Of a DNA stretch of 64,000 nucleotides, positions 1 to 64,000 are shown one piece after another. Position 1 is the stretch's first letter. Each line of letters starts with the position of its first letter. Under the pieces are notes generated by a model. The model was not told where the DNA came from. It worked only from the letters and a program-made list of their open reading frames with translations, and did no database searches. A program made the position numbers and the translations under genes. The stretch comes from Macrostomum hystrix (Eukaryota > Animalia > Platyhelminthes), in assembly GCA_950097015.1 (NCBI GenBank), contig CATNEN010000007.1:3720001-3784000 (forward strand). Direction: 5' to 3'.

Positions 1-79
1 TCTATTTCCCGTCGAATATATTGACCCACATTCGATGGGTAAATTTTATGTATGCCATGTAAATTCTAAAAATCGACAG

Positions 80-2804
80 GACCCTGCTGCGTCTCCAGTC
101 GACAAAGGTATTCTCAGCTGGGTGCAGGAGGCCAATGAGCAAGGTAAGCCATTGTGAAGCCATGATTTCGGGAGCCCTTTCTGATTTTCTAAATGACTTC
201 TAAATCCAATTAATTTTCCCAAACCATCCCCTAAAGACAAGCAGGTGGCCTACAATCTTTTGAAGGCCATCGGCTCCAACCGAGGTGGCGGCTCCGGCTT
301 TGAGGGCCTCGGCATCAACGGAACCGCTGCAGCCGCCTTTGATCTTAACGGTCAGCGTCGGCTTCATCGCAGAGGAGGCCCGCCGCTGCCGCCACCTGAA
401 GATCGGCACACCTTCGGCAGGAGGACTCGACCGCCGACACCGCAGAGACCGCTGCGGCAGTCACGGCAGTCAGCTACGGCTGGGCCTGCGTGAGTGGTCT
501 CGATAGGAATAGAGTGTCTCGATGGGATCAGAGTGTCTCGATGGGATCAGAGAGTCTCGATGGGATCAGAGTGTCTCGATGGGATCGGAGTGTCTCGATG
601 GGATCAGAGTGTCTCGATGGGATCAGAGTGTCTCGATGGGATCAGAGTGTCTCGATGGGATCAGAGAGTCTCGATGGGATCAGAGTGTCTCGATGGGATC
701 AGAGTGTCTCGATGGGATCAGAGTGTCTCGATGGGATCAGAGTGTCTCGATGGGATCAGAGTGTCTCGATGGGATCAGAGAGTCTCGATGGGATCAGAGT
801 ATCTCGATGGGATTAGTGTGGGGTCAGAAATTAGAAATTAGATTTCTGATCTAATCTCCCACTGTGGCATCCAGCCATTCCAGGGCAGCCAGTGTGGTCA
901 GACCACTCGGCCTCACCTCGGGTTGTCGCAGATGTGCCCGGTAATCCGCTGCTCCCACGAGTGCATCTTCCTTTGCACATTTCCTCACTTTACTAGAATA
1001 GCAGTTTCTACTGGGCCCCAGTTCGGGAAATTCAGACATTAAAAATTAATTTTTTTCAGCGGCAGCGCTTACACTCCGCCTCTGTTTGCCGGTGTTGAAG
1101 ACAACTACTCAGCTGCGAGGAGCCGAGTTCATCCGGCGAGACTGTCCGCTGACTATGTGCATCCGGGATCCGGGTTCACGGTGAGTCTGAGATCCTACCT
1201 AAGAATCTGGGATTCCAATCCCAATATCTCAAGTTTGACGATCTGAAATCCCAAAAGTCTCAAACCACTAGAAAGTCAACGAAGTAGCCTCAAATCCCAA
1301 CAGCCTCAGCCCAGTAACCTCAAATCCCAACAGCCTCAGCCCAGTAGCCTCAAATCCCAACAGCCTCAGCCCAGAAGACTCAAATCCCAACAGCCTCAGC
1401 CCAGTAGCCTCAAATCCCAACAGCCTCAGCCCAGTAGCCTCAAATCCCAACAGCCTCAGCCCGGTAGCCTCAAATCCCAAAAGCCTCAGCCCAGTAGCCT
1501 CAAATCCCAACAGCCTCAGCCCAGTAGCCTCAAATCCCAACAGCCTCAGCCCAGTAGCCTCAAATCCCAACAGCCTCAGCCCGGTAGCCTCAAATCCCAA
1601 AAGCCTCAGCCCAGTAACCTCAAATCCCAACAGCCTCAGCATAGTAGCCTCAAATCCCAACAGCCTCAGCCCAGTAGCCTCAAATCCCAACAGCCTCAGC
1701 CCAGTAGCCTCAAATCCCAACAGCCTCAGCCCGGTAGCCTCAAATCCCAAAAGCCTCAGCCCAGTAGCCTCAAATCCCAACAGCCTCAGCCCGGTAGCCT
1801 CAAATCCCAACAGCCTCAGCCCAGTAGCCTCAAATCCCAACAGCTTCAGCCCGGTAGCCTCAAATCCCAACAGCTTCAGCCCGGTAGCCTTAAATCCCAA
1901 CAGCCTCAGCCCGGTAGCCTCAAATCCCAACAGCTTCAGCCCGGTAGCCTCAAATCCCAACAGCTTCAGCCCGGTAGCCTCAAATCCCAACAGCCTCAGC
2001 ATAGTAGCCTCAAATCCCAAAAGCCTCAGCCCAGTAGCCTCAAATCCTAACAGCTTCAGCCCGGCAGCCTCAAATCCCAACAGCCTCAGCCCAGAAGCCT
2101 CAAATCCCAACAGCTTCAGCCCGGTAGCCTCAAATCCCAACAGCCTCAGCCCAGTAGCCTCAAATCCCAACAGCTTCAGCCCGGTAGCCTCAAATCCCAA
2201 CAGCCTCAGCCCAGTAGCCTCAAATCCCAACAGCCTCAGCCCAGTAGCCTCAAATCCCAACAGCCTCAGCCCGGTAGCCTCAAATCCCAACAGCCTCAGC
2301 CCAGTAGCCTCAAATCCCAACAGCCTCAGCCCAGTAGCCTCAAATCCCAACAGCCTCAGCCCAGTAGCCTCAAATCCCAACAGCCTCAGCCCAGTAGCCT
2401 CAAATCCCAACAGCCTCAGCCCAGTAGCCTCAAATCCCAACAGCCTCAGCCCAGTAGCCTCAAATCCCAACAGCCTCAGCCCAGTAGCCTCAAATCCCAA
2501 CAGCCTCAGCCCAGTAGCCTCAAATCCCAACAGCCTCAGCCCAGTAGCCTCAAATCCCAACAGCCTCAGCCCAGTAGCCTCAAATCCCAACAGCCTCAGC
2601 CCAGTAGCCTCAAATCCCAACAGCCTCAGCCCGGTAGCCTCAAATCCCAACAGCCTCAGAGCCTCATGCCAAACTGATCCCCATCCACAGAACGCGTGTC
2701 CACCCTACCGCAGCAACTTTGTGGTGCACCCGGACTGGGTCTCTGAGCAGACCGCACCGGCACCACCTCCGAGGGCGCTTCGCAGATCGAACCCTGAGAA
2801 ATGA
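80..2804 (+). CDS. Uncharacterised multi-exon protein (putative exons 80-143, 245-489, 1060-1180, 2691-2804); 5' end unresolved
   Basis: Canonical splice sites: cag|80, 143|gtaagc, cag|245, 489|gtgagt, tttcag|1060, 1180|gtgagt, cacag|2691. One frame runs through the last three exons to TGA 2802-2804 (...VAYNLLKAIG...GSAYTPPLF...CPPYRSNFVVHPDWVSE...NPEK*). AATAAA near 3192. The frame of the first exon is ambiguous and no family is recognised. Confidence 0.55.
508..812. repeat. 19-bp minisatellite (gagtgtctcgatgggatca)n, ~16 copies, intronic
   Basis: Direct reading; lies in putative intron 490-1059. Confidence 0.97.
1283..2659. repeat. 30-bp minisatellite (caaatcccaacagcctcagcccagtagcct)n, ~46 copies, intronic
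   Basis: Direct reading; ends ~30 nt before acceptor 2690. Source of the 460-aa artefact ORF. Confidence 0.98.
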
Positions 2805-2871
2805 GGCTGCAGGAAGCGGCTAATGTGATGCCTACTTTATTGATTTCTTTTCTGATCAAACAGCAGGGATT

Positions 2872-3049
2872 CGACAGCTGGGATTTGACAGCTGGGATTT
2901 GACAGCTGGGATTTGACAGCTGGGATTTGACAGCTGGGATTTGACAGCTGGGATTTGACAGCTGGGATTTGACAGCTGGGATTTGACAGCTGGGATTTGA
3001 CAGCTGGGATTTGACAGCTGGGATTTGACAGCTGGGATTTGACAGCTGG
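2872..3049. repeat. 14-bp tandem repeat (gacagctgggattt)n
   Basis: Direct reading, ~13 copies, just downstream of the gene 1 stop. Confidence 0.95.
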
Positions 3050-3360
3050 AATGTAACAGTCACAAAAGTACCTTAACTCGAACTTGTAACGGGATTCACT
3101 AAATTTTGCCAACTACACGCTTTAGCTATCAACTATAATATTCACTCTCCGAAGAAAAACTATTCACTGTTGTTCTTAGACTTGTTTTTATAAATAAAAC
3201 GACCTTTTAAGAATAGTATTTTCTGATATTTTCTCTAATTGTTTTCAGATTTCATATTTCCCTATTTGCGAGTTCATTGAAGCTCAGCATGCTGATGCCA
3301 GTAGACTGTCTGTGTATGAATTCTTAAATTATGAAACAATAAATAGACTAGAAATGTCAA

Positions 3361-3720
3361 TCTACTTCTCTCTCGACTTCTCCTATGTATCTATTTATTA
3401 ACTTCTCTCTCCACATCTCCCATCTATCTACTTCTCTCAGCACTTATTCTATATATATAATTCTCTCTCTCCACTTCTCCCATCTATCTACTGCTCTCAG
3501 CACTTATTCTATATGTCCACTTCTCACTCTCCACGTCTCCTGTCTATCTACTTCTCTCAGCACTTCTTTTATATATCTACTTCTCTCTCTCCACTTCTCC
3601 CATCTATCTACTTCTCTCTCCACATCTCCCATCTATCTACTTCCCTCTCTCCACTTCTCCTGTCTATCCACTTCTCTCAACATCTATATACTTCACTTCA
3701 TTTATCCTATGAATCTACTT
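3361..3720. repeat. Degenerate pyrimidine-rich tandem repeat (ctacttctctctccacatctcccatctat-like)
   Basis: Recurrent tctatctacttctctc motifs with irregular period. Confidence 0.8.
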
Positions 3721-4056
3721 GCCAATCGCCCTCCCCTTTAGACTTTGTTACGAGTATTCATTTTCCTTGCCAATAAGGAAAGCCTTGGAAGCGGCAATCA
3801 CATTAATGAAGCATTATTAATGAAGCGAATGGTCTTGCTGCAAATGACTGTACAATGCATTGCCCTTCAACTATATCTGATCCCACTCTCCAAGAATCCC
3901 TTCCATTCCCACTCCCAAGCAAGCTAATCCCATTCGTCGCCATCCGGCACAAAAGTACAAATGCGTGCAGTGGAGTCGAGCTGGCGAATGAACGCATAAA
4001 TACTGAGGCAGACAGCTGGCTAAGAGCCTGACAACAGGCACCCGACTCGCTGATCA

Positions 4057-4893
4057 ATGGGACTCGCGGTGGCCAAGCAGAAGTGCCGGCCGAGGCAGCC
4101 GATGCAGCCGCCGCTACCGACATTCGAGCCGCAGCCGCAGCCTCCGTCGCTTCGCATGAGCCGGTCAATCAGCAATCACAATAGCCTGATTGCTGCGGCC
4201 CAAAAGTATAATCCGAATCCGCTGCAGCCGCCGAAGCTGCCGCCGAGGCGCGCGCTGTCAGCAGGGGACTCGCAGACGGCTGAAGAGACGGCAATGGCTG
4301 ATGCATCTGCGGCGGCTGCGGCGGCTGCTGCGGCTGCCAATGAGGACCTGCAGTGGCTGCTGTCGCCCGGACTGGACTGGGCCGCGGAAGCCGTCACTGA
4401 CGCTTGGGAGGCCGCCGGCTGCTGCGGTGTGGGAAGCGAGCTGCACAAGGAGCGGTGAGGGCCACGGATCTAGCTCGTGGATTGCTAGTCTATCCTCATG
4501 GATTGCTAGTCTATCTTCATGGATTGCTAGTCTATCTTCATGGATTGCTAGTCTATCTTCATGGATTGCTAGTCTATCTTCATGGATTGCTAGTCTATCT
4601 TCATGGACTGCTAATCTATCTCTATGGATTGCTAGTCTATCTTCATGGATTGCTAATCTATCTGCATGTATTGCTAGTCTATCTTATATTGCTTATCTAT
4701 CCTAATGTATTGCTAATATATTCTCATGGATTGCTAATCTATCCTAATGGATTGCTAGTCTATTCCTATCACACACAATTGATCAGAACCAGTTCGCAAT
4801 GAGCTGAATTCATCCCAATCTTGGCAATGTTTGCTTTAAAAATGCAGGCCCGATTTCAGTCGTGAAGGACGGACCCTCCTGTTTGTCCTCTGA
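4057..4893 (+). CDS. Uncharacterised small Pro/Ala-rich protein (putative exons 4057-4454, 4848-4893)
   Basis: ATG 4057, GC-rich ORF, donor gagcg|gtgagg at 4455 and acceptor aatgcag|4848 are phase-compatible (...SELHKER-PDFSREGRTLLFVL*). No family recognised. Confidence 0.5.
4478..4762. repeat. 21-bp minisatellite (ggattgctagtctatcttcat)n, intronic
   Basis: Direct reading; fills most of putative intron 4455-4847 and decays toward its 3' end. Confidence 0.95.
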
Positions 4894-5396
4894 AGACTTG
4901 CCGATGCAGTTCAGAAAGACAGCTGCGGCACTTTCATAAATGACGGGGTGATTTTTCTCCTAGAAAAACTGTGCAGAAATATTGTAGAGAAGCAAAAAAG
5001 CAGTCTTTTGACGCTTCATTCCGTGCTAAGCGTTCCATCGTAGAAGCAGCTCCTCAGAAGCTGGCTAGTTTGTCCTGCATCGCACTGCAACTTTAGACTG
5101 AGGCTCCCGCTAGCACTATGATTCGAAAATCTAACCTAAACTACATTTCTTCTTATTCCCTAATTCTCCCAATTTGGCCCCCTCAATCTAGGCCACTAGA
5201 ATTCAGACCCTGGTTCTCCCAGTATCGCCTCTCTCTCTTCTCGCTCATTTCTCGGCGCAAAGGCTTCGGAAGACGCCCGGCTTGCTGCGTCAAGAGTGAA
5301 ATTAATTCATGCCTTTTGTATAGGGCCCGGAATATAGTCCTCTGGCCTGATTTTTATTGCTGCTTCAGTAGAACCAGCCTCTTCTGCTGGCTTCCG

Positions 5397-6147
5397 CTCT
5401 CCCTCACTCTCTGCTTCTCTCCCTCACTCTGTGCTTCTCTCCCTCACTCTGTGCTTCTCTCCCTCACTCTGTGCTTCTCTCCCTCACTCTGTGCTTCTCT
5501 CCCTCACTCTGTGCTTCTCTCCCTCACTCTGTGCTTCTCTCCCTCACTCTGTGCTTCTCCCCCTCACTCTGTGCTTCTCTCCCTCACTCTGTGCTTCTCT
5601 CCCTCACTCTGTGCTTCTCTCCCTCACTCTGTGCTTCTCTCCCTCACTCTGTGCTTCTCCCCCTCACTCTGTGCTTCTCTCCCTCACTCTGTGCTTCTCT
5701 CCCTCACTCTGTGCTTCTCCCCCTCACTCTGTGCTTCTCTCCCTCACTCTGTGCTTCTCTCCCTCACTCTGTGCTTCTCTCCCTCACTCTGTGCTTCTCC
5801 CCCTCACTCTGTGCTTCTCTCCCTCACTCTGTGCTTCTCTCCCTCACTCTGTGCTTCTCTCCCTCACTCTGTGCTTCTCTCCCTCACTCTGTGCTTCTCC
5901 CCCTCACTCTGTGCTTCTCTCCCTCACTCTGTGCTTCTCTCCCTCACTCTGTGCTTCTCTCCCTCACTCTGTGCTTCTCCCCCTCACTCTGTGCTTCTCT
6001 CCCTCACTCTGTGCTTCTCTCCCTCACTCTGTGCTTCTCTCCCTCACTCTGTGCTTCTCTCCCTCACTCTGTGCTTCTCTCCCTCACTCTGTGCTTCTCT
6101 CCCTCACTCTGTGCTTCTCTCCCTCACTCTGTGCATCTCCCTCACTC
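5397..6147. repeat. 20-bp pyrimidine-rich minisatellite (ccctcactctgtgcttctct)n, ~37 copies
   Basis: Direct reading; ends just before the putative acceptor catag|6152. Confidence 0.98.
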
Positions 6148-6151
6148 ATAG

Positions 6152-7821
<1,670 letters not shown>

Positions 7822-9045
7822 GAAAGCCGACCGTTGCATATTGAGAAGCATCGAGAAAAGATTGCAGATTTCATACCTCATGCGTAAATTAGCTCGCCGT
7901 GACTGCTATTTAACTCGCTTGAAATTTATAAACTTTTATACATCAAATGCTACTCGTGAGTAGTCCCAATAGTGACTATTTAGATTAACTCTTTACTCCT
8001 ACGCATGGGTATTGTATTTCCTTAGTTTTTCAATCTTATTCTTTCCAAATTCAGACATACGAGTATGGAAGGAATTTCCATATTTGATATGGAAATTAAT
8101 GACCAGACGGAGCAATTTATTCACTAAAAGGTATAATTAACAAAATAAGAAAATAGGAAATATTTCAAGCTTAATGTTACTTTAAGTAGGCAGGTACTGA
8201 AGTATTATATTATATCTTAAAGTATACATACAAATTTACCATTCCCGTTAGTTGAAGCACGCGCCCGTGTTGGCGAGTGAATTTTAAATAGCAGACTAGA
8301 GCTCTCCCTATCTTCAGAAAAGTTAAAACGCACTCAGGGGAGCGACTCAAGTGGCCGACACAACTTTCGTTTATAAATTTTTTTTAGCAAGAATTTTCTG
8401 GCTCAGCGTCCGGAGTTACGAGTAGAACAGTACTGACAGTGCTGGACTCATTCTCGTGGTCTCAATTAGCATTTTTCGAGTGCCTGTCATTCATATACCG
8501 ATGACCGAGTCGTTTCCTGCCAGTCATGAGTCTGAGACTGAGAGAACTGGCTGCTCACAACTGCCCGCCCGCTGTGCTCAAGTAATCTTGTCCGGCATTC
8601 CAGCATAGGAGAGATCGACTCCGGAAATTCGCAATGGGGATCGGTAGGAAAGAAGACGCCAATGCCAAATTAATCCCTACTCTGGCAGCGCGGAAGAGGA
8701 GCTGGGATAAGAGCCAGGAAGTGGCTCAGCCACTGACTGGGAACTGGGATTATTAATACAACTAATGCAGCAATAAGTGAATGCTGATGAATGCTTGAAT
8801 GCTGAGCGTGGATGCGCTTCTGATAGGACAGGCAAGATCGATCAGCCGAAAAAGAAATCTGACAATTAAAAAAAGAAGGATAGCGGAAAGAAACAGCCGC
8901 ACAGACAGCTGGCAGAGGAGCGTGGGTGGAGTGCTCTGCTATTGGCTGTCACCGCAGCCCCAGGTGCATAACAGTGCCGGGCAGAGGGCCGGGCTCGGTG
9001 CGCCTAAGACTCACACATTCTCGCTCTGCCCGTACAGCCTACCCG

Positions 9046-11772
9046 ATGCAGCTGCAGAGCAATGCCAGCCTGTGCCCGGATCCGGGAGCCCGAGACGGCG
9101 ACCCCGTGGTGGCTGCCAGCGAGCTTCTGGTGCTGCCGATCTGTGTCTGCGGCATCCTGGGCAATGTCTTCAACCTGCTGGTGCTGACGGACCGGGCGAT
9201 GCGCCACTCGCTGGGGCCGCACGAGGGCAGCGCCAACTGCGGCCTGGTGGCCCTGGCCATCAGCGACCTGCTGTTCTGCCTCGCCGCCTTCCCGTTCGCC
9301 TTCGCGCCCAACCTGTCGGACAGCCGGGCCGGGCCCGCTCACCTGTACGGCAGGGCCAACGCCGCCGTCATCAGCACCTTCATCATGGCCTCCACGCTGC
9401 TGACGGTCATTCTAGCGACCGAGCGCTACGCGGCTGTTTGTCATCCGCTGACCGCCCGACGGCGGCTGAGCCTGCGCCGCACCCAGACTCTGGTGGCGGG
9501 CGCCTTCGCCTTCTCGGCGCTGTTCAACCTGCCGCTGCTGTGGGGCACCAAGTCGGTCGCCTGCCTGCAGCCGGTGGGCAACTCCTCAGGGCGCTACGCT
9601 GAGTTGTTCTTCGTGGAGCGGGTGACCATCGTGGACCACCGGGTGGACACCGCCTACCGGGCATTGTGGGCCGTCATCGGCAACTTTGTGCCCCTGGCGC
9701 TGCTGCTCTACTGCAACGCCCGCCTGTTTGTTAGCGTCAAGCGGGCCCTGGGACAGCGGCGCCAGATGACGTCACGCCTGACCTCTGCGGCTGCCCTCAG
9801 CCTGGGACATGAGAATCCGAGTGAGTACCAGATCCTTGCCCATGGCACAGCCTGCGGGCACACACTCGCTACATTCGTTTGTGAGGCAGCCATTTGAGCG
9901 AAGGCTGTGTACTTGTGTGCTATATGTGCTCAGGGCACAGCGGCAGGCTGCGAGTCGACTGTCACCAAATGATGCACCATTGCCCAGAGCCCCCTCCGAA
10001 TAGTATAAAAATAATAATAAATATAATTACAGGAGGGCTGCGGGCAAGGGCACATTATCTGGTGACAGTATTGGTGTAGACAGAGAGGAGGCATTTCTGC
10101 CCATTCTGCTGGCTTCTGAGCACACGCACACAGATACCGTACACAGGCACACACTCACACAGGTGTGTACACAGCCCTGACTTTCTCATCGTCAGGCAGT
10201 CACACCGCGGCTGCGCTGCAAATGAATGTGACCTCGCCGCGGAATCCAGCTCAGAGACTGGTGCGAGCGCGTTAGACCACTCTGCCACTCACCCCCATTA
10301 GCGAATAGTATTATAATATTATCATTATTTTTTTACAGTCGGTCACACCACATCATCTTACAGTGAGCAATAGTTCTCAGTTGAGAATATCGCTGCAAAC
10401 AGATGTTAACCTCCTTACTGTTTAAATCAAATATGACAACTGGAGGTGGAACTGGCAGCATTGGAAAGTAAGAGAAAATAATCGAATCACGGATCCAGCT
10501 CGGACTGGAGCTCGTTGGAGTACTCTTACCGACGGAGATGAAAGTGATCCTCTTTGCAATTCTGATCAGTCCCGGTGATAAGCGGGGCGGGGGGAGACGA
10601 GAGGGCGAGGCGGCACTTTTCAGTTGCTACAGAAAATGACCTGGCGAAACGGAAGGATAAACGAAGTAGAAGAACCTACTTTTAAGAAGAAAATGCGTGG
10701 GATACTTTGATACCTGCAAATTTAGTTATTGACGGGATAATTGAAATTGGGACCAAATGAAATTCATCAATTTTATTATCAAGGTGAAACGACTCAAGCG
10801 ACTTAAGCGATTATCCCATGAAAAAACAACTCAGTCCCCCCAGGTGAAACTGATCCATCAGGTGAAACTGATCCATCAGGTGAAACTGATCCATCAGGTG
10901 AAACTGATCCATCAGGTGAAACTGATCCATCAGGTGAAACTGATCCATCAGGTGAAACTGATCCATCAGGTGAAACTGATCCATCAGGTGAAACTGATCC
11001 ATCAGGTGAAACTGATCCATCAGGTGAAACTGATCCATCAGGTGAAACTGATCCATCAGGTGAAACTGATCCATCAGGTGAAACTGATCCATCAGGTGAA
11101 ACTGATCCATCAGGTGAAACTGATCCATCAGGTGAAACTGATCCATCAGGTGAAACTGATCCATCAGGTGAAACTGATCCATCAGGTGAAACTGATCCAT
11201 CAGGTGAAACTGATGCATCAGGTGAAACTGATCCATCAGGTGAAACTAATCCATCAGGTGAAACTGATCCATCAGGTGAAACTGATCCATCATGTGAAAC
11301 TGATCCATCATGTGAAACTGATCCATCATGTGAAACTGAACAATCCAAAAATGGTCCCTCAGATGATAAAAGCACCACACTGACTATCACGCTGGTGTGC
11401 ATCGTGGTGATGTTCCTCGTGCTGGTGGCTCCCAGTGAGACCCTGAAGCTGTACTCATTGCTGAGTTGCTCGCAGCAGTCGCACAACGCTAGCCACGCAG
11501 CGCCCCTGAGCCTGGAGAGCAACCTGTCCTACCGCCGCATCGAGGCCGTCACCAACTGCATGCAGAGCCTCAGCTTCTGCCTGAACTTTCTGCTCTATTG
11601 CTTTGCCCTGCGCTCGTTTCGCCGCGCCCTTCTCCGCATCGTCTGCCACCGGCTGCAGGGCAGGCAGCTGGGCGGAGCGGAGCTAGTCCGCCTTGCCGCT
11701 CACGGCCCGCCGGCCAGGCGAGCCAGACGGCAGCCAATCAGGGGAGAGCAGCTCGACAGCTTGGCTGATTAA
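9046..11772 (+). CDS. Class A (rhodopsin-like) peptide GPCR, FMRFamide-receptor-like (exons 9046-9820, 11363-11772; ~394 aa)
   Basis: Seven hydrophobic segments; TM1 GILGNVFNLLVL, TM2 LAISDLLFC, TM3 end TERYAAVCHP, TM7 SFCLNFLLYC. Donor ccga|gtgagt (9821) and acceptor ctcag|11363 join in frame. Subfamily call rests on motif resemblance only. Confidence 0.9.
9850..10200. mobile_element. Fold-back (MITE-like) dispersed repeat: two inverted arms around an AT-rich spacer, in the GPCR intron
   Basis: actgtcaccaaatgatgcaccattgcccagagccccctcc (~9958-9997) is an imperfect reverse complement of ggagggctgcgggcaagggcacattatctggtgacagt (~10032-10069). The reverse complement of 10032-10200 aligns to 27454-27645. 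No TSD identified. Confidence 0.6.
10841..11339. repeat. 18-bp minisatellite (ggtgaaactgatccatca)n, ~27 copies, intronic
   Basis: Direct reading; ends ~20 nt before acceptor 11362. Confidence 0.98.
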
Positions 11773-12040
11773 TTCGCCTTTGACGAGTCAAGGACTCTGG
11801 TCGAGTGATTATTCAGTGTCTCGCATGTCGCATGACTCACTGTGCGTTGACTGTCTCATTAATGAGAGAGATTTTCACATTGCTTCAACTGATTAGCTGT
11901 GCATCTATTGATCTAAACTTGATCATCTCATCTATGAGTTTTTAGTTTCCAAGCTTTTTCAAATAAATAGTTCAAGAGATGTGATTGCAACAAATAGTCA
12001 CACATGAATCCATTGGAGCTTAGCATGGATTGGAGTTTAG

Positions 12041-12214
12041 CTTCATATACACCTGAGCCTCATTCATATTCACCTGAGCCTCATTCATATTCACCTGAGC
12101 CTCATTCATATTCACCTGAGCCTCATTCATATTCACCTGAGCCTCATTCATATACACCTGAGCCTCATTCATATTCACCTGAGCCTCATTCATATACACC
12201 TGAGCCTCATTCAT
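12041..12214. repeat. 21-bp tandem repeat (cacctgagcctcattcatatt)n, ~8 copies
   Basis: Direct reading. Confidence 0.95.
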
Positions 12215-14362
12215 ATTATGTAGTCAAACCTGAGCACATATAATTGAGTCCATAGAAATACTGAGTGTCGCATTCGCAGTGAGATTTCAGCCATCTAAGA
12301 TGTTGGGAATCAGGGCCTTAGCAGGAGACTGAATGAGAAGCAGATTTACATGGCAGGGAAAAACAACTCGATGGTACCAGAAGCAGAAGACTTTGAGTTT
12401 CTGGCCTAGAGATGTCATTATATCCACATGTGAAAGAGAACATGCTGTGAGGTACAGTTTCAAGAAAATCCAACGATATAGTTCTTATCTGACACACAGG
12501 TTAAAATGTGCTCTAACATCAGCTTGCACTTCCAAAAAGTAAACAGAAGTTTGACTATATTTAGTATTTGTTTAGGGAATAATAAAGCGAGGGCAAGTAG
12601 CAGACCTGACGCAGACAAAAACAGTGGGGCCAATTAATTTCTTTGACTTCAAAGTTTGCCCCAGCAAAACCTTTTCAGGCTCTTATATGGCACTCCTGAT
12701 TAACTTACCTGCTGTTGGCAGTCGATAAGAAGGGGAAAGCAGTCAGTGTCCACAAAATTCGGCCCGAAGCAAATTTAATTGATTGAAAGCTAGAATTTTC
12801 TAATGGAACACAGGGCGATACAGCAGCAGCAGCAGCAGCAAAGTTAAGCAAGCCGGCCAACTCAAAGCTGTGAGGGATTAACAAAATTCGCATGGATGAA
12901 AGCTGGTTGCTAAGCAACAGAAAATTAAGCCAGAGTCAAAGTTCTCTGGCTGACTCGCTCCCGCCTCCGAACTCTGCCCGAAACTGACAGTTCCATCAGC
13001 CAATGTCGCGAGCCAGAATGAATTCTCGCCGGCCCCTCCACCCCAGTCTCTGCCGCCTGGTCGTTCCCATGGGATCAGAGGGCCGGCGCAGAGACACAGG
13101 GAGGCTGCGAATAGAAAGCTGGCGAAGCGTGACCACTGAATGAGGTTGACAGGATCTCCTGGCTGAGACAGCTTTGGCGTATCCGGCCTGGCGAAGACAA
13201 ACCATTTCTGCGTGCGCTGCAATACAACTGGCGTAAAGTGCATCTCGGTGATGCGCATGTGGCTTAATTAAATTTTTATCGTTCAACTTGCATAATTGTA
13301 CATGTATACCTTGATACAGTACGGCTACACATACAGATAGCATTTTAAGTGATTCATTCATTCATTGAGTCATTCTCGTTTGACTCTTAAAGGACTCAGT
13401 CAGTCCAGGCTTGACAGCTTATTTTTAGCATTGAATCAGTCAGTATACACGCCTGCTGAAACTGTAATGGGATTCTGAACGAATACAATATAAATTCAAA
13501 GCCTTTTTGCGATAGACGCTCTCGTTGGTGTTCTAGTATATATCTCTCCAGCCATGGTCTTAGCACTTGGAGAGTATTGTTTTGGCCATAGACAGTTCAT
13601 TTTTTTTTTTTTTGCTTTGTGCATTTAGATCCTCTGTTAACCACGGTTTTAGTGCTTAAATGTCTATGGCCACGAGTGTTCGCAGCTTGGACTTCTTGCA
13701 GATGGTCTTTACTCTTGTCCATAGACTATAGAAGTTAGTCAACCAAAGGCTTAACGATTAATTAAACGACTCAGGGTCGCTCTTTGGCCAAAAGCTTTTA
13801 ATGCACACAAATGCATTAAGCAGGCATCAAGAGTCCACTAGTCGTTTAACAGTAGAAGTACCACGAGGCATTTGAAATAACGATTTGGGAAGTAGGCAGT
13901 GGGTATTTAAAAAACCTCCCGTGGTATTGCCCCAGAGAGAAAATAGTGTGGTGTTTCTACTGTTAATAAGTCGATCAGTTATCACCCTAAAAATTGTCTT
14001 GCACTTATATTTAAGGAGAAGTAGAAAAAAAATATAGTTGACAATATAATTACCAACAGCCAACCCAGGAAGAATAATGTACTTTTCAGAGGCAACCACA
14101 TAGCTCGTATTTAATCCCCTATCTCGTCTGATTTACTTCCCTAGATTTAAAAAAGTTCATTACAACTTCATTAAACTTCTTGAGTAGATAGCTCGAGTAG
14201 ATATCTTGAGTATGTTCATAGAAGATACATGTTGCTCCCGTATTCACAGCTTCCGAGTGGAAACTATTTTTCTGTGGTGTCCGATTTCTATTTTTATGTC
14301 CCAATTGTTACAGACAGTATCCATTAGGCTTCCATGTGAATTAGAGCTGTAAAACCAAGAGA

Positions 14363-14517
14363 GTAGAATAGAGTAGAATAGAATAGAATAGAATAGAATA
14401 GAATAGAATAGAATAGAATAGAATAGAATAGAATAGAATAGAATAGAACAGAATAGAATAGAATAGAATAGAATAGAATAGAATAGAATAGAATAGAATA
14501 GAATAGAATAGAATAGA
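14363..14517. repeat. (TAGAA)n microsatellite
   Basis: Direct reading. Confidence 0.97.
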
Positions 14518-15147
14518 TTATAATAGAATAGAACATAATATAATATAATCGAATGCGAAAGAATAGAAGGCAGAGAAGGACAGACACAATAAGAATCGAG
14601 TAGGAAGGTAAAAGCTTCAAGGCGAACTGAGATTTCGGTTATTTAATTCTTCGAATCACTAGAATGGAAAAATCTAACTTCCGAGCCTTAACAGCAGGTA
14701 AAGTACATTTACGAGCATAGATTAAGCACCTGTCATTAGCTTCCTGACTAGACTAACAAGTAAATCAAGCTCTGGGTTGAAGGCGCTTGATTATAAGTTC
14801 TCAGATTTCCTAACTCTCAGTATGAAGACCGCAGATCTAATTTCACACCTGTCAAGAGCATTTCGTCTTGCGCGCAGGCCAGTTACAGCACGGTAAGCTA
14901 AATGTGGCACATTGGCCGAGATTATTTTGCCTTAAGTTTCTCCTTCACTCTGTATTGAAAATCCTGAATTGTGCACATGCTCATCGCCGCCATTTTGAAA
15001 TTCGAGTGCAATGTCGCACCCTCAATCATCGCGGGGGATAATTTATGTAGGAGCCGACGCTTTAGTAGGCGGACCGAGATAGCGAGCAGTTACCGTGTAT
15101 TTTCTGTCTCAGCAAGTTTTCAAAATTCTGATAACAAAAATCATCGC

Positions 15148-15468
15148 TCAGACACCACCGCACTGGCTGACTGTGGCATTCTGCTGCTGAAGCTCCAGAA
15201 TGTCCCGCTGCAGTCGCTGGAGCAACAAAGCAGCATTGGCGGCAGCCCTGGCCACAGACGGGTTGCTTGATGCCTGGTGCATTTGCTCCAGGCTGAGCAG
15301 AAACTGGTTGTTGTGCTCCCAGATGATCTTGCAAATATTAAAGGCCCCGGGGTTCGACACAGCGTCCAGATCCGTGCACTCAGTCGGGCAGCTCAGCAGC
15401 AGCAGCGCTGTTAGCACCTGCAGCATCGTGGAAATGCGCAGCGTCGACGACTTCATGCTGGAGGCCAT
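15148..15468 (-). CDS. Small putative secreted protein (106 aa), or the first coding exon of a longer one
   Basis: ATG 15468 lies just after an acceptor-like tttctctag. Signal-peptide-like MLQVLTALLLLSCPTEC is followed by a helical Leu/Gln-rich segment; TGA 15150-15148. No homolog recognised. Confidence 0.55.
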   Translation of the reverse strand: MASSMKSSTLRISTMLQVLTALLLLSCPTECTDLDAVSNPGAFNICKIIWEHNNQFLLSLEQMHQASSNPSVARAAANAALLLQRLQRDILELQQQNATVSQCGGV

Positions 15469-15540
15469 CGGGTTTTTGTGAGCTAGAGAAACTCTGGCCT
15501 CTGAAACATACATATGGGATACCATTTGTGAGGCACGGAC

Positions 15541-16100
15541 CCCACAATCTGCCACTGGGACACCACAATCTGCCACTGGGACACCACAATCTGCCACTGG
15601 GACACCACAATATGAGAATGGGACACCACAATCTGCCACTGGGACACCACAATCTGCCACTGGAACACCACAATCTGCCACTGGGACACCACAATCTGCC
15701 ACTGGGACACCACAATCTGCCACTGGGACACCACAATCTGCCACTGGGAGTCCACAATCTGCCACTGGGACACCACAATCTGCCACTGGGAGTCCACAAT
15801 CTGCCACTGGGACACCACAATATGAGACTGGGACACCACAACCCATGAGATTGGGACACCCCAATATGAGATTGGGACACCCCAATATGAGACTGCAGGG
15901 ACACCACAATATGAGACTGGGACACCACAATATGAGACTGGGACACCACAATATGAGACTGGGACACCACAATATGAGACTGGGACACCAAAATATGAGA
16001 CTGGGACACCACAATATGAGACTGGGACACCACAATATGAGACTGGGACACCACAATATGAGACTGGGACACCACAATATGAGACTGGGACACCACAATC
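15541..16100. repeat. 21-bp minisatellite (ctgggacaccacaat + ctgcca or atgaga)n with two variant blocks
   Basis: Direct reading; ctgcca variant dominates to ~15810 and atgaga variant after it. Confidence 0.96.
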
Positions 16101-17033
16101 TGTCCCGAGAGCTCACAGAATCTTACCAAACTTCAAGCAGTTGATAAATGTTTCTTTTTTTTGAAGTCTCTGCTGTTGCATGCAGGGGACAAAATCTTTC
16201 TTCCAGCCTATTTATCAGGTGGTTCGTGTTTGTCGAGGAATTTTCATTGAAATCCTCATAGTTGAAGCTGGATTTCCTGAAAGCCGAATTGGCAACAGAA
16301 AGCGCTCGTTTGAGATGAAGGCTTTGCGGCACCGCGGTGGAAGGCTAAAAGTTGATTCCACAAAGCCACTGTATTTGCACTCCTGTCCGCAATGGTTTTG
16401 TCAGGTTTCATGCGATTTTCGCTTTGAGTCGCCCTGTTTGAGCAGTGGATTAAGGTGAATTGTGAGCTTGCCGACCCACCTAGGAAACTCAGCGGAGACT
16501 AAGGTCTGCCACACTTATCCCGCAACTAGAAGTTAACTAAGAGCTCGTTCCAGAAAATTTTTTCCGGAAACAAAAGATAATATCCCATGATTTTCACCTA
16601 AAGTTTTGAATCTAAGGGAAAAAAGTTTTATAGTAAAACTCTGAATGCATCACTTATTTCTATAAGTTCACTGTATAGGGGGGAGATATCTTAGTGCAAG
16701 ATATTTCCTAATACGCGTTCGAACCCTAACCCTTCGGGACGAATTAAGTTGCTAAAGAAAGGGACGCAGAATTCTCCAGAATTACCAAATCAAGAAAGCT
16801 TGCTTGAACGTAACGATTTAGGCCGTTAACTTAAACTGAATATATTTACAAATTAGTGTTTTGAATCAATGTCTGGCGAAAAGCAAAGCGGAAAATTGAA
16901 AGAAAACTTGAAATTTTAGAGCATGCAAAATCCATGTCACAGAAACTACAATTTTAATTAAGAGTTCCTCTGAAAAAAACATAACAAAACAGAACCAAAA
17001 AACAGACCGCAAAAGCCAACTTCTAAAGTCAGT

Positions 17034-18392
17034 TCAGGATACGACAGCACAGCTCATGGCGCTGGTCTCACCGTCCGCGGGCAGCAGACTCATTTTCGCC
17101 TCGATGTTGTCCACGGTGTCCGACGAGGCACCAGACAGCGTCTTGAGCAGGTTGCGGTAAGACTGTGGCACATCCGCGGAAGCTTTGCAGCCACCACGAC
17201 CCGAACTGCGAGCATATCGACGGTTGACGCTGCCGCCACCGCCGTTTCCGACAGCTTTCGACGGCTGGCCCGCAGTCGCGTCAGCGGGCTGGTTCCGACG
17301 CCTTCGTCCACGGCCGCTAGAAGCACCGCCGCGACCGCCAGCCGGCGGAGAAGCTTCCGCCTCCAGAGGCTCTTCGGGAGACCGTGGCGGCTGCTGCAGA
17401 GACAACGGCGCCTCGTGCACGTGGAAGCAGAGTTCGCCGCGCGGGCATTGACCGCGGAACTTGAAGTCGTGGCAGGCGGCAGTCTTATACAGAGGGTGCC
17501 GGCGGGGGTCGTGTAGCTCCACGGTGGAGTGGGCGAACTGGCAGGTGCGGCCACGGGGGCAGGCTCCGCGATCCTGCATGTCCCGGCACAGCTCAGTCTT
17601 GTACAGGATGTTGTGCATGTAGCCGTTCTTCCGTCTCTGCGGCTGCGTTGGCTGCGGCTGCTGCTTCTGTTGCTGCTGCTGCTGCTGCCGAGCATTCCAA
17701 GAACCAGTCTGCAGCTGGCGTGGCTCAGCACTTGGCACGAGGCTCGGCGGGGACCTTCGAGATGCTTTCTGCTCCTTTGACGGCGTCGATGGCGGCGTCG
17801 GCAGCGTTTGCAGTGGAGCCTGCGACAGTGGCTGGAAAGACGGCGGAGGCAGAAGCGGCTGCCGGTGGAACATGTAAGCCTGCTGCTGGTCCGGGGAGCA
17901 GCAAGGCTGCTGCTGCTGCTGATGGTAGTGCAGCTGGGTGCAACAGCAGGTTGGCGGTGGCGGCGAGGAATAGGCGTAGCAGAGGGGCGCCTGCGGAGGC
18001 GGAGAAAGCTTGGCAGAGTGCGCGTCTGGCGACTGCCGTTGGAGATGTCCGCCCGCGGCGGCCGCAGCGGCAGCGGCATGCGCGAAGTACGGATGATGCT
18101 GATGATAGACATCGGCAGGCGGCAGGTATGGATGCGGGTGCGGAAGCGGTGGCATTCCTGGAGCCGGAGCGGCAGCGAGGGCAGGCGGGTAGGCAGAGCT
18201 GTCCGGAGACTGGTAGTACAGGACGGGCGGCTGGGGCAGCGGGGAGTACTGCAGCACGGGCACAGCGGCGGCTGGACTGTAGGCCAGGGCGCGAGAGCAG
18301 CTCGGTGGGGAGCCTGAAGGAGCAAGCTCAACGAAGTCAGAGACTTGCGGCGACGGCTGCATGTGCTGAAGGTTGATGCTGTGATACTCCAT
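17034..18392 (-). CDS. Intronless tandem CCCH zinc-finger RNA-binding protein (TIS11/ZFP36-type architecture), 452 aa
   Basis: Two C-x8-C-x5-C-x3-H fingers (YKTELCRDMQDRGACPRGRTCQFAH and YKTAACHDFKFRGQCPRGELCFHVH) with an 18-residue linker. Pro/Gln/Ala-rich N-terminus; in-frame stop upstream of the ATG. Confidence 0.93.
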   Translation of the reverse strand: MEYHSINLQHMQPSPQVSDFVELAPSGSPPSCSRALAYSPAAAVPVLQYSPLPQPPVLYYQSPDSSAYPPALAAAPAPGMPPLPHPHPYLPPADVYHQHHPYFAHAAAAAAAAGGHLQRQSPDAHSAKLSPPPQAPLCYAYSSPPPPTCCCTQLHYHQQQQQPCCSPDQQQAYMFHRQPLLPPPSFQPLSQAPLQTLPTPPSTPSKEQKASRRSPPSLVPSAEPRQLQTGSWNARQQQQQQQKQQPQPTQPQRRKNGYMHNILYKTELCRDMQDRGACPRGRTCQFAHSTVELHDPRRHPLYKTAACHDFKFRGQCPRGELCFHVHEAPLSLQQPPRSPEEPLEAEASPPAGGRGGASSGRGRRRRNQPADATAGQPSKAVGNGGGGSVNRRYARSSGRGGCKASADVPQSYRNLLKTLSGASSDTVDNIEAKMSLLPADGETSAMSCAVVS

Positions 18393-18518
18393 GGAACTTG
18401 GATCGTCTGCGCTTTGTTCACTTCGAATTTACCTGCTCAAAATTGATACGAAGCTAAATAGTTAATTGCTATTCTAGTCCGTTGAGCGATAAGGTAGCGC
18501 GACGGCAAGGTCCGAACA

Positions 18519-18660
18519 TTTATAGACAGCCTTGGCCCACCTCCCCGCACGAGGTAGGTTTTCCAGTCGGGCTCGCTCAGCGTGATCTAATTGGCTCAAG
18601 GCGCGATCTAGTCCTATCTGACTTCTGATTGGCTGTAGAGCAAGACCCCCGCATGATTGG
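18519..18660 (-). promoter_or_regulatory. Candidate core promoter of the CCCH gene: TATAAA plus three CCAAT boxes
   Basis: On the minus strand, TATAAA at 18524-18519 and CCAAT at 18594-18590, 18632-18628 and 18660-18656; 130-270 bp upstream of the ATG. Confidence 0.55.
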
Positions 18661-19246
18661 GTGACACGCCGCTCGCACTAAGCTTTACCTTAGGGGTGAG
18701 TTTTTCACCTGGCCTGTGATCCGGTGTCGCAATCTGGCAGATTTCTCTCTCAACTGTTGCATTTAAAATTTGGCTGACGAACAATTGCGTCAGGATCAAA
18801 GGCCTCGTGCCGCGGGTCGGAGGGGTTTAAAGATCAAAAGGATGAGTGGACCGCCACCGCCCGCCAGAAGGGCATCAAGAATATCGGGTCCACGCAACCC
18901 TCGGCGGCTTTATCAGTTTTTTAGATAAGCTTTTTCTTCAGACAAACCAACTTTATTTGAAGTGAAATCAATGAACTTAAAACTGAAGGTTTTTTAAATA
19001 ACGGCTAACATTCGTAGATTTTTTGCTTGTTGAAGGGTAAAAATATACAACAAGCGGGATTTTTGCATTAATTTTGTCAGCAAAAAAATGGGACTGAAAT
19101 ATATATTTATATTTATATAGGGAGGTGTACTACTGTGAGATTCCTTTCGTTTGCCTTGCTACGATAAATTGCTTTTCTGGCACGGAAAATATCCGTTCTT
19201 CGGATTGCCACATTGACAAAAGTCGCAACCTAAATTTCTGCTTCCT

Positions 19247-20415
19247 GGAGTTCCCCTTTCCTGAAGTTTCCCCTTTCCTGAAGTTTCCGCTTTCCTGAAG
19301 TTTCCACTTTCCTGAAGTTTCTTCTCTTTCTGAAGTTTGTCCTTCCCTGAAGTTTCCCGTTTCCTGAAGTTTCCCATTTCCTGAAGTTTCCCCTTTCCTG
19401 AAGTTTTCGCTTTCCTGAAGTTTCCCCTTTCCTGAAGTTTCCCCTTTCCTGAGGTTTCCCCTTTCCTGAAGTTTCCCCTTTCCTGAAGTTTCCCCTTTCC
19501 TGAGGTTTCCCCTTTCCTGAAGTTTCCCCTTTCCTGAAGTTTCCCCTTTCCTGAAGTTTCCCCTTTCCTGAAGTTTCCCCTTTCCTGAAGTTTCTTCTCT
19601 TTCTGAAGTTTGCCCTTCCCTGAAGTTTCCCGTTTCCTGAAGTTTCCCATTTCCTGAAGTTTCCCCTTCCCTGAAGTTTCCCCTTTCCTGAAGTTTCCCC
19701 TTTCCTGAAGTTTCCCCTTTCCTGAAGTTTCCGCTTTCCTGAAGTTTCCACTTTCCTGAAGTTTCCCCTTTCCTGAAGTTTCCACTTTCCTGAAGTTTGC
19801 CCTTCCCTGAAGTTTCCCGTTTCCTGAAGTTTCCCCTTCCCTGAAGTTTCCCCTTTCCTGAAGTTTCCCCTTTCCTGAAGTTTTCGCTTTCCTGAAGTTT
19901 CCCCTTTCCTGAAGTTTCCCCTTTCCTGAAGTTTCCCATTTCCTGAAGTTTCCCCTTCCCTGAAGTTTCCCCTTTCCTGAAGTTTCCCCTTTCCTGAAGT
20001 TTCTTCTCTTTCTGAAGTTTGCCCTTCCCTGAAGTTTCCCGTTTCCTGAAGTTTCCCCTTCCCTGAAGTTTCCCCTTTCCTGAAGTTTCCCCTTTCCTGA
20101 AGTTTTCGCTTTCCTGAAGTTTCCCCTTTCCTGAAGTTTCCCCTTTCCTGAAGTTTCCCCTTACCTGAAGTTTCCACTTTCCTGAAGTTTCCCCTTTCCT
20201 GAAGTTTCCCCTTTCCTGAAGTTTTCGCTTTCCTGAAGTTTCTTCTCTTTCTGAAGTTTGCCCTTCACTGAAGTTTCCCGTTTACTGAAGTTTCCCCTTC
20301 CCTGAAGTTTCCTCTTTCCTGAAGTTTCCCCTTTCCTGAAGTTTCCTCTTTCCTGAAGTTTCCCCTTTCCTGAAGTTTTCTCTTTCCTGAAGTTTCTTCT
20401 CTTTCTGAAGTTTCC
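19247..20415. repeat. 17-bp minisatellite (ctgaagtttcccctttc)n with recurring variant blocks
   Basis: Direct reading. Confidence 0.97.
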
Positions 20416-21909
20416 CCACCTGAAGACCCCATTCTTAAATTTAAATCCCAGATTCCGTTCATTGATAACAGTACTTTAATTTAGTTTTTAGGACGCTTTA
20501 TGTGTGGCAATGAAATTTTTATTACAACAGTAATTTATTCCTGAGTTAAGACCGTGAACAGAAGCAGGTGTTAGCAAATGTGGTTTTATTTACCTCTATT
20601 TAATAATCGAAGGCGGTGAAATTTGCTCGGACTTTGAAATTCTATTCTACCTTCATGCACAATTGATTTTGCTGTGAGTTATTCTGAGTTAACGCTAGCA
20701 CAGGTAGATTGATATTGGTATTTAATCCAATCAGTTGCTAATTAGATACGGCAATTGCACTAATCAGTGTGCGTCACTCAATCGATTGTGCCCCAGGTAC
20801 TGATCTGAAATCGACGCCTCAGCAAATAAAAGTTGTCTGACTCCATACTATGCCTGGCCATCACTTTCCCTAGCAACAATCTGAACATGTCAGTCCAATT
20901 TAGTGAGTCTAGTCATCACGTCGAATTCAAAGCTTCGGTCATTGTCTATGGACTTGCCATCGAGTTCAGAAAGTGTCAACAAGCTGCCATTACCTGCTAA
21001 TAGGAGTCAGTCCCACCGGTCAATGTGTTTGCATTTACCTGTCAGTCGGCAGTCAGTTCTACTTTCGACACTTATTAGTAGCATCATACGAAAGTCCTAC
21101 TTATTTTTAGCCTACGCGTTGCATTTATTGACTATGTGTGGCATAATTGATTTTTTAAATATATTTTTTGGTTGTCTCTAGCAGCATCACAGATATAAAT
21201 TGTGACTTAAAACACTCGTGCTGAGATGAAATAGGTGAGAACTAATGAAACAGGTAGGAAATATCGAACAAAATGCAGGTGTTAGTTCAGTTGCCATCTG
21301 AGTGACTTTCCTGAATAAGTAACCCTCTTATACAGGTCGATTTAAAATGCTTTTTTTCGTGCAGTAGTTTCTAGCTGCCAGGCAAGTCATTTATTTCAAT
21401 TGGAGTCCCGATAACTCAGATAAGTATTTGTGCCTTTGTCTTAGCTGTCGCACTGCGCTACATGACGGAACTAAGCCACGCCGATATAATTAGCTCTGCT
21501 TGTGTTTTGACACTCTTGTTTTCCTTCTCAGGCTTAGAAGAAATAAAATAGTATTTACCGGATCTGTTGATCTCAAATCTTAGTGAGGCCTCAAAGCCGA
21601 TTATCAACTCTTCCCTTCCCTAGTCTAAGCCGGATCCCTTGGGAAAATCTCGCTGTCCATTTCCACCTCGTCCGCAGTTGTCTTTGTCCCATTTTATTTG
21701 ATCAAATCCCCCTTCCAAAAGGTTTTTAGGTGCCTCCGAAAGATTTTAATTTGGGAATTTTTAGCTAGACGGTTAGGCCCTTTGTGCCCCTGCTTTCTGG
21801 GCGGGAGCAGCTAAGGCAGCTTATGTTGCCCTTGAATATGGCAAGTGGAAACACCTGGTATCGACATTGTAGAGGCAAGGTAGCGGTGCCCCACCAATCA
21901 GATGACTAG

Positions 21910-22153
21910 CGCCCCAAAATCCACGGTGGCGCCCCTCAAATCCACAATGGCGCTCCTCAAATCCACAATGGCGCCCCTAAAATCCACAATGGCGCCCCTC
22001 AAATCCACAATGGCGCCCCTCAAATCCACAATAGCGCTCCTCAAATCCACAATGGCGCCCCTAAAATCCACAATGGCGCCCCTCAAATCCACAATGGCGC
22101 CCCTCAAATCCACAATGCCGCTCCTCAAATCCACAATTCTGCTCCTCAAATCC
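21910..22153. repeat. 21-bp tandem repeat (caaatccacaatggcgcccct)n
   Basis: Direct reading, ~11 copies. Confidence 0.95.
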
Positions 22154-23105
22154 ATGCCCCATTATTTTGTCAGGGAGCGCCACATTGAGACTCGGCCCCA
22201 ATAAAAAATCCCGCCTCACACCTGGTTTTTTCGGACTGAGATTTCGGACCAAAGTGTTTTTGCAGACAAAAACGCGCCTTTAACCTTGGAGAATAGGTCT
22301 AATGTTTGGTTATGAAGCGCACTTCCATTGAGGACTCATTCAGCCCTAAAGAACTATGACTATGGAGCTATAGCTTTAAAATCAGGTAGCATACAAGCGT
22401 AGAGACCAAGCCTGTTTTGCAGCTCACGCAGCAGCAGCAGCAGCAGCCATGCAGAAAAGGCGAAAAGCAGTCGATCAAATTCCTTGGGACATTTTCCTCC
22501 TACAACTGAGCTGGCATCGGAATGCGCTGATGAGCAGGAACACGAATCAGGAAGTCAGCTGAAATAACGTGGGTGTCTTTGCCGCTATGTTTCTATGGTT
22601 ATGATGTGGCTGAGCACTGAGCAGCCTTCCTCATTGACAAGTAACTCTTATGTAAAACATAATGAATCTAGCTAGACAAGCAAAAATGACAAAAGTTTAA
22701 AACAAGCAGAAAAGAGAAACAAAATGCTTGTTAAATTGAAGCCAAAATCGTGTTTCACCAGATCTCATGGCTCAGTATACTCAATATAACTAAAATTCTT
22801 GCTATATGAGTACAGATAAACGAAATGAGTTACTTTGGTTATTTACTGTTGACAAGTGGAATGAAATACAGCAAGTTACTTTAACAATACTCCGAGACTC
22901 ACTTTCCATAATAGGGTTTAGAAGGGCTCGAATTTTTACCTGTCAGGTGTAGTAATTATTATGCAAATCACTCATTGAAATAGACGGATGGTTAGATTGA
23001 GGGGCCGTTTAAGAGGCCGAACAAGCACTGCCAGTGGCTGAGCACCGTATCGCATTGAGCCGCCATCTTCTCCTTTGGGCGATCACGGGCACCGGCGAGA
23101 TCGAT

Positions 23106-23852
23106 AGTGTGGGTCTCCACAGCTCCTGTCCTTCGGTAGTGCGGGTCTCCACAGCTCCTGTCCTTCGGTAGTGCGGGTCTCCACAGCTCCTGTCCTTCGG
23201 TAGTGTGGGTCTCCACAGCTCCTGTCCTTCGGTAGTGCGGGTCTCCACAGCTCCTGTCCTTCGGTAGTGTGGGTCTCCACAGCTCCTGTCCTTCGGTAGT
23301 GCGGGTCTCCACAGCTCCTGTCCTTCGGTAGTGCGGGTCTCCACAGCTCCTGTCCTTCGGTAGTGCGGGTCTCCACAGCTCCTGTCCTTCGGTAGTGCGG
23401 GTCTCCACAGCTCCTGTCCTTCGGTAGTGTGGGTCTCCACAGCTCCTGTCCTTCGGTAGTGCGGGTCTCCACAGCTCCTGTCCTTCGGTAGTGCGGGTCT
23501 CCACAGCTCCTGTCCTTCGGTAGTGTGGGTCTCCACAGCTCCTGTCCTTCGGTAGTGCGGGTCTCCACAGCTCCTGTCCTTCGGTAGTGTGGGTCTCCAC
23601 AGCTCCTGTCCTTCGGTAGTGCGGGTCTCCACAGCTCCTGTCCTTCGGTAGTGCGGGTCTCCACAGCTCCTGTCCTTCGGTAGTGTGGGTCTCCACAGCT
23701 CCTGTCCTTCGGTAGTGTGGGTCTCCACAGCTCCTGTCCTTCGGTAGTGTGGGTCTCCACAGCTCCTGTCCTTCGGTAGTGCGGGTCTCCACAGCTCCTG
23801 TCCTTCGGTAGTGCGGGTCTCCACAGCTCCTGTCCTTCGGTAGTGCGGGTCT
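23106..23852. repeat. 32-bp minisatellite (gggtctccacagctcctgtccttcggtagtgc/t)n, ~23 copies
   Basis: Direct reading; a single variable position (c/t). Confidence 0.98.
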
Positions 23853-24182
23853 CTTGCGGACACGACCACGTCGATGTGCGGGTCCAGCAGCAGCTTGGAC
23901 AGTTCAGGCATCTTGGTGACGCCGCTTTCCGCAATTAAGTATCAGTGCGGATTGTTGAGTTGGGTTGCGCCAGGCTCTGCTGGGAGCCCGCCGTAAAGGC
24001 GCGGTGAGCCTTGTTGGCGGCATGTATAGTTATTTAAATTGACAGGTCGATCGCCAGATGTCAATAGGGTGGTAGTGAGAGGATGGGCATTGCTGTGTGG
24101 CCTCCATTTTGTGGACCGGGGCCATCCACTAAGCACCTCAAGAAAGCGCAGGCCATTGCTCCCGCCGACCCATCTCGCGTCG

Positions 24183-27100
24183 TCACATCTGCGACACGGC
24201 CCGACGACAGCCAGCAGCAGCGTCCACCAGCTCCTGGGGAGCTTCGTAGTCGATCGCGCCCAAGACGCGACCGCCACCGCTGATGTCTCTGCCCACGGGC
24301 CTGCCGCCGCGTCGGTCGCCGGTTCTCTGTCGGTTGTAGGCTCCGTAGATGACTGGGTTGACGGCGCTGACACACATGCCGAAGAAAAAAAGATAGTGCG
24401 ACATTGCATCGATTATGTCCTGGTGGCGACCGCCGGTGAGCCGGTTGGCGCAGACCACAGCGTACAGTATCCAGTAGGGCAGCCACAGCAGGACGAAGGC
24501 CAGCACAATGGACGCAAACATCCGGCTGGCGGACACTCGGGCCCGAGTAAGAAGCGGCACCCGCTGCGCTGCGCGGTGCTCGGCACATCCGCAGCGGCAC
24601 GGCGCAGACACTTCATCGCGCTCGTCCTCGGCCTGCCCTCCAGCTGAAGCGACTGTCGCCTCGGCGGGACCAGCTGAATCGGCTGCACCGATGGATGCGA
24701 CGGCTGCGGATTCCTTCGCGGCAGTGGCTGGAAGCAGAAGGAAATACGGTGATCTCGACTTTGATTGAGTGCTCAAATTCACTGACATTCTCAGTCATTC
24801 TTTAGTCTCAGGCCTTTCCATTGAAAAGGGCTCAATTCATTCATTCTTCAGTTGAGCAGTCATTCTCCTCTCAGTCATTCTCCTCTCAGTCATTCTCCTC
24901 TGTCATTCTCCTCTGTCATTCTCCTCTCAGTCATTCTCCTCTGTCATTCTCCTCTCAGTCATTCTCCTCTCAGTCATTCTCCTCTCAGTCATTCTCCTCT
25001 CAGTCATTCTCCTCTCAGTCATTATCCTCTCAGTCATTATCCTCTCAGTCATTCTCCTCTCAGTCATTCTCCTCTCAGTCATTCTCCTGTCAGTCATTCT
25101 CCTCTCAGTCATTCTCCTCTCAGTCATTATCCTCTCAGTCATTCTCCTCTCAGTCATTCTCCTCTCAGTCATTCTCCTCTCAGTCATTCTCCTCTCAGTC
25201 ATTCTCCTCTCAGTCATTCTCCTCTCAGTCATTCTCCTCTCAGTCATTCTCCTCTCAGTCATTCTCCTGTCAGTCTTTATCCTCTCAGTCATTCTCCTCT
25301 CAGTCATTCTCGTTCCAGTCATTCTCAGTCATTCTCCTCAGTCATTCTCCTCTCAGCCCTCCTTATTCTATTCATATATTTCGCAGTCCCTTTCACAATC
25401 CTCACCATTTGCTTCACTCCAAGCTTTCTTTAATGTCAGTTTTTTAACTCAAATTTTCCATTTCGCGGCAGCTTGCGGTATTCCAGAGCAGAGCTGAGCA
25501 GCCACTGAAGGCTAATGCACATTGGCAGTCGCAAAAGAAGCTTGTCAAGCAGTTTTTTACTCTGCATTCAGCTTGCATAGGTAATGCCGCTAAAAACAAT
25601 GCCGCTAATCCGTTAAAAATACCATGCCTGCACATTGTTGCTCGCAGCGGAACTGCCGGCTTTGAGAAGCACAGCATTGCCCATTGTAATGAACGCAACT
25701 CGTGCGACTGCCCGTTGAGTATTTTGTAAATCTGCTCAAAAAGCTGCAGCTTAAACAAATCTGAGTCACGCGCCTGGGATTTAATCCTGAAGTGATTTGC
25801 CTGGACTGTTATTATAGAAACAGTTCACATTTAGGTAAGAAACTGCTGTTCTACAGGCTTTGTAATTGTGACGTTTGCAGAACGACAGTATGAGTTAGAT
25901 TTTCGCATTGTGATGAACTGGTGTTGCTAAAATGTTCAAATTGTGCCCTCAAATATTATCCCAGACACAGAATCACGGGATATCCTTTCACCTCGGGCTC
26001 ACCTGTGGCTTACAAAGAAATTCCAAATTCAATTTTGCTTTAGTCGGAAGGCTTTCCTTTCGTGACCTTATCTTTCAGACTTCGTGTAACTTACGAGTAT
26101 TTATTGCCTTACTGAATTATTTTGCTTTCAAACGAATTTCACTTTAATTCTCTGCTGGACCTCGTCACCTCTCATATCTAATAATACTCAGCTTGAGCAG
26201 CAGCGACTCACGCAGCAGTCTGGAGTGGCTGGTGATGCGGTTCAGGATCAGCGCGTAGCAAACTGACATGCAGACGGCAGGGATGAGGAACTGGCTGAGC
26301 AGGTTGAACAGCATGTACGCCAGCACGATCTGGTTGACGTGGCTGGCCAGCGGCTCCCAGACGGGCCGCAGCTCGATGGACACGCACTGGTAGAAGCTGC
26401 GCTGCCAGGGGCCGCGAGCAACTCCGAACAGAAGCAGCTGCAGGATGTGATGAGGCTGCAGGAATGTTTTCTGTGATCAGGCTTTTATTGCTATTTTAGA
26501 TTACACCTATATGCAAACATGCAAGAAATGCAAGAAAAAATCTGAAATGAACAAACGAACAAAACAAGCAAACAAGCAAGCAAACAAATAAACAAACAAA
26601 TAAACATACACATAGACACAGACACAGACACATATTTTCTTCTAAGTATTTTTGTCCATAATGAATATGGGTTAGTATTAAACTATGATACTGAGTTAAG
26701 TGTACATGCCCTTCGAAAACACAGATTTCACAAAAGTAAAGTCCAGTGCATATGGGTGCCGTGATACGGAAGTTTAAACCCGTTGAGTGTGCGAAGACAG
26801 ACCTGCGGCATGCTGACAGCCAGTCCGGCGCCCCAGGCCGCGGCTAGGAGGCCGGTGAGGCGGCGCCGACGACGTTGTACCTGCCAGCGACAGGGCCGCA
26901 GGAGGCCGCTGGCCCGGTTGAAGGCGATCACCATGGTGACGTAGGTGCTGCCGCTCAGTGATGCGGCCTGGCCGAACTTGAACAGCCGGCAGAGTGCGTC
27001 TCCGCCGCGGAACTCCTGGCTGAGGATCCAGGTCGCGTTGCCCAGCTGGCAGAATCCGGTGACCATCAGGTCCGCCACGATGAGGTGCCGCAGCAGCAGG

Positions 27101-27381
27101 CGGAAGCTCAGATGGCCGTGGAGTGTTGGTGAGGCTGTCATCCACAGGGCGCGCAAGTTGCTGGCCAGGGAGAAGGTGAAGACGAGCAGCAGGAAGGCGG
27201 ACTTGGCCGCGCCGGCTTTGTCCAGTCTCGGGTAGGGCGGCAGATCTTTTGTGGCGTTGAGGGCCTCGTCGGCGACGAACTTCTGGGTAAGAGACGGTGG
27301 AAGGGGGTTGGTGGCAGAGCGGTTAACGCGTTTGCCTCTCGTGCCAAGATCCCTGAGCTCGATTCCGCGGTGAGGCCACAT
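24183..27381 (-). CDS. Class A GPCR of the GnRH/AKH/corazonin receptor superfamily (exons 27381-26803, 26437-~26188, 24727-24183)
   Basis: HLIVADLMVTGF (TM2), WILSQEFRGGDALCRLFKF (ECL1/TM3), STYVTMVIAFNR, MPQ|LLLFGVARGPWQRSFYQCV (ECL2), LTRARVSASRM...FVLLWLPYW (TM6), AVNPVIY (TM7). N-glycosylation sequons NRS and NAT in the N-terminus. Exon-2 donor uncertain: 26188 gives the required phase, while 26169 would need an extra exon. Confidence 0.88.
24857..25352. repeat. 15-bp minisatellite (cagtcattctcctct)n, intronic
   Basis: Direct reading; in the last intron of the minus-strand GPCR. Confidence 0.96.
26550..26605. repeat. Degenerate (AAAC)n microsatellite
   Basis: Direct reading. Confidence 0.75.
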
Positions 27382-27453
27382 TTATTTTTCTTGGGGGCTT
27401 GTCGTGCAATTTACGCCCTTCAGGGCCAACCTGCAAGGCACAGTGAAATGTGC

Positions 27454-27645
27454 ACTGCCTGACAATGAGAAAGTCAGGGCAGATGTACACATCTGAGTGA
27501 GTGTGTGCCTGTGTACAGTATCTGTGTGTGTGTGTGCTCAGGAGTCAGCGAAAATTGGCAGAATTGCCTCCTCGCTGGCTGCGGGTCTAGTGTCACCAAA
27601 TGATGTGCCATTGCCAGCAGCCCTCCTGCAGTTGTTATTATTATA
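27454..27645. mobile_element. Second copy of the dispersed repeat found in the first GPCR intron
   Basis: actgcctgacaatgagaaagtcagggc...tgtcaccaaatgatgtgccattgccagcagccctcc matches the reverse complement of 10032-10200. Confidence 0.65.
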
Positions 27646-28403
27646 CTCGTAATTATTAAGAAACGTTGGAAATCAGTTCGAATTCGCAACTAGGCCAATC
27701 AGCAGCGAGAAGGCTTGCTGAACTGTTGCGCAATTTTGCTAGGTACGAGTATCAGCGAGTCTGTACACTGCAAAGTTAGGAGGTAGCTAACTAGATGTAG
27801 CTGAGTGTGTGTGTGTGAGCACTGTGGAGTGTGCTCAGAGAAGGTCGACGGAATGGCCAGCCTTGCCTTTGCAGCGGTGCTGGGGTGATTATGCCAAAGG
27901 AGTTGAGCCAATTATGTCACAAGAAATTAACATAAATTAACTATTTGCGTGTGAAACTGCAATGGAAGCAGGAACAGGGAGTAACTCAGAAGTGCGGGCT
28001 GTGACAGACATGGGAGTGCAATAATTAGCAGGGACAGCGGAGAGACGAAGTGCAACAAACGCGTTTTGCATATTTAGCCGCAGCAGCAGCCCGTTCAGAC
28101 TCGGGCAGATTGGCTTGTGCGTGCCCTCCCCACAGGCTGGCTAGGGAGGCTCTGGGGATCGAGGAAGGGGAAATTGTTTCACAGCCTGCATTTCTTCCTC
28201 CAGGCTTTGATCCATTATCGGCCAGGCCTTTGAATGCCGGAAGAAAGAAGAGGCGAGCCTGGAACCTCCGAGTAAAACTTGAGTCTTGAAGCTGGATTTA
28301 AGATGAGAAGCAATTTTAAAAGTTCAGGGATGCAAGAACTACTGAACGATGTACCTAGGGCACACCTTAGTTCATTAGTGCTCACCTCACTAAATGAGAT
28401 AAA

Positions 28404-28660
28404 GGGAGCTTGTAGTTGTAAGTGTTTTGGACTTCTGTCTGAGAGGTCGGAAGTTCAAATCTCGGAATAAGGGAAGCAATATGGGTCCACGAGCAAGAAA
28501 CTCCAAAGTGCTTCCAGCTGTGAAATAGATACCGTTAATGTGGGAGTGGCGAGTTCCTGTGTCCATGGACTGAACAGCAGTACACAGCTTTACACAGCTT
28601 GTGGAAGCACTGCCGATAGCTGCGGCTGTGCCACTGGCTGTAACTGAGGCCCAACTGAGC
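28404..28660 (+). mobile_element. tRNA-derived SINE-like element (diverged)
   Basis: B-box-like gttcaaatc at 28453. Body shares tgtccatggactgaacagc and gctgcggctgtgc with 55189-55440. Confidence 0.6.
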
Positions 28661-28963
28661 TAGGTATAATTATTTCTGTCTGTCTATCTCACTCAATGAG
28701 AAACACTCACCGACGCTGAGGGATTTCAAGGGTACCCGGAGAGACTGCTAATTGACAGGTATTGTGTTTCAAGTGAACCCGAAAACAGGTGGGAACAGAA
28801 ATTACATCAAGCAATATTATTTAGCTCAATAACAGCACCTATGCCAAAACTGATCATGGATTTGACACCTTTGGAAAGCGTATCATCAGCCATGTGCAGC
28901 AGACCCACTGGTTGCACTTTCTAGGATTCACAACAAAATTTTCCTCTCTGCGATTTCATCAGT

Positions 28964-31697
28964 GAGTAAGGAATCACACAGATCAGGGGAAGGGGTAAGG
29001 AATCACACAGATCAGGGGAAGGGGTAAGGAATCACACAGATCAGGGGAAGGGGTAAGGAATCACATAGATCGGTTGAAGGGGTAAGGACTCACACAGATC
29101 AGGGGAAGGGGTAAGGAATCACACAGATCAGTTGAAGGGGTAAGGAATCACATAGATCAGTTGAAGGGGTAAGGAATCACATAGATCAGTTGAAGGGGTA
29201 AGGAATCACACAGATCAGTTGAAGGGGTAAGGAATCACACAGATCAGTTGAAGGGGTAAGGAATCACACAGATCAGTTGAAGGGGTAAGGACTCACACAG
29301 ATCAGGGGAAGGGGTAAGGAATCACATAGATCGGTTGAAGGGGTAAGGACTCACACAGATCAGGGGAAGGGGTAAGGAATCACATAGATCAGGGGAAGGG
29401 GTAAGGAATCACATAGATCGGTTCAAGGGGTAAGGACTCACACAGATCAGGGGAAGGGGTAAGGAATCACACAGATCAGTTGAAGGGGTAAGGACTCACA
29501 CAGATCAGGGGAAGGGGTAAGGAATCACATAGATCAGTTGAAGGGGTAAGGACTCACACAGATCAGGGGAAGGGGTAAGGACTCACACAGATCAGTTGAA
29601 GGGGTAAGGAATCACATAGATCAGTTGAAGGGGTAAGGACTCACACAGATCAGTTGAAGGGGTAAGGACTCACACAGATCAGGGGAAGGGGTAAGGACTC
29701 ACACAGATCAGGGGAAGGGGTAAGGAATCACACAGATCAGTTGAAGGGGTAAGGAATCACACAGATCAGGGGAAGGGGTAAGGAATCACATAGATCGGTT
29801 GAAGGGGTAAGGACTCACACAGATCAGGGGAAGGGGTAAGGAATCACATAGATCAGGGGAAGGGGTAAGGAATCACATAGATCGGTTCAAGGGGTAAGGA
29901 CTCACACAGATCAGGGGAAGGGGTAAGGAATCACACAGATCAGTTGAAGGGGTAAGGACTCACACAGATCAGGGGAAGGGGTAAGGACTCACACAGATCA
30001 GTTGAAGGGGTAAGGAATCACATAGATCAGTTGAAGGGGTAAGGACTCACACAGATCAGTTGAAGGGGTAAGGACTCACACAGATCAGGGGAAGGGGTAA
30101 GGACTCACACAGATCAGGGGAAGGGGTAAGGAATCACACAGATCAGTTGAAGGGGTAAGGAATCACACAGATCAGGGGAAGGGGTAAGGACTCACACAGA
30201 TCAGTTGAAGGGGTAAGGACTCACACAGATCAGGGGAAGGGGTAAGGAATCACACAGATCAGTTGAAGGGGTAAGGAATCACACAGATCAGTTGAAGAGG
30301 GTAAGGAATCACACAGATCAGTTGAAGAGGGTAGGGAATCACACAGATCAGTTGAAGGGGTAAGGAATCACACAGATCAGTTGAAGAGGGTAAGGAATCA
30401 CACAGATCAGTTGAAGGGGTAAGGAATCACACAGATCAGTTGAAGGGGTAAGGAATCACACAGATCAGTTGAAGAGGGTAATGAATCACACAGATCAGTT
30501 GAAAATGGAGTCTCACAGATCAGGGGAAGGGGTAGGGACTCACACAGATCAGTTGAAGGGGTAAGGACTCACACAGATCAGTTGAAGGGGTAAGGACTCA
30601 CACAGATCAGTTGAAGGGGTAAGGACTCACACAGATCAGTTGAAGGGGTAAGGACTCACACAGATCAGTTGAAGGGGTAAGGACTCACACAGATCAGTTG
30701 AAGGGGTAAGGACTCACACAGATCAGTTGAAGGGGTAAGGACTCACACAGATCAGGGGAGGGGGTAAGGATTCACACAGATCAGTTGAAGGGGTAAGGAC
30801 TCACACAGATCAGGGGAAGGGGTAAGGACTCACACAGATCAGGGGAAGGGGTAAGGAATCACATAGATCAGTTGAAGGGGTAAGGACTCACACAGATCAG
30901 GGGAAGGGGTAAGGACTCACACAGATCAGTTGAAGGGGTAAGGACTCACACAGATCAGTTGAAGGGGTAAGGACTCACACAGATCAGTTGAAGGGGTAAG
31001 GACTCACACAGATCAGTTGAAGGGGTAAGGACTCACACAGATCAGGGGAAGGGGTAAGGACTCACACAGATCAGTTGAAGGGGTAAGGACTCACACAGAT
31101 CAGGGGAGGGGGTAAGGATTCACACAGATCAGTTAAAGGGGTAAGGAATCACACAGATCAGTTGAAGGGGTAAGGACTCACACAGATCAGGGGAAGGGGT
31201 AAGGACTCACACAGATCAGGGGAGGGGGTAAGGATTCACACAGATCAGTTGAAGAGGGTAAGGAATCACACAGATCAGTTGAAGGGGTAAGGACTCACAC
31301 AGATCAGTTGAAGGGGTAAGGAATCACACAGATCAGTTGAAGGGGTAAGGAATCACACAGATCAGTTGAAGAGGGTAAGGAATCACACAGATCAGTTGAA
31401 GAGGGTAGGGAATCACACAGATCAGTTGAAGGGGTAAGGAATCACACAGATCAGTTGAAGAGGGTAAGGAATCACACAGATCAGTTGAAGGGGTAAGGAA
31501 TCACACAGATCAGTTGAAGGGGTAAGGAATCACACAGATCAGTTGAAGAGGGTAACGAATCACACAGATCAGTTGAAGAGGGTAAGGAATCACACAGATC
31601 AGTTGAAGAGGGTAATGAATCACACAGATCAGTTGAAAATGGAGTCTCACAGATCAGGGGAAGGGGTAGGGACTCACACAGATCAGGAGAAGGGGAT
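28964..31697. repeat. 29-bp G-rich minisatellite (ggggtaagga[a/c]tcaca[c/t]agatcag[ttg/ggg]aa)n, ~94 copies
   Basis: Direct reading; period measured as 29. Confidence 0.98.
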
Positions 31698-32090
31698 AAG
31701 GATTTATAAAGTGCAAAGGTAAAGATTCGAAATGATTTAGGTGAACTTAGGCAGCATTGTCTCATGCCTACGGCAGCTTACCTTAAGTTCCGATTCCATT
31801 GCAATCCGGAATTTCGTCAAGTCAGGCGAAAATCCAGCGTACACTCAATTGTTCATTATGCTGGCCAGCTATTGTGTCTGGGTGTGTTGGCCGAGGTTCA
31901 GTTTCCGACTGTAACTGCCGCGTGTTTTAGCCACGCGCATGCATTTGTCTTATTTTATTTTTAATTTTCCTTGAGTCACCAGTCATTGGCCCGCAATGCG
32001 ATTGGCGCGTTTCATTTGAGCCATGCACTTTAATAGATTCTTCTGTAGGACAGTGCCGACTGACCTTGAATTACGACTAGCGGTTTTACG

Positions 32091-32829
32091 GAGGAGTGTA
32101 ATGACCATCCAGATGTCTCAGAGGAGTGTAGTGACCATCCAGATGTCTCAGAGGAGTGTAGTGACCATCCAGATATCTCTGAGGAGTGTAGTGACCATCC
32201 AGATATCTCTGAGGAGTGTAGTGACCATCCAGATATCTCTGAGGAGTGTAGTGACCATCCAGATGTCTCTGAGGAGTGTAATGACCATCCAGATATCTCT
32301 GAGGAGTGTAGTGACCATCCAGATATCTCTGAGGAGTGTAATGACCATCCAGATGTCTCAGAGGAGTGTAGTGACCATCCAGATGTCTCTGAGGAGTGTT
32401 GTGACCATCCAGATGTATCTGAGGAGTGTAATGACCATCCAGATGTATCTGAGGAGTGTAGTAACCATCCAGATGTCTCTGAGGAGTGTAGTGACCATCC
32501 AGATGTCTCTGAGGAGTGTAGTGACCATCCAGATGTCTCTGAGGAGTGTAATGACCATCCAGATGTCTCAGAGGAGTGTAGTGACCATCCAGATGTCTCT
32601 GAGGAGTGTTGTGACCATCCAGATGTATCTGAGGAGTGTAGTGACCATCCAGATGTATCTGAGGAGTGTAATGACCATCCAGATGTATCTGAGGAGTGTA
32701 GTGACCATCCAGATGTATCTGAGGAGTGTAATGACCATCCAGATGTCTCAGAGGAGTGTAGTGACCATCCAGATGTCTCTGAGGAGTGTTGTGACCATCC
32801 AGATGTATCTGAGGAGTGTAATGACCACT
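32091..32829. repeat. 30-bp minisatellite (gaggagtgtagtgaccatccagatgtctct)n, ~24 copies
   Basis: Direct reading. Confidence 0.98.
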
Positions 32830-33396
32830 CAGAAGTAATCTATAGTGCAATTAGCAGTGCTCGTACTACGACCTGTATAGTCGAGTCGTAGAGTCGTTTC
32901 AGGTAAATTTGAGAGACACCTAGCTTATTAACAAAGCAGATCGGAATTCGCATTACACTTTTATCGAAAAAGCGTGCACTTTTATACCGAGCCGGGCTCG
33001 GCATTTCAGGCATTTGCTCTCATTTTCTGCCTCCGCTGGTGCGGCGGTGCCGGCAGCCATAAACTCAGGCCAGGCAATCATCAAGCTGTATATTTATTGA
33101 ATTATAAAGTTGCATGCACTCTACCCACTGGTCTGCCGAGTTCAGATTGAGAGAGGCCGAGTTTAAAAAATAACGTTTTAGCTTTTAATCCGTTAATATC
33201 CGTTAATATTAGCAGAACGGATTAATAATCCAGACAGAACGGACAGGGCATTGCGGACTAATGCATTCACGCATTTATACCAAAATAATTATTTTTCTAT
33301 TCACACAAGGAACTGTCAGTTTTGATGAAAAAAGTTATTTTTGTTACTATTATATCAAGCTTACACTACTCTTTTAATCACTCCTTTCAACACCCT

Positions 33397-33890
33397 GCTT
33401 GTCACTTTTCACAGCACTCGCTTGTCACTCTTTACGTCTCCCTGCTTGTCACTCTTTATCTCACCCTGCTTGTCACTCTTTATCTCACCCTGCGTGTCAC
33501 TCTTTATCTCACTCTAATTGTCCCTCTTTATCTCAACCTGCTTGTCACTCTTTATCTCACCCTGCTTGTCACTCTTTATCTCACCCTGCGTGTCACTCTT
33601 TATCTCACCCTGCGTGTCACTCTTTATCTCACTCTAATTGTCCCTCTTTATCTCAACCTGCTTGTCACTCTTTATCTCACCCTGCTTGTCACTCTTTATC
33701 TCACCCTGCGTGTCACTCTTTATCTCACCCTGCTTGTCACTCTTTATCTCACCCTGCGTGTCACTATTTATCTCACCCTGCTTGTCACTCTTTATCTCAC
33801 CCTGCGTGTCACTCTTTATCTCACCCTGCGTGTCACTCTTTATCTCACCCTGCTTGTCACTCTTCACGGCACTTGGCTAGTCACTCTTTA
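33397..33890. repeat. 24-bp minisatellite (cactctttatctcaccctgcttgt)n
   Basis: Direct reading. Confidence 0.95.
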
Positions 33891-34037
33891 TGGCACTCAG
33901 TCTCAACCTCGGAGACCTAACCTACTCATATTAAATTTTTATAACAGCGAATGGATTTTTTAGCCTACATTTATTCCACAATGTCAGTCTGAACGAGATT
34001 GCTAAATCCTCTGTAACAAGTCTAAGCAATGAGCTGT

Positions 34038-37000
34038 TCAGTACTCAAACGGGTGGGTGAGTCGGCAGCCAGTAAGGGACACGTGGTTCATTGAGTAGGA
34101 CATGTCGCAGATTACGGCGTTGTTGGTGTAATTAGACTCGGCGACCAGGTACTCAGGGTTGACGACCAGCTAAAAGGGAGGGAAGAGAAAAATTTGAGGA
34201 TCACAAGCACAGCGCGAGTGTACTCAGAAAAGTGCAGAACTCATTGCGGGACAAGTCAGCCGTCGCCTCCCTGAACTTACCCTGAAGGCGTAGCGGCCAA
34301 ACGGCAGCTCTGTGACGTCAACCCACTGGCAGTCCAAGTCGTGCAGGTAGACATCCTTGCAGCCGGGCGAGATGCCCTGCGAGCCGCGCTCCAGCGGGTC
34401 CTCGCTGCAGCGGAACCGCGGCTGAGCGCCGTGCCGGCAGGCGTTGTCCTCCAAGCAGAAGCTGGCTTTGTGCCCGCTGGCCAGCGTCTGGTGGCTGCTG
34501 TTGTGCCTGGGCTCGGATTGAAGACAATGCTGATATTTGCAGGGAGCAGTTTGCACTGGCGCATCACAGATACGTCACACACGACCACATTCATACAGGT
34601 GAGTACTTGAGGGCCTTACTCTCACTGTGCCCTGAGGGTTTGGACGTCATAGGTGTGAATTGCACGACAAGCCCCATAAAAGCCTTCTCTTCGCGGTCCA
34701 CTTTATGGACTGTAGCCAGATTATGGACTATGGCCAGAAAGGACTGTAGTAAGGACTGTAGTCATGACTGTAGTAAGGACTGTAGTAAGGACTGTAGTCA
34801 TGACTGTAGTAAGGACTGTAGTAAGGACTGTAGTAAGGACTGTAGTAAGGACTGTAGTAAGGACTGTAGTAAGGACTGTAGTCATGACTGTAGTAAGGAC
34901 TGTAGTAAGGACTGTAGTAAGGACTGTAGTAAGGACTGTAGTAAGGACTGTAGTCATGACTGTAGTAAGGACTGTAGTCATGACTGTAGTAAGGACTGTA
35001 GTAAGGACTGTAGTAAGGACTGTAGTCATGACTGTAGTAAGGACTGTAGTAAGGACTGTAGTAAGGACTGTAGTCATGACTGTAGTAAGGACTGTAGTCA
35101 TGACTGTAGTAAGGACTGTAGTCATGACTGTAGTAAGGACTGTAGTAAGGACTGTAGTCATGACTGTAGTAAGGACTGTTGTAAGGACTGTAGTCATGAC
35201 TGTAGTAAGGACTGTTGTAAGGACTGTAGTCATGACTGTAGTAAGGACTGTAGTAAGGACTGTAGTAAGGACTGTAGTAAGGACTGTAGTCATGACTGTA
35301 GTAAGGACTGTAGTAAGGACTGTAGTAAGGACTGTAGTAAGGACTGTAGTAAGGACTGTAGTAAGGACTGTAGTCATGACTGTAGTAAGGACTGTAGTCA
35401 TGACTGTAGTAAGGACTGTAGTAAGGACTGTAGTAAGGACTGTAGTAAGGACTGTAGTAAGGACTGTAGTCATGACTGTAGTAAGGACTTTTGTAAGGAC
35501 TGTAGTAAGGACTGTAGTAAGGACTGTAGTAAGGACTGTTGTAAGGACTGTTGTAAGGACTGTTGTAAGGACTGTAGTAAGGACTGTAGTAAGGACTGTA
35601 GTAAGGACTGTAGTCATGACTGTAGTAAGGACTGTTGTAAGGACTGTAGAAAGGACTTTAGTAAGGACTGTAGTAAGGACTGTAGTAAGGACTGTAGTAA
35701 GGACTGTAGTAAGGACTGTAGTCATGACTGTAGTCATGACTGTAGTAAGGACTGTAGTAAGGACTGTAGTAAGGACTGTAGTAAGGACTGTAGTAAGGAC
35801 TGTAGTAAGGACTGTAGTAAGGACTGTAGTAAGGACTGTTGTAAGGACTGTTGTAAGGACTGTAGTAAGGACTGTAGTAAGGACTGTAGTAAGGACTGTA
35901 GTAAGGACTGTAGTAAGGACTGTAGTAAGGACTGTAGTAAGGACTGTAGTAAGGACTGTAGTAAGGACTGTAGTAAGGACTGTAGTAAGGACTGTAGTAA
36001 GGACTGTAGTAAGGACTGTAGTAAGGACTGTAGTAAGGACTGTAGTAAGGACTGTTGTAAGGACTGTTGTAAGGACTGTAGTAAGGACTGTAGTAAGGAC
36101 TGTTGTAAGGACTGTAGTAAGGACTGTTGTAAGGACTGTAGTAAGGACTGTAGTAAGGACTGTAGTAAGGACTGTAGTAAGGACTGTTGTAAGGACTGTA
36201 GTAAGGACTGTAGTAAGGACTGTAGTAAGGACTGTAGTCATGACTGTAGTAAGGACTGTTGAGGACTGTTGTAAGGACTGTAGTAAGGACTGTAGTAAGG
36301 ACTGTTGTAAGGACTGTAGTAAGGACTGTTGTAAGGACTGTTGTAAGGACTGTTGTAAGGACTGTAGTAAGGACTGTTGTAAGGACTGTTGTAAGGACTG
36401 TAGTAAGGACTGTTGTAAGGACTGTAGTAAGGACTGTAGTAAGGACTGTAGTAAGGACTGTTGTAAGGACTGTTGTAAGGACTGTAGTAAGGACTGTAGT
36501 AAGGACTGTAGTAAGGACTGTAGTCATGACTGTAGTAAGGACTTTTGTAAGGACTGTAGTAAGGACTGTAGTAAGGACTGTTGTAAGGACTGTAGTAAGG
36601 ACTGTAGTAAGGACTGTAGTCATGACTGTAGTCATGACTGTAGTAAGGACTGTAGTAAGGACTGTAGTAAGGACTGTAGTAAGGATTGTAGTAAGGACTG
36701 TTGTAAGGACTGTAGTAAGGACTGTAGTAAGGACTGTAGTAAGGACTGTAGTAAGGACTGTAGTCATGACTGTAGTAAGGACTGTAGTAAGGACTGTAGT
36801 AAGGACTGTAGTAAGGACTGTAGTAAGGACTGTAGTCATGACTGTAGTAAGGACTGTAGTAAGGACTGTAGTAAGGACTGTAGTAAGGACTGTAGTCATG
36901 ACTGTAGTAAGGACTGTAGTAAGGACTGTAGTAAGGACTGTAGTAAGGACTGTAGTAAGGACTGTAGTCATGACTGTAGTAAGGACTGTAGTAAGGACTG

Positions 37001-40000
37001 TAGTAAGGACTGTAGTAAGGACTGTAGTCATGACTGTAGTAAGGACTGTAGTAAGGACTGTAGTAAGGACTGTAGTAAGGACTGTAGTAAGGACTGTAGT
37101 CATGACTGTAGTAAGGACTGTAGTCATGACTGTAGTAAGGACTGTTGTAAGGACTGTAGTCATGACTGTAGTAAGGACTGTAGTAAGGACTGTAGTCATG
37201 ACTGTAGTAAGGACTGTAGTAAGGACTGTAGTAATGACTGTAGTAAGGACTGTAGTAAGGACTGTAGTCATGACTGTAGTAAGGACTGTAGTAAGGACTG
37301 TAGTCATGACTGTAGTAAGGACTGTAGTAAGGACTGTAGTAAGGACTGTAGTAAGGACTGTAGTCATGACTGTAGTAAGGACTGTAGTAAGGACTGTAGT
37401 AAGGACTGTAGTAAGGACTGTAGTCATGACTGTAGTAAGGACTGTAGTCATGACTGTAGTAAGGACTGTTGTAAGGACTGTAGTCATGACTGTAGTAAGG
37501 ACTGTAGTAAGGACTGTAGTCATGACTGTAGTAAGGACTGTAGTAAGGACTGTAGTCATGACTGTAGTAAGGACTGTAGTCATGACTGTAGTAAGGACTG
37601 TAGTCATGACTGTAGTAAGGACTGTAGTAAGGACTGTAGTAAGGACTGTAGTCATGACTGTAGTAAGGACTGTTGTAAGGACTGTAGTAAGGACTGCAAT
37701 AATTACTGTAGTAAGCGAGAGACGAGCCAGTGTCAATTCAAGGACTACCAAAGTAAGGTATCTACTGTAGTCTTTGTGTCAATTCCATAGAATGATTTCA
37801 TTCTATAGATTATAAACATGGATTACTATATATAGCACAGTTTATAAATAGCATAGGTGCTATAGGGGATGTAGCCTTGAAGGCTGGGAGTTCGAATCCT
37901 GGCTCCATGTGAACATGTCCAAGTCCTTGCATTAAATCAGAGCTGGTCCTTTGCAAAATAGACACATAGTCTATGGCAATGTACTTTTCATTCTCCCTGC
38001 CATTTTTCTTTCCGCAAGTCTTTTTACTCTCAAGTGCCTTTATTTCAGCAATGCACTACGTATGCCTCCATCTGGGTTTACACTGCCTCAGTATCCATCT
38101 ACTCTAGTCACTCTAGTGGTATCAACAAGCTGTTTTAAGACACCGAACAGAACCCAAGGCATGTCAAGGTCCTAATGTCAAGGGGTGTTAGAGATAGTCC
38201 AGTTTTCCTTTGAATACCTTGTGTAAACTTCGTAGTGCGCAAAGAAGGCCATGCTGTGATAGTGCATGTGGCAGAGGTGCCACTCCCAGTGCTCCGTTTG
38301 TCGCAGCGGCAAGAAGTCCCGCGTGCCCTCGTTGGCAACAATGCTGGAGAACCTGAATAAATTGCGGCTGGCGAACGGCCAGTCTGCGCGTGGGACGAGA
38401 GCGGCTTTGTCTTGTAAAGTAATGTAAATGCCGAAATACTCTGCAAGTACTACTTATAGTCGACCAGTTGGCACTTATCACATTTATTGCTTGATATTCT
38501 ATTGTCTTCTAATGTTTTCATCAGCCCATATAACCTCCTTATTAACACTTGCTGTCAATCACCCAACTTCCCCCTCATCATAGATGTGAGCCACCCCCAC
38601 TCCGCCCCTCACCCTGGCTGTGAGCCACCCCATTCCCTTTCCTCCTAACCCTGGCTGTGTGCAACCCCACTCCCACTCCCTTCTCCCTCCCTTCCCACTT
38701 CCTTCCTCCCCACTCACCATGGCTGAGCGCCACCCCACTCCTATTTCCCACCCCCTGGCTGTGAGCCACCCCACTCCCTCCTCACCATGGCTGTGAGCCA
38801 CCCCATTCCCTCTCAACATGGCTGTGAGCCACCCCACTCCCTCTCACCATGTTTGTGCGCAACCCCACTCCCTCCCCGTATCCCCTCCCACCCACTCCCT
38901 TCCCCCAATCTGGCTGGACTCCCCACTCCTATTTCCCACCCGCGCTATTTCCATACTTTTCGCTGGTGGCCAGAAAGCTTACGCGGGTCGTTATTTTTCA
39001 GCTCGAAGGCGACCGGCGAGGCGCACTTTTCCTCCAGCGCGCAGGCCATGTAGTACATGGGAATCCTAGAGATATAGGCCGATGCCTGCAGCGCTTGGGC
39101 ATCTGGCACGAGATCCGGTAGGTCTGCAAGGGGATTTCATTCTCCAATAACCTGACAGAACAAGTATTTGACTCGTGCTTGATTTGACTTGATTTCCTAA
39201 TCATTAACCTGAGGTGCAGGTGACGCCCAGGGCGAGCTGGCTTGACTTGCAAGGCACTCCTTTATTGCTGCCATAGAGAGCACACTGCTCCAACCGAGTC
39301 TCATTGCCCAGACAGTTACCTAGCAACAAATTCTGACGGCTCGAATTCACCAGGCCTTCCAGAACCAGCTCGGAGATTGAGAACTGTGAGAATGTTGACA
39401 GAGAATTCGAAAATGGGTCTGCAACATTCTGTCGGTAGGTTAATAAAAGCATCTTTGAGTAGTCAACTCACCGAGTGCAGAAACCTGCCGTACTCGCCTG
39501 CGCCCAGCTGCCGGCAGATGACGTTGGCCTCGCGAAGTGTGACCGAGTCGATGCAGACTGCACCGGGTGAGCCGTTAGACACCTCGGCCAGGACAGCCAG
39601 AATGCTTCCGGGGCCGAATGGAGCTCCTCTGAGCTTGAACCTTGGCTGCGGGACAGTCAGAAAACGTTGCACACTATCTGAGCACTCTTTCAATCTGAAC
39701 ACTCTTTCACTCTGAGCACTCTTTCACTCTGAGCACTCTTTCAATCTGATCACTCTTTCAATCTGAACACTCTTTCAATCTGAGCACTCTTTCACTCTGA
39801 ACACTCTTTCACTCTGAGCACTCTTTCAATCTGAGCACTCTTTCACTCTGATCACTCTTTCAATCTGAGCACTCTTTCACTCTGATCACTCTTTCACTCT
39901 GATCACTCTTTCACTCTGAGCACTCTTTCAATCTGAACACTCTTTCAATCTGAGCACTCTTTCACTCTGAGCACTCTTTCACTCTGATCACTCTTTCACT

Positions 40001-42233
40001 CTGATCACTCTTTCACTCTGAGCACTCTTTCAATCTGAACACTCTTTCAATCTGCGCACTCTTTCACTCTGAGCACTCTTTCACTCTGAGCACTCTTTCA
40101 ATCTGATCACTCTTTCAATCTGCGCACTCTTTCACTCTGAGCACTCTTTCACTCTGAGCACTCTTTCAATCTGATCACTCTTTCAATCTGAACACTCTTT
40201 CAATCTGAACACTCTTTCAATCTGAGCACTCTTTCACTCTGAGCACTCTTTCACTCTGATCACTCTTTCACTCTGAGCACTCTTTCAATCTATGCACTCT
40301 TTCACTCTGATCACTCTTTCAATCTGATCACTCTTTCACTCTGATCACTCTTTCAATCTGAGCACTCTTTCACTCTGAGCACTCTTTCAATCTGAGCACT
40401 CTTTCACTCTGAGCACTCTTTCAATCTGAACACTCTTTCAATCTGAGCACTCTTTCACTCTGAGCACTCTTTCACTCTGAGCACTATTTCACTCTGATCA
40501 CTCTTTCACTCTGAGCACTCTTTCACTCTGAGCACTCTTTCACTCTGAGCACTCTTTCACTCTGAGCACTCTTTCAATCTGAGCTCTCTTTCACTCTGAT
40601 CACTCTTTCACTCTGATCACTCTTTCACTCTGAGCACTCTTTCAATCTATGCACTCTTTCAATCTGAGCACTCTTTCACTCTGAGCACTCTTTCACTCTT
40701 TCAATTTGAGCAGTTGCCGAGCTGCCTGCTCACCTGAGTGATTGCTTCCAGCCGCTCCTTACTGACAGGCAGTCGCAAGGGGTTCCACGCAGGTGGCGGG
40801 GTTCTGTAGCGACCCATCAGCGAGCAGCGCACTCCTGCGGCTTCGGTGTTGGCGCGACAGTCGTGCTGCCCCAGCTGACGGTGGTGGCAGTCTGTGAGTG
40901 CAGCCTCTCTTCCAGTACATCGGACATCGTCCATGTGCATGATTTCGTCTGTTTGCATGACGTATAATTTAGTATGCATCAAGAACAGTGGGTGAAAAAT
41001 CTAGAACAGTAGGACAAAAATCTAGAACAGTAGGACAAAAATCTAGAACAGTAGGACAAACATCTAGAACAGTAGGACAAACATCTAGAACAGTAGGACA
41101 AACATCTAGAACAGTAGGACAAACATCTAGAACAGTAAGACAAACATCTAGAACAGTAGGACAAACATCTAGAACAGTAAGACAAACATCTAGAACAGTA
41201 GGACAAACATCTAGAACAGTAAGACAAACATCTAGAACAGTAAGACAAACATCTAGAACAGTAGGACAAACATCTAGAACAGTAGGACAAACATCTAGAA
41301 CAGTAGGACAAACATCTAGAACAGTAGGACAAACATCTAGAACAGTAGGACAAACATCTAGAACAATAGGACAAACATCTAGAACAATAGGACAAACATC
41401 TAGAACAGTAGGACAAACATCTAGAACAGTAGGACAAACATCTAGAACAATAGGACAAACATCTAGAACAATAGGACAAACATCTAGAACAGTAAGACAA
41501 ACATCTAGAACAGTAGGACAAACATCTAGAACAGTAGGACAAACATCTAGAACAGTAAGACAAACATCTAGAACAGTAAGACAAACATCTAGAACAGTAA
41601 GACAAACATCTAGAACAGTAGGACAAACATCTAGAACAGTAGGACAAACATCTAGAACAGTAGGACAAACATCTAGAACAGTAAGACAAACATCTAGAAC
41701 AGTAAGACAAACATCTAGAACAGTAAGACAAACATCTAGAACAGTAGGACAAACATCTAGAACAGTAGGACAAACATCTAGAACAGTAAGACAAACATCT
41801 AGAACAGTAAGACAAACATCTAGAACAGTAAGACAAACATCTAGAACAGTAGGACAAGCATCAGATCTGGACAAATGCCAGAGCACTGAGCAGTCGTGTG
41901 CACTCAGAGCCATCACAAGCCGAGCCAGGGCAACTCACCCCTCAACCGTGATCTGTACCGGTTGGCAGTTGAGTAGGCCAGGGCGACTCCAAAGCCAGCC
42001 TGTCGGCAGGCTACCATGGCTGCAGCCAAATTCCATCCATCATCGCAGATGGGTCCCCAGGTGGAGTTGAACAACAGCATCACGGTGCCCTCATTGCTGC
42101 TGTAGCCATCTACCAGTTTGATGGCTGTCGCATCGCCAACAACGTCCTTTGCTGAAACTATGAGGAGACACAGGAGGCTGAGGGGCAACCACTCGGGTTT
42201 GTTAGAAGGTCGTCCTCCTGTACCGGCCTCCAT
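34038..42233 (-). CDS. LOXL: Lysyl oxidase-like protein: signal peptide, 2 SRCR domains, LOX catalytic domain (~516 aa). Exons 42233-41939, 40948-40734, 39645-39472, 39383-39209, 39123-38983, 38410-38218, 34506-34281, 34169-34038
   Basis: All seven GT-AG junctions are phase-consistent. SRCR motifs [23 protein letters not shown] and [16 protein letters not shown]; LOX start DLPDLVPD; copper site [13 protein letters not shown]; LTQ-forming Lys ([10 protein letters not shown]) and Tyr ([16 protein letters not shown]) present; C-terminus [16 protein letters not shown]. Confidence 0.96.
34740..37711. repeat. 12-bp satellite (gactgtagtaag / gactgtagtcat / gactgttgtaag)n, ~247 copies, in LOXL intron 6
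   Basis: Direct reading; a small indel near 36260 shifts the register. Confidence 0.99.
37865..37907 (+). mobile_element. Truncated tRNA-like/SINE head fragment
   Basis: ggggatgtagcc...gagttcgaatcctggctcca has a B box (gttcgaatcc) but is far too short for a cloverleaf. Confidence 0.4.
38565..38940. repeat. Degenerate C-rich tandem repeat (ggctgtgagccaccccactcc-like) in LOXL intron 5
   Basis: Recurrent gctgtgagccacccca units with irregular spacers. Confidence 0.8.
39672..40702. repeat. 17-bp minisatellite (agcactctttcactctg)n in LOXL intron 2
   Basis: Direct reading. Confidence 0.97.
40982..41858. repeat. 21-bp minisatellite (ctagaacagtaggacaaacat)n in LOXL intron 1
   Basis: Direct reading, ~41 copies. 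Confidence 0.98.
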
Positions 42234-42809
42234 TGCACAGAGCCTGAATACTGGTTGCCCAGAGTCTAGTCAGAGCACTGTCGGTGAATTGATAGAGGCG
42301 AATTATGCAGCCGAATGAGCCGAGAGAGCCAGGTCCAACTCAGCGAATAGGTGCAACGGAGGGAGGTGGGCGGCCATGCAGAGAAGGAAAGGCCAATCTA
42401 GCTCTCAACAAGCCACGATGCCTTGACGAGTAAAGAACAAACAAAAAACACTGCTCAGACAGAAAGGCACGAAAAATAGTCTGAGTAGTTTGATATTTGA
42501 GCAGAGCCTGAGAGCAGAGCGGCAGTCTGGGGAAAGAGCGACCGAGAGTGTCGGTAATAGCCAGAAATTGTGCTCACAGAATCAATAGAGGCTTGCACAT
42601 TTTTTTCATAGCCTCATCTGCTACTACAGGCTGATGAAATAAAGGTCATCAATCAGCGGTGCCAAGGTGTGCTTCAAATACTAGCATGACTCAGAGCCCG
42701 GTCGACCTGGACTGACTTTCTGACTCGAACTCGAATTCGAACTCATGACCTCTCATTCAGAAGTCTGAAGTTCTAAAAAATGGGCTAGAAGCACCCAAAA
42801 TATCACGAA

Positions 42810-43047
42810 GTTCCGAAAAAGACAGAGCAGTTCCGAAAAAGACAGAGCAGTTCCGAAAAAGACAGAGCAGTTCCGAAAAAGACAGAGCAGTTCCGAAAAA
42901 GACAGAGCAGTTCCGAAAAAGACAGAGCAGTTCCGAAAAAGACAGAGCAGTTCCGAAAAAGACAGAGCAGTTCCGAAAAAGACAGAGCAGTTCCGAAAAA
43001 GACAGAGCAGTTCCGAAAAAGACAGAGCAGTTCCGAAAAAGACAGAG
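42810..43047. repeat. Perfect 20-bp tandem repeat (gttccgaaaaagacagagca) x~12 between the divergent LOXL and convertase genes
   Basis: Direct reading; no variant units seen. Confidence 0.98.
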
Positions 43048-43474
43048 TAAACTCGTGGAACGGCTTCGTTGTAAATTTTCATCGCGTGCAAATTGTACTA
43101 CCATCAATTAAGTCCGTAATGTTCGTATCGTACGGTTATGGAACCCTTATGTCAGTAGTAAGACGTGATTAAAAATGACGAAATCTTTCAGCGAAAATAT
43201 GGAGGCAGAAATCTCGACTAGATAGTATCTTCCTGCAACATACTACTGACAAGAGTAGAGGAAACGGAAATGCACGACTTGGGGTATGAAGGTAGGTTGA
43301 TGGAAATTGGCGAGAGTTCTTAGCAGTCTCTGGCCAATGGCTGGTAGTCTGGTCCGCCTGGTTATAACCCTGGTTACTGTTCTTAGCTGCGCGAGAAAAG
43401 CCTTGCAAGTGTCACTCACCCATCCCTGTCTCAGCAGCGGCAGCCACGGAACTTAAAGTCTCAGACCCAGCTCA

Positions 43475-46400
43475 ATGACACCCCTGCTCTGCCAGCTGAT
43501 CATTTTGCTAAATATTTTCGTCCTTTCCATCACCGTCGCCGCAACCACTCCAGTTGTTGGCGGCAACTTCGCGCCGTATTGGGCAGTTGAGGTGGCCGGC
43601 GGACCACCGGTTGCCATGGCAATCGCTAAACGGCGCGGATTTGAATTTCTGGGAGAGGTATGTAAGAGTGAGAAGCAGTTGATATTTTTTTCTAAAAAGC
43701 TGAGCTCGAAAGTCCTGATTCGTCAGGATTTGGCGACCCACTGGTTTCACAGAGGCCTCCTCAAATTCGAGCTCAAATTTGTAGATGGAGGCCTTGATCG
43801 TACATTGCGCACTTTCTGCTCAAGAGAAGTTTGACAACGGTGTACACAAGACTGGCGCTGAAATTCTCAAATTGTATGATACGATAACCATGATCCACCA
43901 ATTGGCGCCAAGTTTAAATTTTAGTCGCTGGAAAATATATTGAACAGAATTTCTTGTCTAAAGTTCATGGACCTCGATGTCGGAGACCTGTGACAGTTGC
44001 AGAAGCCAACATCATTGCCTAGCTGGCAAGTTTGAGTGGGTCACTGCTAAACTAAACTAAAACACTCACTGTCTCTGATTCACCAACACTCACTGTCGCT
44101 GATTCACCAACACTCACTGTCTCTGATTCACCAGCACTCACTGTCTCTGATTCACCAACACTCACTGTCTCTGATTCACCAGCACTCACTGTCTCTGATT
44201 CACCAACACTCACTGTCTCTGATTCACCAACACTCACTGTCGCTGATTCACCAACACTCACTGTCGCTGATTCACCAACACTCACTGTCTCTGATTCACC
44301 AGCACTCACTGTCTCTGATTCACCAACACTCACTGTCGCTGATTCACCAACACTCACTGTCTCTGATTCACCAGCACTCACTGTCTCTGATTCACCAACA
44401 CTCACTGTCTCTGATTCACCAACACTCACTGTCTCTGATTCACCAACACTCACTGTCTCTGATTCACCAGCACTCACTGTCTCTGATTCACCAACACTCA
44501 CTGTCTCTGATTCACCAGCACTCACTGTCTCTGATTCACCAACACTCACTGTCGCTGATTCACCAACACTCACTGTCTCTGATTCACCAACACTCACTGT
44601 CTCTGATTCACCAACACTCACTGTCCCTGATTCACCAGCACTCACTGTCTCTGATTCACCAACACTCACTGTCCTTAAGTCACCAACCCTCACTGTCTCT
44701 GATTCACCAACACTCACTGTCGCTGATTCACCAACACTCACTGTCTCTGATTCACCAACCCTCACTGTCTCTGATTCACCAACACTCACTGTCTCTGATT
44801 CACCAGCACTCACTGTCTCTGATTCACCAACACTCACTGTCTCTGATTCACCAACACTCACTGTCTCTGATTCACCAGCACTCACTGTCTCTGATTCACC
44901 AGCACTCACTGTCTCTGATTCACCAACACTCACTGTCTCTGATTCACCAACACTCACTGTCTCTGATTCACCAACACTCACTGTCTCTGATTCACCAACA
45001 CTCACTGTCTCTGATTCACCAGCACTCACTGTCTCTGATTCACCAACACTCACTGTCTCTGATTCACCAGCACTCACTGTCTCTGATTCACCAGCACTCA
45101 CTGTCTCTGATTCACCAACACTCACTGTCTCTGATTCACCAACACTCACTGTCTCTGATTCACCAGCACTCACTGTCTCTGATTCACCAGCACTCACTGT
45201 CTCTGATTCACCAACACTCACTGTCCTTAAGTCACCAACCCTCACTGTCTCTGATTCACCAACACTCACTGTCGCTGATTCACCAACACTCACTGTCTCT
45301 GATTCACCAACCCTCACTGTCTCTGATTCACCAACACTCACTGTCTCTGATTCACCAGCACTCACTGTCTCTGATTCACCAACACTCACTGTCTCTGATT
45401 CACCAACACTCACTGTCTCTGATTCACCAGCACTCACTGTCTCTGATTCACCAGCACTCACTGTCTCTGATTCACCAACACTCACTGTCTCTGATTCACC
45501 AGCACTCACTGTCTCTGATTCACCAACACTCACTGTCTCTGATTCACCAGCACTCACTGTCTCTGATTCACCAGCACTCACTGTCTCTGATTCACCAGCA
45601 CTCACTGTCTCTGATTCACTTGCTCAAATCTCTGAAGTAAAATTGATATGCAAAATAGGTGTAGTTAGTAATTAATTAGTAAAAATGTGGCGCACAGTCA
45701 TCCTTTTTAAGGGGGCCAATCTGTGGCTCGAACACTCAAGCTGGTTCGTTTTAGCACGGCTTTGTGTACGCGAGCTTGTAGCCAAGTTTTGGAAGAAGGC
45801 GTACAGCTCTGGCTGATAGTCTAGACCAGAAATTTTCGTCTGCTTTTAAAAATGTAAAAGTTAAATAAAGCAAGAAAGAAAGCTGTAGACGAACACAGCT
45901 GGCTGTGTTGCGGCAAAGTGCGGCCACACTACGCGATTGCAGATTAATTTGTTGAAATTCGGCAAAAAATATTTCCATGCGTAGATTGGGCTTCTATTTA
46001 TTAAAGTGATTGGGAAATTCTGCCTCTGAAGCTGAATAGTAGGTGAAGTGGAATATCACTTCAGCTTAAGCCATTCGCATGTCCCACACAAGCAGTTCCT
46101 GAACAATGGACACACATGGACACACGAATGGACACACATGGACACACGAATGGACACACATGGACACACGGCTTTCTGTGCTGAGGGCTACCTCATAAAG
46201 CTGTCACGAATTGCCTTGGCATTCGGATTACAGTTCCGTATAGGCATCTTTTTTGTTTCTGAAAAATGTATCCGACTTGTGTTACATATCTGTGTCACAT
46301 ACTTTCCGTGACTCGCCAACAGCACAAACACTCCGAATGGCCACTTGGGACCAGCGCTGATGCCCTTGAAGTTGGTGCAAGCTTCCAATGGCACGACCTT

Positions 46401-49400
46401 CATTGAGCTGAAGCAATGTTTCAGAACCCTGCAACTACATGTCTTCATCTGTGGAAGTATGCAGTCGCCAAACGGTTACACAATGCTGCTTTGACAGCGA
46501 CCTCTTCCTGTGCCTGTCATTTCTCAATATATTATCAGTCCTGGCCTGCATGACTTCCTTGTGTTCACAATGCAACTCTCTGCAGCTGCGTAACGGGGCA
46601 CAGTTTGTTGGTTGCTGCGCCTGACATCCAATTTGTCCTGTGCTGACAAAAGTGCTGCCCATGGCCGAAGTTTATAGGGCCAACTGAACTGTCTCGCAGA
46701 GGACAGCCAGCAGGACTGGAGACTGTCCAAAACAGTACTGCCAAGTAGATAGATGCAGTTGCAATGTTTAACAGCAGGCTCAAGTTGCACAAGGCGGAAA
46801 CACATTGTCGAAGAACAAGTTTTTGTACCAGCGTTGATACAGATCTGCATGTGTTCTGCTGCCCTGCGCAGATGCTGGAGCATTTTTATGCAGTTAATAT
46901 ACGAGTTAAAACTTGTAATTTTGTTACTAATGAAATTTCTGCATTAGCAATTAGCAGTTTTTTAAGATTATTTCTAGCAACACAAAGATAGTGCCATTAA
47001 AATGCAGATTATCGCTGCTTTCGTTATCTCTGAACCACGGGATTCTATTGTACGAGTGGATTTTGGTCAATCCTGGGATCAGAACATACTCGTATATTGC
47101 TTCATAATCTTCCGAATTCAAATTTCATGGCTATATATGGGCAGACATTTTTTCGCTTCCAGCAATAAAAATAAATCAGCGCCTAAATTGCGTGCGGCAT
47201 GATAATAATTATAACAATAAATTCCTAAGTAATATAGGTTTTTTATCATCCAATATTTCTGCATTGTATATACAGTTTGACAATTAGTTTCTACTCGTAT
47301 TTAGGCGATTTTTCGCTACAAATTTAATGCCGCAGGGTTTTCGAAAACATATAGTTTTTTTCTTAACAAATTTTGAAGTTAAATTTGAACTATGTTAAGT
47401 AACATAAAATTTTGTTTGAATAAAAAATGTTTTTTTAAACTAATAGTGCAATATACGAGCATATAATATAGTACAATATTTATATAAAGTGACAATTTAA
47501 ATTAATATAAATTTATCAGCGTCCCGACTCATCATCAAGTAATTATAATGCACAAGTTAGGCACTTGACTTGACTTAGCTGCAGGGGGCATCCTTCGGAT
47601 GCAGCGGGGAGGCGTTGCCGCCCATTCCGCTAGCCCCTGGCGACCACGGGCAACTAAAGCTGCGGTGTCGTGCAGGGGGATCCGGTGATGCCGGCGTCCG
47701 CAGCGCGGTCCTCCTTCGGAGTGTCCAGGAGGTCGAGAGTTGCTCGCCCGGTGGCCCTTAGGTAACGGATGAGCTGGCAGATGTTCTCAGGCCTGAAAAC
47801 GTCGGGGAGATCCGGGTTTGGGCCGAGATAGGTGAGCCTGTCCTGAGTGAAGGCGGGGCAGTCGCAAATAAAATGCTCTGCATCCTAAACGTAGGAGAGG
47901 CAGAAGGGGCATTCCTCACTGCGGATTTTGCCTTGCAGGAAGCGGTGCCTGGCGAAACAGCCATGGCCAGAGAGGGCCATGGTAACTGCCCTGATGTCCC
48001 TGCGGTTAAGTCCAAAGCAGGGCTTTGCGAAGGGCAGTGGAGGGACAAGGAACAGCAGCGCGAGACTGCTGACAATCGGCGGTATTGATCCACCTGTCCT
48101 TGTGCTTTGAGACCACCCACTGGTTAATCCGAGTGTTGACGACGGCGGTAGGGGTAGAGACCGCAGGCACGGGGCCAAAAAGCGAACTCGTCGAACCGGC
48201 CGTGGCGAGGCTGTCGGCCAATTCGTTACCAGGGTGGCCTTGACAGGTGGCAGGAACAACGGATTCTAACTGGTTGGTCTGGCGCTTCATAGATTCCGCA
48301 AAGGCCGTCCAGTCAGTATTCCGGGCGTTCCTTTTCCACATGCAGAATACCAGGCTTGGAGTAGGAGCTTTGCAACCGGAAGCGAATGAAGCGATGGTCA
48401 GACAGAGATTCTTCTTCGTCCCACACCTGCCAGTCTCTGATCAGAGGGATCAGGCCCTGAGAGGCGAGGGTGGCGTCAAGGACCTCCGTCCATCGCCCAT
48501 TGTCAAAGGTGGGTGTGCCACCCGAGTTGCAGAACTCAATATTGGTGGTGCAGATGTAGGCAAGGAGATCCTCGCCTCTGCAGTTTGAAGTAACACTGCC
48601 CCAGTGGGTGTGGTGGGCATTTATGTCGCCTGCCACCAGCAGCTCAAAGTCGCGGTCTGAGCAGTAATCCACGAGGGAAGTGAGACTGGGCGGAACCACA
48701 GGACCGTCACCAGGAATGTAGATAGAGGCGATGATGACGGTGCGGTTCGGGAGAATATGGTTGGTTTGGATGACACAGAGATCTTTGTCAGAGAGGTCTG
48801 GTCTATGCCAAGCTTTGAGATTGGTAGTCGCGAACACAGCAGCCCTGGGGTTTTGGGGCATGAAAAAACTGTCAAAACCTGCAGGAATGTTCGGAATCTT
48901 ACCTTTCTTCGTCCAGGGCTCCTGGAGGAGGATGATGCCCGGTTTTACGAAGTCCACCACACGCGCCAGGTTGGTCGAGGCCGCGATGCAGTGGTGCAGT
49001 TTCAGCTGCAGGAAGCTCACCCCAGGAGGGGCGGTCCGTGCGGCTATCTGCTGGCCTACGGCGAGTTGTTCAGGAGAGATTCCTCGTCCTCGCCGGTGTT
49101 TTGCCCGAGCTCCATCGGTTCCTCCTGAATCGGATCCAGAGCCGAGGCTGGGGCTGCCGCAACAGCGGCGTCCGTATCCTCAGCCCGGTTTTCCGCCGGG
49201 GGTTCCGATGGACATTGGGCCGGGTGGTGCTGCGGTGGCGTCCTCTGTTGGGGTCCGGCAGCTGTTTGGCGCGCTGAGTCAGGCCAGTGCGGATGGTGTT
49301 GCGGGCGGGTTTCCGGCCCTTACCACGTCCGCCTGTCGCTGCGGCTCTCGCGGCTTTGCCCCTGATAGGATCCGCATCCTCGGAGTGGTCGTGACGGTCA

Positions 49401-52400
49401 GGAGTCTGTGTTCAAGGGCGCAGGGGCCCGGCAGAGCTCTGATTCGTCCGTTTCCGCTTTTCCGGGGGCGGCGGGCGAGGGGCTTCGGACTCGAAGCTGA
49501 AGATCTACATTCGAATGAGACCTGCACTGATGTAGGACATGTCTGGGCAGCGGAGCATCCAGCTGTCCGACAGTCCTAGAATGGCCGTGAAACCGTCTCC
49601 ACCAGGTCTGGTGATGGCTTCATGAACCACGACACCGTTTGCTGGCAGATCCGGGTGGATTGCCAACAGCAGTTGGCAACAACAGCGGCGCAGTTCTCCG
49701 GCGTTGGTGATGGCGCAGCGAGCTGGGATCCAAACACGATGACGATGTGTCTGGGGGCGCTCGTCCTCCCTGTAGATAAACAGGTTGCCCATTTCCGTGC
49801 CCCAGTCGAAGGTTTTCAGCATCTCGAGGAGTTGCTGTCCGGACTGGTTGTCGGCAGGCTGGACAATGAGGGCTTGGTCCTGGATGTCGGTCTTCAGGAC
49901 GTGCAGCACAGTGCCGCACAGTGCCAGTTTGACCAGATGAGAGTCCAATCTGCGCCAAATCTGGTCGAGTTGCGCTGTCGAGAGGGGCGTCTCCTGGCCT
50001 CGGATAACCAAGGCCGGCTGCCTCTTTGCCATAGCAGCGTAAGTACGATTTGGCTTTGTGGTTTGGTCGGCGCCTCCCGCAACGGGCCCCCCAGCAGTCG
50101 TCGGAGTTTCCGGATGACTGTGAGAGGTTCCGCCGCGAGAGGAACCGGACGCCCCAGAGGCCTGGGCAGCACTTTTCCGCGCTTCCGGGTTTCCCGGACG
50201 ACGTGAGGAGTCCGCCTCCTTGTTGGGTGCCGGTTCCTCCGCGATGTTCGCAGAGTTGCCGGCCCCCTCCTCGGAGGCGGTGGTTGGCGCGGACTTCGCA
50301 GCCAACCGTCCTTCCTGTTTGCGCCGCCGGAATTCCTGGAAGCGGGCGAAGCTGCGGGCCTGCGTGGCAGGGGAGCGTTTGCTCTTTGATCCAGCCGCTC
50401 TGGTGTTTTCCTGAGTGGCGGAGGAGCAGGATGGGTTTTGGGCGCCGGTGGAACCGGTGTCGCCCTGGCGCTGGTCCTGAGGATCTGCGTCGCCGGCCGG
50501 GGTCAGCGTTTCAGCAGGGTCCTGGGACGTGCTGGAGCTAAAGTTGGACTCCATAGGTCGCTTGAATGACAGAAAATTTTAAATGAAAAATAAAAACCGT
50601 TAACGGCCGGATATACTTCCCGGACCTTTCAGCCCCTCAGCGCGGTGAGACCTTAGGCATAAGAGGGCACCTAGAGCAGTGCCAGGCCCGCAGACTGGCT
50701 GCGTACCCTGTTAAGGTCGAAGGGTGACACCTGTCCCTCAGAGCCGTAGCCAGAGGTACCTGATCACGCACAGGTGCACGAACGCTGCGGACTGGCCGCA
50801 TACCCTGTTAAGGTCAAAGGGTGACACCTTTCCCTCCAGCCAGGGCTAGAGGTACCCAGTTTGGCCAGAGGCCCTGGATGGGTCATCCAGCGCTGTTGCC
50901 CATTCTGTCCGGCTGCCCTAGGGTCAGCCTTGAACACTCGCGGGACGTGTACCCATGGGTCAGCTGACGGGACAGCGTGGAGGGATTCCTGCACCCGAAG
51001 GCACAGGGCTCCTTCCTGCCAAGCCTGCTCAAAAAGCGACTGCAGGTGTGAGGCATCGCAGACCTTAGCCCGTGGGCCTGGACTGACTCATACCTCACAG
51101 GCGTTGTGTCCCGCCGGTGCGAGCCACAACTTAGGCACATGCTACTGGATTCTTCGTCAAAAACTGTACCTAAAACTCGTCACTCGTTCTTCAGATTTTG
51201 CCGGGTATTTTTCATTTCAAATTGACTCGACGTGTGAAACGCTGCCAGCGGACTCAGCAGCCGTATCTGGAGCGACTGTTGCTGTCTGAATCGGCGGTGA
51301 GTTTATGGATTTCTGTGACTGCTTATTCCTGACAATTATTACTGTTCCCTTCCTGAATGCAACTTGCAGATTGCATTTCAGCCCTTGCCTTTAATTTAAT
51401 GAGGCTAATTTCAGTCCTTTAGTTCCAACTTAGCGGCTACGCAAGCTTTAGAACGGGCCCAAAATGTACATTTAGATTTTAAATCGGCAGGCAAAACTAA
51501 ACACCCACCCCACTCCATGACCCACTTTGGTGTGCCAATTGTCCACATATGTACACTGTGTATGTACACTGCGTATGTACATGAACTGGCTGCTGCTGTC
51601 CTTAGCTTCGTCATTTCTGACCCTTCCTAAGACCGAATTTTCTCAACTGGGCTGTTTGCGCAGTACCAAGGCCTAGCCAAGCCTTACCCAGCAAATTAAA
51701 ATTGGAGTCAAACTTGTACTTTTCTTATCGATTCCTGCAAAATACAAGCAGGAAATGAAGTCCCAAAGCCTGCTCCATTTCATCAATTCTTACACTTGCT
51801 TTCATGCTCTATTCGAAGTCTGCAAACAACTAAAATCGGCACAAATTCTTGGAAAAAAACAGAATTCATACCAGTTTAAGACCATCTGAAACACAAGTAG
51901 CGAAATTAATTCCCAGATTTTTAATGCAACATTCTATAGCCAAGCTAAATCCATCATCCATCTACGAACGAGTACAAAAACTAAACTCAGACTGCAGTCA
52001 AGGCCCAAGCTCAACAGAGCCTTATCTTATCGAAAAGTTGTTATATACTGTCATTTAAAAGGCATAATTAAATCAGATAATAGCACTGGATGCTGTCACT
52101 GGCATGAAAATACTACTCTGATACTTATCAAAAGCAGTTCTTTACAAATCATCGAGCTTCGAGAATGATAGTGCCAGCTGCTGCAGTCTCGCACCCGTTT
52201 CACAAGCAGGTGGTCTGGGCAGAACAGCAGCGAATTTATCGACGCTTCAAGCGCTCTGCATCTCCGTTGTTCATGAACGACGAGAAGTGGACCAAGATGT
52301 GGTACCTGGTGAGCGCCGAAGTTAGATAATTGTTTGCTAGCAGAGTGGATAAACTTGCTAGGGAGGTGGGGAAGCGATTAGTGGGTGGGGAAAAAGAGGA

Positions 52401-55400
52401 AGAGAGTAAGTAACGAGCGGGAGAGAGTGGGTAAGGAGCGGGAGAGAGTGGGAGAGTGTGGGAGAGAGAGGGTAAGGAGTGGGAGAGAGTGGGTAAGGAG
52501 CGCGAGAGAGTGGGAGAGAGTGGGTAAGGAGTGGGAGAGAGTGGGAGAGAGTGGGTAAGGAGCGGGAGAGAGTGGGAGAGAGTGGGTAAGGAGCGCGAGA
52601 GAGTGGGAGAGAGTGGGTAAGGAGTGGGAGAGAGCGGGAGAGAGTGGGTAAGGAGTGGGAGAGAGTGGGTAAGGAGTGGGAGAGAGTGGGTAAGGAGCGG
52701 GAGAGAGCGGGTAAGGAGCGCGAGAGAGTGGGAGAGAGAGGGTAAGGAGCGGGAGAGAGTGGGAGAGAGTGGGTAAGGAGCGGGAGAGAGTGGGAGAGAG
52801 TGGGTAAGGAGCGGGAGAGAGTGGGAGAGAGTGGGTAAGGAGCGGGAGAGAGTGGGAGAGAGTGGGTAAGGAGTGGGAGAGAGTGGGAGAGAGTGGGTAA
52901 GGAGCGGGAGAGAGTGGGAGAGAGTGGGTAAGGAGCGGGAGAGAGTGGGAGAGAGTGGGTAAGGAGCGGGAGAGAGCGGGAGAGAGTGGGTAAGGAGCGG
53001 GAGAGAGCGGGAGAGAGTGGGTAAAGAGCGGGAGAGAGCGGGAGAGAGCGGGAGAGAGTGGGAGAGAGTGGGTAAGAAGTGGGAGAGAGTGGGTAAGGAG
53101 CGGGAGAGAGTGGGAGAGAGTGGGTAAGAAGTGGCAGAGAGTGGGTAAGGAGCGGAAGAGAGCTGGAGAGAGTGGGAGAGAGTGGGTAAGAAGTGGGAGA
53201 GAGTGGGTAAGGAGCGGGAGAGAGCGGGAGAGAGTGGGAGAGAGTGGGTAAGGAGCGGGAGAGAGTGGGAGAGAGTGGGTAAGGAGTGGGAGAGAGTGGG
53301 AGAGAGTGGGTAAGGAGCGGGAGAGAGTGGGAGAGAGTGGGTAAGGAGCGGGAGAGAGCGGGAGAGAGTGGGTAAGGAGCGGGAGAGAGCGGGAGAGAGT
53401 GGGTAAAGAGCGGGAGAGAGCGGGAGAGAGCGGGAGAGAGTGGGAGAGAGTGGGTAAGAAGTGGGAGAGAGTGGGTAAGGAGCGGGAGAGAGTGGGAGAG
53501 AGTGGGTAAGAAGTGGCAGAGAGTGGGTAAGGAGCGGAAGAGAGCTGGAGAGAGTGGGAGAGAGTGGGTAAGAAGTGGGAGAGAGTGGGTAAGGAGCGGG
53601 AGAGAGTGGGAGAGAGTGGGTAAGAAGTGGGAGAGAGTGGGTAAGGAGCGGGTGAGAGCCCGCAAGCAACCGTGCCCCACCCGTCCCTCCAGCACGAGCC
53701 AGAGCTTGCGAGGCGGCGGCACCCAAGCGGCGTCCCGGCTCCCAGCATGAACATCGCCGGCGCCTGGCAGTTGGGCTACCACGGCCAGGGCGTGGTGGTC
53801 TGCGTCCTTGACGACGGCATCGAGAAGGAGCACCCGGACCTCAGAGAGAACTATGTGAGAGCATTAGTGACTCCCGGGTATAGGAGAAGCTTCTCAACAA
53901 TGCACAAGGCAGAGCTAGGCCTGTGGGTGAAGCCGCATAGCAATCAAATCACAGCAAACATGAAATGCTAGGTTGTCACGGTATGTCGTTCAGCAATAAA
54001 TATGGTAGGACTGACAAGAGATTTACCTAAAAAGAAAATGGCCCTGCATCAGCTGAGAAGGGATATTGCCTAGCAAGGCCTGTTAAGCATCAGAAACGGC
54101 TGCAGTTCCTGGACGCTGTCCTCCGTATTTGACCAGCCCTGCCCGCATGACTCGACAACGCCAGCTGCCATCCTTGACTGAACAGCCACCTCCAGCCCAC
54201 CCAGCTGTCGCCGCAGACTTCCTGTCCTGTGCGCCTCACGTCGTGCGGTGCGGCCACTTTTCTTAGAAAGCCCAACTTTACCGACGCTTTCAAGTGGGTT
54301 AAAAAGGAAAAACGTTTTGACGCCTTCGTGGTTGAAGCAGAGCTGCGTCCAGAGAGGAAATTGCGGTCCCGTGCCGCTTCTGTGTCTCGCCCTCCCTCTC
54401 CCCTTTCATTCTGGCACACAGTTGCAATGCGACGGACTGTTAAGCAGCATTCACACCTCTGCAGCAGGCCCAGCGCTGCTGTTAAGTGAGGCGAACAAGT
54501 CCGCCAGAGAGGCCACTGTTGACGTGACCGATTTTTCTGTTAGAGAAAGCTTTCCGTGCAATTTAGTGAGGCCGTCTGACATACTGCTGTACAGAGATTC
54601 TCACCTGGGCACTCAGACAAGCGAATCGGTTGCCTTCGCTACAATACTTTCCCCTACCTGCTTCTGAGGTTGTAAAGTATCGTGCTAAATTATAATTGCT
54701 ACCATTTTTATCTGCACCCATCTAGCCTGATCGAAAGATTCCCGAAATTGTTGCGCTTTCCTGCCTGCTTCAGCAGTCGTAAAGTTTTTGTGCTTGCTTA
54801 ATGTTGCGAATCGAAATACTAAGCCAGGTCGGCAGGTCAAGTCATCCATGATTTGATCACGGGAAATTGATTGAATGTTACTTTTGTAGGTACTACGTGG
54901 GTAACCCTGGTTTAAGAGATAGTTAATAACACACACACGGGCTTTTTAAAGTTTTAGTAGCTGGATAATAAAGTATACAGTAGCACGAAATGAGCACATT
55001 GCAGCCCACAAATTCCAGGATCCTGAAGCATCGTTTGACGCCAATAATAACGACCCGGATCCGTCATTTCGGCACACCGTCAGGGACGACAACAAGTTAG
55101 TTCAGGGACTGGGTTGATAGTATGAGTAATAATATATAAGCAGCATGGTATTGTTTAAGGCCAACCAAGAATGATCTACTAAGTATTCGGGTTGTAGCCT
55201 AGCGGTTAGGCCATCGGACTCACTATTTTAAGGTTGGATGTTCGATTCGCGACTCCATTTGAACAATTTGTGTCCTTCAGCAACTCTAGATTGCATTATT
55301 GCATCAGTTCACGCAGCTGTTGATTGGGTACCAGCATGAGCTGCGGTAATTGAGACTGGCTTTCGCACCCCTTGTCCATGGACTGAACAGCTGCACACAG

Positions 55401-57952
55401 CCTTCAGGCAGCTGCGGCTGTGCTGTCCGATTGGGGCAAATGTAAGAAGTTATTATAAAATTACGAGTATTGAGTACGTGTGCTCTTTGTAAATCTTGTA
55501 ATTGTCGTAGTCTACGACAACCACACAGCAGAATTAGCTATTCGTTGAGCTCGATGCTTAAAAACCTGTATAGACTACAAAAACTGCCAGGCCATCTACT
55601 TTCAGTAGAAATATGCGCACATTGAATTTCTTTGTGTTTTAGGCATGGAACTCGCTGCGCAGGTCAGATTGCAGCCCAGGCCAACAACTCCATCTGCATT
55701 CCGGGTGTGGCTTTCCGTTCCCGGATCGGAGGTACGATGATTCAGCTCTCCGCTTGCAGCTTTTCAAGAACATGCGGCTTCTTTGAATGGGATCTCAATG
55801 AACTGACGATCCCTTCCGTTCTCCAACAGCCATTCGCATGTTGGACGGCGACATCACTGACACCGTCGAGACTCTCTCCGTCGGCTACCGACCGCAGCAC
55901 ATTCACGTCTACTCCTCCAGTTGGGGACCGAATGACGACGGCGCCACCCTAGAAGGCCCGGGCAGCCTCACCCAGAAGGCCTTCAGGCTGGGCGTCACCC
56001 GGGGCAGGCGCGGCCTCGGCTCCGTGTTCGTCTGGGCTAGCGGCAACGGCGGCCGCGACGACAACTGCAACACCGATGGCTACACGAACAGCATCTACAC
56101 CCTGTCGGTGGGTTCTGTGTCGGAGTCGGGCTCGGTGCCCTGGTACAGCGAGTCCTGCTCATCCACACTGGCCGCTACCTACTCAAGGTGCGACAGAAAT
56201 AGAACCTTGCTTAACCCTGCCACAAACTTCTTGAGTGCTTGACTTACTTGACTTAGCTGCGGGCTGCATCTGCCAGAGCAGGTGCATTGGGAAGGCGGTG
56301 AAAACAGCTAGTTCTGCCCATTCTGACAGCCCCTGAAAACCGGACGATGCCTCCGAGCCGATGATGAAATCAAAGAGGGGCCCTCGTAAAGATCGTATAG
56401 CGGCATGGATAAAGTGCTCCGCGTTTTTCGTTGTCACACTTGCGAAAGGGACATAGCTCCACTGGCCACCTGGCCCTCCGAATATTTGTCCACCTTTCCT
56501 TGTGTTTGTACTGCATCCAGGGTCTCAATTTAGTGGAAAATTGCTCTGGCTGCTGTGGCAGTTCTAGCAAGCTATGACCCCAGCTCAGTGAGGAATATTT
56601 TCCCTTCCAAATTTCCTATTTAAACTGATCAATTTCCCTACTCGATCCTCCGTAGTGGAGACAGCGGACTTCAGGAGCGCTCCATGGTGACCACCGACCT
56701 GCACGGCCGCTGCACAGAGAACCACACCGGCACCAGCGCCAGCGCGCCCATCGCGGCTGGGATCGTGGCCCTGGCCCTGTCCGCCAATCCCGGTCTCGGC
56801 TGGCGCGACCTGCAACACCTGACTGTCCGCTCGGCTAATCCATCGGATTATCTGCGCACCACCTGGCGGACTAACGGCGTCGGTAGGCGGGTGTCGCACG
56901 AGTTCGGCTACGGCCTCATGGACGCTCTGGAGATGGTGCGCCAGGCTCGCCGCTGGCGCTCGGTGCCCCCGTTAAGAAGCTGCGACGCTGGCAGCCAGCC
57001 GGGACTGTCGGTGACCATAGACGATGGCTACGAGCGAACGTTTCGCCTGACGACGGACGCCTGCGCCGGCCTGGGACCGGACCAGGAGGTGGCCTTCGCT
57101 GAGCACGTCCAAGCCAGGGTGGAGCTGACAGCCACGCGGCGGGGTGGCGTGCAGCTGTGGCTGCACTCTCCACTGGGCACCGTCAGCCAGCTGCTCAGCC
57201 GCAGGCCCAAGGATAAGGTGAGTAGGGAGCGATGGCAATATGGGATGTACGGGGCTTTTGAATAATCTGTGGCCTAACTTGAGCTGATCTATATAAATAA
57301 ATAAAACGAAAATAAATGGCAGGAGATCATTTGTTTCCCCTGGGCTGAGATTCGAACTCTTCACCTCTCAACTAGGAGGCCGAAGCTCCGCCACTGGGCG
57401 AGAACGTCAATAGTCTTGGTTTGAGAATTGATGCAATTGATGGAGACAGCAGACACAAGCAGGCTGGCCAATGAAACCTGAAGCCCAATTCATAACCTAT
57501 ATTTTATTGCTATTGCAGGGAAACGGTGGCTTTCACCTGTGGCCCTTCATGACAGTGCACAACTGGGGCGAACCGCCGAAAGGCACCTGGCAGCTGGTGG
57601 TTCGCTGCGACGGATGCACAGGTGAGGAACGCACAATGCACTTCCAGCTTGCCTGGCCACCATCTTTGCTGGCGACTTACCTAAATTACTCGCGTGCCCC
57701 GCAGCCACTCTGCACAGCTGGTATTTGTTAATTCACGGCACCGGCGACCTGCCAGCCGACCAGGTGATGCCGGTGGTCCCCAGGTCGCAGCCAGGGCAGC
57801 CACCGGTTACAGGCCAGGACAGGCCGACCACCCAGCTGCCTGGAGACGATGCGGCCAAGTTTGGCGGCAGAATCCTCGGTGGCGCTTTGAAAGGGCCGAC
57901 GCTGCAAGCCGCTGCGGTACTGCTGCTTCTGCTGTTGCTTCTAAAGCTATGA
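43475..57952 (+). CDS. Kexin/furin-family proprotein convertase (S8 prodomain, catalytic domain, P domain; ~660 aa). Exons 43475-43657, 51195-51296, 52210-52308, 53693-53854, 55019-55095, 55643-55731, 55830-56187, 56656-57217, 57519-57621, 57705-57952
   Basis: All nine GT-AG junctions are phase-consistent. Signal peptide; prodomain YWAVEV...[13 protein letters not shown]; catalytic Asp (VLDDG), His (KHGTRCAG) and Ser (HTGTSASAP); oxyanion Asn (WASGNGG, so not PC2); P domain (EHVQ...[11 protein letters not shown]...GTWQL). Orthology to a specific PCSK is not resolved. Confidence 0.96.
44060..45618. repeat. 24-bp minisatellite (caccaacactcactgtctctgatt)n, ~65 copies, in convertase intron 1
   Basis: Direct reading; source of the 517-aa SVGESETV artefact ORF. 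Confidence 0.98.
48313..49020 (-). pseudogene. Apurinic-like endonuclease domain of retrotransposon ORF2 (frameshifted at its 3' end)
   Basis: EEP-fold motifs QE, GDxN, D and SDH are all visible in the translation. Confidence 0.9.
49505..50554 (-). pseudogene. Retrotransposon ORF1 (gag-like); probably extended further to ~49070 before frameshifts
   Basis: 349-aa ORF upstream of APE inside the TSD-bounded element, with a low-complexity N-terminus. An acidic tail [16 protein letters not shown] occurs in another frame near 49130-49075. Confidence 0.7.
52410..53652. repeat. Purine-rich compound tandem repeat (gggagagagt / gggtaaggagc units) in convertase intron 3
   Basis: Direct reading; ends ~40 nt before acceptor 53692. 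Confidence 0.96.
55189..55440 (+). mobile_element. tRNA-derived SINE-like element with a CORE-like segment, in convertase intron 5
   Basis: A-box-like tagcctagcggttagg (55194) and B-box gttcgattc (55240), then tgtgtccttcagcaa, which resembles the CORE-SINE TGTGACCTTGGGCAAG. Body shared with 28404-28660. Confidence 0.65.
56238..56580 (-). mobile_element. Degenerate 3' fragment of a LINE related to the 47565-51130 element, in convertase intron 7
   Basis: Same tail (ttgacttagctgc on plus). Translated remnants KHKERWTN and CPF...AEHFI correspond to KHKDRWIN and CPFC...AEHFI of the larger copy. Confidence 0.7.
57336..57400 (-). mobile_element. tRNA-derived SINE head in convertase intron 8
   Basis: Minus strand gcccagtggcggagc...gagttcgaatctc has A- and B-box-like motifs with tRNA-like spacing; no complete acceptor stem seen. 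Confidence 0.5.
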
Positions 57953-58438
57953 CTTGGCTGCTGCTACTGATTTTCTACATCGTTTGCTAACACTAAAACA
58001 GGGATCAGACATTCTTGCTTCGTCGTACTCAATCCTTCTACGAAAAATACCTCAAATTCGCATTGCTGCAGAACAGCTTGGTCTTTGTTCTTGACGAATA
58101 TGTTTGAGTGCATTGTTCCAATACCTCAAACGCGACTGCCGTTGAAGTGGGAAATTTCTTTGAAAATTGCAAAAACTTTTTCTATTAGTATCTCGTTACA
58201 CTCGCATGTTTCATTGTTGACATTAATTCGACAGCCGACACCGTCCTGCCGGTAAAGAAATCGATATTGCATGTGATAATCTCCATTGCTTAATAAAAGG
58301 CGTAACATACCTCTGCGGCCAAGATCTGCTACTATGGCTTTCAATAAACAGAGCACAGAATAAAAATCATTACGTTCATATGACTGCTTGCAGCCAAAAG
58401 CCAAATAACTCACAGAAAACTAACTATAGCTCGTTATA

Positions 58439-59126
58439 CATTTACCGCAGCGTGTTTGCCGTATTGAAGCCAGCCTAGTGCTCATCGCTGATTGGCTAGG
58501 ATCATCATTTACCGCAGCGTGTTTGCCGTATTGAAGCCAGCCTAGTGCTCATCGCTGATTGGCTAGGATCATCATTTACCGCAGCGTGTTTGCCGTATTG
58601 AAGCCAGCCTAGTGCTCATCGCTGATTGGCTAGGATCATCATTTACCGCAGCGTGTTTGCCGTATTGAAGCCAGCCTAGTGCTCATCGCTGATTGGCTAG
58701 GATCATCATTTACCGCAGCGTGTTTGCCGTATTGAAGCCAGCCTAGTGCTCATCGCTGATTGGCTAGGATCATCATTTACCGCAGCGTGTTTGCCGTATT
58801 GAGCCCAGCCTAGTGCTCATCGCTGATTGGCTAGGATCATCATTTACCGCAGCGTGTTTGCCGTATTGAAGCCAGCCTAGTGCTCATCGCTGATTGGCTA
58901 GGATCATCATTTACCGCAGCGTGTTTGCCGTATTGAGCCCAGCCTAGTGCTCATCGCTGATTGGCTAGGATCATCATTTACCGCAGCGTGTTTGCCGTAT
59001 TGAGCCCAGCCTAGTGCTCATCGCTGATTGGCTAGGATCATCATTTACCGCAGCGTGTTTGCCGTATTGAGCCCAGCCTAGTGCTCATCGCTGATTGGCT
59101 AGGATCATCATTTACCGCAGCGTGTT
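58439..59126. repeat. 67-bp tandem repeat, ~10.3 copies, between the convergent convertase and ARIH genes
   Basis: Unit catttaccgcagcgtgtttgccgtattga(ag/gc)ccagcctagtgctcatcgctgattggctaggatcat; period 67 measured. Confidence 0.98.
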
Positions 59127-60014
59127 AGCTGTTTTGAACCCAGCCTTGTCATATATCGATCGAAAGTCATCCCAAAAGGCTGAATTATTCGTTTCAAAGA
59201 ATTAGAAAATTCGCTGGTTAAATCGAAGAGAGAGTTTTCTATGTATATTTTCATATGAAAATGAAAGCTTTCAATGCCATTTTAGCAAGCAATCAAATAG
59301 TTTAGGAGTCGCATAAGTGTTTGCGCCTTTGTAGAGCGGCACCCTTTCAATGACAGACAATGGTAGTGTTTTGCGAAAAAATTGAAAGCAGTGTTTTCGG
59401 AGCAATTTCACAAAGAACAACAATGAACACACCTCATACGCGTTGGTGGCTGCAATAAGCTAAAGAAACTGAATAAGGTTTGCAGGAAATTTCAAATACT
59501 CACTTGCCTTTTCCCATGGTGTCTAGATTCTGGCGAATCAAAATGTTCTGATCTTCGCGCTAAAAATTTTCCCATTTGAAAGTCGATGTGGAAAATGTGA
59601 AAACTCGGTGTTTGAGATCTCCCCCCCCACCGGGAGGACCCAGTTTAGTCAGGACAGGCAAGGAAAAATCAAAAGGTTTTTTGGAAGAGACTAGGCCAGG
59701 CACTTGGGATCGCTGTTCTGCAGTTTCCATGGTGACAAATAAGCAGGTATAAATTTTACCAGACTTGCGACAGCTAGAAGACAGCGAAGCAGATGCTGAC
59801 TAAATAAATGAATAAATAGAAATAAATAAACCAATAAATAACTGACTGCAAACAGGACTGAATGAGTTGCCCACCCACAGCTATTAAAGAAAGTATACAC
59901 AGTTTGCGAACAGTTGTGCTGAGCGGCAGTAATACCCATTTTGCAAATAACAACAGCACCTCTGAGTTCAAATTGAGTCCAGTCAGCTCTGTCTGAGCAC
60001 AGATTTCGGCTCCG

Positions 60015-62983
60015 TCAGGGATGCGCGCCGGTCATGTCGAAGGTCCACCAGTCGTCTTGGTAGCCTTCGTACACGTGCTGGAGTAGGGCGGCGGCCCGGT
60101 TGGTGCAGTAGCGGTAGCGGTCCTGCACAGACTGCTTGAGCCGCTGCAGGTTGGCCAGGTCCAGCTCCCGCTCCAGCACTTCGCTCAGCGCCTCGGTGGT
60201 CAGCTGCAGATTGCGCTGATTGTCCTCCAGGATTCTCTGCTGGTTGCTGGGCTGCAGGTAGTAGGCGAAGACGTACGTGTACATTAGCACTCGGCGGCAT
60301 TTGCACAGCGCGTCAACAGCGTCCCTGAGGAAGCGGCACTCCACCCAGGACAGCCCGGCCTGCTGAATCTCCGTCATCTTGGCGCTGATAATGCCGATGA
60401 GGCGCGATTCCAGCTCCATGGAGCGGCGATGGTTCATGTACAGGTCGTAATAGTGCAGGTAGCGGACCAGGTAGTCGCGGGAGACGGACTGGGCCAGTCG
60501 AAGTCGCTCGGCCCGGTCCTTGTCGAAGCGGTTGCAGTTGTACCACTGGTTGCCATGCGGTTGCCATTCGCCCATGCACACCCAGCAGAACTCGTAACGG
60601 CAGCTGGCGTTGCGGCAAATCATGTGATTGCAGCCGCCGTCCTTCTCGATGGTGGCGTGGCACTTCGGGCAGGGCTGCCAACAGGGCGATGGGCAGGGCA
60701 GTGAGTTGACAAGATAATTCGATTTAAATTGCCGTGTTAACATCTCACATCAGAGCAACATCAGATGTCAACAGGAAAGGGATTATCACAGTTAGCGGGC
60801 CTGAACATTCAGGAGAAGAGCTGAACATTCATGAGAAGAACTGAAATTTCAGGATAAGCATGACTGAACATTCAGGAGGTGCGGGCGAACACGCAATCAA
60901 GTTGGCCCCTCACCTTGGTGTGCACCAGAAACCACTGAGTATTCATGGACTCGCCCTCGTTCTTGTGCAGCCATTTGCGCAGCATCTCACAGCTGATTGG
61001 CTCGTGCCAGTCGTTGCCACAGGAAAAGCAGAAAGACTTGCCGCAGCGGCAGGTGACGCGGCAGACCAGGCCGCCGGTGTCGTCCAAGAGGCTGACAACC
61101 AGCTCGCAGTCCAAGCCCGGGCAGGGGGCCAGGCGGCGGGTGTCGTAGACATAGGACTTGAGTATGGAGCGCCGGTACTGGCTGCGCAGCCGGTCAGTGA
61201 GGAGGTGCTGATCGACCAGGAAGTCGTCGGCCTGAGCCAGGCAGTCATGCGCCGGGCACTGGAATGCATCGAACTGGCCGTTGGCGCTCATCTTCTCCTC
61301 CAGGTAGGCGGTCCAGCAGGGCGAGCAGAACCGGTGACCGCAGCCGGCCCCACTGAGGCTGCTGGACTCGGTGAAGCAGATCTCGCACAATGTCTCGCTT
61401 GAGCACTGAGACTGTAGCTGCTGCTGCTGCTGCGGTATGTGGTACGAGGCTAGAAACTCGTCTGGATCAGATTCGTAATAGCTGCAAAAGAATGGAATTG
61501 CATATCGATGCAAAATGTCACTGACAACGCTCTAGATAAGCAAGGGAAGAGGATAAGGAAGCGGGAATGAGAAGATCTGGTAGAAGGAGAGAAGATAAGG
61601 CAGGTGAGAAGATAATTCAGGGGAAAAGATAAGGCAGGGGAGAAGATAAGGCAGGGGAGAAGATAAGGCAGGGGAGAAGAGAATGCAGGGGAGAAGATAA
61701 GGCAGGGGAGAAGATAAGGCAGGGGAGAAGAGAATGCAGGGGAAAAGATAAATAAGAAGATAAGGGGAAAATAAGATAAGATAATAAGATAATAAGATAA
61801 GATAAGGGGAGAAGATAAGGCAGGGGAGAAGAGAATGCAGGGGAAAAGATAAGGCAGGGAAGAAGAGAATGCAGGGGAGAAGATAAGGCAGGGGAGAAGA
61901 TAAGGCAGGGGAGAAGATAAGGCAGGGGAGAAGATAATTCAGGGGAGAAGATAAGGCAGGGGAGAAGAGAATGCAGGGGAAAAGATAAATAAGAAGATAA
62001 GGGGAAAATAAGATAAGATAAGGGGAGAAGAGAATGCAGGGGAAAAGATAAGGCAGGGGAGAAGATAAGGCAGGGGAGAAGAGAATGCAGGGGAAAAGAT
62101 AAGGCAGGGGAGAAGAGAATGCAGGGGAGAAGATAATGCAGGAGAGAAGATAAGGAAGGGGAGAAGGAAAGGTAGGGGAGAAGATAAGGTAGGGGAGAAG
62201 ATAAGGCAGGGGAGAAGAGAATGCAGGGGAGAAGAGAATGCAGGGGAGAAGATAAGGTAGGGGAGAAGGAAAGGTAGGGGAGAAAATAAGGCAGGGGAGA
62301 AGGAAAGGTAGGGGAGAAAATAAGGCAGGGGAGAAGGAAAGGTAGGGGAGAAAATAAGGCAGGGGAGAAGGAAAGGTAGGGGAGAAAATAAGGCAGGGGA
62401 GAAGAAAATGCAGGGGAGAAGAGAATGCAGGAGAGAAGATAAGGCAGGGGAGAAGATAAGGAAGGGGAGAAGAGAAAAAAGGGGAGAAGAGAAGGCTGGG
62501 GAAGGAAAGGTAGCGGAGAAGATAAGGAAGGGGAGAAGAGGAAGGGGAGAAGGAAAGGCAGGGGGAATAGGCAAGAAAATGGGTTTCCGCGCACCGGTCC
62601 AACAGTCGGTCCTTGTCCCACCGGAAGGCCCTTAGCAGCAGGCGAATGTACTGCCTCGGCAGGTGCAGAACTTCAGCAGCGCTGTCAATGACGCGCTGCA
62701 TGGAGTCCCAGAGTTCGTCAGGTGTGAGCACAGTGTAATAATCGCTGCGCCCGGAGTCCGTGCGAATCTGCTGGCCGATGTGATGGTGCTGCTGCACAGG
62801 CAGCTGCTGCTGCACATCCTGCAGCACCATAGCGGCCGATCTGCCGCTGTTGCAGCTATTGTTTCTGTGCACCAGAGACTGCCGGCTCTGCTTTGCGGCC
62901 AGAGGTTGCTCAGCGGGGGACTCTTGGCTGTGTCTCCTGCGCCGGCCACCGCTGCCACCGGCTCTGGCCATAGACGATAGCAT
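60015..62983 (-). CDS. ARIH1: Ariadne-family RBR E3 ubiquitin ligase (exons 62983-62595, 61481-60914, 60674-60015)
   Basis: UBA-like segment ([28 protein letters not shown]), RING1 (CEIC...CGHRFCSPC...CPAHDC), IBR (CPGLDC...[21 protein letters not shown]), RING2 with catalytic Cys ([19 protein letters not shown]...FCWVC) and Ariadne domain ([12 protein letters not shown]...[11 protein letters not shown]). Both junctions are phase-consistent. ARIH1 versus another ari paralog is not certain. Confidence 0.93.
61590..62575. repeat. Purine-rich ~20-bp tandem repeat (aaggcaggggagaagata-like) filling ARIH intron 1
   Basis: Direct reading; begins ~20 nt from the donor at 62594. Confidence 0.95.
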
Positions 62984-63299
62984 AGCCCAGTAGTCAGTGA
63001 GAGAGCTGCAAGCAGAGCCATAGTTAAAGGGATGGCTTGTTGAGGCGTAATTTTAGAAACAGATGATTTCAGAGCATGCGACAAATATTGGAAATTAAAT
63101 AGCAGCAAATGGGGCAACTTTTCTGATTTTTGGACTTTAAAGCTTTGAGATTAACTTCAAGAGATGCACTTCAGATAAGTGGAGATAAGTAAGGAAACGA
63201 AGAGAATATGTGAGGAGAATGATATAAGGAAGAGAAAAAAGTGGGAAGAAACAGAATAGGAAGGGAATGTAAATATGTTACATAATCGGTAGGAAACGA

Positions 63300-64000
63300 G
63301 AATGGAAGGAGAAAAGAGGGAGAAGAGAAGGGAAGGGAAGAAAGAGAAGGGGAATAAGGGAAGAGGAGAGGAGGGAAGGGGAAAGAAGGGAAGGGGAAGA
63401 AAGGAAAAGGGTGTGAGGAGGGAAGGGGAGGAAGGGAAGGTGAATAAAGGGAAGGGAGAAAGGGGAAGGGAAAAGAAGAGAAAGGGAAGAGGAGAGGAGG
63501 GAAGGGAAAGGAAGAGAAAGGGAAGGGGAGAGGAGGGAAGGGGAAAGAAGGGAAGGGAAAGAAAGGGAAGGGAAAGGAAAAGAAAGGGGAGAGGAGGGAA
63601 GGGAAAGGAAGAGAAAGGGAAGGGGAGAGGAGGGAAGGGGAAAGAAGGGAAGGGAAAGAAAGGGAAGGGAAAGGAAAAGAAAGGGGAGAGGAGGGAAGGG
63701 AAAGGAAGAGAAAGGGAAGAGGAGGGAAGGGAAAGGAAAAGAAAGGGGAGAGGAGGGAAGGGAAAGGAAAAGAAAGGGAAGAGGAGGGAAGGGAAAGGAA
63801 AAGAAAGGGAAGAGGAGGGAAGGGAAAGGAAAAGAAAGGGAAGAGGAGGGAAGGGAAAGGAAAAGAAAGGGGAGAGGAGGGAAGGGAAAGGAAAAGAAAG
63901 GGGAGAGGAGGGAAGGGAAAGGAAAAGAAAGGGAAGAGGAGGGAAGGGAAAGGAAGAGAAAGGGAAGGGGAGAGGAGGGAAGGGAAAGGAAAAGAAAGGG
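63300..64000. repeat. Polypurine (G/A) tandem repeat running off the end of the window
   Basis: Direct reading (gagggaagggaaaggaaaagaaaggg-like units). Confidence 0.95.

Follow-up and report, generated by a model that had tools for sequence, protein, structure and literature searches.

A furin-like convertase gene in Macrostomum hystrix

The window analysed here, a stretch of 64,000 nucleotides from the genome of the flatworm Macrostomum hystrix, contains a proprotein convertase gene that spans about 43.5–58.4 kb on the + strand (Table 1). It is an ordinary, well-formed gene. A signal peptide, judged by eye, is followed by a prodomain that ends in the multibasic site R-R-F-K-R/S, as is characteristic of kexin/furin-type enzymes. 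The catalytic Asp, His, Asn and Ser are found in subtilase order on successive exons, with Pfam Peptidase_S8 matches on four exons, and a P/Homo B domain comes directly after the catalytic domain (Pfam P_proprotein on two exons, the last strand being encoded by the terminal exon). The seven exons at the 3' end all show AG/GT splice borders, and together they keep one frame open to position 57952.

At the 5' end, a tblastn search with residues 45–78 of the Macrostomum lignano protein P0152 resulted in a match at 43559–43660. The exon ending at 52311 has its real start a few tens of bases upstream of 52165 and, since the donor of exon 1 is in phase 0 and the acceptors are in phase 1, at least one small exon is absent from the model before it. 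Further downstream, the gene structure could be checked against RNA. Four public sequencing runs, none of them recorded as RNA, contain spliced cDNA contigs, which show the presence of transcripts and their joints; these data come from one study, are available as contigs only and have a depth of 2–5. Six introns are supported by spliced contigs from the four runs. The exon at 55019–55095 was found through RNA joints alone. A highly covered stretch of intron matched no family in an Rfam search.

Table 1. Features of the convertase gene (window positions; a slash within residues marks the cleavage position)
Feature	Position	Strand	Evidence
Exon 1: Met, hydrophobic signal peptide (~23 residues, ..ITVAA/TTP), start of S8 prodomain	43475..43657	+	ORF; donor GTATGT at 43658
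End of prodomain, R-R-F-K-R/S autocleavage site, start of mature enzyme (..WYL)	52165..52311	+	Weak Pfam S8_pro-domain, tblastn; donor GTGAGC at 52312
Catalytic exon, active-site Asp (DDGIE)	53693..53854	+	Pfam Peptidase_S8, AG/GT sites, RNA joint 53854 to 55019 in 3 runs
Small catalytic exon (DPEASFD..)	55019..55095	+	Joints 53854 to 55019 and 55095 to 55643; frame, tblastn
Exon with active-site His (HGTRCAG)	55643..55731	+	Pfam, RNA joints, frame
Catalytic exon, oxyanion-hole Asn (WASGNGG)	55830..56187	+	Pfam Peptidase_S8 (E 4.7e-13), RNA joints, frame
Active-site Ser (HTGTSASAP) and first half of P/Homo B domain	56656..57217	+	Pfam Peptidase_S8, P_proprotein; joints 56185 to 56654 and 57215 to 57517
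Second P-domain exon	57519..57621	+	Pfam P_proprotein (E 2e-6); RNA joints on both sides
Last P-domain strand (..WYLLIHGT)	57705..57742	+	Aligned to P-domain end in relatives
Linker/stalk, 45 residues, Pro/Gly/Asp/Gln-rich	57743..57877	+	Composition
G-G-A triplet	57878..57886	+	Rule-based omega scan; 24 residues before the C-terminus
Spacer LKGPTLQ, 7 residues, polar, flexible	57887..57907	+	Sequence
Terminal hydrophobic segment AAAV-L8, then K-L and TGA (57950-57952); no cytosolic domain	57908..57952	+	Sequence, RNA contigs
3' UTR, unspliced; AATAAA at 58292, 58343 and 58359	57953..58406	+	RNA contigs end at 58374-58406

Family searches were seeded with the exon at 56656–57217, and the nearest proteins were flatworm, nematode and mollusc sequences named 'furin-like protease kpc-1/Fur1'; the representative protein library that was searched collapses sequences at 50% identity. 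In a maximum-likelihood tree built on this 187-residue exon, the gene falls into a Macrostomum group (support 97/96) within a flatworm clade (99/96), which in turn lies inside a weakly supported protostome group (80/67); PC1/PC2-like sequences and vertebrate furin, PCSK5 and PCSK6 are placed outside the latter. By sequence, the window gene is thus a member of the protostome Fur1/KPC-1 furin-like clade. The M. lignano proteins P0152 and P0003 were considered as its orthologue and ruled out, as they are orthologous to one of two paralogues in the same genome, C1 (85% versus 61% identity).

A LOX gene is located at 34.1–39.1 kb on the - strand, head-to-head with the convertase gene and about 4 kb upstream of it. 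A possible link between the convertase and this LOXL neighbour had been raised in an earlier note on this DNA. The only other LOX locus lies 16 Mb from the second paralogue, C38, and none is found near C1. Given the head-to-head orientation and the lack of a LOX gene beside either paralogue, we rejected a functional link as unsupported.

The terminal exon and the end of the protein

The terminal coding exon occupies positions 57705–57952 of the + strand. An AG acceptor at 57703–57704 opens it in phase 1, the first two bases finishing an Ala codon, and 81 full codons (57707–57949) precede the TGA stop. The end of the P domain is followed by a 45-residue linker, the triplet G-G-A, a polar spacer of seven residues and a 14-residue Ala/Val/Leu tail, with which the protein ends. 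The linker contains eight Pro, six Gly, five Asp and five Gln residues and matched no family in Pfam; the C1 paralogue and M. lignano share its conserved first part. The mean Kyte-Doolittle hydropathy of the last 14 residues is 2.85, and in a scan of 26 tails none exceeded the value of its best core 8-mer (3.85). The hydrophobic run comprises 12–16 residues, with two residues after the core, including a Lys at position −2. Cys-rich sequence after the P domain is absent from the terminal exon. The window gene therefore lacks the end typical of furin, PC5B and PC7, which combines a Cys-rich region and a transmembrane (TM) segment of at least ~20 residues with a cytosolic tail that bears sorting motifs. 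When the 81 aa of the terminal exon were used by themselves in a word search against proteins of 45–142 aa, 68 candidates were obtained, none of which was significant.

The earlier note had proposed that the convertase ends in a GPI-anchor-like signal instead of a Cys-rich/TM/cytosolic tail. The sequence indeed has no Cys-rich domain, and neither a long TM segment nor a cytosolic tail for sorting is present. Its coordinates for the terminal exon are exact and its translation is identical to ours. The G-G-A about 24 residues from the end, the short polar spacer and the hydrophobic ending are all present (G-G-A at −24, LKGPTLQ and AAAV-L8-KL), and the poly(A) signals that it had placed at about 58292–58365 correspond to the three AATAAA motifs. 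The linker, described there as ~45 residues rich in Pro, Gln, Thr and Gly, does have this length and is furnished with Pro, Gln and Gly; Thr is less frequent than implied. The proposal was said to fall if transcripts splice past the stop to a TM segment and a cytosolic tail. Such splicing was looked for in the spliced contigs, in which the stop is read through into unspliced UTR.

Acceptor 57705 is confirmed by a joint (57618/21 to 57702/05) found in two runs. One contig of 489 nt, free of mismatches, starts two exons before the terminal exon, crosses the stop and reaches position 58053, and the stop codon itself is crossed without mismatch by RNA contigs from three runs. No joint leaves the terminal exon or the 3' UTR in the RNA contigs of the four runs, and no contig extends beyond 58438. 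The region from 58.4 to 63 kb is filled by a 67-mer minisatellite and a convergent gene for an Ariadne RBR E3, so that exons for a Cys-rich region, a TM segment or a tail would not fit there. Likewise, no alternative downstream exon was detected within the window in lists of open reading frames, in tblastn searches with tail-bearing relatives or among the RNA joints.

It could nonetheless be argued that the stop in the window is one of several 3' ends and that another isoform splices the P-domain exons to a distant exon encoding a longer TM segment and a cytosolic tail, as in the Fur1/KPC-1 genes of molluscs, nemerteans and insects. Mollusc, Daphnia and insect relatives display many C-terminal isoforms, with both types of ending included, C. 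elegans KPC-1 comes in a long and a short variant, and at an RNA depth of 2–5 from one study rare isoforms could be missed. However, the exon at 57519–57621 joins only to 57705, the terminal exon joins to nothing further, and the minisatellite and the convergent gene lie downstream of it; tblastn with tail-bearing relatives found nothing more in the window, and a cytosolic tail is present in no flatworm orthologue of our set. A second, tail-bearing 3' end is thus very unlikely.

It is highly probable that the enzyme is tethered by a tail-less ending. The terminal exon would supply a stalk that is flexible and, after it, a signal for membrane anchoring at the C-terminus, with no cytosolic domain. 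Anchored in this way, the active ectodomain would be held on the lumenal or extracellular side of membranes of the secretory pathway, the endosomes and the cell surface. Having no cytosolic domain, the protein would be unable to use the cytosolic motifs by which mammalian furin is sorted.

Tail-less endings among flatworms, nematodes and other relatives

The ending encoded by the terminal exon was compared with those of related genes. Both paralogues in the genome end in a cluster of small residues, 12–18 hydrophobic residues and at most six further residues. A C-terminal hydrophobic ending is found in ten out of ten parasitic-flatworm and seven out of seven nematode orthologues of the tree; counted by rows, the terminal type of ending is present in 14/14 for flatworms and 7/7 for nematodes. 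The earlier note had suggested a search for orthologues that keep a terminal hydrophobic tail; such a tail is found in both groups of orthologues, as it is in the paralogues. When labels were shuffled on the tree, the tail type was as clustered in none of 500 shuffles. Molluscs, nemerteans and arthropods have longer TM segments and long cytosolic tails, and the median length of the hydrophobic segment is 15 residues in terminal-type proteins versus 21.5 in tail-bearing ones, a comparison that ignores the kinship of the relatives. PC2-like genes in the genome of the window end in polar tails. The 1360-aa protein P0004 was ruled out as evidence for a long tail, since it is a fused gene model combining a convertase with a GPCR.

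The residues that follow the core in the three Macrostomum-type paralogues are KL, RLRGLC and RLR, that is, K or R stands directly after the core in each. Several nematode proteins also have K/R after the core (..LLLRL), no basic residue follows the hydrophobic segment in parasitic-flatworm orthologues, and in the M. lignano orthologue of the C1 paralogue 8–11 polar residues extend past the core.

The hydrophobic ending might be considered a CTG-rich, low-complexity stretch that is tolerated at the terminus of a secreted enzyme; alternatively, cleavage in the stalk might quickly shed the enzyme. In either case there would be no stable anchor. The Leu run is indeed encoded by CTG, CTT and TTG codons, CTG-rich sequence extends beyond the stop, the genome is rich in simple repeats, and the stalk contains basic residues. 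Against this, the same architecture recurs with unrelated sequence in two paralogues and across two phyla, and loss of the corresponding segment in C. elegans abolishes function (PMC10546877). Because both in-genome paralogues and every examined flatworm and nematode orthologue end likewise, the terminal hydrophobic ending is not a product of chance. Of the explanations considered here, the lack of a stable anchor is the least probable and very unlikely.

A close known counterpart is C. elegans KPC-1 (F11A6.1), a furin homologue which belongs to the same protostome furin-like clade in our tree. KPC-1 has been described as possessing a C-terminal TM domain and no cytosolic domain (PMC4811766), and its C-terminal segment of 14 residues (S675–S688) is functionally required and replaceable by a heterologous TM segment (PMC10546877). 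The flatworm and worm proteins have in common a signal peptide, a prodomain, the S8 and P domains, a short stalk and a hydrophobic end of ~14 residues, and both are devoid of a Cys-rich and a cytosolic domain (PMC4811766, PMC10546877). They differ in that identity in the catalytic/P-domain exon is ~50% (to the nearest Caenorhabditis sequence) and the tail sequences are unrelated; furthermore, genetics is available for the worm protein, which functions in PVD dendrite patterning through DMA-1/MNR-1. Since flatworm and nematode relatives, KPC-1 included, share the tail-less layout, the architecture is known. The earlier note had regarded the locus as a candidate for a new system; instead, it holds a flatworm member of the Fur1/KPC-1 family with an architecture already published for C. 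elegans (PMC4811766). Tail-less forms in nematodes and flatworms correspond to two state changes on the tree and may therefore be parallel.

Drosophila Fur1 and the mollusc and nemertean kpc-1 isoforms are from the same family and represent the nearest non-flatworm relatives (49–54% identity over the query exon). Unlike the window gene, their main isoforms have TM segments of 24–28 residues by a crude measure and 50–200 cytosolic residues, whereas a few alternative isoforms, such as Gigantopelta X2, end at the hydrophobic segment. Mammalian furin, PC5B and PC7 are likewise kexin-type enzymes with catalytic and P domains, and are membrane-bound. Furin and PC5B contain a Cys-rich region, and all three have a full-length TM segment and a cytosolic sorting tail; none of these elements is present in the window gene.

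How the convertase may be anchored

According to published descriptions, precursors of glycosylphosphatidylinositol (GPI)-anchored proteins have four regions: a linker that lacks structure, small amino acids at the omega and omega+2 positions, a spacer, and a hydrophobic tail that runs to the C-terminus (PMC2571997, PMC10491789). In a rule check, which has low specificity, this layout was found to be complete in the window gene, from the linker and the small omega and omega+2 residues to the spacer and the hydrophobic tail reaching the C-terminus. The omega-site rules were taken from PMC2571997 and PMC10491789. Under the small-residue rule, as opposed to a trained prediction, G-G-A is the only candidate omega/omega+1/omega+2 site, and there is no Pro at omega+1. 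Twenty of the 26 relatives pass the omega-site rule, a result compatible with GPI attachment, albeit of low discriminating power in Gly/Ser/Ala-rich linkers. The genome has genes for PIG-T and GAA1, two subunits of the GPI transamidase.

We consider GPI attachment to be the most likely mode of anchoring, at about an even chance. The transamidase would cut at the G-G-A at −24, releasing the spacer together with the Ala/Val/Leu tail, and would attach a lipid. The same mode would probably apply to the two paralogues and to the flatworm and nematode orthologues. Some features point away from it: the L8 core is very hydrophobic, K/R stands right after the core in the three paralogues, and polar residues follow the core in the M. 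lignano orthologue of C1. Such an ending resembles the positive-inside flank seen in stop-transfer anchors. Judging by the title of a 2012 paper by Galian et al., efficient GPI addition reportedly needs a marginally hydrophobic signal. Natural GPI signals cover a wide range of hydrophobicity (PMC9520029).

These features would find an explanation if the Ala/Val/Leu segment were a stop-transfer sequence that is not cleaved off, yielding a type I protein with a short TM segment and a two-residue K-L cytosolic stub; so short a TM segment would favour ER, Golgi and endosomal membranes. The description of KPC-1 as a TM protein without a cytosolic domain (PMC4811766) is in line with such an anchor, as are the presence of K/R after the core in several nematodes and the true TM anchors of related protostome genes. 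In addition, deletion of the KPC-1 segment abolishes rescue and the PAT-3 TM segment restores it, and KPC-1 carrying a C-terminal sfGFP is functional and found on dendritic membranes (PMC10546877). Rescue of KPC-1 by a heterologous TM segment implies that a TM anchor is sufficient; however, these experiments do not show that the native protein retains its tail. Moreover, the hydrophobic run is only 12–16 residues long, compared with the median of 21.5 in tail-bearing relatives, and the basic residue is missing after the segment in parasitic-flatworm orthologues. A secretory protein whose sequence stops at its hydrophobic segment is classically a GPI precursor. A precedent for mis-annotation is provided by the calcium-channel alpha2-delta subunits, whose C-terminal hydrophobic segment had long been annotated as a single TM and was later predicted to be a GPI signal (PMC2571997); being an unrelated protein, it is a precedent for the annotation problem only. 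An uncleaved short TM segment is thus quite possible, although clearly short of an even chance.

GPI anchoring, the preferred reading, is workable for a subtilase, as illustrated by Toxoplasma TgSUB1, an S8 subtilase that is GPI-anchored at the cell surface and trims surface proteins (PMC10470614). Unlike the window gene product, TgSUB1 is of the subtilisin type (S8A), not of the kexin type, has no P domain, and at this level does not share its descent. Our literature search turned up no paper on a GPI-anchored convertase of the kexin type, in agreement with the earlier note, which knew of none, and the searchable library returned no relevant paper linking KPC-1 or F11A6.1 to GPI or glycosylphosphatidylinositol. 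The tail of the window gene raises a family-wide, testable anchor hypothesis. Tentatively, and with somewhat less than even confidence, we suggest that in KPC-1-type convertases, among them C. elegans KPC-1 and the schistosome, tapeworm and fluke furins, the 'TM domain without a cytosolic domain' is a GPI-attachment signal, which would make these enzymes the first lipid-anchored convertases of the kexin family. The contribution of the window gene itself is a comparison of sequences, in which a putative GPI anchor is plausible.

In mammals, furin moves among the cell surface, endosomes and the trans-Golgi network under the guidance of its cytosolic tail, and a convertase without cytosolic residues therefore has to be positioned in some other way. 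If GPI-anchored, the enzyme would reside in the outer leaflet and be sorted with GPI proteins (rafts, apical or dendritic delivery), that is, by its anchor instead of cytosolic motifs, and shedding by phospholipase would be possible. This would change the view of how KPC-1 acts on DMA-1/MNR-1 in worm dendrites and would bear on furin-type surface processing in parasitic flatworms and nematodes. The layout is kept while the sequence drifts in three paralogues of one free-living flatworm and in every flatworm and nematode orthologue seen, and the locus described here adds comparative weight to its conservation.

The 3′ end of the convertase gene

The catalytic Asp, His, oxyanion Asn and Ser of the proprotein convertase, as well as its P domain, are encoded on exons upstream of the terminal one, according to Pfam matches and the sequence. 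Family searches were performed with single exons, and the joined protein was assembled locally for the frame check: the introns between the last seven exons are all bounded by GT and AG, and the frame is open up to the stop at 57952. The donor of exon 1 (43657) is in phase 0 and does not match the phase-1 acceptors near 52139–52187; the model therefore lacks a small exon between exon 1 and the one that ends at 52311, probably a short stretch of ∼7–10 prodomain residues inside the 8.5-kb intron. The terminal exon is preceded by an AG at 57703–57704 and starts in phase 1, its first two bases completing an Ala codon. In-frame reading begins at 57707, and the frame starting at 57705 is wrong. Downstream of the stop, AATAAA is found at 58292, 58343 and 58359.

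Features of the window (positions on the forward strand)
Feature	Position	Strand	Basis
First exon: Met, hydrophobic signal peptide, prodomain start	43475–43657	+	sequence/similarity
S8 prodomain end with R-R-F-K-R|S	exon ending 52311	+	Pfam, sequence
Exons of the 3′ part	53693–53854, 55019–55095, 55643–55731, 55830–56187, 56656–57217, 57519–57621, 57705–57952	+	frame check
Last P-domain strand (..WYLLIHGT)	start of terminal exon	+	translation
45-residue linker, Pro/Gly/Asp/Gln-rich	terminal exon, after P-domain strand	+	translation
G-G-A, spacer LKGPTLQ, tail AAAV-L8-K-L	up to TGA stop, 57950–57952	+	translation
Lysyl oxidase gene	34065–39118	-	Pfam Lysyl_oxidase, E 1.4e-29, one exon
Ariadne-type RBR E3 ubiquitin ligase gene	60015–61513 to ∼63000	-	RING, IBR, Ariadne domains
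Rhodopsin-family GPCR exons, at least two genes	8926–9897 (+), 24183–24788 (-), 26728–27381 (-)		Pfam 7tm_1
ATG-initiated 349-aa ORF	49505–50554	-	
Dispersed repeat, ∼180 bp	55230–55410		
Minisatellites	44061–45619, 52401–53659, 58439–59146 (67-mer ×10.6), 61585–62564, 63356–64000		

Contigs from four public runs of one study were aligned to positions 53680–58438 (4,759 letters), at a low depth of 2–5; none of the runs is recorded as RNA, yet the contigs are spliced. They contain six GT..AG joints, all matching modelled exon borders. The joint from 57215/17 to 57517/19 was present in three runs and that from 57618/21 to 57702/05 in two. One 489-nt contig matches 57181–57215, 57517–57618 and 57702–58053 with no mismatches, crossing the stop codon into the UTR, and further contigs tile 57902–58406. 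At contig level and at this depth, no contig of this study extended beyond 58438 and no joint led out of the terminal exon. Rarer isoforms may exist, since the depth is 2–5 and contigs drop rare variants; another isoform with a different 3′ end is, in our judgement, very unlikely. Downstream of 57952 there is no space for exons encoding a Cys-rich region, a TM or a tail: a minisatellite follows, and then the Ariadne-type gene, convergent with the convertase. The terminal exon is confirmed as real and expressed. The linker, G-G-A, hydrophobic tail, stop and poly(A) signals described in the earlier note agree with the sequence, its exon coordinates are correct, and the stop is used in transcripts, as the spliced contig reads through it into the UTR and no joint splices past it.

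Neighbouring genes and repeats

The lysyl oxidase gene lies head-to-head with the convertase. A functional pairing of the two, previously suggested, finds no support, because adjacency alone is no support and neither close paralogue of the convertase (C1 and C38, named by contig) neighbours a LOX locus. Only two such loci are present in the genome; the second is 16 Mb from C38, and the search of the own genome found none near C1.

The 349-aa ORF is situated inside the first long convertase intron; its N-terminal half is Ser/Gly/Ala/Gln-rich and its C-terminal half ordinary-looking. It matched no Pfam family; possible origins are a nested gene or a piece of a mobile element. The dispersed repeat, also intronic, yielded 558 first-look candidates in the own genome, with copies of 77–81% identity on many contigs, and had no match in Rfam. 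Its summed depth in the RNA contigs was 350–890, versus 2–5 for the gene exons, with many loose ends. Minisatellites crowd the window, with many more upstream of those tabulated (units include a 24-mer ×65, 10/21/31-mers ×40–120 and a 17-mer ×58). Several lie in convertase and Ariadne introns, one of the latter holding a long 17-mer array, and produce long spurious ORFs on both strands.

Relatives and the terminal hydrophobic tail

The 187-residue exon (56656–57217) served as query for a full HMMER scan, which gave 7,153 matches; the best of the full-length ones belong to Macrostomum lignano (63%), Schistosoma, Spirometra, Paragonimus, nematodes and a tardigrade, the last under the name 'furin-like protease kpc-1'. 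With the M. lignano protein as query, a word search retrieved flatworm 'furin/Furin-like protease 1' and nematode proteins, together with numerous entries named 'furin-like protease kpc-1/Fur1' from molluscs, nemerteans and arthropods. The own genome (220 Mb) contains eight convertase loci, C1 (64%) and C38 (58%) being close to the window gene. Orthology of the window gene to the M. lignano protein was rejected; the orthologue is the C1 copy (85% vs 61%), and this identity marks the window's species as closely related to M. lignano. Another M. lignano entry (UniRef A0A1I8I1N8, 1360 aa) combines a KPC-1-type convertase, truncated just ahead of its hydrophobic tail, with a GPCR-like protein encoded downstream, and this fusion is probably a prediction artefact.

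In a maximum-likelihood tree built on the single 187-residue exon, the window gene grouped with C1, M. lignano and C38 (97/96) within a flatworm clade (99/96), itself placed inside the protostome Fur1/KPC-1 group with weak support (80/67). PC1/PC2-like genes, vertebrate furin, PCSK5 and PCSK6 fell outside that group. Two PC2-like loci of the own genome, C2:2007441–2009381 (+) and C39:10360566–10361999 (-), clustered with vertebrate PC2 (100/100). Their reading frames are long and unbroken, spanning 647 aa in the one and 478 aa or more in the fetched stretch of the other. Both end in polar tails and are single-exon, being intronless in the convertase region, whereas the KPC-1-type genes are intron-rich.

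Relatives keeping a terminal hydrophobic tail were found among paralogues and orthologues alike. C1 ends in ..ASGALGSCQSPSRT, a 12-residue hydrophobic run and RLRGLC, and C38 in ..NNAGAS, 18 hydrophobic residues and RLR. All parasitic-flatworm (10/10) and nematode (7/7) orthologues in the tree end with a hydrophobic segment of 9–25 residues or stop no more than a few residues beyond it. In molluscs, nemerteans, brachiopods, bryozoans and arthropods, the relatives possess a TM of ∼24–28 residues with a cytosolic part of 50–200 residues behind it; the terminal type occurs there in a few alternative isoforms. In the deduplicated set the median segment length was 15 residues for the terminal type (n=54) versus 21.5 for tail-bearing TMs (n=104; Mann-Whitney p = 0.0016 on a rough measure that ignores phylogeny). 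On the tree, the terminal type requires two state changes (flatworms, nematodes) and is clustered far above shuffled labels. The hydrophobic terminal tail is a family trait.

Mode of membrane anchoring

It is highly likely that the window gene encodes a convertase tethered to the membrane, with a GPI-like signal and no cytosolic tail. Attachment by GPI itself is predicted as the likeliest mode, at about even odds. In its favour, the precursor starts with a signal peptide and its hydrophobic segment is terminal; flexible linker, spacer and terminal hydrophobic tail are all found, as are small residues from omega-1 to omega+2, and this layout is kept while the sequence diverges. The hydrophobic run is shorter than a typical plasma-membrane TM needs, the own genome has genes for PIG-T and GAA1, and in the case of alpha2-delta such 'TMs' are able to be GPI signals. 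However, the L8 core is extremely hydrophobic; work by Galian et al. from 2012 reportedly holds that efficient GPI addition needs a marginally hydrophobic signal. Of 26 relatives, 20 pass the omega-site rule, whose specificity is low. In each of the three paralogues the residue directly after the core is basic, and the M. lignano C1-type protein continues for 8–11 polar residues past it; a bare short TM anchor is accordingly a serious, if somewhat doubtful, possibility, and experiments in C. elegans show that a TM anchor is sufficient.

Those experiments concern KPC-1, the C. elegans furin homologue, whose putative TM spans only 14 residues (S675–S688): its deletion abolishes rescue, the TM of PAT-3 restores it, and a C-terminal sfGFP fusion is functional (Ramirez-Suarez et al. 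2023, PMC10546877). A tail without stable anchoring is, for the window protein, most improbable. KPC-1 is described as carrying a TM domain at its C-terminus and lacking a cytosolic one (Dong et al., PMC4811766), and the same domain scheme was drawn by Salzberg et al. 2014. Thus, the architecture presented in the earlier note as a candidate new system had been published, as a TM, for the best-studied member of the clade, and the window gene is a further KPC-1-type convertase; the tail-less protein, hydrophobic end and GPI-like layout stand, the novelty does not. TgSUB1 of Toxoplasma is a GPI-anchored S8 subtilase, and no paper in the searchable library links KPC-1, or any kexin-type convertase, to a GPI anchor. 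The interest that is left lies in a family-wide hypothesis, testable in C. elegans, that the 'TM' of KPC-1 is a GPI signal.
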